The translations under genes were made by a program, and so were the position numbers. Below are positions 1-64,000 of a stretch of DNA of 64,000 nucleotides, piece after piece; within the stretch, counting starts at the first letter, position 1, and each line of letters opens with the position of its first letter. The notes beneath the pieces are model-generated. The model was not told where the DNA came from. It worked only from the letters and a program-made list of their open reading frames with translations, and did not search any database. Source of the stretch: Candidatus Bipolaricaulota bacterium. GTDB lineage: Bacteria > Bipolaricaulota > Bipolaricaulia > UBA7950 > UBA9294. The stretch covers positions 1,518 to 65,517 of the forward strand of contig JBFYQX010000052.1 of the NCBI GenBank assembly GCA_041302525.1, read 5' to 3'.

Positions 1-142
1 AGGGGTAGATGAGCAGCTGGATCCCGAGCGCGACCAGGACAAGCCACGGCGCCCGAAGTTCGAGCGCCAGAAGTCGCGACAAGCGCCCGCCCGATGCGTA
101 CCCCACGATCAGACCGAGCAACACCCCGTAGAGGAAGATCAT
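1..142 (-). CDS. Membrane protein, N-terminal part only (gene runs off the window start). Its start codon overlaps the HD-GYP stop (ATGA).
   Basis: The reverse complement of 1..142 reads MIFLYGVLLGLIVGYASGGRLSRLLALELRAPWLVLVALGIQLLIYP, a hydrophobic TM-like peptide. The ATG at 140-142 (minus strand) overlaps the HD-GYP stop at 139-141. Confidence 0.4.
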   Translation of the reverse strand, partial: MIFLYGVLLGLIVGYASGGRLSRLLALELRAPWLVLVALGIQLLIYP

Positions 143-1446
143 GCGTTCGCCTGCTGCGGCGCGGCGCTCCCAGCGACGCGCGCGCGGCGCTTCTCGATGG
201 CGCGGACGAGCGCGTCAGCGACCGTCGGGTCGATGCTCGTCCCCCGCATCTCGCTGATCAGGCGCATGGCCTCGGCGGGGGAGAATGCCTTACGGTACGG
301 CCGGTCTGTCGACAGGGCGTTGTAGATGTCAGCCGTCGCGATGATGCGCGAGATGAGCGGGATGTCCTCTCCCTTCAGTCCGTCGGGGTAGCCGGATCCA
401 TCCCAGCGCTCGTGCTCGTGGCGGACGGCATCGACAACCGAGGAGTAAATCTCGATGCCCTCGATGAGCTGCGCGCTCACGACGGGGTGGGTCTTCATGA
501 GCTTCCACTCTTCGTCGTTGAGCGGACCGGGCTTGAGGAGGATCGCGTCGGGGATCGCCACCTTGCCAATGTCGTGAACGCGCGCGGCAATGTCAATCTG
601 CTCGAGGTCGCCTTGCGGCATGCCCATCTCGCGGCCGACGTCGACGGCCAGCTCGGCCACTTCGCTCGAGTGGACGGCCGTGTAGTGATCGCGCGCGTCG
701 AGCAGCTGCGAGATCCTCTCGAATGTACTCCTCGCTTGCGTCTGCAGCTTAAGGTAGCTGCGGAACGAGATGTGCACGAGTGTCAGAGGGAAGAGCGCCA
801 GGAACACATGCCAGATCGAGATCGAACGCAAGACGGCCAGAAGGATCGCCGAGACGCACAACACCGTGTACTGAACGAAGAACGCGCGCAGGTTCTCGAG
901 CAAGAGGTGGAGGAACGGGCGCCGCTGCGTGGCGGCAATGATCCCGACGACGAGCGACACGTTGAGTGTGAAGTAGACGGCGAACGCTGAGACGGCCAGC
1001 CCGAAGTCCATGGCCGTACGCATCGCCAGCGCTTCGCGGCCTAAGACCCGCAAGAGGATGCCGGCAAAGCTGACCGCGACGACAGCCTGTCCGACGTTGA
1101 ACGCTATCGGCACTACGGCCGTCGCCCAGGCGTCGCGGCGCCCCCCCCAGCGCAGGAGGAGCTCCGAGATGACAGACGAGACAAAGACCAACGGCAGGAC
1201 GAGGTTGGGACCGAGGATGAACAGCCCCGCCAGATAGATGGCGATCGAACTTGAGATCTCCCACTTGTAGGCAGGGATCCACGTCGCGTACACCTCGGCG
1301 AAGACGGCGAGGAACGCGAAGACAAAGAACAGAACGAGGTTATCGCTCGTGAGCGGAGGGAGATGCGCGCCCCCCCACCCGACCGCGGCCAACGCAAGAA
1401 GGGCTAGAGCCATGACGAGAACCGCAGCCCGAAAGGGGAGTCGCAT
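139..1446 (-). CDS. Membrane-anchored HD-GYP domain phosphodiesterase, with a multi-TM N-terminus and an HD-GYP C-terminus
   Basis: 435-aa ORF with several N-terminal TM helices. The C-terminus carries HD-GYP signatures (HDIGK, HHERWDGSGYPDGL). An RBS (GGAGGA) lies before the ATG. Confidence 0.85.
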   Translation of the reverse strand: MRLPFRAAVLVMALALLALAAVGWGGAHLPPLTSDNLVLFFVFAFLAVFAEVYATWIPAYKWEISSSIAIYLAGLFILGPNLVLPLVFVSSVISELLLRWGGRRDAWATAVVPIAFNVGQAVVAVSFAGILLRVLGREALAMRTAMDFGLAVSAFAVYFTLNVSLVVGIIAATQRRPFLHLLLENLRAFFVQYTVLCVSAILLAVLRSISIWHVFLALFPLTLVHISFRSYLKLQTQARSTFERISQLLDARDHYTAVHSSEVAELAVDVGREMGMPQGDLEQIDIAARVHDIGKVAIPDAILLKPGPLNDEEWKLMKTHPVVSAQLIEGIEIYSSVVDAVRHEHERWDGSGYPDGLKGEDIPLISRIIATADIYNALSTDRPYRKAFSPAEAMRLISEMRGTSIDPTVADALVRAIEKRRARVAGSAAPQQANA

Positions 1447-1545
1447 GGATCCTCCTGGCCATCGCCCTCGTGCCCATCCCGCGCGTCACCTCGATCTTAC
1501 CTGAACCCTCGGCAACCACCCAGGGTCCGCGGAGCGCTCTGGCAC

Positions 1546-1683
1546 CTAGAACGGCCTCCACTTGAGCGTCTCCATCAGCACCATCGCCGCCGCCGCTACC
1601 GTCAACACGACCAACACAGCCTTCCCACGAAACAGCTTCTTCATCTTCTTCTCCCCTTCGCGCGTGAACCCGCCCCACTTCAT
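1546..1683 (-). CDS. Small hydrophobic protein, 45 aa with a single predicted TM helix; copy 1 of a tandem duplicate
   Basis: Reverse complement translates to MKWGGFTREGEKKMKKLFRGKAVLVVLTVAAAAMVLMETLKWRPF. GAGGAG lies upstream of the first ATG and GGGGAG upstream of the internal MKKLF ATG. The six-frame track does not call it because longer spurious ORFs overlap it. Confidence 0.45.
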   Translation of the reverse strand: MKWGGFTREGEKKMKKLFRGKAVLVVLTVAAAAMVLMETLKWRPF

Positions 1684-1708
1684 GAATTGACTCCTCGCCG
1701 CCGTCCGC

Positions 1709-1846
1709 CTAGAACGGCCTCCACTTGAGCGTCTCCATCAGCACCATCGCCGCCGCCGCTACCGTCAACACGACCAACACAGCCTTCCCACGAAACAGCT
1801 TCTTCATCTTCTTCTCCCCTTCGCGATTGAATCCGCCCCACTTCAT
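1709..1846 (-). CDS. Small hydrophobic protein, 45 aa; copy 2 of the tandem duplicate. It differs from copy 1 at 2-3 nucleotides (T7N).
   Basis: The 163-bp unit 1546-1708 is repeated at 1709-1860 with near identity. A GGAGGCAG RBS precedes the ATG at 1846. Confidence 0.45.
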   Translation of the reverse strand: MKWGGFNREGEKKMKKLFRGKAVLVVLTVAAAAMVLMETLKWRPF

Positions 1847-2078
1847 GGTCTGCCTCCTTCTGGCTCTTGCTTGAGGTGCCCCCTCGCGACGCTTCGACAG
1901 TACTCCGTCCAGTACTCTTACAGCAACTGTGCATCATACATACGCGGCAAAGATCCTCGTTTCAAGGGCGCGTGCGCCCCTCGCCCCGCAGGCGTCCCCA
2001 AGGCCCGGCTCGCTTGAGGTTTGACTTCCCCGAAGGGCACGGATACCCTCTGCGGAAGACGGATTGAGAGGTGCCAGA

Positions 2079-2363
2079 GTGCGAGATTACGAGATCGTGT
2101 ACGTCATTCGCCCCGACCTTGCGGACGAAGCCCGGGCCGCCAAGGTCGAGCGCGTTCACTCGCTCGTCACCGAGAACGGCGGCGAGATCGGCAAGGTGGA
2201 GGACTGGGGCAAGCGCGTGCTCGCGTATGAGATCCGCCACTTCACGGAAGGGTACTACCGCCTGACGGAGTTCCGGATGCCCCCGGCGTCGGTCAACCTC
2301 GTCGAGGCGCGCCTGAACCTGGACGAAGAACTGCTCCGGTATCAGATCGTCGTGAGGGAGTAG
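2079..2363 (+). CDS. rpsF: 30S ribosomal protein S6
   Basis: The translation VRDYEIVYVIRPD...RYQIVVRE matches the S6 family. The probable start is GTG at 2079 with GAGAGG 7 nt upstream; the track ORF begins at a TTG at 2064. Confidence 0.9.
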   Translation: MRDYEIVYVIRPDLADEARAAKVERVHSLVTENGGEIGKVEDWGKRVLAYEIRHFTEGYYRLTEFRMPPASVNLVEARLNLDEELLRYQIVVRE

Positions 2364-2371
2364 CGAGAACC

Positions 2372-2800
2372 ATGGCGGCAAGCGTCAATCGAATCTTCCT
2401 GCTCGGCAACTTGGCCAACGACCCGGAGATGAAGTACACGCCATCCGGCAAGGCCAGGACTAGGTTCCGCCTTGCGGTCGGCCGCCGATGGAAAGACCAG
2501 GCGGGGCAGATTCAGGATGAAACGACGTTCGTGGCCGTCACGACGTGGGGCGCGCAGGCGGAGAACTGCGCTCAGTACCTGACCAAGGGCAGTTCCGCCT
2601 TCGTCGAAGGTCGCCTGCGCATCTCGAGCTACACGGACGACGAGGGAAAAGAAACGAAGTGGTTCACCGAGGTCATCGCGTCGAGCGTCCAGTTCCTGGG
2701 CTCCAAGTCCCAGAGGGCGGGCGGAGAACTCGCTGGAACCCCGGAAGCAACGACTCCGGGCGAAGAGAGCGCAATCCCCGAGGAGGAGGTTCCTTTCTAG
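2372..2800 (+). CDS. ssb: Single-stranded DNA-binding protein
   Basis: OB-fold SSB N-terminus (NRIFLLGNLANDPEMKYTPSG...), Gly/Pro/Glu-rich linker and the canonical acidic C-terminal tip EEEVPF. Confidence 0.9.
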   Translation: MAASVNRIFLLGNLANDPEMKYTPSGKARTRFRLAVGRRWKDQAGQIQDETTFVAVTTWGAQAENCAQYLTKGSSAFVEGRLRISSYTDDEGKETKWFTEVIASSVQFLGSKSQRAGGELAGTPEATTPGEESAIPEEEVPF

Positions 2801-2803
2801 GCC

Positions 2804-3040
2804 ATGTTCCACAAGAGAAAGAGAAAGTGCCGTGCGTGCGAGAACGCATCGCTCTTGGACTACAAGAAGGCTGATGAACTGAAGCAGTACATGAACCGTC
2901 TGGGCAAGATCCTGCCCAAGAGGGCCACACGGCTGTGCGCGAAGCACCAACGCAGGCTGGCCATCGAGATCAACCGCGCCCGCAAGCTGGCTCTGCTCCC
3001 GTACGTAGGCGAGCGCGAGGCGATGCGGGTGCGGCGCTGA
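2804..3040 (+). CDS. rpsR: 30S ribosomal protein S18
   Basis: MFHKRKRKCRACE...RLCAKHQRRLAIEINRARKLALLPY is a typical S18. It sits in the expected rpsF-ssb-rpsR order. Confidence 0.9.
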   Translation: MFHKRKRKCRACENASLLDYKKADELKQYMNRLGKILPKRATRLCAKHQRRLAIEINRARKLALLPYVGEREAMRVRR

Positions 3041-3064
3041 CCTTCCGCCGCGGCAGAATGCCTT

Positions 3065-3081
3065 CCCCGCGACGCGTGGGG
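3065..3081 (+). terminator. Candidate stem-loop terminator after rpsR: CCCCGCG-ACG-CGTGGGG, with one G-U pair
   Basis: 7-bp GC stem with a 3-nt loop, 25 nt after the rpsR stop. There is no U tract, so this would be an I-shaped terminator of the kind seen in high-GC genomes. Confidence 0.3.
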
Positions 3082-3182
3082 GGCGCGGCCTCCTCGATCT
3101 CACTGAGAGGATCGGGGAGGCCGTCTTCTCTCGGCGTCGCGAGGGACGATCCGGTCGCCGCGCTGCCGAGAGGATCGGAGGG

Positions 3183-4307
3183 GTGTTGAGGCGCATCGCC
3201 GCAGTCATCTTTCACGCCCCCCTCGGGACCAGCGAAGGAGAGCGCCTCGTCGAAGCCGCGCGGTGGGCCGCGAGCCTCGGCCTCGCGCGTCGCCTTCGCG
3301 ATGCTGGGGTCAGCGAGCTGTACGTCGTGACCTCCGACGAGGCACGCTGCCCGCGGCCGAGCGGCCTCATCGAGTGGCTTCCCACACCCGGCGCTGAGCC
3401 CTTTCACTTCGGCCACGCTCTTCAGGAACTGATCGCACAACTCGAGCTCGATGGCGTGCTCTACTTCGGCAGCGGGTCGGGAGGGCTCCTGGCCGTGAAC
3501 GAGCTGGCGCGTCTGGCGGAGTTCGCACGTCAGCCCTCGCCGCGCGCCGTGTTCAACAACTTCCACTCGTGCGATTTCTTCGCGCTCGCCGACGCTCGCC
3601 GGGTGCTCGATATCGAGCTTCCCGCGATTGACAACCCGCTGGGGCACACGTTGGCCGACGCCGGCTTCCCCTGCCTCGCGTTGCCGCGGAACGCGGCGAC
3701 GCAGTTCGACATTGACACGCCCACCGAGCTCGCTCTCTTGGCGCGCAGTGCGCACGGCAACGAGGCATTGCGCGCGCACTGCGCCCGGCTGGAGATCGGG
3801 CACCCCACGCTCGACCGCGCGCTCGAGATTCTCACCGACCGCACGGCGTTGACCCTGCTGGTGGGCAGGCTTAGTCCGGTGACGTGGAGTCAGTTCGAAA
3901 CCGAGGTCGCTTGCCGCACCGGCGCGCTGTCCGAAGGACGCGGCCTGCGCGCGCACGCGACGCGATACGTCCCTTGGCTTCGCCAGACGATCGCGCAGGA
4001 CGGTCCCGACATCCTGTTCGAGCGTCTGAAAGAGGCTTGCGACGCCGCCTGGATCGACTCGCGGCCCCTCTTGGCGGAGGCGGGCAAGATGCCGCCGGCC
4101 GGCGACCGGTTCGCAAGCGACCTCTTCCGTCCAGACGAGATCGGCGATCCGACGTGGCGCGCCTTCACCCAGGCGGCGCGGGACGCCGGGATCCCCATCG
4201 TCCTGGGTGGACACAGCCTGGTGAGCGGCGATCTGTACCTGGCGGCCGACGCATGCTGGAAAGGGCGAAACCTAGCTCGTAGACTTCACCCGGAACCCTT
4301 CGTGTGA
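3183..4307 (+). CDS. Hypothetical two-domain protein. The N-terminus is a MobA/CofC-like nucleotidyltransferase fold; the C-terminal domain is of unknown function.
   Basis: 374-aa ORF. The motif ...QFDIDTPTELALL resembles the DxDTPEDL motif of MobA-like NTP transferases. Its stop (TGA 4305-4307) overlaps the region upstream of the following gene. The start is uncertain (GTG 3183 or TTG 3186). Confidence 0.55.
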   Translation: MLRRIAAVIFHAPLGTSEGERLVEAARWAASLGLARRLRDAGVSELYVVTSDEARCPRPSGLIEWLPTPGAEPFHFGHALQELIAQLELDGVLYFGSGSGGLLAVNELARLAEFARQPSPRAVFNNFHSCDFFALADARRVLDIELPAIDNPLGHTLADAGFPCLALPRNAATQFDIDTPTELALLARSAHGNEALRAHCARLEIGHPTLDRALEILTDRTALTLLVGRLSPVTWSQFETEVACRTGALSEGRGLRAHATRYVPWLRQTIAQDGPDILFERLKEACDAAWIDSRPLLAEAGKMPPAGDRFASDLFRPDEIGDPTWRAFTQAARDAGIPIVLGGHSLVSGDLYLAADACWKGRNLARRLHPEPFV

Positions 4308-4321
4308 ACAAAGGAGCGATC

Positions 4322-7300
4322 ATGAGTAGCGGACGTCCCCCGCTTCATGTCCTCGATGTGGATGCCCAGACCGCAGCGCTGATGGCCGCCGAGGAACGAC
4401 GTCAGAGGGAGAAGATCATCCTGATCCCGTCGGAGAGCCTCACGCCGCTCGTGGTGCGGGAAGCGCTCGGCTCGGCCTTCACGAGCGTCTACGCCGAGGG
4501 GTACCCGCGGAAGATGATGATGCGACAGACCGAGGAGCAGCTGGCGGATCTCGACGCACAGCTGGCAAGCTACCGTCGCTACGCGGACCGCCGTTTCTAC
4601 AAGGGGACAGAGATCGCAGACGTCCTCGAGTCATTGGCCGCACGGCGCGCCGCCGAGTGCTTCGCCACGCCGGAGTACCCGGCAGAAGGGATCTACGCCA
4701 ACGTGCAGGCGCTCTCAGGGGCCGCGGCGAACCTGGCCGTGTACGACGCGCTCGTGCAGCCGGGAGAGACGGTCATGGGCATGGCGCTCACCGAAGGGGG
4801 ACACCTTACGCACGGGTCGGAGTTCAACGTCACCGGCCGCAGGTACCGTATCGTCTCCTACGCCATCGACCGCAAGACAGGCAAGCTAGACTACGACAAG
4901 ATCCGCGCCCTGGCCCGTGAGCACCGTCCACGCATGATCATCGGCGGCTTCACGTCGTACCCGTGGCAACCCGACTGGGCCCTGTTCCGCGAAATCGCCG
5001 ACGAGGTTGGAGCGATGCTTCTTGCCGACGTCGCGCACACGGCCGGACTCATCGTCGGAAGGGTCTACCCCAACCCGATTGGACATGCCCACGTCATCTC
5101 GTTTACAACCCACAAGACGCTCTGCGGGGGGCGCGGCGCTGTGATCCTGACGACGAACTCCGAACTCGCCGCGCGAATCGACACGGCGATCTTCCCTGGG
5201 CAACAGGGCGGCCCCCACGTAAACAAGTTCGCCGCCCTCGCGGTCGCGCTTCAGCTGGCGAAGGAACCCGCGTTCACCGCCCTGCAGCAGCGTATCGTGG
5301 AGAACGCGCAGCACCTGGCGCGCGCGCTCCAGGAGAACGGCCTCGCGCTCGCCTACGGGGGCACAAACACCCACCTCTTGCTCGTCGACCTGCGCGAGAT
5401 CAAGACCGAGACCGGGTTCGTCATGATGGGCGAGATCGCCTCGCGCATCCTCGACCTGGTCGGCATCGTGTGCAACAAGAACACCCTCCCCGGCGACACG
5501 AGTGCCGCGGACGCACATGGGATTCGGCTCGGCACGCCGTGGGCGACCCAACGGGGCATGGGCAAACAGGAGATGGAAGCGATCGGCCGGATCGTCGCGC
5601 GGGTTCTGCTCTCGATCCAGCCATTCTCCTACCAGGGGCTGCGCGGCGAGCTGTCGCGCGGCAAGCTCCCGGTGGAGACCCTGGAGAAGGCCCGACAGGA
5701 GGTGCGCGAGATCGTGGCCCGCATCGATCCGCGTCTCGGCGGACGGTTCGACGGCGAGACGCATCGGCAGAGCGGCTCTTCCTGGGACGTCCTGCGCGTC
5801 CGCAGCAGCCGAGCCGGCGCGCTCTTGCAGGAGGCCGCGACGAGCGACCTTCGTACGCTCGCGCCGGCCGGCACGTCGCGCGCTTTCTTCCTCGATGGGG
5901 CCGGCCGGGTTCTCTCGGGCGCCGTGATCGGCATGGTGGGAAGGGACGACTACGTCGTCCTGGTGCCTCCGAGCCGCGGCCGCGAGCTGTGCTCATGGCT
6001 CCAGGGCTTGGCCGAGGGCTATACGTTGTTCGACTCCGAGGACCTCTTCCGCAAGGTGCAGGGGCCGGCCGTGGTCGAACTCGTTGACCCCGCGGCGCTC
6101 CCCGCCTCGGCCGCGACGTGGCTGTCCCTGCGACCCGAAGGGGAGGACGCCGGGGCAGGACAACCGGGCGACGAACTCGCACGGGCCTACCCACAACGCT
6201 TCGCGCTCGACAAGCCCTACTTCGTGGGACTGCCCAAGCTCACCGACCGGGCGACTGCGCCCGCGCCGGCGGCCTTCGCGTGGGCAGGCGACGTCGCCGC
6301 GGGCCTGCGGACGACCCCGCTCCATGATTCCCACGTCGCCCTCGGGGCCAGGCTCGTGCCCTTCGCCGGCTGGGAGATGCCGGTGTGGTACACGTCGGCG
6401 CTCGAGGAGCACCGCGCGGTGCGCCACGCGGCCGGGCTGTTCGACCTCGGCCACATGGGCGTCTTTCACGTCGAGGGAGACCACGCGACGGAGTTCCTGA
6501 ACGCCGTGACCTCGAACTACGCGGGCTGGCTCGAGGACGGTCAGTCCCATTACGCCTACCTGTTCGGCCCCGACGGCGCCGTGATCGACGACATCTGGGT
6601 GTACCGCCGCGCTTGGAACCGGTACCTCGTCATCGTCAACGCGTCGAACGAGCCGAAGGATTGGGATTGGCTGAACGGAGTGAATGAGGGCCGGTACTCA
6701 GTCGACCTCGGCCGCCCAGGCTGCCGGGTCACGCCGGGCGTCGTGCTCCGCGACCTGAAGCGTGAGCGCGGCGTAGTGGACGTCGCCCTCCAAGGGCCCA
6801 AGAGCCAGGCGGTGTTGGCCCAGCTCCTCGGCCCGGCCGAACGGCGCTGGGTCGAAGGACTCGAACGCACGGAGTTCTGCGAGATCTCCGTCGATGGCCA
6901 TCAGCTGCTCGTGGCGCGAACAGGGTACACGGGCGAGCCGCTCGGCTACGAGATCTACGCCGCTGCGCCCGACGCGCTCTGGCTGTGGGAGCGCCTCCTC
7001 GACGTTGGGCGCCCCCTGGGGCTCCTCCCCTGTGGCCTCGCGTCACGCGACTCAACGCGCACGGAGGCCGGGCTGCCGCTCTACGGACACGAGATCGCCG
7101 GCCCGCACGGAGTGAATCCGTTCGAGGCAGGATTTGGCCCCTACGTCAAGCTGCACAAGTGCTTCTTCATCGGGCGAAAGGCATGCGTCGACGCGGCGCG
7201 CGCGCTCCGGCGCGAGGTGGTCCGCTTTGAGGCCGACGCGGGGGCTCGCCCCGTGCGCGAAGGCGCCCTGACCCTAGATCGCAACGGGAACGTGCTCGGG

Positions 7301-7522
7301 CGCGTGACGAGCTGCGTCAGTCTCGGCAATACGCAAACGGGCCTCGCGCTGCTCGACCGGTGCGGCGTCCCCGTGGGCACCCAGCTCCTCCTGCTCCCCG
7401 CGCCGCGGGCCGGGGCATCGTCGGGGGCGAGCGAAGGCTCTCGGTACGCGGTGCCCAGCCCTGGCCGGATCGTCGCGCGGTTCTTGGCGCAGAGCCAGCC
7501 CGCGGAGAGCGCGGCGGAGTAG
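4322..7522 (+). CDS. Fusion protein: serine hydroxymethyltransferase-like PLP domain (N-terminus) joined to a glycine-cleavage T-protein/aminomethyltransferase-like folate-binding domain (C-terminus). About 1066 aa.
   Basis: One uninterrupted frame. The N-terminus has SHMT hallmarks (LIPSESLTPLVVREALGS..YAEGYP, PLP-lysine motif ISFTTHKTLCGGRGAVI). The C-terminus has GcvT hallmarks (PLHDSHVALGARLVPFAGWEMPVWY, HRAVRHAAGLFDLGHMGVFHVEGD, EPLGYEIY). The ATG at 4322 has AAAGGAG 6 nt upstream. The track ORF begins at GTG 4304. Confidence 0.85.
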   Translation: MSSGRPPLHVLDVDAQTAALMAAEERRQREKIILIPSESLTPLVVREALGSAFTSVYAEGYPRKMMMRQTEEQLADLDAQLASYRRYADRRFYKGTEIADVLESLAARRAAECFATPEYPAEGIYANVQALSGAAANLAVYDALVQPGETVMGMALTEGGHLTHGSEFNVTGRRYRIVSYAIDRKTGKLDYDKIRALAREHRPRMIIGGFTSYPWQPDWALFREIADEVGAMLLADVAHTAGLIVGRVYPNPIGHAHVISFTTHKTLCGGRGAVILTTNSELAARIDTAIFPGQQGGPHVNKFAALAVALQLAKEPAFTALQQRIVENAQHLARALQENGLALAYGGTNTHLLLVDLREIKTETGFVMMGEIASRILDLVGIVCNKNTLPGDTSAADAHGIRLGTPWATQRGMGKQEMEAIGRIVARVLLSIQPFSYQGLRGELSRGKLPVETLEKARQEVREIVARIDPRLGGRFDGETHRQSGSSWDVLRVRSSRAGALLQEAATSDLRTLAPAGTSRAFFLDGAGRVLSGAVIGMVGRDDYVVLVPPSRGRELCSWLQGLAEGYTLFDSEDLFRKVQGPAVVELVDPAALPASAATWLSLRPEGEDAGAGQPGDELARAYPQRFALDKPYFVGLPKLTDRATAPAPAAFAWAGDVAAGLRTTPLHDSHVALGARLVPFAGWEMPVWYTSALEEHRAVRHAAGLFDLGHMGVFHVEGDHATEFLNAVTSNYAGWLEDGQSHYAYLFGPDGAVIDDIWVYRRAWNRYLVIVNASNEPKDWDWLNGVNEGRYSVDLGRPGCRVTPGVVLRDLKRERGVVDVALQGPKSQAVLAQLLGPAERRWVEGLERTEFCEISVDGHQLLVARTGYTGEPLGYEIYAAAPDALWLWERLLDVGRPLGLLPCGLASRDSTRTEAGLPLYGHEIAGPHGVNPFEAGFGPYVKLHKCFFIGRKACVDAARALRREVVRFEADAGARPVREGALTLDRNGNVLGRVTSCVSLGNTQTGLALLDRCGVPVGTQLLLLPAPRAGASSGASEGSRYAVPSPGRIVARFLAQSQPAESAAE

Positions 7523-7550
7523 GGAACAGACGGCGGCCGAGACACCCAGC

Positions 7551-7984
7551 CTAGTTCAGTCGTCGATCGCCCGGCGATGGCGGCGCGACAGACTGGAGCC
7601 ACTTCAGCTCGGGCGGAAGCACGGACTGGAGCGCCAGCGCGTACTCGCGCCACTGGTCTCGCTCCTGGCTCACGTCCTGGAGAAGCTCCTGCACGAAGGC
7701 AATCTCGACCTCTGGGCGGATCACGATGAACACGCCCGACGACGGCTCGCCGTCTCCCAGTTCGCCGCGCAGTCGGTCTGCGGCCTCGCGAATCGGCAGG
7801 CCTTCTTGCCGCCGAAGCTCCTCGAGGCGCCGCAGAATCGCGACGGCCTCGCCGCGAAAGATGAGGCGATTCCGGTCGCCGCGCGCGAGGTAGGACTGAA
7901 TCATGTCCCCGAGCGCGTCGACGCGCAGTCGAACCGCCCGCTTTGACAGGCCGAGGAACCTCGCGACTTCGTCCAGCGTGACCA
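7551..7984 (-). CDS. MerR/excisionase-family helix-turn-helix transcriptional regulator
   Basis: The internal start MVTLDEVARFLGLSKRAVRLRVD matches the N-terminal HTH of the MerR/excisionase family. The upstream part of the track ORF is Arg/Ser-rich and looks like spurious sequence. A perfect TATAAT lies 6 nt upstream of the ATG on the minus strand, implying a leaderless mRNA. Confidence 0.7.
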
Positions 7985-7990
7985 TGCGCC

Positions 7991-7996
7991 CATTAT
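7991..7996 (-). promoter_or_regulatory. Perfect -10 box (TATAAT on the minus strand) 6 nt upstream of the MerR-like ATG, i.e. a leaderless promoter. An inverted repeat CGTGTG...CACACG lies just upstream.
   Basis: The plus strand reads ATTATA at 7991-7996 and the ATG is the reverse complement of 7982-7984. No good -35 is visible. This is a low-GC island in a ~70% GC background. Confidence 0.35.
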
Positions 7997-8073
7997 ACGC
8001 GAAAGGTCCCCGCCATCGTGTGATGCGAGACACGCTGGTCACACGCGACAGAACTCTGACAGGGATGGGGGTT

Positions 8074-8397
8074 CTAGCCCCTCGCCCGAGCGCAGGGGGC
8101 CTCGTCTCCCTCGTGCGGCGCGCCGACGAGCGCGCGCCACAGGAGGTCGTCGAGGGCCATCCCACGGGGGGCGCCATCGAAGAAACGGTGAATCCTCGCG
8201 AGCGCCGCGCTCCGCTGGGGAAGCCCGCGCAGCAGAGCGTCTGCGCGACAGACATACGAGAGGCGCAGGAGATCGATGTCCGCGGCGCCGGAAGACGTCG
8301 TCGCCGGCCTCTCCTCGACAGGGGGTCGGGCCGCGCATGTGGGGACGCGCGGCGCGCCAGGATCACTACCCATCTCTGCGTACAGCGATCGGTTCAC
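8074..8397 (-). CDS. Hypothetical protein, 107 aa
   Basis: GTG start with a strong AAGGAGG RBS 5 nt upstream (reverse complement of 8403-8409). No recognisable family. Composition is plausible but Ala/Arg-rich. Confidence 0.35.
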   Translation of the reverse strand: MNRSLYAEMGSDPGAPRVPTCAARPPVEERPATTSSGAADIDLLRLSYVCRADALLRGLPQRSAALARIHRFFDGAPRGMALDDLLWRALVGAPHEGDEAPCARARG

Positions 8398-8738
8398 GTC
8401 TTCCTCCTTTCTGTGAGAAAAGAATAAGACCCAGGGCGTCCCTGGATCCCCACGCCCGTCCGCCTGGTTTCCCGGCGGCAGGCTACTCCGTCGTCGTCAA
8501 GCAGAGAGAGAACTGAGCGTCGTTGACATCCCCGAAGCACAGCGGCTCTCTACGATCTGCCATACCGGAAACCTACCACGAACCGCGCGCAACGTCAATG
8601 CCATGCAGCGCCATGCGGGGGCATTCCCGCTCCGAAGCGGGCAACACGCGCGCGGAGGAGCGCGAGGCGCTGTGCGGATCGTCCAAAGCCCGCGGAGCCC
8701 CTTGCGCCGCGCGACGCGCGTGCGATAGGCTGCGTCTC

Positions 8739-9500
8739 ATGGACCTCTTGGCGTTGGCGCGGGACTTGGCCGCGTGCCACGCGTCGGGCGCGCGGTGGGT
8801 CGAGCTGCCGACCGACCGCTCTGTGGTGTTCGTCGGCGACATTCACGGAGACCTTGATGCTGCGACGCGCGCGCTGGCATTGGCCGGCGCGGAGACTGTC
8901 GTCTTTCTCGGCGACCTGGTCGATCGCGGCCCGGCGTCGCGCGAGGTCCTGGCAGCGGTCGTCGCGGCCAAGCTCGAGCGACCGCAGCGCGTCCACGTCT
9001 TGATGGGAAACCACGAGGCCTGGGCCGTTACGCCGTTCCGTCCGGCAGACTTCTGGCACTCCCTCTCGGCAGACGAAGCCGCGAGCTTGGGCGCGGCACT
9101 GCTGCGCCTTCCGTTCGCCGCCTGGCACCCCGCCGGGGTCCTCGCCCTCCACGGCGCCTTGCCGGACCTCGGAGCGGTGAACGAGATCGCGGACGTCGAG
9201 CCTGGCAGCGAGGCTTGGCGCGACATCACGTGGGGCGACTGGACCGCCGAACCCAACCCGACTCAGCGCGTGGCGTCTCGCCCCCGGCTCGATGCCCGGG
9301 CCTTCGCCCGGCGGAGCGCTCGCCTCGGCGTCCGCGCCCTTGTCCGGTCCCATCAGCCCGACGCGCCGCCCTACCTGTTCGCCGATCGGTGTCTGACCCT
9401 GTTCACGTCGAACGCGTACGGCGGCGCGCGCCGCGTGGCCATTCTGCGCCCCGGGCAGCGCGTGGACTCAGCGCGCGATCTGGAGCTGGTCGACGTGTAG
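8739..9500 (+). CDS. Metallophosphoesterase (calcineurin-like phosphoesterase / Ser-Thr phosphatase family)
   Basis: GDIHGD, GDLVDRG and GNHE motifs. The start MDLLALARD at 8739 is favoured over the upstream Arg/Cys-rich extension of the track ORF. No clear RBS. Confidence 0.7.
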   Translation: MDLLALARDLAACHASGARWVELPTDRSVVFVGDIHGDLDAATRALALAGAETVVFLGDLVDRGPASREVLAAVVAAKLERPQRVHVLMGNHEAWAVTPFRPADFWHSLSADEAASLGAALLRLPFAAWHPAGVLALHGALPDLGAVNEIADVEPGSEAWRDITWGDWTAEPNPTQRVASRPRLDARAFARRSARLGVRALVRSHQPDAPPYLFADRCLTLFTSNAYGGARRVAILRPGQRVDSARDLELVDV

Positions 9501-9586
9501 CTGACTCTTGTCCACGGGCGCGCCACCCGCTATCGTCGGGCAGAGACGGCCGAGTCCCTCTCTGGCCGAGACAAAGGAGTCCCCTG

Positions 9587-10696
9587 ATGCTCGATCCGCG
9601 GGTTGAGAAGCTGGCACAGGTGTTGGTGCAGTACTCGGTGTCCGTCCGCCCCGGCGACAAGGTCTACATCCAGGGCAGCGCGCTCGCCGAGCCTCTTCTC
9701 AAGGCCGTGTTGGTCGAGGTCCTCCGCGCGGGTGGGCACCCGTTTGTCCGCGCCCAGCTTCCCGGGGCCGACGAGCTCTTCTTCCGCCACGCCTCGGACG
9801 AGCAGCTGCGCCATGTAGCTCCCCCGTCACGGCTTCTCTACGAGAGCTACGATGTCATCATCTCCGTCTCCGGATCGGCCAACACCAAGGAGCTGACCCA
9901 GGTTGATCCCGACAAGCTCGTCGCGTCAAAGCAGGCGTCGCGGGAGCTGTTCACCACCTTCATGAGCCGCTCGGCAAGCGGCGCGCTGCGCTGGGTGGGG
10001 ACGCTCTATCCGACGCCTGCGTTCGCGCAAGACGCGGAGATGGGGCTCGTCGAGTACGAGGACTTCGTCTTCGGCGCGTGCTTGCCGGACCGCGACGATC
10101 CGGTCCGCTACTGGCGCGGCGTATCCGCGCAGCAAGCCAAGCTCGTGGAGTGGCTCCAGGGCAAGAAGACGCTTCGCGTCGAGGCGCCCGACGTCGACCT
10201 CCGGATGAGCATCGAGGGCCGGTCATTCGTCAACTGCGACGGCAAGAGGAACATGCCCGACGGGGAGATCTTCACGGGTCCGGTTGAGGAATCTGTGGAA
10301 GGGCACGTTCGCTTTTCTTACCCCACCGTCTACGATGGCCGCCGCCTCGAACAGGTCGAGGTGTGGTTCGAGAGGGGAAGGGTCGTGAAAGCGACCGCCC
10401 AGAAAGGTGACGCATTCCTGCAGAAGACCCTCGACGTGGACGCGGGAGCGCGCTACGTGGGGGAGTTTGCCATCGGCACGAATGAGGGCGTGACGCGCGC
10501 CACGGGAAACACGTTGTTCGACGAGAAGATCGCGGGGAGCTTTCACATGGCGTTGGGCGCCGGCATGCCGGAGACGGGTAGCCGAAACCAGTCGGGCATT
10601 CACTGGGACCTCGTGTGTGACCTCCAGGCCGACGGACGGATCTGGGCGGACGGCGAGCTGTTCTACGAACGCGGCCGCTTCGTCCGTGGGATCTAG
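9587..10696 (+). CDS. Aminopeptidase, M29 family (AmpS / aminopeptidase T-like)
   Basis: 369 aa from ATG 9587, with AAAGGAG 7 nt upstream. It resembles M29 thermophilic aminopeptidases over its whole length (...GEFAIGTNEG...IHWDLV...). Confidence 0.85.
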   Translation: MLDPRVEKLAQVLVQYSVSVRPGDKVYIQGSALAEPLLKAVLVEVLRAGGHPFVRAQLPGADELFFRHASDEQLRHVAPPSRLLYESYDVIISVSGSANTKELTQVDPDKLVASKQASRELFTTFMSRSASGALRWVGTLYPTPAFAQDAEMGLVEYEDFVFGACLPDRDDPVRYWRGVSAQQAKLVEWLQGKKTLRVEAPDVDLRMSIEGRSFVNCDGKRNMPDGEIFTGPVEESVEGHVRFSYPTVYDGRRLEQVEVWFERGRVVKATAQKGDAFLQKTLDVDAGARYVGEFAIGTNEGVTRATGNTLFDEKIAGSFHMALGAGMPETGSRNQSGIHWDLVCDLQADGRIWADGELFYERGRFVRGI

Positions 10697-10711
10697 CGCG
10701 AGGCGCACGCC

Positions 10712-12082
10712 ATGCGGCAGGCTTGGCTCGAGAACACCCACCAAGCGATCGAAGCCTCGGTCGAGAGGATGGAAGAGGACCTTGTGCGCGATCGCCGCGC
10801 CGTACACCGCCACGCCGAGTCGGGCTGGACGGAGTACTGGACGACATCGTTCGTGGGTCGCCGACTCGCCGCCCTCGGCTACGCGCCGTCCATGGGTCGC
10901 GACGTCTGCGCGGCCGACGCGCGCATGGGTCTCCCCGCTCCCCGTGTGCTCGAGGCGTGCCTCGATCGCGCGCGGGATCAAGGGGCGGATGTCCGACACC
11001 TCGAGGCCATGCGCGGCGGATTCACGGGCGCCGTGGCTGCAGGCGGCCGCAATCCCGGGCCACGAGTCGCCTTGCGTTTCGACATCGACGCCCTCGACCT
11101 CGTCGAGAGCGACAGCGCCGATCACCGGCCGGCGCGGGAGGGGTTTGCGTCCGTGAACGCGGAAACATGCCATGCGTGCGGCCACGATGGCCACGTGGCG
11201 ATCGGCCTCGGCGTGGCCCGTGTCCTGTCCGAGCTGTCTCCGTCCGCGCCGGGCTCCTTTCGCCTCATCTTTCAGCCCGCCGAGGAGGGGGTCCGCGGCG
11301 CCCGCTCGATCGTGGAGGCAGGGCATCTGGAGGGTGCTGACTACGTGATCGGCTGCCACCTCTTGCCCGGCTGGGCGGTCGGGGAACTGGCCCCGGGGCT
11401 CGGCGGCTACGCGGCAACCCGCAAGTTCGACGTCGCGTTCGTGGGAGAGGCGGCGCACGCGGGCGCCCGTCCCGAAGGAGGGAGAAACGCCCTGTTGGCC
11501 GCGGCGACGGCCGCCATTCACCTCCATGCCCTGCCACGGCACCATGCCGGGTTCACGCGCGTCCATGTCGGGCGCTTGGAGGCCGGGTCGGGGCGCAACG
11601 TCATCCCCAGCCACGCGCTTCTCGTCGCCGAGGTGCGCGGGGCCACGACCGCGCTGTGCGACGCGATGTACGAGCGCGCCATCCGCGTCATTCAGTCGTC
11701 CGCCGCCCTGTACGGGTGCGAGGCCGAGGTACGGCCGATGGGACAGGCGGGAACCGCAGACAGCGACCCAAGCTTGGCGCGGCAGGTCCGCGCCTCGGCT
11801 GGTTGGGCCGGGCGATTCGCCTTCCACGAGGTGGATAGCGTCGGCGGCAGCGAGGACTTCACCGAGATGATGCGCGCAGTCCAAGCGCACGGCGGGCTGG
11901 CTGTGAACCTCGGCATCGGGGCAGACGCCGGCGGCACGCGGCGAGGCGATGCCGACCGACGTCGCGTCCTCGCGGCCCACAGCGCGACGTTCGACTTCGA
12001 CGAGCGCGCGCTCGGTGTCGCCGTGCGCGTCTTGACTCACTTGACTGTGGATCTGCTCGCGGGGCAGTCCGCCCCGAGATAG
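10712..12082 (+). CDS. M20D-family amidohydrolase / peptidase (AbgA, HmrA, ILR1-like)
   Basis: Carries the HACGHDGH metal-binding motif typical of M20D, and a dimerisation domain. 456 aa. Confidence 0.85.
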   Translation: MRQAWLENTHQAIEASVERMEEDLVRDRRAVHRHAESGWTEYWTTSFVGRRLAALGYAPSMGRDVCAADARMGLPAPRVLEACLDRARDQGADVRHLEAMRGGFTGAVAAGGRNPGPRVALRFDIDALDLVESDSADHRPAREGFASVNAETCHACGHDGHVAIGLGVARVLSELSPSAPGSFRLIFQPAEEGVRGARSIVEAGHLEGADYVIGCHLLPGWAVGELAPGLGGYAATRKFDVAFVGEAAHAGARPEGGRNALLAAATAAIHLHALPRHHAGFTRVHVGRLEAGSGRNVIPSHALLVAEVRGATTALCDAMYERAIRVIQSSAALYGCEAEVRPMGQAGTADSDPSLARQVRASAGWAGRFAFHEVDSVGGSEDFTEMMRAVQAHGGLAVNLGIGADAGGTRRGDADRRRVLAAHSATFDFDERALGVAVRVLTHLTVDLLAGQSAPR

Positions 12083-12144
12083 CTCCCCGCCATGTACGCG
12101 CGTGACGGGTCTCTTGGACTGGACAAACGGCCCAAGACGGGGTA

Positions 12145-12174
12145 TTGACTCGGCCGGAGAGGAGTCGCTATTCT
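12145..12174 (+). promoter_or_regulatory. Candidate sigma70-like promoter for the LysW-like gene: TTGACT-18 nt-TATTCT
   Basis: Sits in a low-GC patch of the 186-bp gap between the M20D gene and the LysW-like gene. Confidence 0.3.
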
Positions 12175-12268
12175 GCGGCCCCGTGGGATAGATGGCGCGG
12201 CCGCAGGGTCGTGGTCGAGGCACCAGGCGACGTGAAATCGGAAGACCCCTGAGGGGAAGGAGAATCAG

Positions 12269-12613
12269 ATGCCAGAGGGGGCGAAGAAGCGACGGGGAAC
12301 GGGCGCTCTCCATGGCGCGCCGAAGCAGCCGGCGGCCGCCACGCCACACAAGGGTCGAGACGCCGGGTCCACGGAGGTCCAGCGAGCCAAGGAACTGACC
12401 GGGGGCAAGATCCTGTGTCCCGTGTGCGACGCGGGGCTCGATCTTGACAAGGACGAGCTCAGTCTGTGGAATCGCGTGCGCTGCGAGGAGTGTGAGGCGC
12501 TGCTCGAGGTGGTCGACGAGGATCCGATTCGCCTGGAGTGGATCGAAGAGGACGACGACTTCGAAGAGGACGACGACCTGGACGCGGACGACGAGGACGA
12601 CGACTACTTCTAG
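12269..12613 (+). CDS. LysW-like zinc-ribbon protein with a basic disordered N-terminus and a long polyacidic C-terminal tail ending DDDYF
   Basis: GAAGGAG RBS before the ATG. The core CPVCDAGLDLD...VRCEECEALLEVVDEDPIRLEWIEE parallels the LysW/ArgW carrier-protein architecture (CPxC...CxxC, LEVV, DP-RLE, acidic tail). The C-terminus is Phe, not Glu. Confidence 0.7.
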   Translation: MPEGAKKRRGTGALHGAPKQPAAATPHKGRDAGSTEVQRAKELTGGKILCPVCDAGLDLDKDELSLWNRVRCEECEALLEVVDEDPIRLEWIEEDDDFEEDDDLDADDEDDDYF

Positions 12614-12640
12614 GCCTCAAAGCGTAGGGGATGTGCCCGC

Positions 12641-12665
12641 CGGAGGGCGGGAAGACCGCCCTCCG
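12641..12665. terminator. Candidate bidirectional terminator hairpin between the convergent LysW-like and corA genes: CGGAGGGCGG-gaagac-CCGCCCTCCG
   Basis: Perfect 10-bp GC stem with a 6-nt loop, located between the two stop codons at 12613 and 12673. Confidence 0.45.
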
Positions 12666-12672
12666 CGAACGC

Positions 12673-13734
12673 CTACAGCCATCGCTTCCTGCGGAAGTAG
12701 ACCAGCATTCCCAGCGAGACGACGGCCATGGCGGCAAGCACGGCGTAGTGGCCGTAACGCCATTCCAGTTCGGGCACGAAGCGGAAGTTCATCTCGTAGA
12801 TGGCGGCGAGGAACGACAGCGGGATGAACAGGGTCGTGATCATCGTCAGCGCCTTCATGACCTCGTTGGTGCGGTTGGCGATGCTCGACAGGTACACGTC
12901 CATGAGGCTGGTCATCATCTCGCGGTACGTCTCCACTGTGTCGAGAATCTGCGCGACGCGGTCGTACACGTCGCGCAAGTACGGCAGCGTCTCGGCCGCG
13001 AGCAGCGGGCTCTCGCCGTGCTCCAGGCGACCGAGGATCTCGCGAAGCGGCCAGATGGCCTTGCGCATGAACAAGAGATCGCGCTTCAGGCGCCTCAGGG
13101 CGTCGAGTTCCATCGCGCCGGGGTCCGTGGTGACGCGCTCGTAGGTCTCCTCAAGGCGGTCCCCTACGTCTTCGAGAACAGCGAAATAGTGATCGACGAC
13201 GGCGTCGAGCAGGGCGCAGAACCGGTAGTCGGCGCCCGCGGTGCGGATGCGCCCGCCGCCGGCGCGAATGCGCGCTCGGACCGGGTCGAACACATCCCCC
13301 TCGCACTCCTGAAACGAGATGACCCACCCGTTGTCTAGCACGAGGCTGACCTGCTCGTCGTCGATCTGCCGCGACGCGTCGGCCATCCGCAGCATGCGCA
13401 GGGAAACGAGCAAAGACGACGCGGACTCCTCCAGTGTCGGCCGCTCGCCGGTGTGCATCCCGTCTTCGAGAATGAGCGGGTGAATGTGGGCGGACGCCCC
13501 GATCTGCTCGATGGCCGGCGCCTCATGCACGCCGTCCACGTCGAGCCGCAAGACCCCGCCCGCGAGCTCTCGCTCGAGCGCGGCAGCGAGGGTCAGATGC
13601 CCTTCGACGACACGTTCCGCGTTGCACTCAATCTTGGCCCACTGCGTCGCCGGGCCGTACACGCGTCTGATGTGGACCAACGTGCCGGGCGGCTGTCCAA
13701 GCGACGTCCGCGTGGGTCGGACGAGCTTCGCCAT
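12673..13734 (-). CDS. corA: CorA-family divalent cation (Mg2+/Co2+) transporter
   Basis: 354 aa. Cytoplasmic domain plus two C-terminal TM helices carrying the YEMNF variant of the YGMNF motif. The start MAKLVRP has GGAGG 4 nt upstream; the track ORF is extended upstream of this. Confidence 0.85.
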   Translation of the reverse strand: MAKLVRPTRTSLGQPPGTLVHIRRVYGPATQWAKIECNAERVVEGHLTLAAALERELAGGVLRLDVDGVHEAPAIEQIGASAHIHPLILEDGMHTGERPTLEESASSLLVSLRMLRMADASRQIDDEQVSLVLDNGWVISFQECEGDVFDPVRARIRAGGGRIRTAGADYRFCALLDAVVDHYFAVLEDVGDRLEETYERVTTDPGAMELDALRRLKRDLLFMRKAIWPLREILGRLEHGESPLLAAETLPYLRDVYDRVAQILDTVETYREMMTSLMDVYLSSIANRTNEVMKALTMITTLFIPLSFLAAIYEMNFRFVPELEWRYGHYAVLAAMAVVSLGMLVYFRRKRWL

Positions 13735-13862
13735 CGGGCCTCCGCCCGGACAGCACGCGTCGCCTCCCCGCTTGGCAAGCCGCAGGCTGCAGGTCCGACG
13801 AGGTTGTGTCCCGCCGAGCCGGTGAAGTACGCTTGCCCGTCCCGACGCTTGGGACACCGCGC

Positions 13863-14513
13863 ATGGACAAGACGATGCTCCGTCCCCTGGTCTTCGACAT
13901 CCTGCGGCGCACGCCGCAGACGCATCTTCACGCGATCGAGAACGAGGTGCGTCAGAAGGTCGAAGGCTACGAGCGAGGCGACGCGCTGGCCGTACAGGAG
14001 GCCGTCTGGGACCTCCTGCTGCAGGGCGTGCTTGCGCCGGGAAAGAACTCGCTCAACCTGCACCTTCCCTTCGTGCACGTGACGGAGTACGGGCAGCGCT
14101 GCCTGGAAGAAGAGACGATTGCTGTCTACGACCCGGACGGGTACATCGCGCGGCTGCGCGCCGACACCGAGGGCAAGATGTCGGTCACCGCGCTCGAGAC
14201 GGCGCGCGACGCGCTGCTGGCGTTTCAGCGAGGTCTGTTTCGTGCATCTCTGGTCTTGCTCTCCCGCGCCGCCGTGGCCGTGCTCGAGGAGACGGGCAGC
14301 GCGCAAGCTCCGCCATCCGCCGCCGGCGAGCCATGGCGCGTTGAGCTGGTAGCGCTGGCGTCCCTTGCGCACCAGGAGACACTGCGCCCACGCCTTCCGG
14401 AGGCCGAGCGCGAGACGGCCCTGGGACGGCTGTTCCTGTTTCCGGCGCAGTGCCGCTCCGCGTACACTTTGCTCGCTCGGCCCCGACGGGGCCGAGCGTC
14501 GTCCGGCGCCTGA
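13863..14513 (+). CDS. Hypothetical protein, 216 aa; first gene of a three-gene cassette
   Basis: ATG at 13863. No family recognised. It is followed closely by a DUF606 membrane protein and a GTGA-overlapped third gene. Confidence 0.55.
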   Translation: MDKTMLRPLVFDILRRTPQTHLHAIENEVRQKVEGYERGDALAVQEAVWDLLLQGVLAPGKNSLNLHLPFVHVTEYGQRCLEEETIAVYDPDGYIARLRADTEGKMSVTALETARDALLAFQRGLFRASLVLLSRAAVAVLEETGSAQAPPSAAGEPWRVELVALASLAHQETLRPRLPEAERETALGRLFLFPAQCRSAYTLLARPRRGRASSGA

Positions 14514-14547
14514 GAGTGGGCGCCGCCCGCGGAGAGGAGGAGGGGGA

Positions 14548-14986
14548 CGTGGGTGCAGCGTTCGGCGCCGCGGTGGCAGCCATCGCAGCGGGAGTGGCCA
14601 TCTCGCTTCAGTCGTTGTTCTCGGGGGTCATGGGGCGGCGCATCGGCGTCGTCGAAACGACGTTCGTGATCCACCTCGTCGGGCTGTCGCTCGCCGGCCT
14701 CTTGGTGGCTGTCGCCCGCGGCGGGAGCCTCGGCGCGTGGCGCAGCGTGCCGTGGTACACCTACAGCGCCGGTTTCCTAGGCGTCGGCATCGTCGCGGCC
14801 GTCAGCTTCGCCGTGCCGCGGCTCGGCCTCGCCACCTCGCTCACGTTGACCGTCGTCGCGCAGCTCGCGCTCGGGGCGATCCTCGACCACTTCGGGTGGC
14901 TGGGCGCCGCGCCTCATCCCCTCGGAGCGGGGCGAGCTCTCGGCATGGCGCTCCTGCTCGTCGGGACCTGGCTCGTCGTCCGGTGA
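14548..14986 (+). CDS. DUF606 / YdcZ-like small inner-membrane protein of the DMT superfamily; 146 aa, 4-5 TM helices
   Basis: GTG 14548 follows GGAGAGGAGGAGGGGG. The protein is hydrophobic (VGAAFGAAVAAIAAGVAISLQSLFSGV...). Confidence 0.6.
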
Positions 14987-15699
14987 GATCCCACAAGGCC
15001 TCAGACGAGCCCGGAGCCGGCGGAGGCGCCCCGGGCATTGGACTCCTAAACGAAAGACCTCTCCACGCGTCGCTCAAGCGGTGGCTGGCCGAGGACGGCG
15101 ATCGCTTCGAGGTCCCCGTGGACGGGTTCGTGGCCGACATCGTGCGAGGGCGCACGATCATCGAGATCGAAACCGCGCCATCGCCACGCCTGCGACGCAA
15201 GCTGTCGTCGTTCCTGCGCCGCTACGCGGTGCGGCTGGTGGTGCCCGTCGCGGCGCGCAAGACGATCGTCTGCACGGGGGACGATGGAGGCGAGACCCGA
15301 CGGCGGGTCTCGTCGCGACACCTCGGACCGATGGACGTGTTCCGGCATCTCGTCACGCTCGGCGAGTTGCTAGGGGACTCGAACCTCACGGTGGACGTCG
15401 TCTTGGTTCATGCGGAGGAGGTCCGCCGTCCATCGCCGCGCCGGAAGAGGTTCGTCGTCGCGGAGCGGCGCCTCGTCGAGGTTCTTGATTGCGTCTCCTT
15501 CCATCATCCCGCCGACTACCTCGGCGTCCTGCCGGCGTCGCTCGCCGAGGGCTTCACGACCGCGGACCTCGCGCGCGCCATCGGCCAGCCACGCTGGATG
15601 GCGCAGAAGATCGCCTACGTGCTGCGAACCGTCGGCGTCCTCTGCGTCGTCGGGAAGTCGGGCAACGCGCTCCGCTACGCGCGTGCCCGATCGATCTGA
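14983..15699 (+). CDS. Hypothetical protein, about 238 aa. The N-terminal region may be a PD-(D/E)xK nuclease-like fold; the C-terminus looks like a winged HTH.
   Basis: This is the 3' part of the 14365..15699 track ORF (the 5' part of that ORF overlaps the DUF606 gene in another frame). A GTG at 14983 overlaps the DUF606 TGA stop, suggesting translational coupling. Candidate nuclease-like and HTH motifs are FEVPVDGFVADIVRGRTIIEIE and FTTADLARAIGQPRWMAQKIAYVLRTVG. Confidence 0.5.
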   Translation: MRSHKASDEPGAGGGAPGIGLLNERPLHASLKRWLAEDGDRFEVPVDGFVADIVRGRTIIEIETAPSPRLRRKLSSFLRRYAVRLVVPVAARKTIVCTGDDGGETRRRVSSRHLGPMDVFRHLVTLGELLGDSNLTVDVVLVHAEEVRRPSPRRKRFVVAERRLVEVLDCVSFHHPADYLGVLPASLAEGFTTADLARAIGQPRWMAQKIAYVLRTVGVLCVVGKSGNALRYARARSI

Positions 15700-15730
15700 A
15701 GGCGAGCGCCGATGCGGGTACGATCGGGGC

Positions 15731-16402
15731 ATGAGTGAGGTGAGACCTCGCGCGCATCAGCTTCCGGAGTACACGCTCGGCGAGGAGATCGCCAACAGCG
15801 CCACGCACGGCGTCGGCGCGCTGCTCAGCCTGCTCGGGACGACGCTCCTCCTCTATCGCGCAGTGCGTTCAGGCACGACACTGCACGTCGTCAGCTTCTC
15901 CATCTACGGCGCATGCCTGTTCCTGCTGCACCTCTCGTCGACCCTGTACCATGCCCTGCGCCCGCCGCGCGCGAAGAAGGTGTTTCGCGTCTTCGACCAC
16001 TGCTCGATCTACCTCCTGATCGCCGGGACATACACGCCATTTCTCCTCCTGTCGTTGTGGGGCAGTTGGGGACTGACTCTGTTGATCGCCATCTGGAGCC
16101 TGGCGATCGCCGGCGTCGTCTTCAAGAGCCTCTTCATCCACCGTCTGAAGAAGGCGTCGGTTGTCCTCTACGTGCTGATGGGTTGGATGATCGTCGTTGC
16201 GGCTCGCGAGGCCTGGTTGCGTGTGCCGCACGCAGCCATCGGTTACGTCGCTGCGGGCGGCCTCTCGTACACGGCCGGCGTCGCCTTCTACGCCTGGAAG
16301 AGGCTGCCGTACAACCATGCGATCTGGCACCTGTTTGTCCTCGGCGGGAGCATCTGCCACTACGTCGCGATCCTCGTCTACCTCTTGCCGCCGGCTGCCT
16401 AG
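15731..16402 (+). CDS. Hemolysin-III / PAQR family integral membrane protein
   Basis: 223 aa with 7 TM helices and the conserved His-containing motifs (...NSATHGVGA..., ...HLSSTLYH..., ...HAIWHLFVLGGSICH...). Confidence 0.85.
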   Translation: MSEVRPRAHQLPEYTLGEEIANSATHGVGALLSLLGTTLLLYRAVRSGTTLHVVSFSIYGACLFLLHLSSTLYHALRPPRAKKVFRVFDHCSIYLLIAGTYTPFLLLSLWGSWGLTLLIAIWSLAIAGVVFKSLFIHRLKKASVVLYVLMGWMIVVAAREAWLRVPHAAIGYVAAGGLSYTAGVAFYAWKRLPYNHAIWHLFVLGGSICHYVAILVYLLPPAA

Positions 16403-16445
16403 CGCTGGAGGCAGGCGGTTCGAGCCGCTAAGATCAGGCCGGCAG

Positions 16446-16472
16446 ACGACCTCCGCGGTCGTCTCTGTCTTG
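16446..16472 (+). terminator. Candidate intrinsic terminator after the hemolysin-III gene: GACGACC-tccgc-GGTCGTC followed by TCTGTCTT
   Basis: 7-bp stem followed by a T-rich tract, between the hlyIII stop (16402) and the ychF start (16482). Confidence 0.35.
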
Positions 16473-16481
16473 GGGGTTCAC

Positions 16482-17555
16482 ATGGCGCTACGTTGCGGTT
16501 TCATCGGCCGCCCCGGCTGCGGCAAGACGACAGTGTTCAATGCGATCACGTCCGCCGGAGCGTCGTCGTTCGACGCCGCGGAACTGCACCGCGCGACGGT
16601 CGAGGTTCCCGACCCGCGCGTCGAGGATCTCGTTCGGCTCTACCAGCCGAAGAAGGTCGTCCGGGCGGCGGTTGAGGTGGCGGACATCCCCGGCCTCGCC
16701 TCCGGCGACGCGGCGGGCGGCGGACGTGCTTCGCGCCTCTTGTCTCACATCAAAGAGGCCGACGTCTTGATTCACGTGGTGCGCTGTTTCGGCTCGGCCG
16801 ACGGCGCGCCGAGTCCCGTCCACGACGTCGAACTCGTCGACCTCGAGTTGATGGCAACGGACGCCGCGACGCTGGAGCGAAAGCGCGACCGCATCGTCAA
16901 GCGCGCCCGCTCTGGCGACCAGGACGCCGCCGCGGAACTGGACGACTGCGAGCGGGTCCGCGATCGGCTCCACGACGGCATCCCGGCCAGACGGCAAGGG
17001 CTCTCCGAACGCGAGCAGACGAGTGTGCGCGAGTGCAATCTCCTGTCGCAGAAGCCCGTCCTCTACGTGGCCAACGTCGCCTCCGCCGACGCCATGGACG
17101 GGCCGGCCGTCGTCGCCCTGCGCGCGTGGGCCCTGGACGAGGGAGCGGAGACCGTCGCCGTCTGCGGCCGCGACGAGGCCGACGTGAGCGAGCTCGAACC
17201 TGAGGAGCGCGCCCCGTTCCTCGCTGAGCTGGGGCTGCGCGAGCTGTCGATCGAGCGCGTCCTCCACGCCGCATACCGCGAGCTCGGGCTCGTCGACTTC
17301 TTCACTGCCGGCGAGCGTGAGGTTCACGTGTGGACGTGCCGCGCTGGAGACAAGGCCCCGACCGCGGCGGGCAGGATCCACACCGACATGGAGCGCGGGT
17401 TCGTGCGCATGGAGGTCATTCGCTGCGTGGACCTCACCGAGCTCGGATCGGAGGACGCGGTCGCCAAGGCCGGCCGGCGGCGTCTCGAAGGGCGCGAGTA
17501 CGAGGTCGAAGACGGCGACATCGTGATCGTCCGCTTCACGCCGCCCCGAACGTAG
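16482..17555 (+). CDS. ychF: YchF-like ribosome-binding ATPase (Obg-family P-loop NTPase)
   Basis: N-terminal P-loop GRPGCGKTTVFNA, a YchF-type G domain with a coiled-coil insert, and a C-terminal TGS domain (...FTAGEREVHVWTCRAGDKAPTAAGRIHTDMERGFVRMEV...). Confidence 0.85.
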   Translation: MALRCGFIGRPGCGKTTVFNAITSAGASSFDAAELHRATVEVPDPRVEDLVRLYQPKKVVRAAVEVADIPGLASGDAAGGGRASRLLSHIKEADVLIHVVRCFGSADGAPSPVHDVELVDLELMATDAATLERKRDRIVKRARSGDQDAAAELDDCERVRDRLHDGIPARRQGLSEREQTSVRECNLLSQKPVLYVANVASADAMDGPAVVALRAWALDEGAETVAVCGRDEADVSELEPEERAPFLAELGLRELSIERVLHAAYRELGLVDFFTAGEREVHVWTCRAGDKAPTAAGRIHTDMERGFVRMEVIRCVDLTELGSEDAVAKAGRRRLEGREYEVEDGDIVIVRFTPPRT

Positions 17556-18273
17556 GGACGAACGGAAGGCGGAGACGCGCCACGCGAGGGACCGATCCCG
17601 CAACGGTAAGCGCGGTCCCGTTCTCCATCGGCGTCCACGATCCCGCAAGGTCGGCAAGCGGCTCGGAGGCGACGATCGCGCCCCGGGGCGTCTGCGTCCA
17701 CCAGAGCGTGTAGTACGCGCGCGCCGTGACGTCGCCCCACGCGCAGAACGCCCACAGCCCGCCCGGCCCGAGGAGAAGGACGTTGAGCGCGGTGACGTCA
17801 CGCAGGGCGCTCGCGGCGTCCTCGAACGCCTCGACCGGGTCGCGCCCAGCGAGTCTGGCCGCCATGCGGCGGAAGAACCGCTCCGAGTCCGTGCGCCCCC
17901 TGCCGTCATCCGGCTCGTCGCGCAGCGTCCCGTTGTGGCAGAAATGCCACGTTGCGCCGTCGATCTCAAGCGAGAACGGGTGGGCGTTGTCTACGCCGAG
18001 CCCGGCGACGGAGGCGAGGCGCGCGTGAAGGAGCCGCACGCGGCCCGCACGCACGTCGGCGAACGCCGGATCGTCCCAGCACGGCCGCGCGCCGCGGACG
18101 CGGCGCAGGGTCTCGCCGTCGTCGAGGACGGCGCCCCAGCCGTCACCATGCGCGAACGCGCCGAGCACCCTGTTCTTCTCGTGCAGCGCGTTCTCTCCAC
18201 GCGCCATCCGCAGGAACGGTGGGACGGCGGACGCACCGTCGATCCCGGGCAGGGCGGCCATCATGCGGCACAT
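17536..18273 (-). CDS. Class-II (Ntn-type) glutamine amidotransferase domain protein; a Cys follows the initiator Met (YafJ/EgtC-like)
   Basis: The chosen start MCRMMAALPG... places the nucleophilic Cys at position 2, as in class-II GATases. The track ORF begins 20 codons upstream. Confidence 0.65.
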   Translation of the reverse strand: MCRMMAALPGIDGASAVPPFLRMARGENALHEKNRVLGAFAHGDGWGAVLDDGETLRRVRGARPCWDDPAFADVRAGRVRLLHARLASVAGLGVDNAHPFSLEIDGATWHFCHNGTLRDEPDDGRGRTDSERFFRRMAARLAGRDPVEAFEDAASALRDVTALNVLLLGPGGLWAFCAWGDVTARAYYTLWWTQTPRGAIVASEPLADLAGSWTPMENGTALTVAGSVPRVARLRLPFVPTFGAA

Positions 18274-18347
18274 GCCGGCGAGTGTACCCGCAGGGACGCT
18301 GGCGAGACGGCACCCGGTCACCCTGTCCACCAATGGGAGGAGGAGTC

Positions 18348-19331
18348 ATGGATAAGACGGGGTTCCGCGCGTACCTCGCGACCCGACATGCCGACGAGGA
18401 ACTGACCCAGCGTTCGATCGCCTTGGCAGAGCGGTTCGCGACCCACGCGCGCGAGGCCTACGGCGCCGAACCGCAGCAGGCTTCAGGCGAAGCGGCGCGG
18501 TCCTTCGCGCGCGCGTTGATGACGACCGGCGAGAACACGTTCGATAACCTGCTGGCGGTCGCGCGGTTCGGTCGCTTCGTCGGAAACCACGAGGTTCTCA
18601 TCGCCGCGCTCGAGATCCTGGACGGACACGAAGCGCTCGGCAACCTGCAAGAGAAGGTCGGGCACGAGGCGGGCGCCCGTGCGCGTGACGAGGTCTTCGC
18701 CGGAGTCGACGTCCCGCCGCTCGGCGTCTCGAACCTCGACCGCGCGCGGCGCATGCGCGCGGTCGTCGAGCGGCTCGAGGCCCTCGTCGGCCGCGATGGG
18801 GCCGCGCGGCTCATCGGCCAGGGTCTGCGCGATCTCCCTGACGACGGCTTCGCCGGGCACAAGGCGGAGTACGAGGAGGCCGGCGGCGTCGACGAGTACC
18901 TGCGACGGAAGGGGGATCGCTTCATCGCTGAACTCAAGGCACTGCGCGACGCAGGCGACCTGTACTTCTCTCAGCCGGTCACCGACGCGGTCATCGCCTA
19001 CGTCGAGAGCCACCCCGAGATCCGCCAGGGCGTGCGCGTCGGCAACGTTCTCTACGAGGCCAAGATCCCGTACATGGCCGACGCGTACCTTCACGAGCGG
19101 GACCCGCGGAGGAAGGCCTACCTGTACTGCCACTGCCCGTGGGCTCGCGAGCTGCTTCAGACCGACGAGAACCCAGTTCCCGCTTCGTTCTGCGCCTGCA
19201 GCGGCGCCTTTCATCGCCGGCCGTACGAGGTGATCTTCGGACGACGGCTCGCGAGCCACGTCCTCGAGACGGTCCTCGCCGGAGATCCTTGGTGTCGGTT
19301 CGCGATCGTGCTCCCCGAGGACGTCGCGTAG
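18348..19331 (+). CDS. Hypothetical protein, 327 aa, with a C-terminal Cys/His cluster (YCHCPW...FCACSGAF)
   Basis: ATG 18348 follows GGGAGGAGGAG. No confident family assignment. Confidence 0.6.
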   Translation: MDKTGFRAYLATRHADEELTQRSIALAERFATHAREAYGAEPQQASGEAARSFARALMTTGENTFDNLLAVARFGRFVGNHEVLIAALEILDGHEALGNLQEKVGHEAGARARDEVFAGVDVPPLGVSNLDRARRMRAVVERLEALVGRDGAARLIGQGLRDLPDDGFAGHKAEYEEAGGVDEYLRRKGDRFIAELKALRDAGDLYFSQPVTDAVIAYVESHPEIRQGVRVGNVLYEAKIPYMADAYLHERDPRRKAYLYCHCPWARELLQTDENPVPASFCACSGAFHRRPYEVIFGRRLASHVLETVLAGDPWCRFAIVLPEDVA

Positions 19332-19347
19332 CCTGTCGTAGTCCGGC

Positions 19348-20571
19348 CTAGCCAATCAGGCCGAGCGCGCGCCCGACCGTGGCGAAGGTCTCGAGGACGC
19401 GATCCATCTGCTCGTCCGTGTGCGTCGCCATGTAGCTCGTCCGCAACAGCGCCTTGCCCTGTGGAACGGCGGGCGGGATCGCCACGTTGACGTAGACCCC
19501 CGCGTCGAACAAGGTGCGCCACGCGCGCATCGCGTCGAGCGAGTCGCCAATGAAGATCGGGATGATCGGCGTCTCGCTCTCGCCGATGTCAAATCCCAGC
19601 GCGCGGAGGTCCCGACGCATGCGTGCCGCGATCGCGTTCACGCGGTCGACGCGCTCAGGCTCTCGTTCCATCACGTCGAGCGCGGCGAGCGCGGCGGCGA
19701 CGTTGGGGGCCGGCGGGCTGGCGCTGAAGATGAGCGAGCGGGCGAGGTGCTGGATCCAATGGATCGCCGCCTCGTCGCCGGCCACGAAACCGCCGATCGA
19801 GGCGAACGCTTTGCTGAACGTGCCCACGATAAGGTCGACGTCGCCGGTCATCCCGAAGTGGGCCGCCGTGCCGCGCCCGCCGCCGAGGACGCCGACGGCG
19901 TGCGCGTCGTCGACCAGGAGCCGCGCCTCGTGCCTACGGCAGACCGGCGCGATGTCGGGAAGCCGGACGATCTCCCCGCCCATGCTGAACACGCCGTCCA
20001 CCACGACGAGCTTCCCCGCGCCGGCGGGACAAGCCGCGAGCACGCGGTCGAGGTCCTCGGGGTGGTTGTGGCGGAACCGCGCCATGCGCCCGAGGGCCAG
20101 GCGGCAGCCGTCGACGATGCTCGCGTGGTCCTCCTTGTCGCAGACGACGATGTCGCTGCGACCGACGAGCGCGGACAGGACGCCGAGGTTGGCCTGATAC
20201 CCCGTGCTGAAGACGAGCGCCTTTTCCTTACCGACGAACTGCGCCAGTCGGTCTTCGAGCTCGCCGTGCAGGGCGAGGGTGCCGTTCAGAAACCGCGACC
20301 CTGTACAGCTCGTGCCGAACTGACGGATCGCGCGAATCGCCGCCTCACGGACTTCGGGGTGGGTGGTCAGACCCAGGTAGTTGTTCGATCCGAGCATGAC
20401 GAGCCGCCGCCCCTGGATCCGAACCTCGGTGCCCTCGGTCTCGTCCAGCGGGATGAAGAACGGGTAGACGCTCATCTCCTTCAACCGGTTGGGGCTCGCT
20501 GGATATCCCATGCTCTCCGCCACGCGGGGGTCGGAGAAGAATGCTCGGCACTTGGCAAACAGGTCTGTCAC
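19348..20571 (-). CDS. Alpha-oxoamine synthase family PLP enzyme, closest in motifs to serine palmitoyltransferase (SPT)
   Basis: 407 aa. The GTFSKAFASIGGF PLP-lysine motif is the SPT-type GTFSKSF, unlike BioF GTLSKALG or Kbl GTLGKALGG. The fold-type I AOS family is supported across the sequence. Confidence 0.85.
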   Translation of the reverse strand: MTDLFAKCRAFFSDPRVAESMGYPASPNRLKEMSVYPFFIPLDETEGTEVRIQGRRLVMLGSNNYLGLTTHPEVREAAIRAIRQFGTSCTGSRFLNGTLALHGELEDRLAQFVGKEKALVFSTGYQANLGVLSALVGRSDIVVCDKEDHASIVDGCRLALGRMARFRHNHPEDLDRVLAACPAGAGKLVVVDGVFSMGGEIVRLPDIAPVCRRHEARLLVDDAHAVGVLGGGRGTAAHFGMTGDVDLIVGTFSKAFASIGGFVAGDEAAIHWIQHLARSLIFSASPPAPNVAAALAALDVMEREPERVDRVNAIAARMRRDLRALGFDIGESETPIIPIFIGDSLDAMRAWRTLFDAGVYVNVAIPPAVPQGKALLRTSYMATHTDEQMDRVLETFATVGRALGLIG

Positions 20572-21449
20572 GTCGTCCTCCCTCGCCGCGGGGCCGACCG
20601 GTCGTCCACGCGGTACGTGGCCGCGAGCATCGCCTCAAAGGCCCGACTGGGCAGGATCTTCTTCAGCTGCAAGGCAGCACGCTGCATGGCCGGCCCGACC
20701 GTGTAGCGCAGGCGCGGCCGACGGGCCACCAGAATCCGGCAGACCCGACGAGCGACTGGCTCGGGCGTCCGAGCCCCGCGTTCGTCTCGTTCGATGACCT
20801 CCAGGGCGCGGGCAAAGGCCTCCTGATAGGCGCTTCCTGCGCCCGCGTTGCGCAGACGCGTCCGCCGGTCAGTGAACGCCGTGTGGAAATCCCCGGGCTC
20901 GACGAGAACGACGCGAATGCCGTGCGCTCGAACCTCGAGGCTCAGCGCCTCGGCAAGGCCTTCCAGGGCGAACTTGGTCGCGCTGTACAGCCCCTGGAAC
21001 GGCAGTCCGATCCGCCCGCCGATCGATGAGACGAGGACGATCGTGCCGCCGCCCTGCGCGCGCATCGCCGGCAGGACCTCGCGGCACACACGGAGCGCGC
21101 CCAGCAGGTTCGTCTCGAGAATCGCGCAAGCCTCGTCGTCGCTCGCGTCTTCGAGCGCCCCGCCGATCCCGAATCCGGCGCAGTGAACGACGCTGTCGAG
21201 ACGGCCGTCGGCCAAAATGCACGCGACCGCCTCGCGGACCGAGTCGGCGCGGTCGACGTCGAGGCGAACCGCCTCGATGCGTGCCCCGGGGCCGAGGTCG
21301 CGCCGCAGGTCGGCCCCGAGTTCGTCAGAGGGGCGACGCGACGCAGCATAGACGAGCGCCCCGCGCCGCCCGAGCTCGAGTGCGCAGGCGCGCCCGATGC
21401 CGGAGGAGGCTCCGGTCACCAGCACGATCGACTCCTGGACGCGACGCAT
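20568..21449 (-). CDS. Classical short-chain dehydrogenase/reductase (SDR), a candidate 3-ketodihydrosphingosine reductase
   Basis: VTGASSGIGR cofactor motif and the YSATK catalytic motif. Its stop overlaps the SPT-like start (ATGA). Confidence 0.85.
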   Translation of the reverse strand: MRRVQESIVLVTGASSGIGRACALELGRRGALVYAASRRPSDELGADLRRDLGPGARIEAVRLDVDRADSVREAVACILADGRLDSVVHCAGFGIGGALEDASDDEACAILETNLLGALRVCREVLPAMRAQGGGTIVLVSSIGGRIGLPFQGLYSATKFALEGLAEALSLEVRAHGIRVVLVEPGDFHTAFTDRRTRLRNAGAGSAYQEAFARALEVIERDERGARTPEPVARRVCRILVARRPRLRYTVGPAMQRAALQLKKILPSRAFEAMLAATYRVDDRSAPRRGRTT

Positions 21450-22009
21450 CAGGAAGCCTCCCTCGCGACATCTCGGCCCGCGCGGAGCCGGTCGATCGTC
21501 GCCAGATCGAGCCGGCCGGCCTGCCCCCAGCCCGCCCGGCCCGCGGTCGCCGCGGGACGCATCGCCATGTACAAGTCCATCGCCTGTGCGTTGAGCCGGT
21601 CCGGCTCGTAGGTCGCGGCGAGCGCAACGAGCTTGGCCTCGATCAGGCCCTGGGACTCCTTAAACTTCGCCGTGAGGGTTCGCCGCACGCTTGCCGGGTC
21701 GATCGGCGCGGCGTCGGCCAGCGCCCGCAGCCCTTCCGCGGTGCGCACGCAGGGGACGGTTCTTCCCATGAGTTCGACGGTCTGCACGCCAAGGTCCCGC
21801 CGTCGGCTCTCGATCTCGTCGCGCACGGCCGCCGGACGGCGCGCGGCGAGTCCCAGGCGCACCGCCTTCGCGGCCGCCGTCTGGCCGGCGATTGCCCGCC
21901 CCAACGTGAGCGCCTCGTCGGGCGCGTACCCAAGGCGCCGCGCCACGACGGACGCCCACAACGTGAGGAACGGGGCGCGATTGACGAGGATCTCGGGCGT
22001 CGCGTCCAT
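21449..22009 (-). CDS. Hypothetical protein, 186 aa; first gene of the putative hypothetical-SDR-SPT operon
   Basis: The start MDATPEILV was chosen. Its stop overlaps the SDR start. No family recognised. Confidence 0.5.
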   Translation of the reverse strand: MDATPEILVNRAPFLTLWASVVARRLGYAPDEALTLGRAIAGQTAAAKAVRLGLAARRPAAVRDEIESRRRDLGVQTVELMGRTVPCVRTAEGLRALADAAPIDPASVRRTLTAKFKESQGLIEAKLVALAATYEPDRLNAQAMDLYMAMRPAATAGRAGWGQAGRLDLATIDRLRAGRDVAREAS

Positions 22010-22031
22010 CGAAAGCGCTCCGCCGCGGCCG

Positions 22032-22253
22032 CTAGACGGCCTCGACCGTGACCACGCCCGGCACGCGCTCTTTGACGATGCGTTCAATCCCGTTCTTGAT
22101 CGTCATCATCGACATCGGGCAGCCGTGACAGGCTCCCTGAAGCCGAACGCGAACGACGCCGCCCTCGGTCACCTCGACGAGCTCAACGTCGCCGCCGTCG
22201 GCCACGAGCATCGGACGGACGGTCTCCAAGGCCTCCAGAACCTTCTCGAACAT
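22032..22253 (-). CDS. NifU-like (Nfu-type) Fe-S cluster scaffold domain protein
   Basis: MFEKVLEALETVRPMLVADGGDVELVEV...CHGCPMSMMTIKNGIERIVKERVPGV. The CxxC motif and architecture match Nfu. Confidence 0.8.
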   Translation of the reverse strand: MFEKVLEALETVRPMLVADGGDVELVEVTEGGVVRVRLQGACHGCPMSMMTIKNGIERIVKERVPGVVTVEAV

Positions 22254-22383
22254 GCGTGCTGTCTCCTTCCGCGCCGCGGCGCGCCCGACACCCGGAGGGT
22301 AAGAGTACCCGCTGCACGCGAACACCTCATGCCGCGCGGCGGCAAAAAGAGACGCGCCGCCCTTGAGGCGACGCGTTACCTAT

Positions 22384-22413
22384 TATATACGTCGCCGGGG
22401 CGAGGCATGTCAA
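22384..22413 (-). promoter_or_regulatory. Candidate sigma70 promoter on the minus strand for the NifU-like gene: TTGACA-18 nt-TATATAAT
   Basis: Minus-strand TTGACA is the reverse complement of 22408-22413; TATATAAT is the reverse complement of about 22381-22389. This is a striking AT-rich patch in a high-GC background. Confidence 0.4.
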
Positions 22414-22456
22414 GGGTCGATCGACCGGCCTCACAAACCGCGGCCAGTTCGCACGG

Positions 22457-22756
22457 CTACGGCCTGTACAGACAGTGATACGCTGTCGGGACGCGCACGG
22501 CGAGGTGGAACCTCTGGCCTGCGCCCACCTCAAACGACTGCCCGCTGCGAAACGTCCGGTCACGCTCGGTTCCCGGCAGCCGCACGGTCAGCTCGCCGTC
22601 GATGACGGTCATCACCTCGACGCTCGTCGTCGAGAAGTCGTACGCCCCCGGCAGCATGACCCCGACCGTGGCCCGACCGTGCGCGCCGTCCAACGCGATC
22701 GACTTCACGCTGCCCTCGTGGTACTCGTTCACCTTGAGCGTCACCAGACCTCCCAT
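22457..22756 (-). CDS. ppnP: Pyrimidine/purine nucleoside phosphorylase PpnP (YaiE, DUF1255 cupin)
   Basis: The 99-aa sequence aligns with PpnP along its whole length (NEYHEGSVKSI..., GVMLPGAYDFST..., EVMTVIDGEL..., FHL.V..PTAY.C.Y). Confidence 0.8.
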   Translation of the reverse strand: MGGLVTLKVNEYHEGSVKSIALDGAHGRATVGVMLPGAYDFSTTSVEVMTVIDGELTVRLPGTERDRTFRSGQSFEVGAGQRFHLAVRVPTAYHCLYRP

Positions 22757-22924
22757 CCGTCGGCAGTATACGCCGGCGCGGCGCGGCGGGCCGGCTTGGC
22801 GGGAAACGCCTCTCGGGCGCCGGGGTCAGACGCGACGCGCGCAGGTGCTCGATCGCGCGCGGGCGGCATCCTCCCTGTCCTTGCCCGTTCCCCGTCCAGC
22901 GAGTATCTCTTGAGCGGAGGGGCG

Positions 22925-23182
22925 ATGAAAGCCAAAGAGCGTCAGCCAAAAGACCGAGACCTGGACGAGCGACCGTTCGGTGACTCGCACTTCACCGCAC
23001 TGCGCCGCGATGTGCGGCCGCGCGCGAAGCCCCACGCCCCGCGTCGGGATGCCGAGCCTCCGCTGCCCGGCGATCCGTCACGCTACGCATGGCACGACGG
23101 CGTCCTCGATGACCTCGATCCCCGGCCGTCCCGGCGTTCGGGCCGCATCCACGCCGGCCGCGGCGCGGACGCTCGCCCGTAA
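22925..23182 (+). CDS. Possible small basic hypothetical protein, 85 aa
   Basis: ATG 22925 follows GGAGGGG. No homology recognised. Could be spurious. Confidence 0.3.
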   Translation: MKAKERQPKDRDLDERPFGDSHFTALRRDVRPRAKPHAPRRDAEPPLPGDPSRYAWHDGVLDDLDPRPSRRSGRIHAGRGADARP

Positions 23183-23189
23183 GAGCCCG

Positions 23190-23741
23190 TCAGGCGCCCT
23201 GTTCGGCCAACACCAAGTACCGCTGGTAGGCGGCCTCTTCGCGCGACGGCACGAGGAAGTCGTACGCGGCCATCCCGAAGCTCGCGACCGCGGAGTAGAG
23301 CCAATCGTACGCACTGAACAGGTTCATCGGGTACACGATCGTGGCGATGCCCGCGGCCACGTTTCCTACGCCTGACAAGACGCGGTCACGTCGGCCCTGG
23401 TCGGCCAGCCGCCCGAGCGCGAGGGCTGCGGCGACCTCCGAGTCTGCTTGCTTCGCTTCGGTTTCCGCAGGACTTGGAACGAGCAGGAGAATCGCACCGG
23501 GCAGGGCCGTCGCGCCCGCAGCGAGGTAGCCATACAGCAAGAGGTCCGTGCCCGTGAGGAGCACGGCGCTGGCGACGCCGATCGCCGCCCCAATCCCGAG
23601 GCTCACCCAGCCCGACGCCACGCGCTCGGCGCGCGCGGACGCCGCAAGATCGTCAAGCACGTCCTGGGCGGGGCCGGCGTAGACTCCCGTGACCCCCAAC
23701 GCGAGAACGAGCACTGCCACTCCAGAGACTTTCCCGATCAC
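23190..23741 (-). CDS. Hypothetical integral membrane protein, 183 aa
   Basis: Several hydrophobic helices (MIGKVSGVAVLVLALGVTGVYAG...). Confidence 0.55.
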   Translation of the reverse strand: MIGKVSGVAVLVLALGVTGVYAGPAQDVLDDLAASARAERVASGWVSLGIGAAIGVASAVLLTGTDLLLYGYLAAGATALPGAILLLVPSPAETEAKQADSEVAAALALGRLADQGRRDRVLSGVGNVAAGIATIVYPMNLFSAYDWLYSAVASFGMAAYDFLVPSREEAAYQRYLVLAEQGA

Positions 23742-23832
23742 CTCTTCCTCCTTCTCTCCCCTGGCTGGCAGTGTAGGCGCGCCGCCCGCGGGAAGGAAGT
23801 GGCGGAGCCCCTTCTCGCACTCGCCCCGCTCG

Positions 23833-25902
23833 CTACGCGCGCGCCGCCCGACGCGCCTCGACGATGCTCTCGGAGATGCTGTAGGGGACCGTCTCGTAGT
23901 GCTCGAACTGCATGGTGAATGTGCCCCGCCCGCTGGTCAGGTTCCTGACCTCCGACGCGTAGCCGAACATCTCGGCGAGCGGCACGGACGCGCGCAGCAT
24001 GACGGCGTTGGCGCGGGAGTCCATGCCGGCGATCCGTCCCCTCTTGCTGCAGAGGTTCCCGGTGAGCGGCCCGGTGTACTCCTCTGGGGCGGTGACCTCC
24101 ACGCTCATGATCGGCTCGAGGAGCTCGAGCCCGGCCGCGAGACACGCCTCGCGGAATCCCATGCGCCCGCACGTTCGGAACGCCTGCTCTGACGAGTCCA
24201 CCTCATGCATCGAGCCGTCGGTGATCGTGACGCGGATGTCGACCATCGGGAACCCCGCGTAGGGTCCGCTCGTCATCTCCTCGACAATGCCCCGCTCGAT
24301 CGCTGCGAGGTACTCGCGCGAGATCTTGCCGCCCGACACCTCGTCTTCGAACTGGAACCCGGAGCCGGGCTCGCTCGGCTCAATGCGGAAGACCATGTGC
24401 GCGTACTGGCCGCGCCCGCCGGTCTGCTTGACGTGTCGGTACTCGTGCTCGACAGGGGCGAGGATCGTCTCGCGGTAGGCAACCTGCGGGCGATCCGACG
24501 TCACCGCAACGCCGAACTCCCGCCGCAACCGGTCGACGATGATCTCGAGGTGCAGCTCGCCCATGCCCGAGATGACGACCTCGCCGGTCTCGGCGTCCGA
24601 ACGCACGATGAACGTCGGGTCTTCGTCGGCCAACCGATGCAGGGCCTGCGACAGCTTGTCGCGGTCGTCGCGCGACTCCGGGCGAACGGCCACGCCGATG
24701 ACCGGCGCGGGAAACTCGATCGACTCGAGAACGATGGGGTGATCGGGGCTGCACAGCGTGTGCCCCGTCAGCGTATCGCTCAACCCGACGGCGGCTCCGA
24801 CGTCGCCGGCCTGTAGAGCCTCGATCGGCTCGCGATCGTTCGCGTGCATCTCGAACAGCCGCCCGACGCGCTGTGCCTTGCCGATCGACGAGTTGAGGAG
24901 GTGGGCTCCGCTCTCCAGGCGGCCGGAGTAGATGCGCACGTAGGTCAGCTTCCCCATGTGGCGGTCCGACTGGATCTTGAACGCCAACGCCGCAAGCGGC
25001 CCGTCGGCGCGCGGGTGGCGAATCAGCTCGCCGTCCGTCTCGGCGCTGACCCCAATGACCGGAGGAAGGTCCACGGGCGACGGGAGGAAGTCGACGATCG
25101 CGTCGAGCAGCCGCCGGACGCCCTTGTTCTTGAACCCCGCGCCGCACAAGACGGGAATGAACCGCCCCTCGATCGTGGCGCGGCGGATGGCCGCGACGAT
25201 CTCGTCCCGCTCCGGCACGACGCCCTCGATGAACTTCTCCATCAAGAGGTCATCCTGCTCGCTGATCCGTTCGATCAACTCGGCGTGCGCCGCGCGCGCC
25301 GTCTCGAGGAGATCGGGCGGGATCGGCTCCTCGCGCACGTCCGTGCCGTGCGGCGACTCGTCGTAGTACAGGGCCTTCATGTCCATGAGGTCGACGATCC
25401 CGCGGAAGTCCGACTCGGCGCCGATCGGGATGACCACCGGGACCGCATTGGCGCCCAGCTCCTGGCGGATCTCCTCGACGACTCGCCAGAAGTCGGCCCC
25501 CGTGCGGTCCATCTTGTTCACGAACGCGATGCGCGGAACCCCGTACTTGTCGGCCTGCCGCCAGACGGTCTCCGCCTGAGGTTGCACGCCGCCGACCGCG
25601 CAGAACAGCGCCACAGTGCCATCCAGGACGCGCAGGCTGCGCTCCACCTCGGCCGTGAAGTCGACGTGCCCCGGCGTGTCGATCACGTTGATGCGGTGAC
25701 CTCGCCAGTAGGTCGTCGTGGCGGCCGACGTGATCGTGATCCCGCGCTCCTGCTCCTGGACCATCCAATCCATCTTGGCTTCGCCATCGTGGACTTCGCC
25801 CAGCTTGTGGCGCTTCCCGGTGAAGAAGAGGATCCGTTCCGTCACGGTGGTCTTGCCGGCGTCGATGTGGGCCATGATGCCCACATTGCGGATCCGGTCC
25901 AT
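23833..25902 (-). CDS. fusA: Elongation factor G paralogue (EF-G2-like); not located in an str operon
   Basis: 690 aa from [19 protein letters not shown]. Carries G1-G4 motifs ([12 protein letters not shown]) and full EF-G domains II-V. Confidence 0.9.
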
Positions 25903-26246
25903 GGGTGTCGATGTGCTCAAGTGCCCTCCCCGTTTTCCGCGACCAACGTCTGTCCCTCTGGAGATCCCGCGGAGTGGGCGGTGCGCACGGGGCACGTCGC
26001 TGCGTCTCGAGACGCGACGCTGGGCTCGTCGGCCACGCGGCCGCCCGAGGGGAGACAACCCGGAAAACAGACGGGAAGCGTACGGAAGCGGCTCGCTGGT
26101 GTCAACCGCTCGCGCGATCCCCGGCGCGACGCGCGGCACGATTCACGGCGTGCCGACACGCTGCTCACACGGCGCGCACAGGGAGAGGACACACTTGATG
26201 ACGTGAGGTGTAAGGAAAAGGGACGTCGCAGACGATAGGAGGAGAC

Positions 26247-26417
26247 ATGCCGAAGAAGGAACTCGTTGACAAGGTGAGCATCTACGTGCCGAAGTCGAAG
26301 TCGGGCATGAAGCCGGTCGAGCGGCTGATGAGGATCGGCGAGAAGAAGGATCGCTCGGTGAACTACCTCGTGGTCGAGGCGATCCTCCAGTATCTCGAGC
26401 GCGAGGAGAAGCTCTAG
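26247..26417 (+). CDS. Ribbon-helix-helix (CopG/Arc/MetJ-like) small DNA-binding protein, 56 aa
   Basis: AGGAGGAG RBS precedes the ATG. The C-terminal RSVNYLVVEAILQYLEREE is a typical RHH helix pair. Below the track ORF length cutoff. Confidence 0.5.
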   Translation: MPKKELVDKVSIYVPKSKSGMKPVERLMRIGEKKDRSVNYLVVEAILQYLEREEKL

Positions 26418-26484
26418 CCCTAGCCGTACGTCGGCGCCCTGGACACGGCCCGCTGCACAACGCATGGACGTGTCGAGGGCGTAG

Positions 26485-26646
26485 CTACTCCTCGATCATC
26501 TTGCGCACGGCCTCCGCCATCGCGACCTGGGACTTGGCATCAATCCACGCGAGGATCTTGCGCCAGGCAAACGGGATGCCCGCCGCCAGCATCAGGGCGA
26601 CGAGCGCCCAGGCCGACGCGGAGATGAGCTTCGCGATCCCTTCCAT
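26485..26646 (-). CDS. Small single-TM membrane protein, 53 aa
   Basis: MEGIAKLISASAWALVALMLAAGIPFAWRKILAWIDAKSQVAMAEAVRKMIEE. A very strong RBS GGAGGGAGGG precedes the ATG. The track ORF 26485..27165 extends over this with a spurious upstream portion. Confidence 0.45.
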   Translation of the reverse strand: MEGIAKLISASAWALVALMLAAGIPFAWRKILAWIDAKSQVAMAEAVRKMIEE

Positions 26647-26647
26647 A

Positions 26648-26756
26648 CGCCCTCCCTCCGTCCGGGGACGCCCGAATCCTGAACGGCCGTCGCCGGGACC
26701 CTGAGCCGGAGGGAGGGCCCCAAGGCGGCCGCCCTCCCCCGCAGCCAGGATTCCGG
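26648..26756 (-). promoter_or_regulatory. Structured 5' leader of the small membrane-protein gene. Two inverted-repeat pairs are interleaved: a 12-nt anti-SD that can sequester the SD (GCCCTCCCTCCG with CGGAGGGAGGGC) and GAATCCTG with CAGGATTC.
   Basis: Plus-strand elements are A 26649-26660, B 26672-26681, A' 26707-26718, B' 26746-26756, and a GGCGGCCGCC palindrome at 26725-26734. On the minus-strand RNA the order is B'rc, anti-SD, Brc, SD, AUG. Confidence 0.4.
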
Positions 26757-26768
26757 CGCAGCGCGCGC

Positions 26769-28235
26769 CTAGCTCTTCATCACGCCCACTTGGACGTTGC
26801 GGAACCTCGCCGGCGCTGCGCCGTGCCCGGTGTGGGCGACCTGGCCGGGCTGCCCTTTTCCGCAGTTCGGCGTTCCCCAGACGTGCCAGTGCTTGTCGCT
26901 GCAGATCGCGTCGCACCCCGCCCAGAACTGAGGCGTCATGCCGGTGTAGGTCGCGTTCTTCAGCATCTGACCCAGCTTGCCGTGCTTGATCTCGTAGGCC
27001 AACTCCGTGCCAAACTGGAAATTCAGTCGTTTGTCGTCGATCGACCAGCTCTTGTTGGTGACCATGTAGATCCCGTCGTCCGTGTCGGCAATCAGGTCCT
27101 CGAACGTCCACTCGCCGGGGAGCAGACTCACGTTGTTCATCCGGATGATCGGCGTGCGGTTCCACCCGTCGGCGCGCATGGCGCCGTTAGACCTCTCCGG
27201 CGCGTCCGGGTGCAGCTTGCGGAGCTGCTGCGCGGTCTCCCGCGACGTCAAGTACCCCACGAACTGCCCCTTCTTCACGATGTCCGTCCGCTGCGCGGGG
27301 ACGCCCTCGTCGTCGTACCCGTAGGTCCCCAGCCCGCCGGGCGTCACGGCGTCCGAGACGATGTTCACGAGGTCCGACCCGTAGCGGAAGCTGCGGTACT
27401 TCTCCGGGGTGAGAAAGCTCGTGCCGGCAAAGGCCGCTTCGGTCCCGTAAACGCGATCGAGCTCGATGGGGTGCCCGCACGACTCGTGAATCTGGAGCCC
27501 GAGCTGCGGCCCGTCGAGGAGGATGGTCTTGACGCCGCTCGGACACTGAGGCGCAGACACGAGGGCCACGGCTTCCTCGGCAATCCGCCGCGCGTTGCCG
27601 GGAAGATCCCACGTCTCGATGAACTCGTAACCTCCCGTCCCTTGGTGGCGCCCAAACGAGTTTGGGTAGGACCGTTGCTGCATCTCGCCTTCCGACACCG
27701 CCATCACGACGTTTCCGGCGCCGCTCTCGACGAGCGTCTGCTCAATGTAGCTTCCCTCCGTCGAGGCAAACGTCTTCGTCTCGCGTTGGAAGCCCAGGGT
27801 CCCCTCCACGACGCGCACGCCGGGCACGGCGCGGGCTTCCTTGTCCGCGCGGAGGAGGTAGTCGATCTTCGTCTCGAGCGAAATCCCGAACGGATCCTTC
27901 TCGACCGGCGTCTGGTAGCTGCCCACGTGGACTTCTGGCGGACCGAGATCGACGTCGACGTTCTTGCTGATCGCGCTCGCCTTGGCGATCGACACCGCAA
28001 GCGCGGCGACGCGGTCGATCTCCGCCTTGTCAACGCGGCTGGAGCTGGCGAACCCCCACGCTCCGTCGGCGATCACGCGCACGCCAAACCCGTAGCCGTC
28101 TCCCAGCGACAGGGTCTCGACGACGCCGTTCTTGGTCTCGAGGATCTGCGTCTCCCGGCGCACGATGCGGATGTCGGCGTAACGCGCTCCCTTGGCCCGG
28201 GCGACCTCTAGGGCACGATCTGTCAGCTCTCGCAT
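26769..28235 (-). CDS. tldD: TldD-family metalloprotease
   Basis: 488 aa from MRELTDRAL, with AAAGGAG upstream. Carries the HESCGH active-site motif and the C-terminal GxC motif. Confidence 0.85.
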   Translation of the reverse strand: MRELTDRALEVARAKGARYADIRIVRRETQILETKNGVVETLSLGDGYGFGVRVIADGAWGFASSSRVDKAEIDRVAALAVSIAKASAISKNVDVDLGPPEVHVGSYQTPVEKDPFGISLETKIDYLLRADKEARAVPGVRVVEGTLGFQRETKTFASTEGSYIEQTLVESGAGNVVMAVSEGEMQQRSYPNSFGRHQGTGGYEFIETWDLPGNARRIAEEAVALVSAPQCPSGVKTILLDGPQLGLQIHESCGHPIELDRVYGTEAAFAGTSFLTPEKYRSFRYGSDLVNIVSDAVTPGGLGTYGYDDEGVPAQRTDIVKKGQFVGYLTSRETAQQLRKLHPDAPERSNGAMRADGWNRTPIIRMNNVSLLPGEWTFEDLIADTDDGIYMVTNKSWSIDDKRLNFQFGTELAYEIKHGKLGQMLKNATYTGMTPQFWAGCDAICSDKHWHVWGTPNCGKGQPGQVAHTGHGAAPARFRNVQVGVMKS

Positions 28236-28259
28236 GGTTCTCCTTTCCCGGGACAAGCC

Positions 28260-29603
28260 CTACGCGGTCGTTCCGGTGAACCGGAAGTCACGGATCTTGA
28301 GGGCCGGCACGGTGGTGCCGAGCGCGTTCCAGTCGTCCTTGACGACCTTGAGCCGCGATCCGATGGCCTCTACGCTGGCCAGCGCCTCGAGGATGCTCTG
28401 CGTGAAGCGCAGGTTCTTGAGCGGGCGGGCCACTTTGCCCTTCTCGATGAGGAACGTGCCATCGCGCGTCATCCCGGTGATGAGCGTTTTCACCGGATGG
28501 AGAATGTTCGTGTAGTGGAAGCGCGTCACCCAGATGCCCCGTTCCGTTGACGCCAGCATCTCCTCCTTGGTCACGCGGCCCGGCTCCATGAACAGGTTGA
28601 TCGGAAGAGGGCCTTGCGTGTTCGGCGCCGGCAGGCTGTGCCCGGTCGACGTCTTGCCCGGCTCCTTCGCCGCGGTGGCGGAGTCGTAGACGACGTTCTG
28701 AGCGATCCCTTTGTCGATCAAGACAACCTTCTGCTTGGGAGTGCCTTCGAAGTCAAACGGCAGCGGCAGCCCGCGCGGGTCGAGTCCGTCGTCCCAGATG
28801 GTGATCTTCTCCCCCGTGACGCGTTGGCCGAGTCGCCCGCACATGAAGCTTCGCCCTTCCTGCATGGCGAGCGCACCCATGCCCATGTACCCGAGGAAGA
28901 ACAGCATGTCCGCGACGGCCTCCTCCTCAAGAATCACCGTGTACTCGCCGGGCTCGATCGCCGTCGGGTGACGCCCGGCGATCGCCTTGTCGATGGCCGT
29001 CTTGCCCACCGCCGCGGGATCGATGCGGGTCACGTCGATCGAGGCATCGGCGGCGTAACCGGAGCTGTCCTCTCCCATGATGACGGTCAGGATCGAGGCC
29101 ACGGTGCCGCGGTGGTAGGCCGCGACGCCGTGGGAGTTGGCGATGTAGATCTCCTGCTCCTCCGTGGCGAATGCGCCCGCCGCCTCCAGCCCGTGTGCGC
29201 GCGACGGGGCGAGGATCTTCTCCACGCCCAGCGCCCGATCCATCGGCGTGCATCGCGCGGTCGCCTCGATGTGCGCGCTCGCGGACTTCGCCGGCCTTGG
29301 CGTCGGCATCGGCGCAAGGTCGGGCACGCGCTCCTGGAAGCTCGCGATACGCTCCGCCGTCGCGATCAGCTTCTTCAGTCCCTGCTCTCCAAGGTCGTTG
29401 CCCGTCGCCACGCCGGTCCTGTGATCCGAGATCACGCGAACGCGCACTGTCGCATCTGACTCTGCCACGTTCTGATGGATCGTGTTCGTCGCAAAGCGGG
29501 TCAAGTACGAGTCGTTGCTCGTGATCATGACCTCCGCCTGCTCGGCGTTGGCCTCGCGCAGCACGCGTTGCGCGATGTCGGCTAGACGCTTCTCTCCTAG
29601 CAC
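28260..29603 (-). CDS. pmbA: PmbA/TldE-family protease partner
   Basis: A GTG start (VLGEKRLADIAQ) follows AAGGGGA. TldD/PmbA family throughout. It lies immediately upstream of tldD in the same orientation. Confidence 0.8.
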   Translation of the reverse strand: MLGEKRLADIAQRVLREANAEQAEVMITSNDSYLTRFATNTIHQNVAESDATVRVRVISDHRTGVATGNDLGEQGLKKLIATAERIASFQERVPDLAPMPTPRPAKSASAHIEATARCTPMDRALGVEKILAPSRAHGLEAAGAFATEEQEIYIANSHGVAAYHRGTVASILTVIMGEDSSGYAADASIDVTRIDPAAVGKTAIDKAIAGRHPTAIEPGEYTVILEEEAVADMLFFLGYMGMGALAMQEGRSFMCGRLGQRVTGEKITIWDDGLDPRGLPLPFDFEGTPKQKVVLIDKGIAQNVVYDSATAAKEPGKTSTGHSLPAPNTQGPLPINLFMEPGRVTKEEMLASTERGIWVTRFHYTNILHPVKTLITGMTRDGTFLIEKGKVARPLKNLRFTQSILEALASVEAIGSRLKVVKDDWNALGTTVPALKIRDFRFTGTTA

Positions 29604-29787
29604 GCTCCCATCCCCTTTCGGCGGTCCGCGGCGCGGCCGCTGTGTCGTCTCTCCAGAGGGTATCGATCGCCCGCAGTCTCCACAACAGGTTCCGTCCACG
29701 CCGTCGCTTGTGGGTCGCAGGATGCGGGCGTGAGGTTCACCGGGCAGAAAGGATGCTCCTCCGCCCGGCTCGCTCTATACTGGGCCG

Positions 29788-30469
29788 CGTGAAGATCCTC
29801 GTGGTCGATGATGAGGACTGGGTTCTCGACACCGTACGTCGGTACCTTGACCAGGCGGGTTTCGAGGTCTCTGCTGCTCGCGACGGTGCCGCGGCGCTCG
29901 AAGCCTTTGCCCGCGAGGCCCCGGACCTCGTGATCCTTGACTGGATGCTACCCAAGCTCGACGGACTGGCCGTCGCGACCCGCATCCGCGCGACGTCGCG
30001 GGTCCCGATCATCATGCTTACCGCGCGGGTCACAGAGCAGGACCGTTTGGCTGGATTCGACGCCGGGGTGGACGACTACGTCGTCAAGCCGTTCAGCGCG
30101 CGGGAACTCGAGGCGCGCGTGCATGCGGTGCTGCGTCGCGCCTCCGGCCGGGAGCCGTCGACGCAGGAGGCGGGTGACGTTCGCCTGGACCGCGAGCAAC
30201 GGCTGGTCTGGGCGCGAGGGCAGGTCGTCGAGCTGTCGGCCATGGGCTTCGATCTTCTCTCCTTCTTGATGGCCCACCCGGGCCGCGTGTTCACGCGCCT
30301 TGAACTCCTGGAAGCAGTGCGCGGCGAGGCATACAGCGGCTTCGAACGCTCGATTGACTCGCACATCAAGCGCCTCCGCCAGAGGATCGAGCGCGACCCC
30401 GCACACCCTACGTACATCCTGACAGTGTTCGGCGTGGGGTACCGTTTCGCGCGCCCGGAGGACGGATGA
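29788..30469 (+). CDS. OmpR-family response regulator (receiver domain plus winged-helix domain)
   Basis: VKILVVDDE...DLVILDWMLP...VVKPFSARELEARV, then a winged-helix C-terminus (...LTVFGVGYRF). GTG 29788. Confidence 0.85.
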
Positions 30470-31839
30470 GCCTCTCACCGCGACGGATGTCACTCCAGGC
30501 CAAGCTTCTGGCATCGTTCCTCGTCGTCATCCTCCTCGCCACCGCGGCGGGGTACTTGCTGATCAACCGCTCCATCACCCGCGCCTTCTCCGACTTCACG
30601 GGGCGCAGCTTCACCGTGCAGGATCAGATCGTCATCGGGCTGATCGTGCAGTACTACAACCGCACCGGGAGCTTCGACGGCCTGGTCGAGCTCTTGAGCC
30701 GCAGCCCGCGGGACCTCCCGATTCTGCTCGTGGATCCCGACCGAAAGGTCGTCTTCGCCCCCGACGAGCGCTTCGTCGGTCGAACGCTCAGCGAATCCGA
30801 TCTCGCGGGCGGCCAGACGATACGCCTGCCCGCCGGCGAGCTCTGGACCGTTGTTCCGTACCGCACGCTCGCCGGCCGGGACGCCCTCGAACACGCCTTC
30901 CTGCGCACGACCCAGACGGCCATGTGGCTGTCCGGCCTTGCGGCGGGCGGGGCCGCCCTTGTGCTCTCGCTCCTGCTCGTGCGTCAGACCACGAACCCGT
31001 TGCGCGAACTGGAAGCGGCATCGCAGCGCATCGCGCGCGGGCACTTCGACGAGCACGTGGAGGTGCGATCGTCCGACGAGGTCGGGCGCCTGGCCGGAGC
31101 GTTCAACGAAATGGCCAAGAGCCTCAAGGATTCAGAAGAAGGGAAGCGCCGGATGATTGCCGACATCTCCCACGACCTTCGCACGCCGCTCGCTGCGATG
31201 CGCTCGGGACTCGAAGGCCTGCGCGACGGGCTCGTCGCGCCCACGCCGGAGGCCTTCGCGGCGCTGCATGACCGCGTCTTGCTGTTGACGCGCCTTGTGA
31301 CCGATCTTCACCAGCTGGCGCTTGCCGACGCCGGGCAGCTGTCGATCGAGCGCGCGCCAACCGACCTTGCGGTGCTCGTGGGCGGCATCGTCGAGACCGT
31401 GGGATTTCAGATGGAAGACGGCGGGTTGGCGCTGGACACGGGGGTCGAACCCGGCCTGCCTCCCGTCCTGCTCGACGCGCATCGGATCGAGCAGGTGCTC
31501 CTGAACTTGCTGGCGAACGCGCTGCGTCACACGCCAGAGGGCGGACGGATTGAGCTCTGCGTCGAACGCACCGGCGAAGGCGAGATCGAGCTTCGCGTCG
31601 CCGACAGTGGACCGGGCATCCCGGTCGACGACCTCGAGCGGGTCTTCGACCGCTTCTACCGCGGCGACCCCTCGCGCGAGGGCGGCGGCGCCGGCCTCGG
31701 CTTGTCGATCGCGCGCGCTCTCGTCGAGGCACACGACGGCCGCATCTGGGCCGAGAACCGGCCGGAGGGGGGCGCGGTGTTCCGCGTTCGCCTGCCCGGC
31801 GGAGGGACACGCGCGGAAGACAGCGCCCGCCGCCCGTGA
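30466..31839 (+). CDS. Sensor histidine kinase (2 TM helices, HAMP, HisKA, HATPase_c)
   Basis: The ATGA overlap with the response regulator indicates coupling. H-box DISHDLRTPLAAM; G-boxes GGAGLGLSIA. Confidence 0.85.
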   Translation: MSLSPRRMSLQAKLLASFLVVILLATAAGYLLINRSITRAFSDFTGRSFTVQDQIVIGLIVQYYNRTGSFDGLVELLSRSPRDLPILLVDPDRKVVFAPDERFVGRTLSESDLAGGQTIRLPAGELWTVVPYRTLAGRDALEHAFLRTTQTAMWLSGLAAGGAALVLSLLLVRQTTNPLRELEAASQRIARGHFDEHVEVRSSDEVGRLAGAFNEMAKSLKDSEEGKRRMIADISHDLRTPLAAMRSGLEGLRDGLVAPTPEAFAALHDRVLLLTRLVTDLHQLALADAGQLSIERAPTDLAVLVGGIVETVGFQMEDGGLALDTGVEPGLPPVLLDAHRIEQVLLNLLANALRHTPEGGRIELCVERTGEGEIELRVADSGPGIPVDDLERVFDRFYRGDPSREGGGAGLGLSIARALVEAHDGRIWAENRPEGGAVFRVRLPGGGTRAEDSARRP

Positions 31840-31880
31840 GGGCAGCGGGCGTCTCGGCACAACCCAACGCAGATCCGCAG

Positions 31881-32789
31881 CTACGGCATCGCCGCGAGCT
31901 TCAGCTCGAGTACCTCCAGCAGGCGCACGAGCCACTGGGTGGACACGCCGACTGCTCGCTCCGTCTTCGCGACCGGCTTGTCCGGTGCAAGCGAGATGCT
32001 GCCTGCGTTCCAGACCATCTCACCCTTCGCCGGCGTCTCCGCTTGCTCCCGTCGTTCGCTTGCGGCGCGCATCCGTTGCATCGCCCGGGGCTCGAGGCCC
32101 GCGGACGCGTCGGCGAGACGATCGGCAAGGCGGTCGCGCAGCCGGTCGACGGCGGTGGCGATGCGCGCGCGGGCCGCCGCACCCGGCGTCTCGTCATCGG
32201 ACAGGTCCCACGCGACGATGCCTCGCCCTTGCGCCGCAACGCCGGCTCGGACCGCGCCGATCGCGATCGATGCCCGAAGCCCGCCTTGCCCGTCCACCCC
32301 GAGGGCTTGCCGCGCTGCCTCGTTGGCCGGCTGGCTCGCGCCCAGCGCGGCGCCGAACATCGGGAAGGACTCAAGCAGCATCTCTCCCTGCTTCATGGAC
32401 AGCGTCGTCTTGAGAACGTCAACCGCCCCGGCGGTCGCGTCGCGGAGCGCGGCCCGCGCGGCCTTCATGTCGCCTTCGAAGACCGCGACGCGCGCATCGA
32501 GTTCCGCGGCGGTGCCGCGAAAGGCGATCATCTCGTCCACAAACGCCGTCCGCTGGGTCTCGATCGCCGTGTGCCCATCGACGAGGCCGCGCAGGACGTC
32601 ACGCAGGGTCTCCATCTGAGCGCGTGAGAGCTCCAGCCGGTTCACGGCCACGAGGAGCGAGAGATTGCGACCGTCGCGGCCGGCGACGTTCTCCGCCTCG
32701 CCGGAGGTCATCTGGGTGCTCGCCGGGATCGCGGCGATCGCGCCCAGCACAACGAGGACCAACCCGACCCGCAACGCCTTTCGCTTCAT
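31881..32789 (-). CDS. Secreted/periplasmic hypothetical protein (302 aa with a signal peptide), possibly in the CpxP/Spy/ZraP-like envelope-stress family
   Basis: MKRKALRVGLVLVVLGAIAAIPASTQ is a signal peptide. The mature part is Ala-rich with repeated L-x-x-x-Q-like motifs. GGAGGGA lies upstream. The gene is divergent from the znuA-like gene and adjacent to the two-component system. Confidence 0.6.
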   Translation of the reverse strand: MKRKALRVGLVLVVLGAIAAIPASTQMTSGEAENVAGRDGRNLSLLVAVNRLELSRAQMETLRDVLRGLVDGHTAIETQRTAFVDEMIAFRGTAAELDARVAVFEGDMKAARAALRDATAGAVDVLKTTLSMKQGEMLLESFPMFGAALGASQPANEAARQALGVDGQGGLRASIAIGAVRAGVAAQGRGIVAWDLSDDETPGAAARARIATAVDRLRDRLADRLADASAGLEPRAMQRMRAASERREQAETPAKGEMVWNAGSISLAPDKPVAKTERAVGVSTQWLVRLLEVLELKLAAMP

Positions 32790-32929
32790 CTTGGATCCCT
32801 CCATCCTCGGATTACCAGAAGACCCTACCGGAATCCTGTGAATGGCGGCCCGCTCCCTTGTGTCAGGATTGTGAAGGCCGCCCGCGGTCGTGCGGTCGTC
32901 GGATAAGATGCAGAGGAGGAGGCGCTGCG

Positions 32930-33463
32930 ATGACCCCGAGATCCCTTGCGCTGGCTCTGTGCCTTGCGCTCGCCGCACCGCACGCGATGGGCGCCGCGGC
33001 ACCCGGGGTCCTCTGCTCGACAACGCTCGTCGGCAACGTGGTGCGTACCGTGGCGGGCTCGGCGCTGGAGGTTGAGGTCCTCCTACCCCCGAACGCAGAT
33101 CCGCACGCGCTTCAGCCGACGCCGACCCACGCACTGGCCAGCGAGACGGCTGACCCCTTGGTCCTGAGTGGCGCCGGCCTCGGGACCTTCCTCTTGCCGC
33201 GGCTCGCCGCGGCCCGCGGGCGCGCGGTCGACCCGTCGAGCGAGGTCAAGCTGGGTGCGGACGAGGAGCACGGCGTGGACCCGCACCTGTGGCTCGACCC
33301 GCGGAACGTGCTGGCCGAGCAGGTCGCGCGCGACACGGGCGCGCGCATCGTCTTCCTCTACACGGGCTCGCTCAGCGAGCCGGGTGGACCGGCGGACAAC
33401 TACGTGCGTCTGATGCGGTACAACGTCGAACAGCTCATCTCAGCCTTGGTACCCCCGCCATGA
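32930..33463 (+). pseudogene. znuA: ZnuA/TroA-like metal ABC substrate-binding protein with an in-frame internal deletion (177 aa, against about 300 expected)
   Basis: Signal peptide plus the N-lobe as far as HGVDPHLWLDP, then a direct jump to the C-terminal segment (...ARDTGARIVFLYTGSLSEPGGPADNYVRLMRYNVEQL). The central roughly 120 aa are absent. The reading frame is intact and its stop overlaps the znuC start. Confidence 0.55.
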
Positions 33464-34287
33464 CCCCGCACGCGATCGCCCCGCGCCGACGTCTCCGCAC
33501 CGCGCCGCATGATCCGAACGCACCGGCGATCGAGGCCGGCGAGCTCTCCGCCGACTACGGAGGCCGCGCGGCGCTTCGCGACGTCTCCTTCGCTCTGCGC
33601 GCCGGACAGCGGCTGGCCGTGGTCGGGCCGAACGGCGCGGGCAAGAGCACGCTGTTGCGGCTCATCGCAGGCCTGTTGTCGCCGACGGGGGGAAGCCTCC
33701 TCGTCCACGGGCACGCGCCGCAGGAGCACCTCTGCGTAGCGTACGTGCCGCAGCGCGCCGACGTCGACTGGCGCTTCCCGCTCCGGGTGACCGACGTGGT
33801 GCTGATGGGGCGAACCGGCCGCCTGGGCGCCCTGCGCAGGCCGCGACGCGGCGACCACGAGCTGGCCCGCGCGGCCCTCGACCGCGTCGGCTTGACGCCC
33901 CTTGCGAGCCGTCAGATCAGCGAGCTGTCCGGAGGCGAGCAGCAGAAGATGTTCATCGCCCGCGCCATCGCCCAGCAGGCCGAGTTGGTGCTCCTCGACG
34001 AGCCGCTGGCCGGGCTGGACATCCCGGCCGCCGCCGACGTCGTCGCTCTGTTCGCGCGGCTCGGCGGAGCCACGCTCGTCGTCGCGCTGCACGATTTGGC
34101 CATCGCCGCCGGGCACTTCGACCTGGTGCTCCTGCTGCGCCAGCGCATGATCCGTTTCGGCACGCCGAACGCGGCCTTCCAGCCCGAGGCCCTCGCCGAG
34201 GCCTACGGAGGCACGGTGCGAATGGTCGAGACAGGCAACGGCCGCCTGGTGGTGCAGGACGACGACTGCGCGAAGGACGGTGTCTGA
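33460..34287 (+). CDS. znuC: Metal (Zn/Mn) ABC transporter ATP-binding protein
   Basis: Walker A GPNGAGKST, signature LSGGEQQ, Walker B LLDEP. Confidence 0.85.
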   Translation: MTPHAIAPRRRLRTAPHDPNAPAIEAGELSADYGGRAALRDVSFALRAGQRLAVVGPNGAGKSTLLRLIAGLLSPTGGSLLVHGHAPQEHLCVAYVPQRADVDWRFPLRVTDVVLMGRTGRLGALRRPRRGDHELARAALDRVGLTPLASRQISELSGGEQQKMFIARAIAQQAELVLLDEPLAGLDIPAAADVVALFARLGGATLVVALHDLAIAAGHFDLVLLLRQRMIRFGTPNAAFQPEALAEAYGGTVRMVETGNGRLVVQDDDCAKDGV

Positions 34288-34289
34288 CG

Positions 34290-35141
34290 ATGCTCGCGTG
34301 GATCGCCGACCCTCTCGGATACGCATTCATGATCCGGGCGCTGGTTGCCTCCGTCCTGGTCGGCGGCCTGTGCGCGGTGGTCGGCACATTCGTCGTCTTG
34401 CGTTCGATGGCCTTTCTCGGGGACGCGATCGCCCACTCGGTCCTGCCGGGCGTCGCCACCGGGATGCTCGTCGCCGGGCGAGGTGATCGCCAGACCCTGT
34501 TCTGGTGGGCTCTCGGAACCTCGGTGCTCGTGGCGCTCGGCATCGGCTGGGTGAGCCGCCGCGAGCGTATCCGCGAGGAGACGGCGATCGGCATCGTGTT
34601 TGCCGGCACCTTCGCGCTGGGGATCGCGCTCTTGTCTCGGGTGCGCGGGTTCGCCGTCGATCTGGTCCACGTGCTCTTCGGCAACGTCCTCGGCGTGTCG
34701 ACAGGCGACCTCATCCTGATCGCCGCCTTCGGCGGCGGCGTGCTCCTGGTCATCCTGCTGCTCTACAAGGAGCTTCTCCTCGTGTCGTTCGACCCCACGC
34801 ACGCGCGCACCCTGCGACTCCCGGTCGCCGCGTACCGAAGCTTGACCCTCGTCCTCGTCGCCGTGACCGTTGTCGTGTCGCTGCAGGTCGTGGGACTGGC
34901 GCTGACCCTCGCGCTGCTCGTCGCGCCGCCTTCGACGGCCATGCTCTTCGTCCGCCGGGTGCCCGGCGTGATGGCCCTTGGCGCCGCCGTCGGCGCAGCA
35001 TCCGGCGTGGTGGGCCTCTACCTCTCGTACCACTTCGACCTCGCCTCCGGCGCGGCCATCGTCCTCGTCGCGATCGCCGTCTTCCTCGCCTCGCTCGGGG
35101 TGACAGCCGCCCGGCGCCGGATGCACAACGCGCGCTCGTAG
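34290..35141 (+). CDS. znuB: Metal ABC transporter permease (ABC-3 family)
   Basis: 283 aa with 8-9 TM helices, typical of ZnuB/MntB. Confidence 0.85.
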   Translation: MLAWIADPLGYAFMIRALVASVLVGGLCAVVGTFVVLRSMAFLGDAIAHSVLPGVATGMLVAGRGDRQTLFWWALGTSVLVALGIGWVSRRERIREETAIGIVFAGTFALGIALLSRVRGFAVDLVHVLFGNVLGVSTGDLILIAAFGGGVLLVILLLYKELLLVSFDPTHARTLRLPVAAYRSLTLVLVAVTVVVSLQVVGLALTLALLVAPPSTAMLFVRRVPGVMALGAAVGAASGVVGLYLSYHFDLASGAAIVLVAIAVFLASLGVTAARRRMHNARS

Positions 35142-35181
35142 CTGCTTGCGGCCTCGCGACGCCTCCGGTACCTTGAATCCC

Positions 35182-36081
35182 ATGGAGATCAGGATCGCGC
35201 GTGAGGCGGACCGCGAGAGAATCCTCGCCATCTCGGCTCAGGTCTGGGATGGGTACGACTACGTCCCTCGCGTGCTCGACGCGTGGCTGTCCGGCGAGGA
35301 CGGAGAACTCCTCGTCGCGCTGTTGGATGGGAGCGTGGCCGCCTTCTCTTACCGCACGTGGCTCGCGGAGAGGCACGCCTGGCTGCAAGGGATTCGCACC
35401 GACACGGCGCGGCGCGGGCGCGGCGCGGGACGCGCGCTGACCGAGGCGTCGCTCGAGCGGTCGTGGCGGGACGGAGCGCAGCGCATTGGCTTGTCGACCT
35501 ACCGCGACAACGCAGAGTCGATGCATATCGTGGAGGCGTACGGGTTCCGGCGCGTCGCGTCGTTCGTCTACCTCGAGGGAGACCTACCGGAGGGCGCCGG
35601 CCTCTCGAGCGGCACGATCCACGCTCTGCCAGAAGATGCCGCGATCCGCTTCGTCGCTGACTCCGACTACCTCGAGCGCGCCGGCGGCCGCTTCGCGCGC
35701 GACTGGAAGTTCCTGGCGTTTCGCTGGGCGCCCCGCGTGGCCCTCGGCTGGACGCCGTACCGCATCGGAGTCCTGCGCGACGGCGCGTGGGTCGCTGCGC
35801 TCTGCGCCTCGCCGCCCGCCGCACCGTCTGACGCGGCGTTTCTCACCTTCCTCGATGGCGACCCGGAGGACATGGCGGCGCTGCTTCGCGTCGCGCGCTC
35901 TGAGCTCGAGGCGGAGAAGTGGGAGGCAATGGTGCCGAAGGACGGCGAGCGCGATCGTGGGACGCTCGGACTCCTGCGCGAGCTGGGCATGCGTTCGTGG
36001 TCGGAGTTCGAGGACGACGTCTTCGTCTACGAGCTCGACCGGGAGAGCGCGGGCAACGGCCAGGCCGGGAGCGCGCCGTGA
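35182..36081 (+). CDS. GNAT-family N-acetyltransferase
   Basis: The N-terminal acetyl-CoA binding core (...IRTDTARRGRGAGRAL...) fits the GNAT fold. Confidence 0.7.
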   Translation: MEIRIAREADRERILAISAQVWDGYDYVPRVLDAWLSGEDGELLVALLDGSVAAFSYRTWLAERHAWLQGIRTDTARRGRGAGRALTEASLERSWRDGAQRIGLSTYRDNAESMHIVEAYGFRRVASFVYLEGDLPEGAGLSSGTIHALPEDAAIRFVADSDYLERAGGRFARDWKFLAFRWAPRVALGWTPYRIGVLRDGAWVAALCASPPAAPSDAAFLTFLDGDPEDMAALLRVARSELEAEKWEAMVPKDGERDRGTLGLLRELGMRSWSEFEDDVFVYELDRESAGNGQAGSAP

Positions 36082-36872
36082 GCCGCGCGCCGTGGACGCT
36101 GACCCCCGCCGAGCGGGCGCGTTACGCGCGCCACCTCGTTCTGCCCGACGTCGGGGAAGAGGGGCAGCTTCGTCTGAAGGCGGCGCGCGTCCTGATCGTC
36201 GGTCTCGGCGGCCTCGGCAGTCCCGTCTCGCTCTACCTGGCCGCGGCCGGGGTGGGGACCCTGGGGGTTGTCGACGCCGACCGCGTCGAGGTCTCGAACC
36301 TCCAACGGCAGGTCCTGTACGGAGAGCGGGATGCCGGGACCCCAAAGACCGAGGCGGCGCGGGCGCGGCTCGCGGACCTCAACGCGTCGATCCGCGTGGT
36401 CGCACACCCCGTGCGGTTCGCCGCGCCGAACGCTCGGCGCATCGCCGCGGACTACGATCTGATCGTCGACGGGACCGACAACCTCGCGTCGCGCACTGTG
36501 ATGAACGACGTCGCGCTCGAACTGGGGATCCCCTACGCCTACGGGGCGGTGTTTCAGTTCGAAGGGCAGGCGGCCCTCCTCTGCGCGCCGGGCGCCCCCT
36601 GCTACCGCTGCCTCTTCCCCACCACCCCGCCGCCGGAGTCGCTCCGCCCGGCCGAGGAGACCGGCATCCTGGGCGTCGTGCCCGGCGTGGTGGGCCTCCT
36701 GCAGGCGAGCGAAGTCCTCCGCTTCCTCGCGCGCTACGCGCCGGCGGACACGAGCCGTCTCCACCTCTACGACGCGCGACGGATCGAGGTCACGACGATC
36801 CCCATCCCGCGGGATCCCGCGTGTCCCGCCTGCGGACTCGGGCCGACTACACGGACGTCGTCTTCTCCGTGA
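36078..36872 (+). CDS. ThiF/MoeB-family E1-like adenylyltransferase
   Basis: Gly-rich nucleotide loop VGLGGLGSP, C-terminal CxxC pairs. GTG 36078 overlaps the GNAT stop (GTGA). Confidence 0.8.
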   Translation: MSRAPWTLTPAERARYARHLVLPDVGEEGQLRLKAARVLIVGLGGLGSPVSLYLAAAGVGTLGVVDADRVEVSNLQRQVLYGERDAGTPKTEAARARLADLNASIRVVAHPVRFAAPNARRIAADYDLIVDGTDNLASRTVMNDVALELGIPYAYGAVFQFEGQAALLCAPGAPCYRCLFPTTPPPESLRPAEETGILGVVPGVVGLLQASEVLRFLARYAPADTSRLHLYDARRIEVTTIPIPRDPACPACGLGPTTRTSSSP

Positions 36873-38166
36873 ACCGCACGCCCATCGTCGCCAGTTCGGC
36901 GAGCACCGGGTCGTAGATCTCGCGGACCATCGGAACCTGGACGCCGGTGAGCCGGATCTCGCCCTGGAGGATCATCCGCGAGGCGATGGCCGCGGGGAGT
37001 CCGACCAGGCGCGACATCGACGTGTCGCCGTGGGGGATCCCGTAGTCGACCATCGTGGAGAAGACCTTCTCCCTTCGGCCAGGATACTCGACGAGGAACT
37101 CGTGCTGCATGACGAGCATGTCGCGTTCTCCAGGCGCGTACTGCATCTTCGCCAGCATGCGCTGCGCCAGAACGTCGAGGTAGGTCGTCGCGCCCTTGGG
37201 AAGAGGTTCGGTGCTCGTGAGCCCGAGCCAGACGAGGTCGGTGACGGGCTTCGCGTCGGGAGCGAGGCCGAGGTGCCGCGCGAGGTCGTTGGCCGTCGCC
37301 GCGCCCTTCAGTTCGAGAAGGCGTCCGGTCCACTGCGCGAACGTCAGGCCGCCTAGGTCCTTACGCTCCGCCTCATCGAGGATCCCGAGATCGACGACTG
37401 CCTTGAGCGTGTTGCACCAGCCCGGGTAGCGGAGCGTCCCACGGAACATGCTCCGGACGGTTGGAATGCCGTAGCTCTCGATGTACGGGACCGAGTCACG
37501 ATTCGGGTACACCTCCAGCTCGCCGAACCCGACGATCGGGCAAGCCCAGTGGTTGGCGAACAGCTCCGGGCCGGGAATGTCGATCATCGTCCCGTCCTTT
37601 AGGTAGCGCGCCGGGTTCTTGCCCGCCATCACGACGCCGCGCGGGGCCCACGAGAACTTGTAGCCCATCGGGTTCGTGTTCGCGTCGGGGGCCGGCAGCC
37701 CGCCCGTGTTCGACGTGAAGCCGACCAGCGTCCCGCCGTCATCGCGGATGCGGTGGATCATCTGCATCGCCGACATGTGGTCGATGCCCGGGTCGACGCC
37801 GATCTCGTTCAGCAAGATGACGCCCGCGGCGCGGGCCGCGCCGTCCTGAACGCGCATCGCGTCCTTCACGTAGGACGTCGTCACCATGTGCCGCTTGTGC
37901 TTGACGCACAGCCGCGCGACGAGCGGGTGGTGGGCGTAGGGGAGGAGGCTGATTGAGAGATCATGCTTCGCGACAAGCGCCTCGAGCGCCGTCTCGTCCT
38001 CGACATCGAGGGCCACGGCCGTGCCGTTCTTGGCGCCTCCGATGAGTTTCTCCGCCTTATCGACCGTGCGGGTGGCGACGGTGACGTGGAACTCCCTGAC
38101 GTTCAACAGGTAGCGAACGAGCGGGCCGGCGACGAGGCCGGCGCCGAGGACCAATACGGTGTGCAC
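36847..38166 (-). CDS. Saccharopine dehydrogenase (LYS9-type; saccharopine reductase family)
   Basis: 439 aa. N-terminal Rossmann fold VLVLGAGLVAG and the Sacchrp_dh C-terminal domain. Confidence 0.85.
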   Translation of the reverse strand: MHTVLVLGAGLVAGPLVRYLLNVREFHVTVATRTVDKAEKLIGGAKNGTAVALDVEDETALEALVAKHDLSISLLPYAHHPLVARLCVKHKRHMVTTSYVKDAMRVQDGAARAAGVILLNEIGVDPGIDHMSAMQMIHRIRDDGGTLVGFTSNTGGLPAPDANTNPMGYKFSWAPRGVVMAGKNPARYLKDGTMIDIPGPELFANHWACPIVGFGELEVYPNRDSVPYIESYGIPTVRSMFRGTLRYPGWCNTLKAVVDLGILDEAERKDLGGLTFAQWTGRLLELKGAATANDLARHLGLAPDAKPVTDLVWLGLTSTEPLPKGATTYLDVLAQRMLAKMQYAPGERDMLVMQHEFLVEYPGRREKVFSTMVDYGIPHGDTSMSRLVGLPAAIASRMILQGEIRLTGVQVPMVREIYDPVLAELATMGVRFTEKTTSV

Positions 38167-38186
38167 GGTGGCTCCTTCCCTGCGCC

Positions 38187-39497
38187 CTAGGCCGAGTTGA
38201 GGTGCTGCTCCAAGTACTGGTAGGCCGGCGTCAGCGCACCCTGGTAGGCGATGATCGCCCGCTTCAATTCCGGCGGCAGCTCGAGCTGCTCGAACTCCCG
38301 CGAGTAGTCGGCGCGGGCGATTGCGGGCACGAATCGCTTGAGGATCGTGCTGAAGTAGGCGGAGGCCTCGCGCGGCAACTCGCTGGGGAGGATCTCCACC
38401 GCCATGATCACCGGGCCGCGTCCGTCGACGCCCGCCGACGTGGTGCCCATCTCCGGTTGGTAGACGTAGATCGGCTCATCGGGCTCGGTGGCCTTCACCG
38501 TCACCTCGACCGATCCCTTGACATCGCAGGTGATGTCGCCGATCACCCGCAGACGCGGCTGCTCGTCGCGGTACAACTCGCGCACCATCTGGCGCGTAAT
38601 GAGTCGCGGGTACTTCGGCTCCCAGTAGATGCAGTTCGCCATGACATGCAGGTGCGGGACGTACTGGCCAAAGCACGACCCGTAGCGCTCCGGATGCTTG
38701 TAGTACTCCTCGAGGTCGAACGCGCGTCCGGCGATCAGCGGCCGCACCGTGTCCACTTCCTTGAACACGACCTTGACCACGACGTCCGCGCCGCTCGGCA
38801 GACGGCCCGCGAGCAGGTCGCCGGGCGAGATCTCGCGGATCGGCAGGAGGTCGAGGATCTCCTGCGCTCCGCGCGACACGTTGCCATAGCCGGTCACGCC
38901 AACGACGAGCGGCGAGACCTGGTCGGGCAGTCCCGTCGTGCGAATCGCGTCGCCGACGGCGCGGATCTCGGCCTTGGCCTCGTCGAGCGACGCGTATTGC
39001 GAGGCCTGGCGCAGCTCGGCGAATGGCGTCTCGATCCCCTCCCATTCAAGGCGTCGCCCAAGCGCCCACAGGGTGTCGATCATCCCGGCGAGCCCGGCAT
39101 AGTTGCCGAAAAAGACCAACCGCCGGCCGCGGTCGTCGACGATCTTCTCGTAGTCGACGATCGTCGACCCGATCTGCAAGATCCGATGCAGCATCGGCAT
39201 GTTGAACGGCTGGCCTTTGATCGTGTGGGAGAAGAAGACGTAGACCTTGTTCGGACGCAGGACGTCTACCGGGATCTCCTTCAGACCGACGATCACCGGG
39301 CAGTCGTCGAGGGTCTCGACAACGGGGATCCCCACCCGCCGGTATTCGTCGTCGTGGTAGATGCGGCGATCTGAGGACTGGACGACGCACTCGAGCTTGT
39401 GCTCGGCGACCAGTTCCCGGACATGCTCGGGGATGAGGGGCGCACGGCGCTCCCACGCGTAGAGGTCCTCCCGCCGAATGCCGATCCTGTTCACCAT
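38187..39497 (-). CDS. Lysine-ketoglutarate reductase / saccharopine dehydrogenase (L-lysine-forming), in the alanine dehydrogenase/PNT family
   Basis: 437 aa from MVNRIGIRRE. Whole-length similarity to LKR/LYS1-type enzymes. RBS GGGAG. Confidence 0.85.
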   Translation of the reverse strand: MVNRIGIRREDLYAWERRAPLIPEHVRELVAEHKLECVVQSSDRRIYHDDEYRRVGIPVVETLDDCPVIVGLKEIPVDVLRPNKVYVFFSHTIKGQPFNMPMLHRILQIGSTIVDYEKIVDDRGRRLVFFGNYAGLAGMIDTLWALGRRLEWEGIETPFAELRQASQYASLDEAKAEIRAVGDAIRTTGLPDQVSPLVVGVTGYGNVSRGAQEILDLLPIREISPGDLLAGRLPSGADVVVKVVFKEVDTVRPLIAGRAFDLEEYYKHPERYGSCFGQYVPHLHVMANCIYWEPKYPRLITRQMVRELYRDEQPRLRVIGDITCDVKGSVEVTVKATEPDEPIYVYQPEMGTTSAGVDGRGPVIMAVEILPSELPREASAYFSTILKRFVPAIARADYSREFEQLELPPELKRAIIAYQGALTPAYQYLEQHLNSA

Positions 39498-39512
39498 TCG
39501 ACGTCTCCCTTC

Positions 39513-39530
39513 CACGTTCGAGAGAACGTG
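39513..39530. promoter_or_regulatory. Perfect palindrome CACGTTC-GAGA-GAACGTG immediately upstream of the LKR RBS; candidate operator
   Basis: 7-bp arms with a 4-bp spacer, 16 nt upstream of the ATG at 39497. Confidence 0.3.
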
Positions 39531-39613
39531 CTCCCTAGAGTGCGGTCAGTATACCGGATGGCGGAGGCCGATGCACGGATCCGCACAATGGTTGGGCCGT
39601 TCGCGCGAGGGAG

Positions 39614-40390
39614 CTAGCGCCCTCCCCAGACCTCGAACGCCCGGCGGCCCTCGGCGCGGTGGAACGCCCAGGCGACGAGCGCGCTGCTGTCGCGGTGGAA
39701 GGTCTCGCCGCGCTCGTCGAGCCAGGCGTCAAGGGTGCCGACGAACGATCTCAGGCCCTCCGGCGACGGCGGCACGAACGCGGCCTCGATCGCCCCGAGG
39801 AGGTTCGCGGGCACGGCCAGCGCGGCCAGCTCCTGCTCGATCCAGTGCGGCGTGGCCGGCCACGACCCCCGCGCCAGGAACAGGACCTTGACGAGCGCTG
39901 CGAGGGCGTTGTGGTGAAGGAGCGCGAGATTGAGGCTTCCGCCGCGCTCGCGCGTCTTGCGCGCCCGCCCCAGCGCGAAGCGGAACTCGAGGTAGTGGAC
40001 GCGCAACCGATCGCCGCGCACGGCCTCCGGCAGCGCGGCGCAGGCCGCGACGACGCGCGCGATGAGACCCTCGGGATCGTGAAGGATCACGGCGTGCTGG
40101 TACGGGTAGTGGAAAAGGTCGAGCGTCGATGCCGGAAGCGCCTCAAACTCAGACCGCGGCCGAAGGTAGAACTCGTAATCCACCACGCGCTTCTCGTCGT
40201 CCCTATACGCGAACACCTGCCGCTCGTCGTCGGGCATCGCGTCGTAGACGGCGTCTTCGACGACGACTTCGATGTCGAGGTCGGACAGCGCATCGCGCTG
40301 CGGGCGCGTCGCCGAGCCGACGAGGTACGCCCCCACGGTGCCCGCGCGGTCTGCGTACGGACGGACAAGAGAGAGAGAGCGTTCGATCAC
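39614..40390 (-). CDS. Nucleotidyltransferase-domain protein (pol-beta superfamily, aminoglycoside NTase-like)
   Basis: GS-x9-DxD motif (LVGSATRPQRDALSDLDIEVVV). Confidence 0.65.
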   Translation of the reverse strand: MIERSLSLVRPYADRAGTVGAYLVGSATRPQRDALSDLDIEVVVEDAVYDAMPDDERQVFAYRDDEKRVVDYEFYLRPRSEFEALPASTLDLFHYPYQHAVILHDPEGLIARVVAACAALPEAVRGDRLRVHYLEFRFALGRARKTRERGGSLNLALLHHNALAALVKVLFLARGSWPATPHWIEQELAALAVPANLLGAIEAAFVPPSPEGLRSFVGTLDAWLDERGETFHRDSSALVAWAFHRAEGRRAFEVWGGR

Positions 40391-40442
40391 GACCGTCTCC
40401 TGGTGACAAAAGGGGCGACGCCGCAGGCGGACTGCAGCGCTG

Positions 40443-40515
40443 TGGGTGGTACAGGGCTCGAACCTGTGACCTCATGCACGTCAAGCATGCGCTCTCCCAA
40501 CTGAGCTAACCACCC
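40443..40515 (-). tRNA. tRNA-Val (anticodon GAC)
   Basis: Reverse complement is GGGTGGTTAGCTCAGTTGGGAGAGCGCATGCTTGACGTGCATGAGGTCACAGGTTCGAGCCCTGTACCACCCA. Cloverleaf with a GGTTCGAGCC T-loop and anticodon loop CTTGACG. Confidence 0.85.
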
Positions 40516-40524
40516 CTGAGGCTG

Positions 40525-40596
40525 AGGCGGCGACCGGATTCGAACCGGTGAATCAGGGATTTGCAGTCCCTTGCCTTACCACTTGGCTACACCGCC
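40525..40596 (-). tRNA. tRNA-Cys (anticodon GCA)
   Basis: Reverse complement is GGCGGTGTAGCCAAGTGGTAAGGCAAGGGACTGCAAATCCCTGATTCACCGGTTCGAATCCGGTCGCCGCCT. Anticodon loop CTGCAAA, T-loop TTCGAAT. Confidence 0.85.
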
Positions 40597-40729
40597 ACGC
40601 CGTCGGAGTATACGGACTCGCGAAGACCCGGTCAATCGCGCGTACAGGCCTCGACGTCGCGGCGCGCCCCTTGCCTATCTAGTGAGGTTGGATGTAAGAT
40701 CAGAGGTGATCCTGAGAAAGGAGATCCTT

Positions 40730-42553
40730 ATGAAGATACCTCTGCGGCCGTGGATTCTCGCCACAGCCTTCGTCGCGACGGCGGGCGCGCTCGCCTGCGC
40801 CGGGCCGGTTCCTACGATCTCACGGGCGGTCGGCCAGGCGACGCCGACGCGCGCCGAGCCCCTCTTCTTCTCGGTCGTCTTCTCGGAGCCGGTCACGGGA
40901 TTCGACGCATCCGACGTCATCCTGTCGATCCCCGCAACCGTCACGGTGTCCGCGAGCCCGCCGCATGACGGGGCCACCTACGCGGTCTCGGTCTCGGCCG
41001 TGGCGACGGACGGACAGGTCTGTCTGGCGATCCCGGCCGAAGCGGCCGTCGGCCTCGACGGCGCACCGAGCGAGTCCTGCGCCGGCGCCGACCCGTGCGT
41101 GACGCTCGATCGACAGCCACCGCCGCCGCCGGAACTCGTCGAACCCGCAGACGCCGCGGCGACCTCCGACCTGTCGCCGCGCTTCGCCTGGACCGCGCCC
41201 GCCGACCTCTCAGGCGTCGCCAAGTACGAGATCGAGATCCGCGGCCCGAAGCCGCGCGACTACGTGACGACGCGGACGTCGTACACGCCAACGCTCGGGA
41301 TCGAGGGGATCTACACCTGGCGCGTGAACGCGCTCGATCGCGCCGAAAACCTGGGAGACTGGACCTCGTGGCGGACGCTCGTCCTCGACGCGACCCCGCC
41401 CACCGCGCCAGGCTTTGGGACCGCGTCGGTTGCGCCGGGAGCTTGGTCGCGATCCGAGGAGGTCATCCTCGATGTCACATCGGCGTCAGACGCGGGGTCC
41501 GGCGTCGGCGGCTACTGCGTCGCGTGGACGCCGGCGTCGGACAGCGCGCCGGGCGGGAGCGCTAACCGCGGCCCGGACTGGAACTGCGAGGTCCACGCGT
41601 TCCCGCTGGACGGCATCTGGTGGGGCCACGCGGTGGCCGTCGACACCGCCGGCAACCGCAGCGCGCCCTGTCACGCTGGCCCCTTTCTCATCGATCGCAC
41701 GCCGCCGACCTTGGGCGGATGGAGTGGAACGCTTCGCCTGCCCAACGACCCGGGCTGCCTGTGGGCAACCGCCGACTGGTCGGCGGTCGTCGCCGACGAC
41801 GCCCTCGACCCCGCGCCGAGCCTCGCGTTCTCCGTCCCCGCCGGCGCTCGACTCCCGATTGGAGCGTCCGACGTCCTGGTCACCGCCGCGGACCGCGCCG
41901 GGAACACCGTGACGGAACGTATCGAGGTCCTCGTCGACAACACCGAGCCGCCGGTCGTCCGCATCGACGCCCCGCGGCCGGGGGCGCGGATCCCGCTCGG
42001 CGCGGCCATCGCGCCCACCTGGGCGTCGACGTCGCTCGCACCCGTCCGCACGGTGCGGACAGAAGGCCTGGTGGGCGGCGCGCTCGACGCGCGGTCCCCA
42101 GGTCGCCACGTATTCGTCGTCACGGTGACCGACGCAACCGGCCTCTCGGCCGCGGCAGAAGTCCACTACGTCGTGACGTACGCTGCGGTCCGCGTCGACT
42201 TTCTCCGCGTCGCCCCGAACGGCGCGGAGCAGACTCTCTCGCCCAGCCCCGCGGCCCAAGCGGGCGAAGGTCCCGTGCCACGCATCGGGCTCGCCGAGTG
42301 GCTGCGCGTCCGCTGCGCGGTCGACGCGTCGCTCGCCGGCCTCCCGCGAGCACCGGTCACGTTCTCGCTCGTCCGCGTGGATCCGGCGCGTCCAGGCGAA
42401 CCAGTCCTGGAGCGCGTCGGCGTGCTGCGCGATGACGGGATGACGTACGCGCTCGACCTCCCGCTCGTCGTCTTCCGACCCGGGCGCTACACCCTGTGGC
42501 TCGGCTTCGTCGACGCGACAAGCGTGGAGTTTCGGTTCGACCTCGCCGGCTGA
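40730..42553 (+). CDS. Secreted protein with several Ig-like/FN3-like repeats (signal peptide; 607 aa)
   Basis: ATG 40730 follows AAAGGAG. Signal peptide MKIPLRPWILATAFVATAGALACA. Repeated beta-sandwich-type motifs (SGVAKYEIEI, GSGVGGYCVAW, PPTAPG...). Confidence 0.75.
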   Translation: MKIPLRPWILATAFVATAGALACAGPVPTISRAVGQATPTRAEPLFFSVVFSEPVTGFDASDVILSIPATVTVSASPPHDGATYAVSVSAVATDGQVCLAIPAEAAVGLDGAPSESCAGADPCVTLDRQPPPPPELVEPADAAATSDLSPRFAWTAPADLSGVAKYEIEIRGPKPRDYVTTRTSYTPTLGIEGIYTWRVNALDRAENLGDWTSWRTLVLDATPPTAPGFGTASVAPGAWSRSEEVILDVTSASDAGSGVGGYCVAWTPASDSAPGGSANRGPDWNCEVHAFPLDGIWWGHAVAVDTAGNRSAPCHAGPFLIDRTPPTLGGWSGTLRLPNDPGCLWATADWSAVVADDALDPAPSLAFSVPAGARLPIGASDVLVTAADRAGNTVTERIEVLVDNTEPPVVRIDAPRPGARIPLGAAIAPTWASTSLAPVRTVRTEGLVGGALDARSPGRHVFVVTVTDATGLSAAAEVHYVVTYAAVRVDFLRVAPNGAEQTLSPSPAAQAGEGPVPRIGLAEWLRVRCAVDASLAGLPRAPVTFSLVRVDPARPGEPVLERVGVLRDDGMTYALDLPLVVFRPGRYTLWLGFVDATSVEFRFDLAG

Positions 42554-42555
42554 GA

Positions 42556-43566
42556 GGAGCGAAACCGCAGAGGCCGCAGAGGGCGCAGAGGGAGCCCGGA
42601 CGCTGGAGCGTCGCATCCTCTTGCGACGTTGGCAGGTTGAACGAGGCACCGCAGAGATCGCAGCGACGCAGACACCGGGAACCTGATTCACCGCAGAGGG
42701 CGCGGAGGTCGCAGAGGAAGCCCGGTCGCTGGAGCGTCGCACGTGAGTGCGACGTTGGCAGGTCGAACAAGGCGCCGCAGAGACCGCGGCGGTGCAAGTA
42801 CCGGGGACCTGATTCACCGCAGAGGGCGCAGAGGCCACAAAGGAGGACTGGTTCGCCGTGGTATTGCACGTGAGTGGGACGTTGGCATGTCGAACAGCGC
42901 GCCGCAGAGATCGCAGCGGCGCAGATACCGGGAACCCGATTCACCGCAGAGGGCGCGGAGGTCGCAGAGGGAGCCCGGACGCTGGAGCGTCGCATCTTCT
43001 TGCGACGTTGGCATGTCGAACGAGGCGCCGCAGAGATCGCAGCAGGGCAAAAGTGCCGGGAACCTGACTCACCGCAGAGGCCGCAGAGGGCGCAAAGGCC
43101 AAAGAGGAAGACAAGTTCGCCGTGGCGTGGCACGTGAGTGCGACGTTGGCGTGTCGAGCAAGGCGCCGCAGAGATCGCGGCGGTGCAAGTGCCGGGAACC
43201 TGATTCACCGCAGGGGACGCTGAAGGCGCAGAGGAAGACAGGTTCGCTGGAGCGTCGCACGTGAGTGCGACGTTGGCATGTCGAACAGCGCGCCGCAGAG
43301 ATCGCAGCAGGGCAAGTGCCGGGAACCTGATTCACCGCGGAGGACGCTGAGGGCGCAGAGGAAGACAGGTTCGCCGTGGTATCGCACGTGAGTGGGGATG
43401 TTGGCATGTCGAACAGCGCGCCGCAGAGATCGCAGCAGGGCAAGTGCCGGGAACCTGATTCACCGCGGAGGACGCTGAGGGCGCAGAGGAAGACAGGTTC
43501 GCCGTGGCGTGGCACGTGAGTGCGACGTTGGCATGTCGAACAGGGCGTCGTGACCGGGCTCACGAG
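42556..43566. repeat. Tandem array of about 8 degenerate 126-139 bp units. Each unit carries a GNRA-capped hairpin (CGTCGCAC-GTGA-GTGCGACG) and a second hairpin (GCCGC-agagatcgca-GCGGC).
   Basis: The recurring string CCGGGAACCTGATTCACCGC[AG]GAG sits near 42664, 42791, 42930, 43056, 43192, 43318 and 43447. The whole unit is conserved with point variation, so there are no unique spacers. Unit lengths are mostly not multiples of 3, which makes overlapping track ORFs spurious. Confidence 0.8.
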
Positions 43567-43768
43567 TCAGCGTCCGGGCGACTCGATGGTCGGCCGCAGT
43601 TGCTCCGCGTCTTCTGTTCGCTACGCGTTGCGGGGTGTTGCGAGCTGTGCCCGGCGAGTGCAGAGGACGTTGCGCTTTCGCCCGTTCTCGGTCGTCTCTG
43701 CGCCCTCGGCGCGACGGCCTCCGCGCGCTCTGCGTTGCTCTTGTGCTCTGGGTTTTCCGAGCGCGCGG

Positions 43769-45214
<1,446 letters not shown>

Positions 45215-46069
45215 CTAGTTCCCTCTCAGGGCCTCGGCGCCGCCGAGGATGTCGGCGATCTCCCGAGTGATCGACTGCTGCCGCGCCCGGTTGTAGGAAC
45301 GCCGCAGGGTGTTGAGCAACTCCTCCGCGTTGTCGGTCGCGTTCTTCATCGCCTGGCGCCGGATGGCCTCCTCGCTCGTCTTCGTCTCGATCATGGCCGC
45401 GTACAGCTTGACGCGAACGTAGAGCGGGAGCGTGTGGGCGATGGCGGTCGCCAGGTCCGGCTCGACGAGCGCCTCGCCCGGCTCCGCCGCGACGGCCACC
45501 GGCAGGAGGTCCGTCACGGTGGGCTTCTGCGACAGATCAGAGACAAACCGCATGTACACCAAGCGAACCCGGCCCACCTCGCCGGCGAGGAAGAGGCCCA
45601 TCGCCTCGTCGGCGATGCGGGCCGCGGCCTCCCACGTCGGCGGCTCGTAGACGTTGGCGTAGACGCGCAAGGGCTCGATCCCACGCCGCGCGAAGTAGGC
45701 GCGCGCCTTTTCGCCGCCGGCCAGGATCCGTGCGCCCGGCCCCGCCGCGACCAGTTCGTCCTCGGCCGCCTTGTTCAGTTCGCCCTTATAGCGCTCGCAC
45801 AGACCGCGGTCGGAGTTGAGGACCAGCACGCCCGCCTTCTCCGGGCCGCGATCGACGCGGAGCGGGTGGAGCGGAGCGTCGGCCGCCTGCTGTCCGACTA
45901 GCTTTCGCGTAAACGCCTCGAGGTCGGCCACGTACGGGCGCACGTGGGCGAGCCGCTTCTTGAGCCGCGTGACCTTGGTCATCGCGATCGCGTTCATCGC
46001 GTTGGTGATTTGGGCGATGTCCTCGATATTCGAGATCCGCCCTTTGATCGCGCGAACGTACTGCGCCAT
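45215..46069 (-). CDS. atpG: F1Fo ATP synthase gamma subunit
   Basis: 284 aa. N-terminal MAQYVRAIKGRISNIEDIAQITNAM... and the C-terminal helix ...IQGMQ motif. AGGAGGGG lies upstream. Confidence 0.9.
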   Translation of the reverse strand: MAQYVRAIKGRISNIEDIAQITNAMNAIAMTKVTRLKKRLAHVRPYVADLEAFTRKLVGQQAADAPLHPLRVDRGPEKAGVLVLNSDRGLCERYKGELNKAAEDELVAAGPGARILAGGEKARAYFARRGIEPLRVYANVYEPPTWEAAARIADEAMGLFLAGEVGRVRLVYMRFVSDLSQKPTVTDLLPVAVAAEPGEALVEPDLATAIAHTLPLYVRVKLYAAMIETKTSEEAIRRQAMKNATDNAEELLNTLRRSYNRARQQSITREIADILGGAEALRGN

Positions 46070-46282
46070 TGCCTAGCCCCTCCTGCTCTCCACGCCCGGC
46101 ATCGCTTGTCGGCGGAGGGCGATGTCCTCGAGTTTCGAGATCCGCCCTTTGATCGCGCGAACGTACTGCGCCATCGCCTAGCCCCTCCTGCTCTCCACGC
46201 CCGGCATCGCTTGTCGGCGGAGGGCGATGTCCTCGATACTCGAGATCCGCCCTTTGATCGCCCGCACGTCGTGAGTCACGGG
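46070..46282 (-). repeat. Two extra tandem copies of the atpG 5' region (leader with RBS plus the first 17 codons, about 112 nt each), between the atpA stop and the atpG start
   Basis: Copy 2 (46070-46181) is near-identical to the authentic leader and start. It has its own RBS and ATG and would encode a 33-aa read-out peptide, MAQYVRAIKGRISKLEDIALRRQAMPGVESRRG. Copy 3 (46182-46282) is more diverged and has no ATG. Confidence 0.8.
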
Positions 46283-47860
46283 CTACGCTCCGAACCGCTT
46301 CTTGAAGTCGGCGACGGCCTGATCGAGCTTGGCGCGGTACTCGGGCGTCAGCTGGCGCCGCTCGCGCAGCTCGCGCACGAGGTCCTCGCGTTGCTCGTGC
46401 AGGTACCGCAGCCACTCCTCCTCGAAGCGGCGAACGGCTCCCACCTCGATGTCGGCGAGGTGGTTCTGGACCGCGACGTAGAGCGACAGCACCTGGTCCT
46501 CGACTGGCATCGGCTTGTACTGCCCCTGCCCGAGGATCTGCATCAGCCGGTCGCCGCGCGCGAGCTGGGCCTTGGACTCGTCGTCGAGGTCGCTCGAGAA
46601 CTCGGCGAACGCCTCGAGCTCGCGGTACTGCGACAGCTCGAGCCGCAGCTCGCCGGCGATCTGCGACATGGCACGGATCTGCGCCGCGCCGCCAACGCGC
46701 GACACCGAGTACCCGACGTTGATCGCCGGACGGACGCCCTGGTTGAACAGGTTGGTCTCGAGGTAGATCTGGCCGTCGGTGATGGAGATCACGTTCGTCG
46801 GGATGTACGACGTGATGTCGCCGGCCTTCGTCTCAATGATCGGGAACGCCGTGAGCGAGCCGCCGCCGCGATGCGCCGACGGCACCGGGCGCTCGTCTTC
46901 AAGCGGCGCGCCGTTTCCTGAGCCCTCGACGCGCCCGTGAAGGTCGGACAGGCGCACGGCCCGTTCGAGCAGGCGCGAGTGGGTGTAGAAGATGTCGCCC
47001 GGGTACGCCTCGCGGCCGGGCGGCCGCCGCAGCAAGAGCGCGATCTCGCGGTAGGCGACCGCGTGCTTCGACAGGTCGTCATAGACGATGAACGCGTCGT
47101 CGCCGCGGTAGGTGAAGTACTCGGCCATCGCGCAGCCAGCGTACGGCGCCAGGTACTGCATGGTCGCCGGCGTGTGAGCGTCAGCCACAACGACGATCGT
47201 GTACGAGAGCGCGTCGTGACGCGACAGCGTGTCAACAATCTTGGCAACCGTCGACGCCTTCTGGCCGATGGCCACGTAGACGCAGGTCACATCCTTGCCC
47301 TTCTGATTGATGATCGTGTCGAGCGCGATCGCCGTCTTGCCGGTTCGCCGGTCGCCAATGATCAGCTCGCGCTGGCCTCGCCCGATCGGCGTCATCGCGT
47401 CGACGGCCTTGAGACCAGTCTGAAGGGGCGTGTCGACGGGCTGGCGATCGATGACACCCGGCGCCTTCGACTCGGTGCGCCGCGTCTCGGTCGACGCGAT
47501 CGGCCCCCTACCGTCAAGCGGACGCCCCAGCGGATCGACGACACGGCCGAGAAACCCCTCGCCCACCGGCGTCTCGAGCACGTGCCCGGTGCGACGAACC
47601 TCGTCGCCCTCCTTGACCTTCTCGGTGTCGCCAAACAGGGCGACCCCGACCGACTCCTCCTCCAGATTGAGGATGAGCCCGTACACGTCGTTCCCGAACG
47701 TCGCGATCTCCGAGGACATCGCGCGATCGAGCCCGTAGACGTGCGCGATCCCGTCGCCAACCTGGGCGACGACGCCGATCTCCTGGGTCTGGAAGTCGTA
47801 CTGGAAGCCCCGCAGGTGCTCTTTCAGGACGGCCGCGATGTCGTCTTTGCGCGTCGTCAT
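46283..47860 (-). CDS. atpA: F1Fo ATP synthase alpha subunit
   Basis: 525 aa. P-loop [11 protein letters not shown]. There is an insertion of about 20 aa ([22 protein letters not shown]) before the conserved GGGSLTA segment. Confidence 0.9.
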
Positions 47861-48351
47861 CTCTCCCCCGATGCTCCAAGCGTCTGATGCAGGCGATCGA
47901 GCTTCGCCTTGAGCGTGCCGTCCAGGGTTCGGCCCTCGATCTCGATGCGGACCCCGGCGAGCACGGCTGTGTCCACGCTCTCTTCGATCTTCACCTGCAT
48001 CCGCAGCGCGCGGCCGAGCCGATCGGCGAGCTGCGCCCGCTCGTCGTCTGACAGCGCTTGCGCGGTGACCACGCGGACGCGCACGACGTTCTCCGACTCG
48101 GCGCGCACGGACAGGAACTCGCCAAGCACGAGGTCGCGAACGAGGAGACCGATGAGGTGGCGGAATCCGTCGCTCGCCTCGGGAAACGCCTCGCGCAGAA
48201 CCTGCCCTGCCGGATCAGCAGCGTCCGGTGCCCGGTCGGTTGCCGCAGCCAGCTCGCGCAGCTCTCGTTCCAGCGCGTCGGTCGACTTCTCACGCGCCGC
48301 GAGCGTATAGAGGTCTTGCGCGATCTTCCGCGCGACGTCGCGAGATCTCAC
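47857..48351 (-). CDS. atpH: F1Fo ATP synthase delta (OSCP) subunit
   Basis: 164 aa. ATGA-type overlaps link it to atpA and atpF. Delta-family C-terminus (...[19 protein letters not shown]). Confidence 0.8.
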
Positions 48352-48872
48352 CGGCGCTCCCTCACCCCGTCGAGCGCGGCCTCATCGATCTCGGCCAGGA
48401 GCTGATCGAGGAGCTTGCGGTGATCGTCGATCCGCACCTCGCGCCGCAAGAGCTGCTCGGTGCCGAGCACGACCATCTCCGCGTACTGCGCCTTGAGGTC
48501 GGCGACCAGCTGCTCTCGCTCGTGGGCGACCTGCACGCGCGCATCGGCCAGGATGCGATCGGCCTCGCCCTTGGCGCGCTCTTTGGCCTCGACAAGGCCC
48601 TTCTCGGCGCGCTGCCGGGCCTCCTCAAGGATCTGGGCCGACTCTTTCTTCACCGCCGCGAGCTCGCCTTGGCGCGCCGCGACGAGCTCGGCCGCCTTCT
48701 CTTCGGCCGCCTTGGCCGTCGCCATCCGCGCGGCAATCAGGTCGCGGCGCCGATCGAGGTACTGGAGCGCCGGCCTCCACAGCAGCCAGCGCAGGAGAAC
48801 CAACAGGACCGCGAACTGAAGCAGGGTGATGACGAGCGTCCAGTTGAAATCAATGATCCTACCCCACTCCAC
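48348..48872 (-). CDS. atpF: F1Fo ATP synthase subunit b
   Basis: N-terminal TM helix followed by a long charged coiled coil (AEEKAAEL...EAKERAKGEADRI...). Confidence 0.85.
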   Translation of the reverse strand: MEWGRIIDFNWTLVITLLQFAVLLVLLRWLLWRPALQYLDRRRDLIAARMATAKAAEEKAAELVAARQGELAAVKKESAQILEEARQRAEKGLVEAKERAKGEADRILADARVQVAHEREQLVADLKAQYAEMVVLGTEQLLRREVRIDDHRKLLDQLLAEIDEAALDGVRERR

Positions 48873-48887
48873 GCTATCCCTTCCTCT

Positions 48888-49163
48888 CTAGACGACGAAC
48901 AACAGAACGATCGAGATGAGCAGCGCGTAGATCGCCGTCGTCTCGATCAAGGCGCAGCCGATGAGCATCGTGCTGAAGAGCGCTGGCCGCGACTCAGGCT
49001 GGCGCGCGATGCCATCGAGCGCGTGGGAGACGGCGTTCCCGAGCCCGAGCCCCGGGCCGAACGCCCCAATCCCCATGCACAGCCCGGCCGCGAGGTACTT
49101 GGCCACTTGCACCAAGTCCGCGCCGCTGATTCCCGCCGCTGCAGTCTGGGCCTCCTGAAGCAT
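48888..49163 (-). CDS. atpE: F1Fo ATP synthase subunit c
   Basis: 91 aa from MLQEAQ, with GGAGGG RBS. Two-helix hairpin with a conserved carboxylate in helix 2 (LIETTAIYALLI). The track ORF over-extends upstream. Confidence 0.85.
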   Translation of the reverse strand: MLQEAQTAAAGISGADLVQVAKYLAAGLCMGIGAFGPGLGLGNAVSHALDGIARQPESRPALFSTMLIGCALIETTAIYALLISIVLLFVV

Positions 49164-49171
49164 GCACCCTC

Positions 49172-49891
49172 CTAGTGTTTCTCGGTCGCCAAATTGATGT
49201 AGGCAACCGCCAGAATCGAGAAAACGAAGGCCTGAATCAGCCCGAACCCGATCCCAAAGACGATGCGCAACGCGATGGGAACGACGAACGGCTCGAGCTT
49301 GGCCATGACAATCGACACAAGGACCATCTCGGCGAACACATTGCCGAACAACCGGAACCCGTGCGACAGCGGACGAGCCACAACCTCGGACAGGATCATG
49401 AACGGCGACAGCCACCACGGGGAGAAGAACTCCTTCTTGTATCCGCGGAGTCCTTTGGTGCGGATCAGGAAGAAGTGGACGAGGACAAGGACCATGAGCG
49501 CCAGACCCAGTGTGACGTTGGGGTCGGTCGTGGGCGCTTCGAGTCCCGGGAGGAGCGAGAGCCAGTTCGACGCGAGGATGAACAGGAACAGGCTCGCGAT
49601 GAACGGGAACATCTTCCGCCCGAACTCCTTCGAGCTAAAGTTCCCGAGAAGCTGGCTGTCCAGCTGCTCCATCACAAAGTCAAGCGCCGCCTGCGTGCGG
49701 GTCGGCTTGTCCTCGACGGGCTGCCGCAGCCCGCGCCGCAGAACCAGGGCGAGGGCGATCACGATGAGCGAGGCGATGGCGGACAGGACAATCGTCTTGG
49801 CGTCGACCTGGACGGTGAGGCCACCGATGTGCCAGGTAGCGATCTCTTTCTTGCCGAGATGCTCTATCAGCTTCCCGAGCTCTTCTCGCAC
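49172..49891 (-). CDS. atpB: F1Fo ATP synthase subunit a
   Basis: GTG start (VREELGKL) follows GGAGGGG. Conserved Arg region of TM4 (...SHGFRLFGNVFAEMVL...) and C-terminal helices. Confidence 0.85.
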   Translation of the reverse strand: MREELGKLIEHLGKKEIATWHIGGLTVQVDAKTIVLSAIASLIVIALALVLRRGLRQPVEDKPTRTQAALDFVMEQLDSQLLGNFSSKEFGRKMFPFIASLFLFILASNWLSLLPGLEAPTTDPNVTLGLALMVLVLVHFFLIRTKGLRGYKKEFFSPWWLSPFMILSEVVARPLSHGFRLFGNVFAEMVLVSIVMAKLEPFVVPIALRIVFGIGFGLIQAFVFSILAVAYINLATEKH

Positions 49892-50277
49892 GACGCCCCT
49901 CCCCCTGCCGCAGACCGCCGGAAGAGCAAGCTTAGCTGCGCCAGAGCCAATCCTCCACCCGCGCCGAGGAACGTCTCGCGTCCGAGCGCCACGGCGATCC
50001 ACGCCAGGCAGAGCCCGAGGAGGAGGTACCGCCCGAGGCCAGACAGGATAGCCACGATCGCGCCCCGGCGCGGCGCTTCGCCGCGGGCGAGCGTTGCAAG
50101 CGTGACCAGGAGAAGCGCCGCATTCACAAGGTAGAGGGCGAGGCCGAGGCCCACGCCGAGCGCGGCGGCCCGCCAACCGACTGCGCAGAGAGTCGCCGCC
50201 AGCGCTCCGCAGAGGCCGAACGAGACGCCGACGCGCAGGGCGCCGGCGATCCCGGGAAGCCGCGGCAGACTCCGCAT
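49867..50277 (-). CDS. AtpI/AtpZ-like small membrane protein at the head of the ATP synthase operon
   Basis: Hydrophobic 4-TM-like ORF (MRSLPRLPGIAGALRVGVSFGLCGALAATL...). The position is as expected for atpI. Overlaps the atpB start by 25 nt. No sequence-level certainty. Confidence 0.45.
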   Translation of the reverse strand: MRSLPRLPGIAGALRVGVSFGLCGALAATLCAVGWRAAALGVGLGLALYLVNAALLLVTLATLARGEAPRRGAIVAILSGLGRYLLLGLCLAWIAVALGRETFLGAGGGLALAQLSLLFRRSAAGGGASCEKSSGS

Positions 50278-50293
50278 GGGTTGGGAGGCAGAG

Positions 50294-50854
50294 CTAGATC
50301 GTCTGGATCTGCTTTGCCTTCTGGTCGATGAGCGCGTCGACCGCCTTCGTGTTCTCATGGACCACCTCGTCGGTCTTCTCGCGGTACCGACGGTGGTCGT
50401 CTTCGGAGATCTGGCCGTCTTTCTTCATCGCGTCGAGCTTCTCGTTCGCCTCGCGGCGGACGTTGCGCAACGCGACCTTGGTCTCCTCGCCGCGCGTCTT
50501 GATGACCTTCGACAGCTCGCGGCGGCGCTCCTCGGAGAGCTTGGGCACCTTGATCCGCAGCACGTTGCCGTCGCTCGCCGGGTTGAGCCCCAGGTCCGCG
50601 GACAGGATCGCCTTCTCAACCGACCCCATCTGTGTCTTGTCGAACGGCTGGACCACGAGGAGGTTCGCGTCCGGCGCGGCGATCGTCGCGAGCTGCTTCA
50701 GCGGCATGCGGGCCCCGTAGTAGTCGACGACCACGTCCTCGACCATCGCCGGGTTCGCCCGTCCGGTCTGGACCTTCGCGAGGTGCTCCTTGAGCACGTC
50801 GAGGGTCCGCTTCATGTGCTCGACCATCTCCCGTTGCACCTGCTCTGCTGGCAT
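50294..50854 (-). CDS. frr: Ribosome recycling factor
   Basis: 186 aa, typical RRF (...VRVEYYG...LRNVRRDANDKLK...-like motifs: VVVDYYGARMPLKQLATI, ALRNVRREANEKL). Confidence 0.9.
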   Translation of the reverse strand: MPAEQVQREMVEHMKRTLDVLKEHLAKVQTGRANPAMVEDVVVDYYGARMPLKQLATIAAPDANLLVVQPFDKTQMGSVEKAILSADLGLNPASDGNVLRIKVPKLSEERRRELSKVIKTRGEETKVALRNVRREANEKLDAMKKDGQISEDDHRRYREKTDEVVHENTKAVDALIDQKAKQIQTI

Positions 50855-50928
50855 GCGTCACCTCGTAGCGATGATTCTATGGGCGGCCCGAGAGACCGTC
50901 AACGCAGGATGCCGTGCGCCGCGACGTC

Positions 50929-51600
50929 TCACGCGTCCGGGCGGGCGACCAGCCGGTCAAGCTCCACTTGTTGCTCGGGGCGGACGACGGCCAGAATCTC
51001 GTCCACAGCCTGGAGCACCGTGTCCGCGCTCGGCAGGATGAGGTCGCCCTTGCGCAAGATGGCGACGAGGATGCAGTCGCACGGCAGGTCGAGGTCGCGC
51101 ACGGCCTTGCCCGCAGCGACCGATCCCGGCGCGACCTTGACCTCGACGAGCGAGTACTGGCCGCGGCGCAGGTTGAGGAGCGTCATCATGTCGCCGACCG
51201 ACATCTCCTCGGCGATCAGGGTCGCCATCAGGTTTGCCTGGTTCAGGGCGACGTCGACGCCCATGTCGCGCGTGAACAGCCACGCGTTGTCGGGATCGTT
51301 CACGCGTGCGATGACGCGCCGCACGCCGAACTCAAACCGCGAGATGGTCGAGACCACGAGGTTGTCCTCGTCGTCCGAGGTCACGGCCGCCACGACGTTG
51401 GCCTTCTTGATCCCCGCCTGCACGAGCACCTTGGGGTCGGCACCGTCGCCGGAGACGATCATCTCCGGCGGAAAGCGCAGCTTCAGCGGCTCGGTGATCT
51501 CGGGCCGCGGGTCGACGATGACCGCGTCGTGCCCACCGTCCCGGAGCAGTCCGGCGAGGTGCGCGCCCGTCTTTCCTCCCCCAACGATCAGGACGAACAT
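50929..51600 (-). CDS. trkA: TrkA/KtrA-type K+ transport regulatory protein (RCK_N plus RCK_C)
   Basis: MFVLIVGGGKTGAHLA Rossmann motif and a C-terminal TrkA_C domain. GGAGAGGAGG RBS. Confidence 0.8.
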   Translation of the reverse strand: MFVLIVGGGKTGAHLAGLLRDGGHDAVIVDPRPEITEPLKLRFPPEMIVSGDGADPKVLVQAGIKKANVVAAVTSDDEDNLVVSTISRFEFGVRRVIARVNDPDNAWLFTRDMGVDVALNQANLMATLIAEEMSVGDMMTLLNLRRGQYSLVEVKVAPGSVAAGKAVRDLDLPCDCILVAILRKGDLILPSADTVLQAVDEILAVVRPEQQVELDRLVARPDA

Positions 51601-51614
51601 GGTCGCCTCCTCTC

Positions 51615-52265
51615 CTAGACGATGGCCATCAAGCTCTCGAGCCGCGAGCGGGCCGTAGCCAGCACGCTGATCACGATTCGATCGCCGCTCTGGAACGTGG
51701 TCCCCGAAATGGGGATGAACGTCCCGCCCTTGCGCGCCACGCTGATGACCGAGATTTCGGACGGCACGTTGACGTTGTGCACCGTGCGCCCGACCCAGTG
51801 CGGCGGCACCTCCACCTCGACCAGCTCCACCTCGCCCGTGCCCAGGCTCTGCACGACGTTCAGCTCGCGATGTCCGAGGAGTTGGATGATCCGGCTCGCG
51901 CCCCACGCCGTGGAGGACACCGTCTGCAGACCGAGGCGCTGGTAGATCTCGGCGCGCCGCGGGTCGTAGAGCCGGGCCACGATCTTCGGCACGTTGAACG
52001 TGTTGCGCGCCACCCGCGCGATGACGATGTTGCGGTTGTCGCGCGCCGTGACCGCCGCCAGGGCGTCGGCCTGATCGGCGCCGGCCTTGGCGAGGACGTC
52101 ACGGTCGAGGCCCGTTCCCGTCACCGCCTTGCCGCGGAACGAGGGGCCCAAGCGCTCGAAGGCGCGAGGGTCCACGTCGACCACGGTCACGTCTTGGCCG
52201 TCGTCGATGAGCTGGTGGGCGAGTTCGGTACCCATCCGCCCGCAGCCAACAATGATGACCTTCAT
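51615..52265 (-). CDS. trkA: Second TrkA/KtrA-type regulatory protein (RCK_N plus RCK_C)
   Basis: MKVIIVGCGRMGTELA Rossmann motif. Tandem with the first trkA. Confidence 0.8.
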   Translation of the reverse strand: MKVIIVGCGRMGTELAHQLIDDGQDVTVVDVDPRAFERLGPSFRGKAVTGTGLDRDVLAKAGADQADALAAVTARDNRNIVIARVARNTFNVPKIVARLYDPRRAEIYQRLGLQTVSSTAWGASRIIQLLGHRELNVVQSLGTGEVELVEVEVPPHWVGRTVHNVNVPSEISVISVARKGGTFIPISGTTFQSGDRIVISVLATARSRLESLMAIV

Positions 52266-52422
52266 CGCACCCTCCTCACGCGAGACGTGCGCCTGCCTTT
52301 CGGCGCGTGATACTCGCTACAGTAGAGCGTTTCTCCCCTTCCGCGACGCCCGCCCGTCCCGCCGGCCACGGAAACAGTCCGCGTCATCCTACCGCGCGCG
52401 TGTCCAGGTCTACCAGTCTGAC

Positions 52423-55260
52423 TCACGTCCCACCTCCTGGCTCCGGGTGCGCCTCGGCGAGCGCCAGGCGCGCCGCCCGCCGGCGGTCGAGCGCGCGCAC
52501 GACCGCCTTGCGCCCTTCCTCCGCGAGGAACATGATCGGCGGGTAGAGGAAGAGAATCCCCCAGTACTTGAGCGGCAGAGGCCCTTCCTCAAACAGCGCC
52601 TGGAATGGCGGCGCGTAGATCATGAGCGCGATGAGCGCCAGTTCGAACGCGAAGCCAAAGAGCAGGAAACGGTTCGAGAAGAACCCGGTCTTGAACACCG
52701 AGGATCGCTCCGTGCGGCAGGCGTAAGCGTTGCCGATCTGGGTCGTCACGACCCCGGCGTGGAACATCGACGTCGCGAGGACGTAGACCATGCCATCGTT
52801 CGACAAGAGCCTCTGTGCGTACGGCAGGAGGTCCGGGCGCGGCAGGTTGAACAGGTCGCGGTAGCCCATCGTCCACCAGAGGAAGAAGAAACCGGCAAAG
52901 CACAGCGCCGTCTGGATGCTCCCCAGCCATAGGAACGCGCGCAGGACGAGCTTGCGGTCGACGATGCGTTCCTTCGTGCCGCGCGGCGGCCGATCCATGA
53001 GCCCCGGCTCGGGCTTCTCGGTCCCCAGCGCGAGCGCCGGCACGAGGTCCGTGCCCAGGTCGACGGCCAGGATCTGCATCACCGTGAGCGCGAGCGGGAT
53101 GTTGAACACAATCTGCAGGATGACCGGCCACGCCTCGGGCGTGTTGCTCGTGAAGATGTACGTCGTGAACTTGCGGATGTTGGCGTAGACGGCGCGCCCT
53201 TCCTCGATGGCGTTGACAATCGAGGCGAAGTTGTCGTCGAGCAGGATCATCGACGCCGCTTCCTTGGCCACGTCGGTTCCGGCGATGCCCATCGCCACGC
53301 CAATGTGCGCCTTCTTGAGCGCCGGGGCGTCGTTCACGCCGTCGCCGGTCACGGCCACGATCTCGCCCAGCTCTTTGAGCGCCGAGACGACGCGCAGCTT
53401 GTGCTCGGGCGCGGCGCGGGCAAAGATGACCTCGCCCTTGAGCGCCTCGCGCAACTCGGCGTCCGTCATCGCGTCGAGGTCCGCGCCGGTGACGAGGCGG
53501 GCGCCCTCTTCGACCATCCCGACGCGCCGTGCGATCGACTCGGCGGTGAGCCCGTAGTCGCCCGTGATCATGATGATGCGGATGCCCGCGCGGTGGCACT
53601 TGTCGACCGCCGCCGCCACCTCCGGGCGCGGCGGATCCTGCATCGCCAGGAGGCCGAGGAAGGTCAACTCCTGCTCGACCCACTGGATCGTGTAGCCGTT
53701 CGGCCGAATGGGCAGCGTGCGCCGCGCGATCGCCAGGACGCGCAGGGCATTGCGTGCGTAGGCGTCGTTGGCCGCCAGGATCTCGTCGCGCCGCTCGCGC
53801 GTCATCGGAACCTCGACCCCGTTGATCAGGATCGACGTGCACAGCGACAGCACCTCTTTCGGCGCGCCCTTGACGAATGCGATCTCGTCTCGGCCGCGCG
53901 GGTGGATCGTGCTCATCCGCTTGCGGGCCGAGTCAAACGGCAGCTCGCGCAGGCGCGGGTACTCGCGGGCCGCGTCCGCGTGCGTCACCCCAGCTTTCGC
54001 CCCCGCAACCACCAGCGCGGCCTCGGTCGGATCGCCGAGGATCGTCCACCCCTTCTCGCCTTGCGGCGGCACGAGCCGCGCGTTGTTGCACAGGATCGAC
54101 GCCAGCGCCAGCTCGCGCAGGTCGCCCGGCGCCGCGTCCTGGTCCCCGCCCGTCGGGCGGAACTCGCCTTTCGGCTCGTAGCCGACGCCCGTCGCCGCAA
54201 GGCGGTGTCCCGAGATCCAGATCTCACGCACCGTCATTTCGTTCTGCGTCAGCGTTCCCGTCTTGTCCGTGCAGATCACCGTGCACGACCCGAGTGTCTC
54301 GACTGATGACAGTTTCTTGATCAGCGCGTTGCGCTTCGCCATCCGTTGCACGCCCATCGCGAGCGACAGCGTGACCGTCGGCAGGAGCCCCTCGGGAACG
54401 AACGCCACGACCATGCCCACCGAGAAGATGAACCCCTCGCTCAGCGGGCGACCGATGACGAAGACCGACAGGAAGAACAGCGCGACGCCGATCCCGAGGG
54501 CCATGCCCGTGACGAAGCGCGTGACGCGGTTGACCTCCTTCTGGAGCGGGGAGAGGTCCTCCTCGACCGTCTGCGTCATCCGCGCGATCTTGCCGAACTC
54601 CGTGTTCATGCCCGTGGCAAAGATCACGGCACGACCCGTGCCGGCGCTGACCGCCGTCCCGGCGAACACCAAGTTCGGGCGTTCCATGATCGAGAGACCC
54701 TCGCGCAGCGAGGCCTCCGCCGTGCGCCGCGCCGGCGTCGACTCGCCGTTCAGGGTCGAGAGGTCGACGCGCATCTCGTTTTCTTCGACCAGGCGCGCGT
54801 CGGCGCTCACGTGGTCGCCCTCCGAGAGGACGATGACATCGCCGGGCACCAACTCCTCGGCCGGAACCTTCGCCTCGTGGCCGTCGCGCACGGCGCGCGC
54901 GAACTGCGGCAAGAGCATCTTCAGCGCGTCCGCCGCCTTCTCGGCGCGAAACTCCTGCCAGAACGAGAAGATCGCGTTGATGACGATGACCGCCCAGATT
55001 GCCCAGCCGAGCTGCGGCATCTTGCCGATGAACGCCATCGCCCCGCCTGCCCACAGGAGGAGGGCCATCAGGTGCGTGAAGTTGGCGAGGAACTTCCGCC
55101 ACAGGGGCTTCCCTTTGATCGTCTGGATCGCGTTCGGACCGTGCTTGGCCAGACGCGCGGTCGCCTCGGCGGTCGAGAGACCGTCTTCCGACGTGCCTGC
55201 CGCCGCGTAGACGTCCGAGATCTGAAGCGTGTAAGGACGGAGAGCTTGGTTTTCCGGCAT
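52423..55260 (-). CDS. P2-type cation-translocating P-type ATPase (Ca2+/Mg2+-ATPase-like)
   Basis: 945 aa. DKTGTLT phosphorylation site, TGES motif, PEGL in TM4, GDGVNDAPAL hinge, 10 TM helices. Confidence 0.9.
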   Translation of the reverse strand: MPENQALRPYTLQISDVYAAAGTSEDGLSTAEATARLAKHGPNAIQTIKGKPLWRKFLANFTHLMALLLWAGGAMAFIGKMPQLGWAIWAVIVINAIFSFWQEFRAEKAADALKMLLPQFARAVRDGHEAKVPAEELVPGDVIVLSEGDHVSADARLVEENEMRVDLSTLNGESTPARRTAEASLREGLSIMERPNLVFAGTAVSAGTGRAVIFATGMNTEFGKIARMTQTVEEDLSPLQKEVNRVTRFVTGMALGIGVALFFLSVFVIGRPLSEGFIFSVGMVVAFVPEGLLPTVTLSLAMGVQRMAKRNALIKKLSSVETLGSCTVICTDKTGTLTQNEMTVREIWISGHRLAATGVGYEPKGEFRPTGGDQDAAPGDLRELALASILCNNARLVPPQGEKGWTILGDPTEAALVVAGAKAGVTHADAAREYPRLRELPFDSARKRMSTIHPRGRDEIAFVKGAPKEVLSLCTSILINGVEVPMTRERRDEILAANDAYARNALRVLAIARRTLPIRPNGYTIQWVEQELTFLGLLAMQDPPRPEVAAAVDKCHRAGIRIIMITGDYGLTAESIARRVGMVEEGARLVTGADLDAMTDAELREALKGEVIFARAAPEHKLRVVSALKELGEIVAVTGDGVNDAPALKKAHIGVAMGIAGTDVAKEAASMILLDDNFASIVNAIEEGRAVYANIRKFTTYIFTSNTPEAWPVILQIVFNIPLALTVMQILAVDLGTDLVPALALGTEKPEPGLMDRPPRGTKERIVDRKLVLRAFLWLGSIQTALCFAGFFFLWWTMGYRDLFNLPRPDLLPYAQRLLSNDGMVYVLATSMFHAGVVTTQIGNAYACRTERSSVFKTGFFSNRFLLFGFAFELALIALMIYAPPFQALFEEGPLPLKYWGILFLYPPIMFLAEEGRKAVVRALDRRRAARLALAEAHPEPGGGT

Positions 55261-55912
55261 CGAGACTACGTACCCGCCCAGTGTGCGCGCGTACCGTGGC
55301 TCCTTGACGACCCTGGGAAGAGGACGAGCCCACCCTCGGGTGGGCTCTGTGGTAGGTCCATCCTTCCGTGAGGCAGCATCCTACTGCTCGGATCTTCAGG
55401 TGTCAACTCAGTTGGCGGCGGCGGGGCACGGCTTCGCGGTTTCTGATCCGCCCTGGCCCGCGGCGGACATCTGCGGGCGCTTCGTTCATGGCGGGTGCAA
55501 GAGACCCGCCGGGCGGCCCGACCGCGATGGCTCGCGGGGGTACGGGAGCCACGCTCCGACATATCTCGCGCGCGGTGCGCGATCCCTACAGAACATGGCG
55601 GGTGCGTAGCTCCTCTCGGCCTTCGTCCGCGCCCTCGCCGGGCTTCGCGACGCCGAACGCGCCACCGTGGTCCTGGCAAACGGAGCCACCGAGGGCTCGG
55701 CGAGACGACCGTGGGCCGGAGAGGGATCTCCGTGCATCGCGGCAATGCCACGCAGCTCGCGTTCTAGCGCGCTCTGGCGGCGCGGCCCCATCATGGCCTC
55801 GTTGTTGGCACAGTCTGATCCTGCGTTGGCATCTGGCCTCGCCGCCCGCCGGGGCATGGGAGCGGCTGAACGCAGGAGAACGTCTTCCCATAAACACTCA
55901 GCCAGAGGGGCC

Positions 55913-55941
55913 TTGACTTGTCGTGCCTATTCGTATATTTT
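55913..55941 (+). promoter_or_regulatory. Candidate leaderless promoter for the IclR/KdgR-like regulator: TTGACT-17 nt-TATTTT (or TATATT), with the -10 ending 6 nt before the ATG at 55948
   Basis: TTGACT at 55913-55918 and TATTTT at 55936-55941, in a low-GC patch. The first 10 codons of the track ORF 55918.. cover these promoter elements, so the true start is probably 55948. Confidence 0.45.
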
Positions 55942-55947
55942 GACTCG

Positions 55948-56817
55948 ATGTCGAGATATACGAAGACGCGACTCCCCGAGGCGGCCAAGCCTCATCACTT
56001 CAATCAATCCCTTGACCGGGGTCTACGGATCCTTGATCTCTACAGCCGCAGCGCTCCCGCGCTCTCCGCAAAGGAAATCGCGGAGCAGCTCGACATCGGC
56101 GTGACAACCCTCTACCCATTTCTCCACACGCTCGTCGCCCACGGCTACCTGGAGATGGACGACCGCAAGAGATACCGCCTGGGACTGAAGCTGCTCGAAC
56201 GCGTGGGAGAGATTGAGAGCGTCTACGACGTCCGCGGCGTTGCGCGGGAGCACATGACGAAGCTCAGTCGGTCGATCGCGGCCAACGCGCGTCTCGGCGT
56301 CCTCTACGGCAACGAAGTGCTCTACCTCGAGCAAGAGGAAGGCGGCCCGGCGGCCAATGCGGTTCTGAGAGAGGTCGTGGGACTCCGCGTGCCGAGCCAC
56401 TGCACGGCCCTCGGCAAAGTGCTTCTCGCGTTTCTTCCCGAGGGCGACCAGGCGTCCGTCCTCGCGGGACTGCCCTTGCCCCAGATCACAGAACACACGA
56501 TCACGAGCCGCGACCGCCTGCGCGCGGAGCTCGCTCTCGTCCGAGAGCGAGGCTACGCACTGGAGATCGAGGAACTGCAGCCGGGCAGCGCGTGCGTCGG
56601 AGCTCCAATTCGCAGTTCGAGCGGCCGGGTGGTCGCGGCCATCAGCGCGTCGGTCTTTGCGTCGCGGGCTTGTGGAGAGGAACTGCCTCGCGTCGTGGAG
56701 GCGGTCACGGACGCCGCCGACGCGATCTCCGTGAGGCTAGGGCACCCCATCACGCGATCGCAGGCGGAGGATCCAAAGTGCGCTGACTGCCGATACGGAA
56801 GTGGAGGCCCAAACTAG
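55948..56817 (+). CDS. kdgR: IclR-family transcriptional regulator (KdgR-like), probably translated from a leaderless mRNA
   Basis: N-terminal HTH (LDRGLRILDLYSRSAPALSAKEIAEQLDIGVTTLYPFLHTLV) and a C-terminal IclR effector domain. It sits adjacent to the kdu/kdg genes. Confidence 0.8.
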   Translation: MSRYTKTRLPEAAKPHHFNQSLDRGLRILDLYSRSAPALSAKEIAEQLDIGVTTLYPFLHTLVAHGYLEMDDRKRYRLGLKLLERVGEIESVYDVRGVAREHMTKLSRSIAANARLGVLYGNEVLYLEQEEGGPAANAVLREVVGLRVPSHCTALGKVLLAFLPEGDQASVLAGLPLPQITEHTITSRDRLRAELALVRERGYALEIEELQPGSACVGAPIRSSSGRVVAAISASVFASRACGEELPRVVEAVTDAADAISVRLGHPITRSQAEDPKCADCRYGSGGPN

Positions 56818-56839
56818 GTCCGCAGGCAGAGGAGGCCAG

Positions 56840-57685
56840 ATGGTGACAAAGTACTTCCAGAAGGTGGGCTCCGCCGACGGAGCGAACAAACTGCGAGACA
56901 ATCCCTGCCAGCTCCTCGACTTCATGAGGATCTTGCTCCCTGCCGGCGGATCGTACGAAGGCGACACCGCAGGACACGAGGCGCTGTTCGTGGTCTTGTC
57001 CGGCCAGGCGCGCGTGCGTGCTGCCGGCGCGGACTTCCCAAACGTCGGAGGGCGGGCCAACGTCTTCGCGGGCAAGCCGCACGCAGTCTACCTTCCGCCT
57101 CGTTGTCGATATCAGGTGGATGTCCCGAGCGGAGGACCGGGCTTCGATGCCGCTCTCGCCATGGCGAAGGCGGAGGATGGATCGGCACCCTTTCACGTCG
57201 AACCAGACGCCATCCGTTCGGGCAAGTGGGGAATCTCCAACTTCTCCAGAACGTATCACCAGATCCTCGTCCACGGGCAGCATCCTGGGCACAAGGTCAG
57301 TCGACTCATCGCGGGCGAGACGTTCACGCCGTCAGGCAACTGGTCGACGTACCCGCCGCATCGGCACGAGAAGGACGACCCGCCGCGCGAAGCGTACATG
57401 GAGGAGATGTACTACTTCCGCGTCGCTCCGTCCGACGGCTGGGGCCTCGCGCGGTACTACACCGACGACCGCCGGATCGATGATGCGTACACCATCGAGG
57501 ACAACACGATCCTCATGATGCCGAACGGGTACCACACCGTGACCTCTACGCCCGGGTACACCACCTACTACCTGTGGTTCCTCGGCGGGAACACGCGCGT
57601 GCAGGCGGCGTTCGAAGACCCCCATCTGAGCTGGGTCGGGCGGACGATTCCCATGATTCGGAACATCGAGGAGAACCTCTCATGA
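56840..57685 (+). CDS. kduI: 5-dehydro-4-deoxy-D-glucuronate isomerase (4-deoxy-L-threo-5-hexosulose-uronate ketol-isomerase)
   Basis: Bicupin KduI family over its full length (...HRHEKDDPPREAYMEEMYYF...GYHTV...). Confidence 0.85.
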   Translation: MVTKYFQKVGSADGANKLRDNPCQLLDFMRILLPAGGSYEGDTAGHEALFVVLSGQARVRAAGADFPNVGGRANVFAGKPHAVYLPPRCRYQVDVPSGGPGFDAALAMAKAEDGSAPFHVEPDAIRSGKWGISNFSRTYHQILVHGQHPGHKVSRLIAGETFTPSGNWSTYPPHRHEKDDPPREAYMEEMYYFRVAPSDGWGLARYYTDDRRIDDAYTIEDNTILMMPNGYHTVTSTPGYTTYYLWFLGGNTRVQAAFEDPHLSWVGRTIPMIRNIEENLS

Positions 57686-58446
57686 TCCTCGATCGGTTCC
57701 GTCTCGACGGCCGGGTGGCCATCGTCACAGGAGCGGCACGCGGACTCGGTCAAGGGATGGCGGTCGGCCTGGCTGAAGCAGGCGCCGACATCGTCGCGGT
57801 CGATGTGCTCTCACCCCTGGCCGAAACCCACCAGCTCGTGGAGGCCGCCGGTCGGCGCTTCGTGGAGGTCAAGGCCGACCTGTCTACGACGGCCGACATC
57901 CCTCGCATTCTGGGTGCAGCAAAGGACGCCTTCGGCCACCACGACATCCTGGTCAACAACGCGGGGATCATCCGCCGCCACCCGGCACACGAGTTTCCTG
58001 TCGAGGAGTGGGACCTCGTGATGAACGTCAACCTGCGGAGCCTGTTCTTTCTGACCCAAGCGTTCGGCCGCGCGCTGATTGCCGAGAAGAGGCCGGGGAA
58101 AGTGATCAGCGTCTGTTCCATGCTCTCGTTCTCCGGCGGCGTGTTTGTCGCTCCGTACACGGCCAGCAAGAGCGCCGTGGCCGGGATCACGCGCTTGCTG
58201 GCGAACGAGTGGGCTCCCTACGGGATCAACGTGAACGGCATTGCCCCCGGATACATGGCGACCGACAACACCGCGCCGCTCCGGGCAGATGCCGGTCGCA
58301 GCCAAGAGATTCTCGGCCGGGTTCCCCTGGGGCGTTGGGGAGAGCCCAACGACCTGCAGGGAGCCGCCGTGTTCCTGGCTTCGAGCGCGGCCGACTACAT
58401 CACCGGGACGATTCTGCGCGTGGACGGGGGGTGGCTGACGCGATGA
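57682..58446 (+). CDS. kduD: 2-dehydro-3-deoxy-D-gluconate 5-dehydrogenase (SDR)
   Basis: TGAARGLGQG cofactor motif, YTASK catalytic motif. ATGA overlap with kduI. Confidence 0.85.
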   Translation: MILDRFRLDGRVAIVTGAARGLGQGMAVGLAEAGADIVAVDVLSPLAETHQLVEAAGRRFVEVKADLSTTADIPRILGAAKDAFGHHDILVNNAGIIRRHPAHEFPVEEWDLVMNVNLRSLFFLTQAFGRALIAEKRPGKVISVCSMLSFSGGVFVAPYTASKSAVAGITRLLANEWAPYGINVNGIAPGYMATDNTAPLRADAGRSQEILGRVPLGRWGEPNDLQGAAVFLASSAADYITGTILRVDGGWLTR

Positions 58447-59441
58447 GCGGAGTCATGGACCTGGTAACGTTCGGCGAGGCCCTCGTGCGGTTGTCGCCAC
58501 CGAACTGCGCCCGTCTGGAGTCTGCCTCCCTGCTCGATGTCCACGTCGGCGGATCGGAGCTGAACACGGCCGTGGCTGCTGCGGGCCTGGGACTGTCGAC
58601 GCGCTACGTGACGCGCCTTACCCGTAACGCGCTGGGCAAGATGGTGGAGCGCGTTGCCCGCTCCTGTGCCGTCGACACATCGCACATCGCCTGGACGGAC
58701 GGCGACCGAGTAGGCCTGTACTTCACGGAGTTCGGCGCGGCCCCGCGGGCTAACTCGGTGCTTTACGACCGGAAGCACTCGGCCATCGCCGGGATCACGC
58801 CGGAGTCCGTCGATTGGAAGAGCGCGTTGGCTGGAGCGCGGGTGTTCCACACCTCGGGCATCACGCCCGCCCTGTCGCCTAGCGCGACCTCCACAACCCT
58901 CGCCGCCGTCAAGGCGGCCAAGGAGCTGTGTGTCGCAGTCTCTGTCGATCTCAACTATCGAGCGCGGTTGTGGTCTGAGAGGGACGCCCGCGCGGTGATG
59001 ACGCAGATCGCCGAGCAGGCCGACATCCTGTTCACGACGGAGGAGGACACCGCGCGGGTCTTCGGGATCCGCGAGACGTCCTACGATGATGTGGCGCGCC
59101 GCCTGGGGCGGCAGTTTGACCTGCGCGTCGTCGTGATCACGCTGCGCGAGACGCCTTCCGTATGGCACAACACGTGGAGCGCGGTAGCTTACGACGCTGA
59201 GCTCGACGAGATCTGCCGCGGCCCGCGCTACGACATCGAAGTTGTCGACCGCATCGGCGCGGGCGACTCCTTCGCCGGGGGATTTCTCTACGGGTACCTG
59301 ACGAGCGGAACGAAGGCCGGGCTGCGATACGGCACCGCGCTCTCCGCGCTCAAACAGACGATGCCGGGAGACATCGTCTACGCATCGCGCGAGGACGTGG
59401 AACGGTTGCTGCAGAGTGGCGATCTGAGGATCCAACGATGA
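58443..59441 (+). CDS. kdgK: 2-dehydro-3-deoxygluconokinase (PfkB family)
   Basis: PfkB signatures (GGSELNTAVA, DRIGAGDSFAGGFLYG). ATGA overlap with kduD. Confidence 0.85.
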   Translation: MSGVMDLVTFGEALVRLSPPNCARLESASLLDVHVGGSELNTAVAAAGLGLSTRYVTRLTRNALGKMVERVARSCAVDTSHIAWTDGDRVGLYFTEFGAAPRANSVLYDRKHSAIAGITPESVDWKSALAGARVFHTSGITPALSPSATSTTLAAVKAAKELCVAVSVDLNYRARLWSERDARAVMTQIAEQADILFTTEEDTARVFGIRETSYDDVARRLGRQFDLRVVVITLRETPSVWHNTWSAVAYDAELDEICRGPRYDIEVVDRIGAGDSFAGGFLYGYLTSGTKAGLRYGTALSALKQTMPGDIVYASREDVERLLQSGDLRIQR

Positions 59442-59708
59442 GCGAGCGATCGCGCGGTCAGCAGAGAACGGCGCTCCCAGAGGCACGGCCGACGTGCGGA
59501 TGCGGGTCGGCCCTCCGTCGCGAGCAACCGAACTGGGCGATCGCATGCCAGCACTCATAACACAACGGAGCGTCGCACCGTGCAGGGCGGCGCGTGGGGG
59601 AGGTGATCCCAGCTCGAACGAAGCGGGTCTGCCCGCAAGCGGAGCCCGCTACGCAGGATGCGACGCATGTGTCGGTACGGGAGAGCAGAACTCCCAAGGA
59701 GGTCAAAG

Positions 59709-60710
59709 ATGGTTCGGAGCAAGGGGCTAGGTTTCGCAATCTTGGTCGGTCTTGTGGTCGGGCTGGTCGGTTTCTCGGCGTGGGCTGACACCTACACGTT
59801 CACGTTTGGCCACGCGCAGCCGCTGACGCATCCGCGGCATCTGTCCATGCTGTTCTTCGAGCAGCTCGTGGAGGAGGCGTCGCAGGGGAGAATCCAGGTA
59901 GAGCTGTTCGGGGCGGCCGTCCTCGGGAGCGAGGCGGAGCTCATGGACATGGTGAAGTTGGGCACGATTCAGGGAACACGCGGCGGCGCGTTCCAGAAGG
60001 CGAGCAACAAGTACATCCTGATCACGCTGCCCTTCCTCTTCGCCAATGTGGATCAAGCACTAGCGCTCGTTCGCAGTGATGTGGGGGCGAGCATCAACGA
60101 GGCGTCCTTGGCGAACGGCTACTACGTCCCCGCCCTCGGACTGGCTGGCGGGTTCCGGCAGATCACGAACGTCGTTCGGCCGATTGAGACGCCCGCGGAC
60201 ATCGCCGGGATGAAGATCCGCGCTCCGGGCATCGAGTCGATCGTCAAGACGTTTGAGGCCCTCGGTGCCGTGGTGACGAGCATCCCGTACAACGATACGT
60301 ACATGGGGCTGAAGACCGGCGTCGCCGATGGTCAGGAGAACCCGTGCTCGAACATCGTCGAGATGAAGTTCTATGAAGTCCAGAACTACATGACGGTCGT
60401 CAACTACCAGGTTCACCCAGATCCTTTCTTCGTGAACCCGGCTTGGTACAACAGCCTGCCGGCTGATCTCCAAGCCATCTTCGACGCCGCGGCGGCCGCG
60501 ACCATGGCCTACAGCGACTCGATCTGGTTGGCGAAGGAGGACGGGTATCGGGCCTTCCTCGAGACGCAACTCGAGACCAACGTCGTGACCGATGAGAACC
60601 GCCCGCTGTTCATCAACCAGGTGGCTTCTGTGTGGCAGTACTTCATTGACAAGGGGTACTTCACCCAAGCGGAAGTCGACGCCGCGGTGGCGATCGCGTC
60701 CGGCATCTAG
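59709..60710 (+). CDS. dctP: TRAP transporter substrate-binding protein (DctP family)
   Basis: Signal peptide plus the DctP fold. AAGGAGG RBS. Confidence 0.85.
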   Translation: MVRSKGLGFAILVGLVVGLVGFSAWADTYTFTFGHAQPLTHPRHLSMLFFEQLVEEASQGRIQVELFGAAVLGSEAELMDMVKLGTIQGTRGGAFQKASNKYILITLPFLFANVDQALALVRSDVGASINEASLANGYYVPALGLAGGFRQITNVVRPIETPADIAGMKIRAPGIESIVKTFEALGAVVTSIPYNDTYMGLKTGVADGQENPCSNIVEMKFYEVQNYMTVVNYQVHPDPFFVNPAWYNSLPADLQAIFDAAAAATMAYSDSIWLAKEDGYRAFLETQLETNVVTDENRPLFINQVASVWQYFIDKGYFTQAEVDAAVAIASGI

Positions 60711-60782
60711 CAGGAGTTCGGCGCTGCCGCGCGCGTGCCATGCGCGGCAGCGCCTCTCTTCGATCCGCGAAGGAGGGCGCTG

Positions 60783-61280
60783 GTGATTGCGTGGCTGAAC
60801 CGCATCAACACAGCGGCGACCAAGGTTCTGGAGGCTTTGATCGCCCTGGTCTTCTTGGCGATGTTCGTGCTCATCGCGGTCTTGGTGATCCAGCGCTACC
60901 TCTTTTCCTCTGGTCTTTTCGGAGGCGATGAGCTTCTCGAATACCTGTTCATCTACACGAGCACGATCGGCGCGGCCGTGGTGCTGGCAAGACGCGAGCA
61001 TGTCGGCATTCCAGTCTTCTGGCAGCGGATGAAGCCCTGGGCGCGAAAGGCGTTCGACACGACCAACCACCTCGTGATCATGGTCCTGAACGTGTACATG
61101 CTGATCCTGAGCCAGAAGTGGATCGCCGGCGTCGGGGGAAGCCTGTCGACCATGCTCCGGATTCCCATGTGGGTGGTGGAAATCGCCCTGCCCATCGGAT
61201 GTGGGCTGACGGTGCTGTATGGCCTGCTCAACATCCTCGGGTCCGCGCCCCGCCGCGACGCGGACGGAGGCTGCGCATGA
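60783..61280 (+). CDS. dctQ: TRAP transporter small permease (DctQ family)
   Basis: GTG 60783 follows AAGGAGGG. 4 TM helices. The start is uncertain. Confidence 0.6.
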   Translation: MIAWLNRINTAATKVLEALIALVFLAMFVLIAVLVIQRYLFSSGLFGGDELLEYLFIYTSTIGAAVVLARREHVGIPVFWQRMKPWARKAFDTTNHLVIMVLNVYMLILSQKWIAGVGGSLSTMLRIPMWVVEIALPIGCGLTVLYGLLNILGSAPRRDADGGCA

Positions 61281-62557
61281 TACTCCTTCTCGCCAGCCTC
61301 CTCGTCTTGCTTGTCATCGGCGTTCCGATCGCCTACTCCCTCGGTTTCTCGGCCCTCCTGTACTTCCTGGTCGAGCGGCCTCAGCTCTTGCTCGTCTTGC
61401 CGCAAAGGGTGTTCTCGGGCCTTGACTCGTACGCGATGATCGCTCTACCGCTCTTCTGCCTCATGGGGCTCCTGATGAACGAGTCAGGCATCACAACGCG
61501 GCTGATCAACTTCCTCATGGTCTTCGTCGGACGCCTTCCGGGAGGCCTCGCGCTCGTGAATGTCCTCGACAGCATGGTGTTCGGAGGCATCTCCGGGTCT
61601 TCGGTCGCCGACGTCGCATCTCTCGGGACGGTGATGATCCCGGCGATGGAGAAGAGGGGGTATCCGAAGGAGTTCGCGGCCGGGATCACCGTTGCCACAG
61701 CCACGATGGGCATGATGATCCCGCCAAGCATCCCGATGGTCATCTACGCCTTCGTCTCACAGGAGTCGGTCGGCAAGCTGTTCCTGGCGGGGGCGATTCC
61801 CGGGGTCTTGGTGGGCGTCCTCATGTTCGCCCTAACCATCGGCATCTCGGCACGGCGCAAGTACCCGGTGGAGGCCGCCGGCCTCACCCTCAAAGAGGCC
61901 GCCCGGAGGATCGTGTCTGCCCTTCCCGCCGTCCTCATGCCGGTGTTCGTCGTCGGGGCCGTCGTGCTCGGAGTCACCACCGCGACGGAATCGGCCGGCG
62001 TCGGCGTCCTCTACGCGCTCATCGTCGGCGTGTTTCTCTACCGCGGACTCAAGCTTCGGGCGATCCCGCGGCTCCTGATCCAGAGCGTGCGCATGAGCGC
62101 CGCGGTCATGATCATCATTGGGTTCTCGCAGCTCTACGTCTGGATCCTGGCAATCGAGAAGGTGCCTCAGATGGTCACTTCGTTTATCTCGGGTCTCGAC
62201 CTTCCGGTCTTCGCGATTCTGCTGATCGTCGATCTTGTGATCTTGGCCATTGGCACGTTCGTTGACGTCGGGCCGGCGATCATTCTCCTCTGCCCGATTC
62301 TTCTCCCGGCGATGACCGCCATCGGGGTCTCGCCGATTCAGTTCGGCGCCATGATGATCACGGGAATGGCCGTCGGGCTCGTGACCCCGCCGGTGGGCAT
62401 GTGCTTGAACGTCGCGTCGGTCATCTCGGGGATCAATATCTTCAGGATCTTCCGGGGCGCCTTGCCCTTCATCATCATGAACGTCATCGTCCTGATCTTG
62501 ATCACGCTCGTGCCCTGGTTCTCCCTGTGGTTGCCGAACCTGCTGATGGGCGGATGA
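61277..62557 (+). CDS. dctM: TRAP transporter large permease (DctM family)
   Basis: 426 aa with 12 TM helices. ATGA overlap with dctQ. Confidence 0.85.
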   Translation: MILLLASLLVLLVIGVPIAYSLGFSALLYFLVERPQLLLVLPQRVFSGLDSYAMIALPLFCLMGLLMNESGITTRLINFLMVFVGRLPGGLALVNVLDSMVFGGISGSSVADVASLGTVMIPAMEKRGYPKEFAAGITVATATMGMMIPPSIPMVIYAFVSQESVGKLFLAGAIPGVLVGVLMFALTIGISARRKYPVEAAGLTLKEAARRIVSALPAVLMPVFVVGAVVLGVTTATESAGVGVLYALIVGVFLYRGLKLRAIPRLLIQSVRMSAAVMIIIGFSQLYVWILAIEKVPQMVTSFISGLDLPVFAILLIVDLVILAIGTFVDVGPAIILLCPILLPAMTAIGVSPIQFGAMMITGMAVGLVTPPVGMCLNVASVISGINIFRIFRGALPFIIMNVIVLILITLVPWFSLWLPNLLMGG

Positions 62558-62621
62558 GCGTGACGAGGGCGCGAAGGGCAACGTCCACTCGCGCGCAAAG
62601 AACGAACAGCAAGGAGGTCGC

Positions 62622-63008
62622 ATGTTTGGAGAGCTGGAACACGTAGGAATCGCCGCCAAGGACGTCGCTGCCTTGTCGCAGTGGTACGTCGACGTGCTGG
62701 GTTACCAAGTCGCCTATCGCGATCCGAAGACGGGAACGCAGTTCGTCAAGCACGGCGCCCGCAGCCTGCTTGAGATCACGCCAGCCAGCGATGCGCCGCG
62801 CAAGGACCGCGCGATGAAGGACGCAGGGCTGATCCATCTCGCCATCTGGACCGACAACTTCGACCGCGACTACGCGAAGCTCCAAGAGAAACGCGTGAAG
62901 TTCGTCTCGCCCGTCGACGAAGAGAAGGGAGTCAAGAAGGTCGTCTTCTTCGAGGACCCCGAGGGGAATCTGCTCCATCTGATGTGGCGACCCAAGCCGC
63001 TGGGATAG
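62622..63008 (+). CDS. VOC-family (glyoxalase/bleomycin-resistance/dioxygenase fold) protein
   Basis: 128 aa, a paired beta-alpha-beta-beta-beta module (MFGELEHVGIAAKDV...GLIHLAIWTDN...). Confidence 0.7.
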   Translation: MFGELEHVGIAAKDVAALSQWYVDVLGYQVAYRDPKTGTQFVKHGARSLLEITPASDAPRKDRAMKDAGLIHLAIWTDNFDRDYAKLQEKRVKFVSPVDEEKGVKKVVFFEDPEGNLLHLMWRPKPLG

Positions 63009-63102
63009 GCTTGGTCGTGCTAGCCCGTGGGGCGCTCGCCGGCCCAGAGGCGGCGCCCCGTTCCCGTCATCGCCAGCGACAAGCTCGAGAGGGGCGTGAA
63101 GG

Positions 63103-63741
63103 ATGGTTGCGACAGGGTGCGAACAGGCTCTCGCGCGCATGCTGCGGGAGCGGATCGTCGCGGTCGTGCGGCTCGACGACGCGGACCAAGGCCTCGACGT
63201 TGCGCGAGCGCTCGTGGCCGGCGGCGTGACGCTCATCGAGATCGCGCTTACGACGCCAGACGCCGTGGACCTCATTGCGCGGTTGCGAAAGTCCGTTCCC
63301 CAGGCCATGGTCGGCGCGGGCACGGTACTCACGATCGCCGATCTTGAGGCGCTTCGCTCGGCAGAGCCGGAGTTCGCCGTCTCGCCCATCCTCGACGCCG
63401 TCGTGGTTCGCCGTGCTCAGGAGCTTCGCCTGCTCTTCTCGCCCGGCACCTACTCGCCGACCGAAGCCTATGCAGCGTGGCAGCTGGACGTCCCCATCAT
63501 CAAAGTCTTCCCCGCCGCGCGGCTTGGCCCCAAGTACATCTCGGATCTCAAGGCGCCGATGCCGTTCCTTCGCCTGATGCCAACCGGCGGAGTTGACGAC
63601 TCGACGATCCGCGAGTTCGTCCGTTGCGGAGCCGATGCCGTCGGCGCCGGTGGGTGGCTCGTCGACGCACAGGCAATCGCTCGCGGCGAGTGGTTGACCC
63701 TGACCGAGAAGGCGCGACGACTCGTCACCGCGCTCAGCTAG
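63103..63741 (+). CDS. eda: 2-dehydro-3-deoxyphosphogluconate / 4-hydroxy-2-oxoglutarate aldolase
   Basis: 212 aa TIM barrel of the KDPG aldolase family (...GVTLIEIALTTP..., Schiff-base Lys in PIIKVFPA). Confidence 0.85.
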   Translation: MVATGCEQALARMLRERIVAVVRLDDADQGLDVARALVAGGVTLIEIALTTPDAVDLIARLRKSVPQAMVGAGTVLTIADLEALRSAEPEFAVSPILDAVVVRRAQELRLLFSPGTYSPTEAYAAWQLDVPIIKVFPAARLGPKYISDLKAPMPFLRLMPTGGVDDSTIREFVRCGADAVGAGGWLVDAQAIARGEWLTLTEKARRLVTALS

Positions 63742-63876
63742 ACGCCTCCGAGCGTGGAGCTGAGGGTTCCTTCAGCGCCTGCGCTCGCCCGTGGCCGCGC
63801 GCTTTGCGGATTCCAGCACGTTACGGGAGCAGCCGCGCGTTGCAGCGGAGCACGTGCCCCGTAGATCGCCGCATCA

Positions 63877-63907
63877 TGCAATCCTGCATTCGAAATGCAG
63901 GATTGCA
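63877..63907. repeat. Perfect 14-bp-arm palindrome TGCAATCCTGCATT-cga-AATGCAGGATTGCA downstream of eda
   Basis: Read directly from the sequence. It is AT-richer than its surroundings. An ORF (MTEWKPDARSA...) begins 8 nt after it and runs off the window. Confidence 0.6.
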
Positions 63908-64000
63908 CACAGATGACAGAGTGGAAACCAGACGCACGTTCAGCGCCATCGAGGCCAGACCGTCCGCAATGTCACGCCCGGCGATGGCCGACGCCATCCT

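Follow-up and report, generated by a model that had tools for sequence, protein, structure and literature searches.

A translationally coupled gene pair for a KdsR-like reductase and a serine palmitoyltransferase-like enzyme in Candidatus Bipolaricaulota: a candidate sphingoid-base module

The locus lies in a 64,000-nucleotide stretch (hereafter the window) of a Candidatus Bipolaricaulota contig and carries three co-directional open reading frames on the minus strand, coding for a hypothetical protein, a classical SDR and an alpha-oxoamine synthase (AOS) (Table 1). The three overlapping genes and the motifs VTGASSGIG, YSATK and GTFSKAF, described in an earlier note on this DNA, were all found. 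The TGA of the hypothetical gene and the ATG of the SDR gene share one base (TGATG) and are preceded by AGGGAGG, and the TGA of the SDR gene overlaps the GTG of the AOS gene (GTGA), with GGGAGGA in front. The GC content at third codon positions is 0.84-0.89 in the three frames compared with about 0.70 overall, indicating that all three are real genes. The homologues of AOS measure 405-407 aa with a coverage of 100%. For the hypothetical protein, a 212-aa reading frame beginning at a TTG was discarded as too long, because the homologues have 177-190 aa and the same beginning, M-x-E-I-x-V-N-R-A-P. Both the named relatives and a syntenic locus of 20 kb assign the DNA to Candidatus Bipolaricaulota/Acetothermia and not to the high-GC Gram-positive-like genome that the note had supposed.

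Table 1. Features of the locus (positions in the window)
Feature	Position	Strand	Remarks
Terminator-like hairpin	22352-22376	-	11-bp stem, 8 GC pairs, T-run
NifU-like gene (Nfu C-terminal domain)	22032-22253	-	73 aa; Pfam NifU 5.2e-28
Hypothetical protein	21449-22009	-	186 aa; ATG at 22009; GGAG 8 nt upstream
SDR, classical, KdsR-like, putative 3-ketosphinganine reductase	20568-21449	-	293 aa; Pfam adh_short 2.7e-43
AOS, SPT-like	19348-20571	-	407 aa; GTG start; PLP lysine K254 in GTFSKAF

The nifU-like gene is located 22 nt upstream of the hypothetical gene, a position conserved in the related loci L001, L004, L006, L009, L099 and L101, and no terminator separates the two. The only strong terminator-like hairpin stands upstream of nifU. 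It closes the preceding Ppnp gene and sets the 5′ limit of the transcription unit; it is the strongest of six terminator-like sites in the region, where 1.7 are expected by chance. The short distance without a terminator, together with this hairpin, makes nifU-hypothetical-SDR-AOS the likely transcription unit, the nifU-like gene probably being the first. No sigma-70-like promoter was found, and positions 18000 to 24000 gave no Rfam match for a regulatory RNA at E ≤ 0.1.

The 186-aa protein had been counted as a member of the module, and its stop codon overlapping the SDR start, as well as the order hypothetical-SDR-AOS retained in L004, L006, L009, L099 and L161, would suit a third protein dedicated to the pathway, such as an acyl carrier, a chaperone or a regulator. 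Its distribution and gene context rule this membership out, and we regard such a role as highly improbable. The family has at least 499 relatives among GTDB species representatives of many phyla, no conserved neighbours were found for it, and among the best 80 of these at least 499 loci, in other genomes, only the closest has an SDR or AOS gene nearby. Conversely, 3 of the 21 SDR-AOS loci with a long upstream flank carry a homologue. The close relative L101 has nifU-SDR-AOS without the 186-aa gene in an otherwise identical operon, L015 has the gene without SDR-AOS, and in L004 a gap of 54 nt replaces the overlap with the SDR gene, which is therefore not conserved. The protein had no match in Pfam or NCBIfam, even when 44 members were compared at E = 1, and its AlphaFold2 model (mean pLDDT 96.8) found no fold match in the PDB with E < 0.001 (Foldseek). 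The 186-aa protein is a variable insert, co-transcribed here and lying outside the module; it and the nifU-like gene are simply co-transcribed with the pair in this lineage.

By sequence, AOS falls into the alpha-oxoamine synthase superfamily (PLP fold type I; Pfam Aminotran_1_2, 6.5e-57). Its top NCBIfam model is the serine palmitoyltransferase (SPT) of the CFB bacterial group (NF047600 SPT-CFB, 491 bits; cut-off 640), followed by the beta-proteobacterial-type SPT (NF047599, 421 bits; cut-off 500), and a further SPT model, NF047603, gave 338 bits (cut-off 670); none of the three cut-offs was reached. Models of the BioF/Kbl type scored 383, 382 and 348 bits, the last two being bioF (cut-off 426) and Kbl (cut-off 460), neither of which was reached. 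Among PDB entries the order was SmSPT of Sphingobacterium multivorum (389 bits), SwSPT (314), SpSPT (299) and Thermus AOS (288), with the cysteate acyltransferase (249), KBL (241) and BioF (206) at the lower end. AOS is 47% identical to SmSPT, 41-42% to the Sphingomonas SPTs and 32-33% to E. coli BioF and Kbl; the S. multivorum and Sphingomonas references are mutually 35-36% identical, less than the window AOS is to each of them. In a neighbour-joining distance tree with few non-SPT references and very short deep branches, built without Thermus AOS, the cysteate enzyme SulA or ALAS, the split of the window AOS and three SPT references from BioF and Kbl was recovered in 85% of 200 bootstraps, and the SPT references were monophyletic without the window AOS in 7%. 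In this tree the window AOS lies inside the smallest clade uniting the three SPTs of solved structure, and it groups with Bipolaricaulota-like metagenome sequences in a clade of its own. The model scores, the PDB ranking and the tree support an SPT-like rather than a BioF- or Kbl-like AOS, in agreement with the earlier note, which had called the enzyme SPT-type and proposed the tree as a check.

The residues point in the same direction. Using the list of SmSPT active-site and acyl-wall residues of PMC10196870, 18 of 22 are identical in AOS and the remaining four changes are conservative. The serine-recognition and acyl-tunnel residues N52, Y54, G80, S81, F83, S243, T241, F28 and A274 of SmSPT are all identical in the window AOS (9/9), and K254, H149, D221 and H224 of AOS align with SmSPT K244, H138, D210 and H213, so that the PLP-binding Lys, the His stacked on PLP and the Asp facing the pyridine N that mark the superfamily are present. 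The Arg of the AOS motif 'LLRTS' aligns with the Arg of 'LLRCS' in SpSPT, presumably R390, the carboxylate Arg of SpSPT numbering. The residue before the PLP lysine is Ser253 (TFSK) in AOS and Ser in the SPTs, and Gly in BioF and Kbl (TFGK/TLGK). Furthermore, the acyl wall formed in SmSPT by Y27/F28/F83 reads F38/F39/F94 in AOS, against E/E/F in Kbl and R/R/H in BioF.

These features bear on two other identities of the enzyme. A housekeeping BioF or Kbl, serving biotin or threonine/glycine metabolism next to an SDR that either has no relation to it or is a threonine dehydrogenase, would agree with the JGI name of the homologues, '8-amino-7-oxononanoate synthase', with the bioF model score lying not far from its cut-off (382 vs 426 bits) and with the score of the promiscuous Thermus BioF/KBL enzyme. 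We consider this very unlikely, given that the scores for SPT models and structures lie about 100 bits above those for BioF and Kbl, that the bootstrap split sets the window AOS apart, and that the lysine motif and acyl wall are SPT-like. Moreover, its partner is a classical KdsR-like SDR instead of bioA, bioD, bioB or a zinc-type or GalE-like Tdh, and biotin genes and tdh neighbours are absent from the window. E. coli BioF/Kbl and Thermus BioF/KBL (ThAOS) share superfamily and chemistry with the window AOS, and the E. coli enzymes differ from it in overall identity, the Gly before the lysine, the acyl-pocket residues and the gene partners. The JGI name of this subfamily is corrected accordingly. 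A sulfonolipid module, in which a SulA-type cysteate acyltransferase would act with a 3-ketocapnine reductase, is exceedingly unlikely. Homology to the cysteate-C-fatty acyltransferase is clear (249 bits) and that pathway also requires a keto-reductase, but SPT matches are 50-140 bits higher and cysteate synthase is absent from the window. Alistipes SulA, a cysteate acyl-ACP transferase, has the fold and catalytic residues of AOS; its Lys281, diagnostic of cysteate acyltransferases and replaced by Ala in Spt (PMC9304779), corresponds to Ala284 ('FSAS') of AOS, which aligns with SmSPT Ala274.

The SDR possesses the TGxxxGxG motif (as VTGASSGIG), the N-S-Y-K catalytic tetrad as N113, S140/141, Y154 and K158 (YSATK), and an 'ASRR' after beta-2 that suggests the use of NADPH. 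KdsR (NF049977) was the best of 222 matching families (261.6 bits, positions 2-266 of 267), leading the generic SDR models that come next (≤216) by 46 bits, at a score below the cut-off of 400. This ranking supports bacterial 3-ketodihydrosphingosine reductase KdsR as the closest family, the resemblance that the earlier note had seen. Since AOS and SDR remain below the equivalog cut-offs, as do all ten of the nearest cluster representatives, they form a biochemically uncharacterised subfamily.

The association of the two genes was followed in metagenome loci. The SDR gene is directly upstream of the AOS gene in 25 of the 28 loci that carry a full-length AOS (about 405 aa, at least 68% identical) with enough upstream flank, and in five further loci limited by a contig end the 3′ end of the SDR gene is visible beside AOS. 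In L089, L090 and L091 the SDR gene immediately precedes AOS within unrelated flanks; in L136 the two genes are divergently arranged. The AOS subfamily itself is highly conserved (70-92% identity). More distant relatives at 56-68% identity (391 aa) have no SDR neighbour, and no recurrent neighbour was found for them. SDR-AOS is a conserved two-gene functional unit, and the overlapping stop and start codons together with the 25/28 adjacency associate the SDR functionally with the SPT-like AOS. No third conserved partner was found in the relatives, where only lineage synteny (H318, GATase_4, YchF, HlyIII) accompanies the pair. The flanks of pair-bearing loci are often unrelated to one another.

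From these similarities, SDR-AOS would probably, though with some reserve, be a kdsR-spt module making a sphinganine-type long-chain base. We infer serine and a long acyl chain as the substrates, as well as the cofactor and what becomes of the base. AOS would be a soluble, PLP-dependent enzyme of the SPT type, joining L-serine to a long-chain acyl-CoA or acyl-ACP thioester with loss of CO2 and yielding 3-ketodihydrosphingosine. The co-translated SDR would then reduce the 3-keto group, probably with NADPH, to the sphinganine-type base, and reduction ahead of N-acylation would be the step order of eukaryotes and Bacteroides. Of the sphingoid-base module put forward in the earlier note, the conserved SDR-AOS pair stands and the 186-aa protein does not; the function of the pair is deduced from two enzymes below their NCBIfam cut-offs. 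Near relatives at 49-54% identity carry AOS in one polypeptide with a FemAB/GNAT acyltransferase domain, or with domains of a fatty-acyl-AMP ligase and an ACP, which fits a chemistry of lipid chains.

AOS enzymes readily switch amino-acid and acyl substrates. The pair might produce another long-chain amino alcohol if AOS took Ala, Gly or some further amino acid, or an acyl chain of an unusual kind; reduction would then give a 1-deoxysphinganine-like compound or some other amino-alcohol lipid or signal in place of canonical sphinganine. We hold this to be unlikely, although less so than the BioF/Kbl, sulfonolipid and third-component readings. It is consistent with scores below the curated SPT and KdsR cut-offs, with a distinct and very conserved subfamily lacking known ceramide genes nearby, with the low-efficiency use of Ala and Gly by SPTs (PMC10196870) and with the abundance of 1-deoxyceramides in anoxic waters (PMC11334938). 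On the other hand, the serine-hydroxyl network of SmSPT (N52, G80, S81, S243, T241) is fully conserved, and no residue change in AOS points to a different amino acid.

The preferred kdsR-spt reading can be compared with known systems. The S. multivorum/Bacteroides-type SPT (PDB 3A2B, 8GUH; NF047600) is, like AOS, soluble, of the homodimer type and of about 400 aa; both have TFSK, the His/Asp/His PLP ligands, the Ser-binding network, an aromatic acyl wall and a 'PPAVP' loop without Arg. AOS differs from it by its score below the model cut-off, its own clade and an N-terminal extension of 27 aa. In B. thetaiotaomicron, we take the SPT to be BT_0870. Its locus tag and that of the KDSR (BT_0972, PMC9278070) are non-neighbouring, whereas the AOS gene here is operonic with its reductase. 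Compared via model NF049977, which aligns end to end, the SDR resembles BT_0972 in being a classical SDR that has the GxxxGxG and YxxxK motifs and measures about 270-290 aa, and differs in its lower score and in its translational coupling to an SPT-like gene. The Caulobacter-type ceramide pathway (Spt, bCerS, CerR, ACP and ACP synthetase; PMC11087976) also begins with an Spt-family AOS. Its ACP, ceramide synthase (bCerS) and NDUFA9-like periplasmic CerR, and likewise head-group genes, are neither encoded in the 64-kb window nor recurrent by the pair in relatives; the earlier note had suggested a search for the first two. In contrast, the reductase of the pair is a classical SDR of the cytoplasm whose gene precedes that of AOS, implying that free 3-KDS, and not an oxidised ceramide, would be reduced.

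Bacterial sphingolipid synthesis was for a long time considered rare. The restriction of SPT to a few groups, on which the earlier note relied, is dated, as predictions now place Spt-like genes in about 40 phyla, mostly without known partner genes (PMC11334938). Our literature search found no paper connecting Bipolaricaulota with serine palmitoyltransferase or sphingolipids, and neither did the accessible part of the supplements of PMC11334938. The pair is a plausible extension of the known pathway to a new phylum, Bipolaricaulota. Tentatively, and at somewhat less than even chances, we propose that a self-contained operonic kdsR-spt module is typical of a clade of Bipolaricaulota and related uncultured anaerobes, and would be the first KDS-type reductase genetically joined to a bacterial SPT. 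If so, its hosts would reduce free 3-KDS first and then acylate it via an acyltransferase other than bCerS, or let sphingoid bases build up in free form. This would add a candidate phylum of producers and bear on the disputed order of 3-ketosphinganine reduction and N-acylation in bacteria (PMC11087976 vs PMC9278070), the coupled KdsR-like/SPT-like pair being a compact two-gene construct for testing the reduce-first route. It would also make Bipolaricaulota, an uncultured phylum that is frequent in anoxic sediments and in subsurface waters, a source of sphingoid lipids, which is relevant to the reading of environmental lipid biomarkers. Elsewhere in the window, the sole GNAT protein (35146-36081) is weakly RimI/ArsN-like.

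The gene for the alpha-oxoamine synthase (AOS) is the last of three co-directional genes, all with a third-position GC of 0.84-0.89. The stop of the 186-aa gene and the start of the SDR gene have one base in common in a TGATG junction, and at the next junction, GTGA, the stop of the SDR gene overlaps the start of the AOS gene. GGAGG-type ribosome-binding sites precede both the SDR and the AOS starts, and the lengths of the homologues match the chosen start codons. The three overlapping genes and their motifs, described in the earlier note from the sequence alone, were all recovered. The proposed order hypothetical-SDR-AOS also stood, but probably not the hypothetical gene as head of the operon: because a NifU-like gene lies just upstream and the only strong hairpin is found beyond it, the transcription unit is likely nifU-hypothetical-SDR-AOS. 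Its 3′ end lies 17 nt from a convergent gene.

Features of the AOS region and of other genes in the window (window positions)
Feature	Position	Strand	Remarks
SHMT-GCV_T ORF, 1072 aa	4304-7522	+	SHMT 1.5e-116; GCV_T 1.1e-78
PAQR/hemolysin-III gene	15734-16402	+	~3 kb from AOS
Convergent gene, 318 aa	18375-19331	+	Cys-rich C-terminus (CHCPW...CACSG...WC)
AOS, 407 aa	19348-20571	-	GTG start; GTFSKAF
SDR, 293 aa	20568-21449	-	VTGASSGIG, YSATK
186-aa ORF	21449-22009	-	ATG at 22009, GGAG 8 nt upstream
NifU-like gene, 73 aa	22032-22253	-	22 nt upstream of 186-aa gene
Terminator-like hairpin	22376-22352		Upstream of NifU-like gene; sole strong one
Saccharopine dehydrogenase-like and AlaDH/PNT-N genes	36847-39515	-	Adjoining
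F-type ATP synthase operon	43769-50176	-	a, b, delta, alpha, gamma, beta subunits
Ribosome recycling factor	50294-50854		After ATP synthase operon

The AOS most resembles serine palmitoyltransferase (SPT). Its top NCBIfam models are two SPT models (CFB type, 491 bits; beta-proteobacterial type, 421 bits), followed by a BioF/Kbl-related subfamily (383), bioF (382) and Kbl (348), every score falling under its curated cut-off; the ten nearest cluster representatives also have the CFB type as best model, all under cut-off. Against PDB sequences, the SPTs of Sphingobacterium multivorum (SmSPT, 389 bits), Sphingomonas wittichii (314) and S. paucimobilis (299) scored above Thermus BioF/KBL (288), cysteate acyltransferase (249), KBL (241) and BioF (206). 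Identity is 47% to SmSPT, 41-42% to the Sphingomonas SPTs and 32-33% to E. coli BioF and Kbl; between SmSPT and the Sphingomonas SPTs it is only 35-36%. The neighbour-joining tree holds 149 sequences: the window AOS with eight close homologues, five references, and 135 full-length domains out of the 150 best 50%-cluster representatives. The smallest clade with all three solved SPTs also contains the window AOS. The split of AOS and SPTs from BioF and Kbl was recovered in 85% of 200 bootstraps, and the SPTs grouped without the AOS in only 7%. This placement is supportive rather than conclusive, because the deep branches are short and the non-SPT references few. The earlier note had called the AOS SPT-type and proposed such a tree, with clustering beside BioF or Kbl counting against it; the AOS groups with the SPTs instead. 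A BioF or a Kbl, whose models match the AOS with the lower scores and from which the tree sets it apart, is a very unlikely identity.

The residues of SmSPT that contact PLP, L-serine or the acyl chain (PMC10196870) were mapped onto the AOS; 18 of the 22 are identical and four are conservative changes. Catalytic and serine-binding residues are conserved: the serine network N52, G80, S81, T241 and S243 (SmSPT numbering) is retained, as are the aromatic residues of the acyl wall, while E. coli BioF and Kbl deviate at several mapped positions, such as Gly for the Ser preceding the PLP lysine. That the AOS takes another amino acid or another acyl chain is unlikely. Cysteate acyltransferases are told apart by Lys281 of SulA, an Ala in Spt (PMC9304779). 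The AOS has Ala284 there, and sulfonolipid synthesis by the pair, despite the 249-bit match to cysteate acyltransferase, is most improbable.

Several near relatives of the AOS (P0250, P0256, P0259 and P0241; 49-60% identity) are fusion proteins: FemAB/GNAT acyltransferase-AOS-PilZ (1022 aa), fatty-acyl-AMP ligase-ACP-AOS (789 and 1093 aa; ACP, acyl carrier protein) and AOS-DUF1571 (654 aa). The acyltransferase and ligase-ACP fusions are consistent with lipid chemistry among the sequences surrounding the AOS, and the PilZ architecture hints at c-di-GMP-controlled lipid-base synthesis.

The SDR is classical (Pfam adh_short, 2.7e-43), with the N-S-Y-K tetrad. The earlier proposal of a KDS-reductase type stands in part: the 3-ketodihydrosphingosine reductase KdsR is the best NCBIfam model, aligned end to end (next model, 216 bits), but the score is 261.6 bits against a cut-off of 400. 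The closest solved structure is human 17-beta-HSD1, an SDR with a lipid substrate. By standard SDR cofactor rules, 'ASRR' after beta-2 suggests NADP(H) as cofactor. Since the Rossmann fold begins at residue 8, the SDR is cytoplasmic, unlike the periplasmic, NDUFA9-like CerR of Caulobacter (PMC11087976).

SDR and AOS form a conserved unit. Among 80 metagenome loci, those with an AOS of ~405 aa, at least 68% identity and sufficient flank were counted; the SDR lies directly upstream in 25 of 28, with gaps of 6-71 nt, and its 3′ end is visible on five more truncated contigs. Three long contigs (AOS 71-79% identical), unrelated to one another in their flanks, all have the SDR immediately upstream and no 186-aa gene. 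A sister group of 391-aa AOS (L127-L173, metagenome; 56-68% identical) is without an SDR neighbour, except for one divergent pair (L136), and no recurrent gene partner was found around these genes. The earlier note had proposed a search of the genome for an ACP and a ceramide synthase: no ACP, ceramide synthase (bCerS), CerR or other lipid gene was found in the 64-kb window, and none recurs beside the pair in relatives.

The 186-aa protein gave no match in Pfam or NCBIfam. Its predicted fold is a confident alpha/beta (pLDDT 96.8) without a match in the PDB. The family has at least 499 relatives among GTDB species representatives, in Proteobacteria, Chloroflexota, Planctomycetota, Acidobacteriota and other phyla; among the best 80, SDR and AOS adjoin it only in the closest Bipolaricaulota loci, and other neighbours vary (e.g. 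DsbA, OsmC). Locus L101 has the window's arrangement minus the 186-aa gene (Ppnp-NifU-SDR-AOS and the convergent 318-aa gene), and L015 has NifU, the 186-aa and the 318-aa genes without SDR-AOS. The protein is therefore a variable insert, co-transcribed by chance, and its membership in the module, as first proposed, was rejected; in spite of the overlapping genes, a third pathway component is highly improbable. The family is invariant at R11, P13, L17, W18, V22, G27, A39, A131, P152 and G160 (alignment A1), with an N-terminal motif NRAPxLTLWA; widespread and uncharacterised, it may merit its own study. The 318-aa protein, also unmatched in Pfam and NCBIfam, is kept downstream of AOS in L001, L006, L009, L089, L098-L101 and L117, probably as lineage synteny because it also occurs in L015.

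We infer that the AOS would make 3-ketodihydrosphingosine by condensing L-serine with an acyl-CoA or acyl-ACP of long chain length, and that the co-translated SDR would reduce this product with NADPH to a sphinganine-type base. The B. thetaiotaomicron SPT is presumably BT_0870, a tag not neighbouring the KDSR. That KDSR is BT_0972, and the order proposed here is the Bacteroides one (PMC9278070); in Caulobacter, by contrast, acylation precedes periplasmic reduction (PMC11087976). The SDR-AOS pair offers a simple construct for tests of a 'reduce first' route. Spt-like proteins are predicted in 38-40 phyla, often without a co-localised bCerS or CerR (PMC11334938), so that one more phylum with an SPT-like gene extends this range and is no surprise. 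A literature search for Bipolaricaulota with SPT or sphingolipids found no paper, and the conserved, often overlapping kdsR-like/spt-like operon is modestly new.

An identical contig is part of MAG GCA_041302495.1. Where relatives of the 186-aa protein and of the AOS carry a name, it is Candidatus Bipolaricaulota, Bipolaricaulaceae or Acetothermia, and a locus of a Bipolaricaulota MAG (L006) is syntenic with the window across ~20 kb. The window therefore comes from Bipolaricaulota (taxid 67810), not from the high-GC Gram-positive-like genome first supposed.

Ceramidase activity is known from some eukaryotic members of the PAQR family. The PAQR/hemolysin-III gene is syntenic in relatives, and its product exceeds the cut-off of the NCBIfam TrhA 'membrane homeostasis' model (256 bits). 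One ORF unusually fuses two folate-dependent C1 enzymes, serine hydroxymethyltransferase (SHMT) and glycine-cleavage T-protein/aminomethyltransferase (GCV_T), and may bear on a C1 metabolism of Bipolaricaulota based on glycine and serine. The saccharopine dehydrogenase-like gene (Sacchrp_dh_NADP and Sacchrp_dh_C) and its AlaDH/PNT-N-domain neighbour, also near the AOS in L091, may belong to a lysine or polyamine pathway. The ATP synthase operon is complete and, like the ribosome recycling factor gene, ordinary housekeeping.

Follow-up and report, generated by a model that had tools for sequence, protein, structure and literature searches.

In a Candidatus Bipolaricaulota genome, atpD and a convergent gene for an Ig-like surface protein are separated at their 3′ ends by a tandem array, which most probably arose by the lineage-specific amplification of 127 bp from a decayed composite element of REP type. 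Repeats of this kind are ordinary in bacteria, and the array is not a new RNA family; both the candidate structured RNA and the apparent atpC anomaly of the preliminary description can be explained away. Our results document the presence of REP/REPIN-type elements in the uncultivated phylum Candidatus Bipolaricaulota, where they have decayed and been amplified in tandem and where we found no earlier description of them.

The window, that is, the whole 64-kb stretch of DNA analysed, carries on its minus strand the genes atpH-atpA-atpG-atpD, confirmed with Pfam, with no atpC downstream. The array and its two neighbours are arranged as follows:

40571..42553, + strand: Ig-like surface protein gene (Big_13/HYR, sub-threshold), the convergent neighbour, with its stop 9 nt before the array
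42563-43587, + strand: tandem array of eight head-to-tail units of 126-136 bp, non-coding
43769..45193, − strand: atpD (F1 beta subunit; Pfam), last gene of an atpI-like/B/E/F/H/A/G/D operon, with its stop 181 nt from the array end

As had been proposed, the Ig-like gene is linked to tRNA genes, with tRNA-Val and tRNA-Cys upstream of it; its true start probably lies downstream of these tRNA genes, which are located at 40442-40596.

Tandem Repeats Finder reported one array (42564-43547; period 127, 7.7 copies, 81% matches, 4% indels, score 1126) and, together with the unit alignment and a profile search, this bears out the earlier claim of about eight degenerate tandem units. We set the unit boundaries by anchoring on CACCGCAGAG and by alignment, which resulted in the following units:

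42563-42688, + strand: u1, 126 nt
42689-42814, + strand: u2, 126 nt
42815-42941, + strand: u3, 127 nt
42942-43069, + strand: u4, 128 nt
43070-43205, + strand: u5, 136 nt
43206-43332, + strand: u6, 127 nt
43333-43460, + strand: u7, 128 nt
43461-43587, + strand: u8, whose final third is diverged and merges into the unique right flank

Pairwise identity among the units is 68-91%, with u6 and u7 the closest pair (91%) and u8 the most distant unit. The eight array copies were the sole matches of the unit profile in the 64-kb window using nhmmer; likewise, the 18-mer ACGCAGAGGGCGCAGAGG, allowing up to 3 mismatches, was found 15 times in the window against 0.22 expected, with 14 of the 15 occurrences in the intergenic region of the array. 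The string that had been described as conserved, the 24-mer CCGGGAACCTGATTCACCGCAGAG, has a single exact occurrence (42675), the remaining junctions being 1-2 bases off. The units were also correctly described as non-coding: each of the six reading frames is interrupted by stops, the length of most units is not divisible by 3 and no Pfam match was obtained. Every unit opens with an arm of 9-nt sub-repeats; its homologues are the left arm of the palindrome in the dispersed composite elements and that in the intergenic region of sister species described below:

42565..42591, + strand: 9-nt sub-repeat arm, (C/G)CGCAGAGG x3, as found in u1
Starts at ~42691, 42817, 42944, 43072, 43208, 43335 and 43463: equivalent 9-nt sub-repeat arms of the other units

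The arm is followed by a short palindrome in different states of preservation:

42735..42754 (u2) and 43253-43272 (u6), + strand: perfect REP-A-derived hairpin, CGTCGCAC-GTGA-GTGCGACG
42609-42628 (u1) and 42988-43007 (u4), + strand: hairpin with a 7-bp stem and a 6-nt loop (TCCTCT/TCTTCT)
43126-43145 (u5) and 43508-43527 (u8), + strand: hairpin with one internal G.G mismatch
42862-42881 (u3) and 43381-43400 (u7), + strand: hairpin lost or decayed

Hairpins of -14 to -17 kcal/mol are present in four units, a more heterogeneous picture than that of the preliminary description, which gave each unit a perfect 8-bp stem capped by a GUGA loop of the GNRA type and a second hairpin, GCCGC...GCGGC. The exact 20-mer occurs in u2 and u6 only, the 6-nt loops of u1 and u4 are not GNRA, and the second hairpin was found only in units 2 and 5. 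The stem is preceded by a 4-nt tag, GGAG in u1, u2, u4 and u6 and GTGG in u3, u5, u7 and u8, which replaces the GTAG of the dispersed copies and is, in each of its two versions, one substitution away from it. The decayed stems belong to units tagged GTGG. This tag fits GTRG, and GGAG is outside the published degenerate tag consensus (GYRG/GTRG-type).

Concerning whether the unit is dispersed or specific to the array, it is confined to the array within the 64-kb window but dispersed in metagenome contigs. No further copy of the element, nor any dispersed repeat, was found within the 64 kb of the window, where the element is known at one locus. Conversely, searching metagenome contigs for GTGCGACGTTGGCRKGTCGARC, from the interior of the unit, identified 13 contigs, one of which (L041) contains the same array in a fourth assembly and ends inside it. 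The other 12 contigs correspond to unrelated loci, most of them with copies that are single or inverted; nine of the 12 were matched by the unit profile at E<=1e-6 (best 3.6e-20), and L031, L034 and L039 were matched only weakly (E 0.002-0.004). When species-representative genomes were searched with the unit junction CCGGGRACCYGAYTCACCGC, 17 single matches in unrelated taxa were returned, which we attribute to chance because they lack any extended similarity. Scans of viral contigs yielded zero matches in one case and one chance match in the other.

The dispersed copies revealed the organization of a composite element, which is ~190 nt long when intact and folds with z = -5.3 as compared with shuffled sequences. 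Its parts are, in order:

Part 1: (CGCAGAGG)n
Part 2: AAGACAGGTTCACT
Part 3: GTAG-CGTCGCAC-CTTGT-GTGCGACG
Part 4: TTGGCGTGTCGAAC…
Part 5: CGTCGGAG-ACAAG-CTCCGACG-CTAC
Part 6: …GGTTCACTCG…
Part 7: (CCTCTGCG)n

An outer palindrome of 9-nt repeats (CGCAGAGG / CCTCTGCG), whose arms form in intact copies a perfect, TIR-like stem of ~17-27 bp, therefore surrounds two inverted, GTAG-tagged hairpins, the second of which reads GTAG-CGTCGGAG-CTTGT-CTCCGACG from its tag. The ~89 kb of contigs with dispersed copies contain 11 + 11 perfect 8-bp hairpins of two types, which differ at three stem positions, all of them compensated (CAC/GTG vs GAG/CTC), and the GTAG tag is present in 22/22. These hairpins often form inverted pairs with their tags 67 nt apart (L029, L030, L033 and L035), and their loops are of 3-5 nt (CTTGT, CTT or TCTGT) or contain a 60-nt insertion, indicating that the GTGA loop in the window is a local accident. 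The 9-mer GTAGCGTCG appears 55 times in 89 kb of metagenomic contigs, or 0.62 per kb as compared with 0.0125 expected (~1), and neither the 64 kb of the window, apart from the array, nor 53 kb from named relatives contained any such tag. An occurrence of GTAGCGTCG at L021 9650 was considered as a REP and rejected, as it corresponds to the ribosome-binding/start region of a gene.

A profile built from the dispersed doublets alone recovered 8/8 window units, with E values from 4e-12 to 1e-4, and had no other match in the window or in the sister loci. Since the unit profile in turn recovers the dispersed copies (down to 4e-20), homology between both is reciprocal. Among the contigs with REPs, L030 has a gene for LeuC whose product shares 88% identity with Candidatus Bipolaricaulota/Bipolaricaulis proteins, one of them from the MAG of L028; however, L044-L046, from named close relatives and including a region of the MAG of L028 (53 kb in total), contain no copies of the element. 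The element is therefore patchily distributed, as REP systems usually are. Comparison by tblastx of the REP-rich contigs with the window identified no shared genes, and the CoA-transferase was uninformative as to the taxon of these contigs, the richest in repeats being L031, L032 and L038.

Downstream of the last unit, the window retains what appears to be the rest of an ancestral copy:

43546..43566, + strand: decayed second, inverted REP (REP-B'), CGTCGTGACCGGGCTCACGAG, found only after the last unit
43590..43622, − strand: decayed inner right arm of the ancestral composite element (…GGCCGCAGTTGCTCCGCGTCTTCTG…), which aligns with the (CCTCTGCG)n arm of L029/L035
43687..43743, − strand: outer right palindromic arm of inverted 9-nt repeats (TCTCTGCGCCCTCGGCG … CCTCCGCGCGCTCTGCGTTGCTCTTG), inverted repeats I1-I8

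REP-B' aligns with the CGTCGGAG-ACAAG-CTCCGACG-CTAC of dispersed elements, and in a blastn comparison positions 3707-3852 of L029 matched positions 43473-43616 of the window with 75% identity over 149 nt. The alignment of u8 and the right flank continues through the second hairpin and the inner right arm of the full element, indicating that the locus contains one full element, with its left 127 nt copied in tandem.

To place the array in its phylogenetic context, we compared the same locus in relatives. Two NCBI MAG contigs, L018 and L019, encode proteins 100% identical to the AtpD of the window and carry flanking DNA 98-99% identical to that of the window; the named homologues of this AtpD are from Candidatus Bipolaricaulota. 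The more distant loci were organized as follows:

L020-L023: AtpD identity 94-95%, with 176 nt between the atpD and Ig-like stops
L024-L027: AtpD identity 91-93%, with the neighbourhood rearranged
L028: AtpD identity 84%, with 12 nt between the atpD and Ig-like stops

A gap of 1088-1215 nt between atpD and the Ig-like gene exists only in the species of the window, and the array is absent from sister loci L020-L028, where the unit profile had no match. At third codon positions, the atpD of the window and that of the sister species share no more than 68-70% identity; the species are therefore well separated, and the 9-32% divergence among units fits an origin of the array after that split. The 176-nt gap of L020-L023 is itself a palindrome, with left arm CAAGAGCAGAAACGCAGAGGGCGCAGAG… and right arm …CCTCTGCGCCCTCTGCGTCGGACTCTTG, and folds with an outer stem of ~27 bp (z = -2.7 vs shuffles). 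Both arms are retained in the window, the left one as the (CGCAGAGG)x3 that opens the array and the right one at 43687-43743, orthologous to that of the sister species. This outer 9-mer palindrome, conserved between species, may be the component that has a genuine function at the convergent junction.

The same relatives clarify the absence of atpC. The array had been described as sitting where atpC would normally be; atpC is indeed missing after atpD, but this has no connection with the array, because atpC is also missing after atpD in nine related loci (L018-L028), including those that are array-free. Even in L028, where the two stops are nearly contiguous, no atpC follows atpD. The absence is thus clade-wide and unrelated to the array, which is not a replacement for atpC. 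Additionally, tblastn with AtpC queries from E. coli and B. subtilis did not detect any atpC remnant in the window.

From these comparisons, we infer that an ancestral element would have been placed at a site already bearing the 9-mer palindrome, as seen in the sister species, and that its left part (the arm, first REP, spacer and remnant of the second REP) would then have been copied head-to-tail, presumably by unequal recombination or replication slippage. Afterwards, the units would have diverged, with mutation of the GTAG tag and decay of half of the stems; because of both changes, the element is probably no longer mobile. The array is probably dispensable, as it is absent from the sister species and variable in size, and most likely represents neutral or selfish DNA. 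The most plausible by-product of its presence would be that the hairpins slow 3′ exonucleases or favour the termination of read-through transcripts from atpD or the Ig-like gene.

The organization of the dispersed relatives agrees closely with that of GTAG-tagged REPs, which are palindromes of 20-40 bp with a stem of 6-9 bp, an unpaired GTAG tag and a tendency to form inverted dimers; they are extragenic, prefer convergent or unidirectional gene gaps near 3′ ends, and occur in clusters that are reiterated in tandem with flanking DNA and as dimers enclosed by long palindromes (Di Nocera et al. 2013, PMC3733652). Our dispersed copies have the unpaired GTAG, an 8-bp GC-rich stem, perfect in 22 cases, and a short loop, and they are multi-copy, extragenic, often convergent or at 3′ ends and often inverted dimers. 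REP definitions and behaviour in two further publications also match this family (PMC3337134, PMC2817692). The units of the window differ from canonical REPs in their mutated tags, partly decayed stems and single locus in 64 kb, and each unit (127 bp) is much longer than a REP because it includes the 9-nt-repeat arm and spacer DNA. Among the families of GTAG-tagged REPs whose descriptions we consulted, we found no counterpart from Bipolaricaulota or with this stem sequence.

A REP doublet constitutes a REPIN, thought to be mobilised by RAYT transposases (Bertels & Rainey 2011, PMC3116915; PMC3337134). The intact dispersed element is likewise made of two inverted REPs that form a larger hairpin, but its two REPs are unlike at the three compensated positions and the doublet is surrounded by a further palindrome made up of 9-nt repeats. 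Within the window, the doublet exists only as u8 plus its flank, in a decayed form, and u1-u7 keep a remnant of the second REP. A further difference from known REP systems is that no RAYT (Y1 transposase) was found in the ~344 kb sampled, using Pfam on 20 ORFs, the Pfam labels on contigs and tblastn with the E. coli RayT. Because a RAYT gene is normally single-copy, one could have escaped a sample of this size.

Comparable amplification occurs in other repeats. Tandem expansion of BIME-2 is known from E. coli, and mycobacterial MIRUs are intergenic minisatellites, or VNTRs, with units of ~50-130 bp and a strain-variable number at many loci, which are not derived from REPs. The array resembles MIRUs in its intergenic tandem units, whose number differs between close strains (8, 7, 7 and <=6 units in four short-read assemblies), but it is known at a single locus and its unit has a traceable REP-type ancestor. 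The suggestion of a REP-like or minisatellite element in the preliminary description is thus supported, both by homology to dispersed GTAG-tagged palindromes and by the unit counts of same-species assemblies. BIMEs (bacterial interspersed mosaic elements of E. coli) are extragenic mosaics of REPs and other short motifs (PMC2817692). Similarly, the array is a mosaic clustered and amplified in extragenic DNA downstream of genes; however, the REPs of BIMEs alternate regularly, whereas the eight units of the array are all on the same strand, head-to-tail.

We weighed several other readings against that of an amplified REP-type element. The composite element could be a MITE, with the 9-nt-repeat arms as terminal inverted repeats for a DDE transposase, the GTAG hairpins as cargo and the array as an amplified fragment, although we regard this as unlikely. 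MITEs are non-coding, 70-300 bp long and have terminal inverted repeats of 15-30 bp and a target-site duplication. The size of the element and the perfect stem of its outer arms would suit a MITE, the variable number of 9-mers in the arms resembles multiple transposase-binding sites, arm-only modules amplify alone (L043, L031) and a RAYT was not found in ~344 kb; nevertheless, we identified no target-site duplication and no clean-ended insertion/empty pair, and there is no transposase of any kind near any copy. Moreover, the best-conserved part is the doublet of GTAG and hairpin, which has the published REP signature, and REP dimers nested in long palindromes have precedent (PMC3733652). Even less probable, in our opinion, is that the array is under selection for a function in the atp operon or the adjacent gene, acting as a multi-hairpin, bidirectional terminator, insulator or stabilising 3′ UTR with a copy number that tunes expression. 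Its position exactly between convergent 3′ ends, the stable hairpins of four units and the conservation of the outer 9-mer palindrome despite the divergence of atpD third positions are compatible with such a role, as are the transcription termination and mRNA stabilisation proposed for REPs (PMC3733652). Nonetheless, 12 or 176 nt suffice in sister species, half of the units have decayed hairpins, no T-tracts follow the stems, a terminator scan gave results at chance level and assemblies of the same species differ in unit count.

The proposal that the units are tandem small RNAs or an undescribed family of structured RNAs is highly improbable. The recurrent hairpin, with a GNRA loop in some units, speaks for it, and one G-C to A-U change in u7 and L018_u5 is possibly compensatory; however, no Rfam family was matched by the window at the gathering threshold or by the array at the E-value threshold, the best sub-threshold match to Rfam 15 being Acido-Lenti-1 (20.1 bits vs a threshold of 37), and the REP-rich contigs, searched with both thresholds, returned nothing relevant. 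Single units did not fold better than shuffled sequences (z from -1.96 to +0.76, not significant), the covariation term across units was negligible (-0.49 kcal/mol), the decay of the hairpins is uncompensated and no unit has a promoter-like site. The absence of the array from the sister species, and the homology of its unit to dispersed DNA repeats, also argue against an RNA. It is scarcely credible that the region is a coding repeat, is what remains of an atpC or arose as an artefact of assembly: although the output of one gene caller includes a 307-aa ORF across the L018 array and long minus-strand ORFs are present, two of these lack any Pfam match, all six frames contain stops, the unit lengths are mostly not multiples of 3 and the translations are rich in Cys, Arg and Ala, again with no Pfam match. 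Neither AtpC similarity in the window nor an atpC after the atpD of array-free relatives was found, and the array is present in four independent assemblies with units diverged by 9-32%.

Other candidates were also examined and discarded. A sigma-54-type promoter reading of TTGGCAT… did not fit by eye. A parS or centromere-like site was rejected because the hairpin is not a perfect palindrome and the ORFs scanned in the window (39 kb and 17 kb on either side) include neither partition nor transposase genes. A self-cleaving ribozyme, in the style of tandem satellites, was rejected because no Rfam ribozyme was matched and, by eye, CUGAUUC/CGAAC are unfit for a hammerhead core.

Returning to the amplified REP-type element, we compared the order of the units in the four assemblies, which are short-read MAG or metagenome assemblies with 97-99% identical flanks:

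Window: u1-u8 (8 units)
L018: u1-u5, a u7/u3-like unit, u8 (7 units; u6 missing)
L019: u1-u6, u8 (7 units; u7 missing)
L041: …u4, u5, u8 (<=6 units)

The assemblies differ in unit count only towards atpD, at the end of the array that contains the two most similar units, and these differences may reflect either real variation in copy number or the partial collapse of u6/u7 (91% identity) by short-read assemblers.

Tandem growth was also observed elsewhere in the family. L033 contains a 920-nt mosaic of family repeats between convergent CoA-transferase and AMP-ligase-like genes, and the orthologous gene pair of L043 overlaps; the family recurs here as an insertion between convergent gene ends. 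Contig L043 has its own tandem array at 3529-4001, with the 9-mer-arm module as its building block (120 nt x 4.0, 87% matches), and the occurrence of arm-only modules in L043 and L031 indicates that these modules exist and amplify independently. Extending this further, the composite could be an undescribed Bipolaricaulota family of non-autonomous mobile DNA, defined by a GTAG-hairpin doublet within 9-nt-repeat arms, that inserts at convergent gene ends and for which tandem amplification would be a regular mode of growth, with the arms bound by a protein and the arrays acting as bidirectional barriers to transcription; we consider this broader scenario speculative and, as a whole, rather doubtful. 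In practical terms, gene callers set spurious ORFs on the array, as exemplified by the 307-aa ORF of L018, and assemblies break or collapse there, as with the contig end in L041; likewise, the copy number of the array could serve as a strain marker.

Contigs L033 and L043, orthologous around a pair of CoA-transferase and AMP-ligase-like genes, differ by a presence/absence polymorphism of a REP-family mosaic (L033 3432-4354 vs L043 5339-5346). In L033, GTAG hairpins and 9-mer arms form a mosaic of 920 nt between the two convergent genes, whereas their orthologues in L043, with a nucleotide identity of 88-93%, overlap by 8 nt. A separate tandem array occurs in L043, and is given here together with the other tandem repeats considered below:

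L043 3529-4001: tandem array with a period of 120, 4.0 copies and 87% matches, upstream of a CoA-transferase gene
L038 246-303 and L032 11937-11990: a 24-nt motif, opening with the REP tag, in short tandem runs (GTAGCGTCGGCACGACAAACAAGG x 2.4)
Window 46012-46269, minus strand: tandem duplication, 105 bp x 2.5, 94% matches, between the atpA stop (46283) and the atpG start (46069)
Window 1545-1847, minus strand: tandem duplication, 163 bp x 1.9, 97% matches, doubling a small ORF and its ribosome-binding site

The unit of the L043 array contains nothing but the palindromic module of 9-nt repeats, TCACGCGAAG-CGCGCCAAG-ATCGCCAAGAGG … CCTTGGCG-CCCTTTGCG-TTCTTGGCGTGA. The 24-nt, tag-headed repeats of L038 and L032, two contigs with dispersed relatives of the array unit, adjoin full REP hairpins and are an additional layer of the REP mosaic. 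Additionally, the first REP hairpin has, in some of its copies (L036 682-800; L031, L034 and L039), an insertion of approximately 60 nt instead of the CTTGT loop, and this insertion is itself a hairpin (GCGCTC…GAGCGC), indicating that the REP family accepts nested insertions in its loop. The REP-bearing contig L039 has at its edge (1-97, minus strand) a bacterial 23S rRNA 5' end (Rfam, 53 bits); with the complete operon, this could help to place the source organism.

In L018, another assembly of the window's species, the public annotation calls a 307-aa ORF across the array (7787-8710) that overlaps the Ig-like gene at its 3' end; this ORF had no Pfam match and is almost certainly spurious.

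The F-type ATP synthase operon (window 43769-50300) comprises atpI-like, B, E, F, H, A, G and D genes, with atpD last. In all nine Bipolaricaulota loci examined (L018-L028), as here, atpD closes the operon and is not followed by atpC, the epsilon-subunit gene. Within the operon, the 105-bp duplication spans the 5' end of atpG plus 47 nt upstream, including the ribosome-binding site, and has produced two decoy ORFs of 33 codons each (starting at 46279 and 46174) that precede the real atpG and encode the peptide …VRAIKGRIS.(I/L)EDIALRRQAMPGVESRRG*. This duplication is shared with the three other assemblies of the species (L018, L019 and L041) and is missing from other relatives, in which 3 nt separate atpA from atpG.

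The small ORF doubled by the 163-bp duplication (starts 1807 and 1644) encodes a putative 32-aa membrane peptide, MKKLFRGKAVLVVLTVAAAAMVLMETLKWRPF*. With two others, this makes three tandem duplications in the window, which suggests that its lineage readily tolerates or generates them. Within the predicted ORF 12269-12613, window positions 12543-12603 hold a short repeat with a 9/18-nt period (CGACGAGGA-like, 6.7 copies), which probably encodes an acidic low-complexity stretch.
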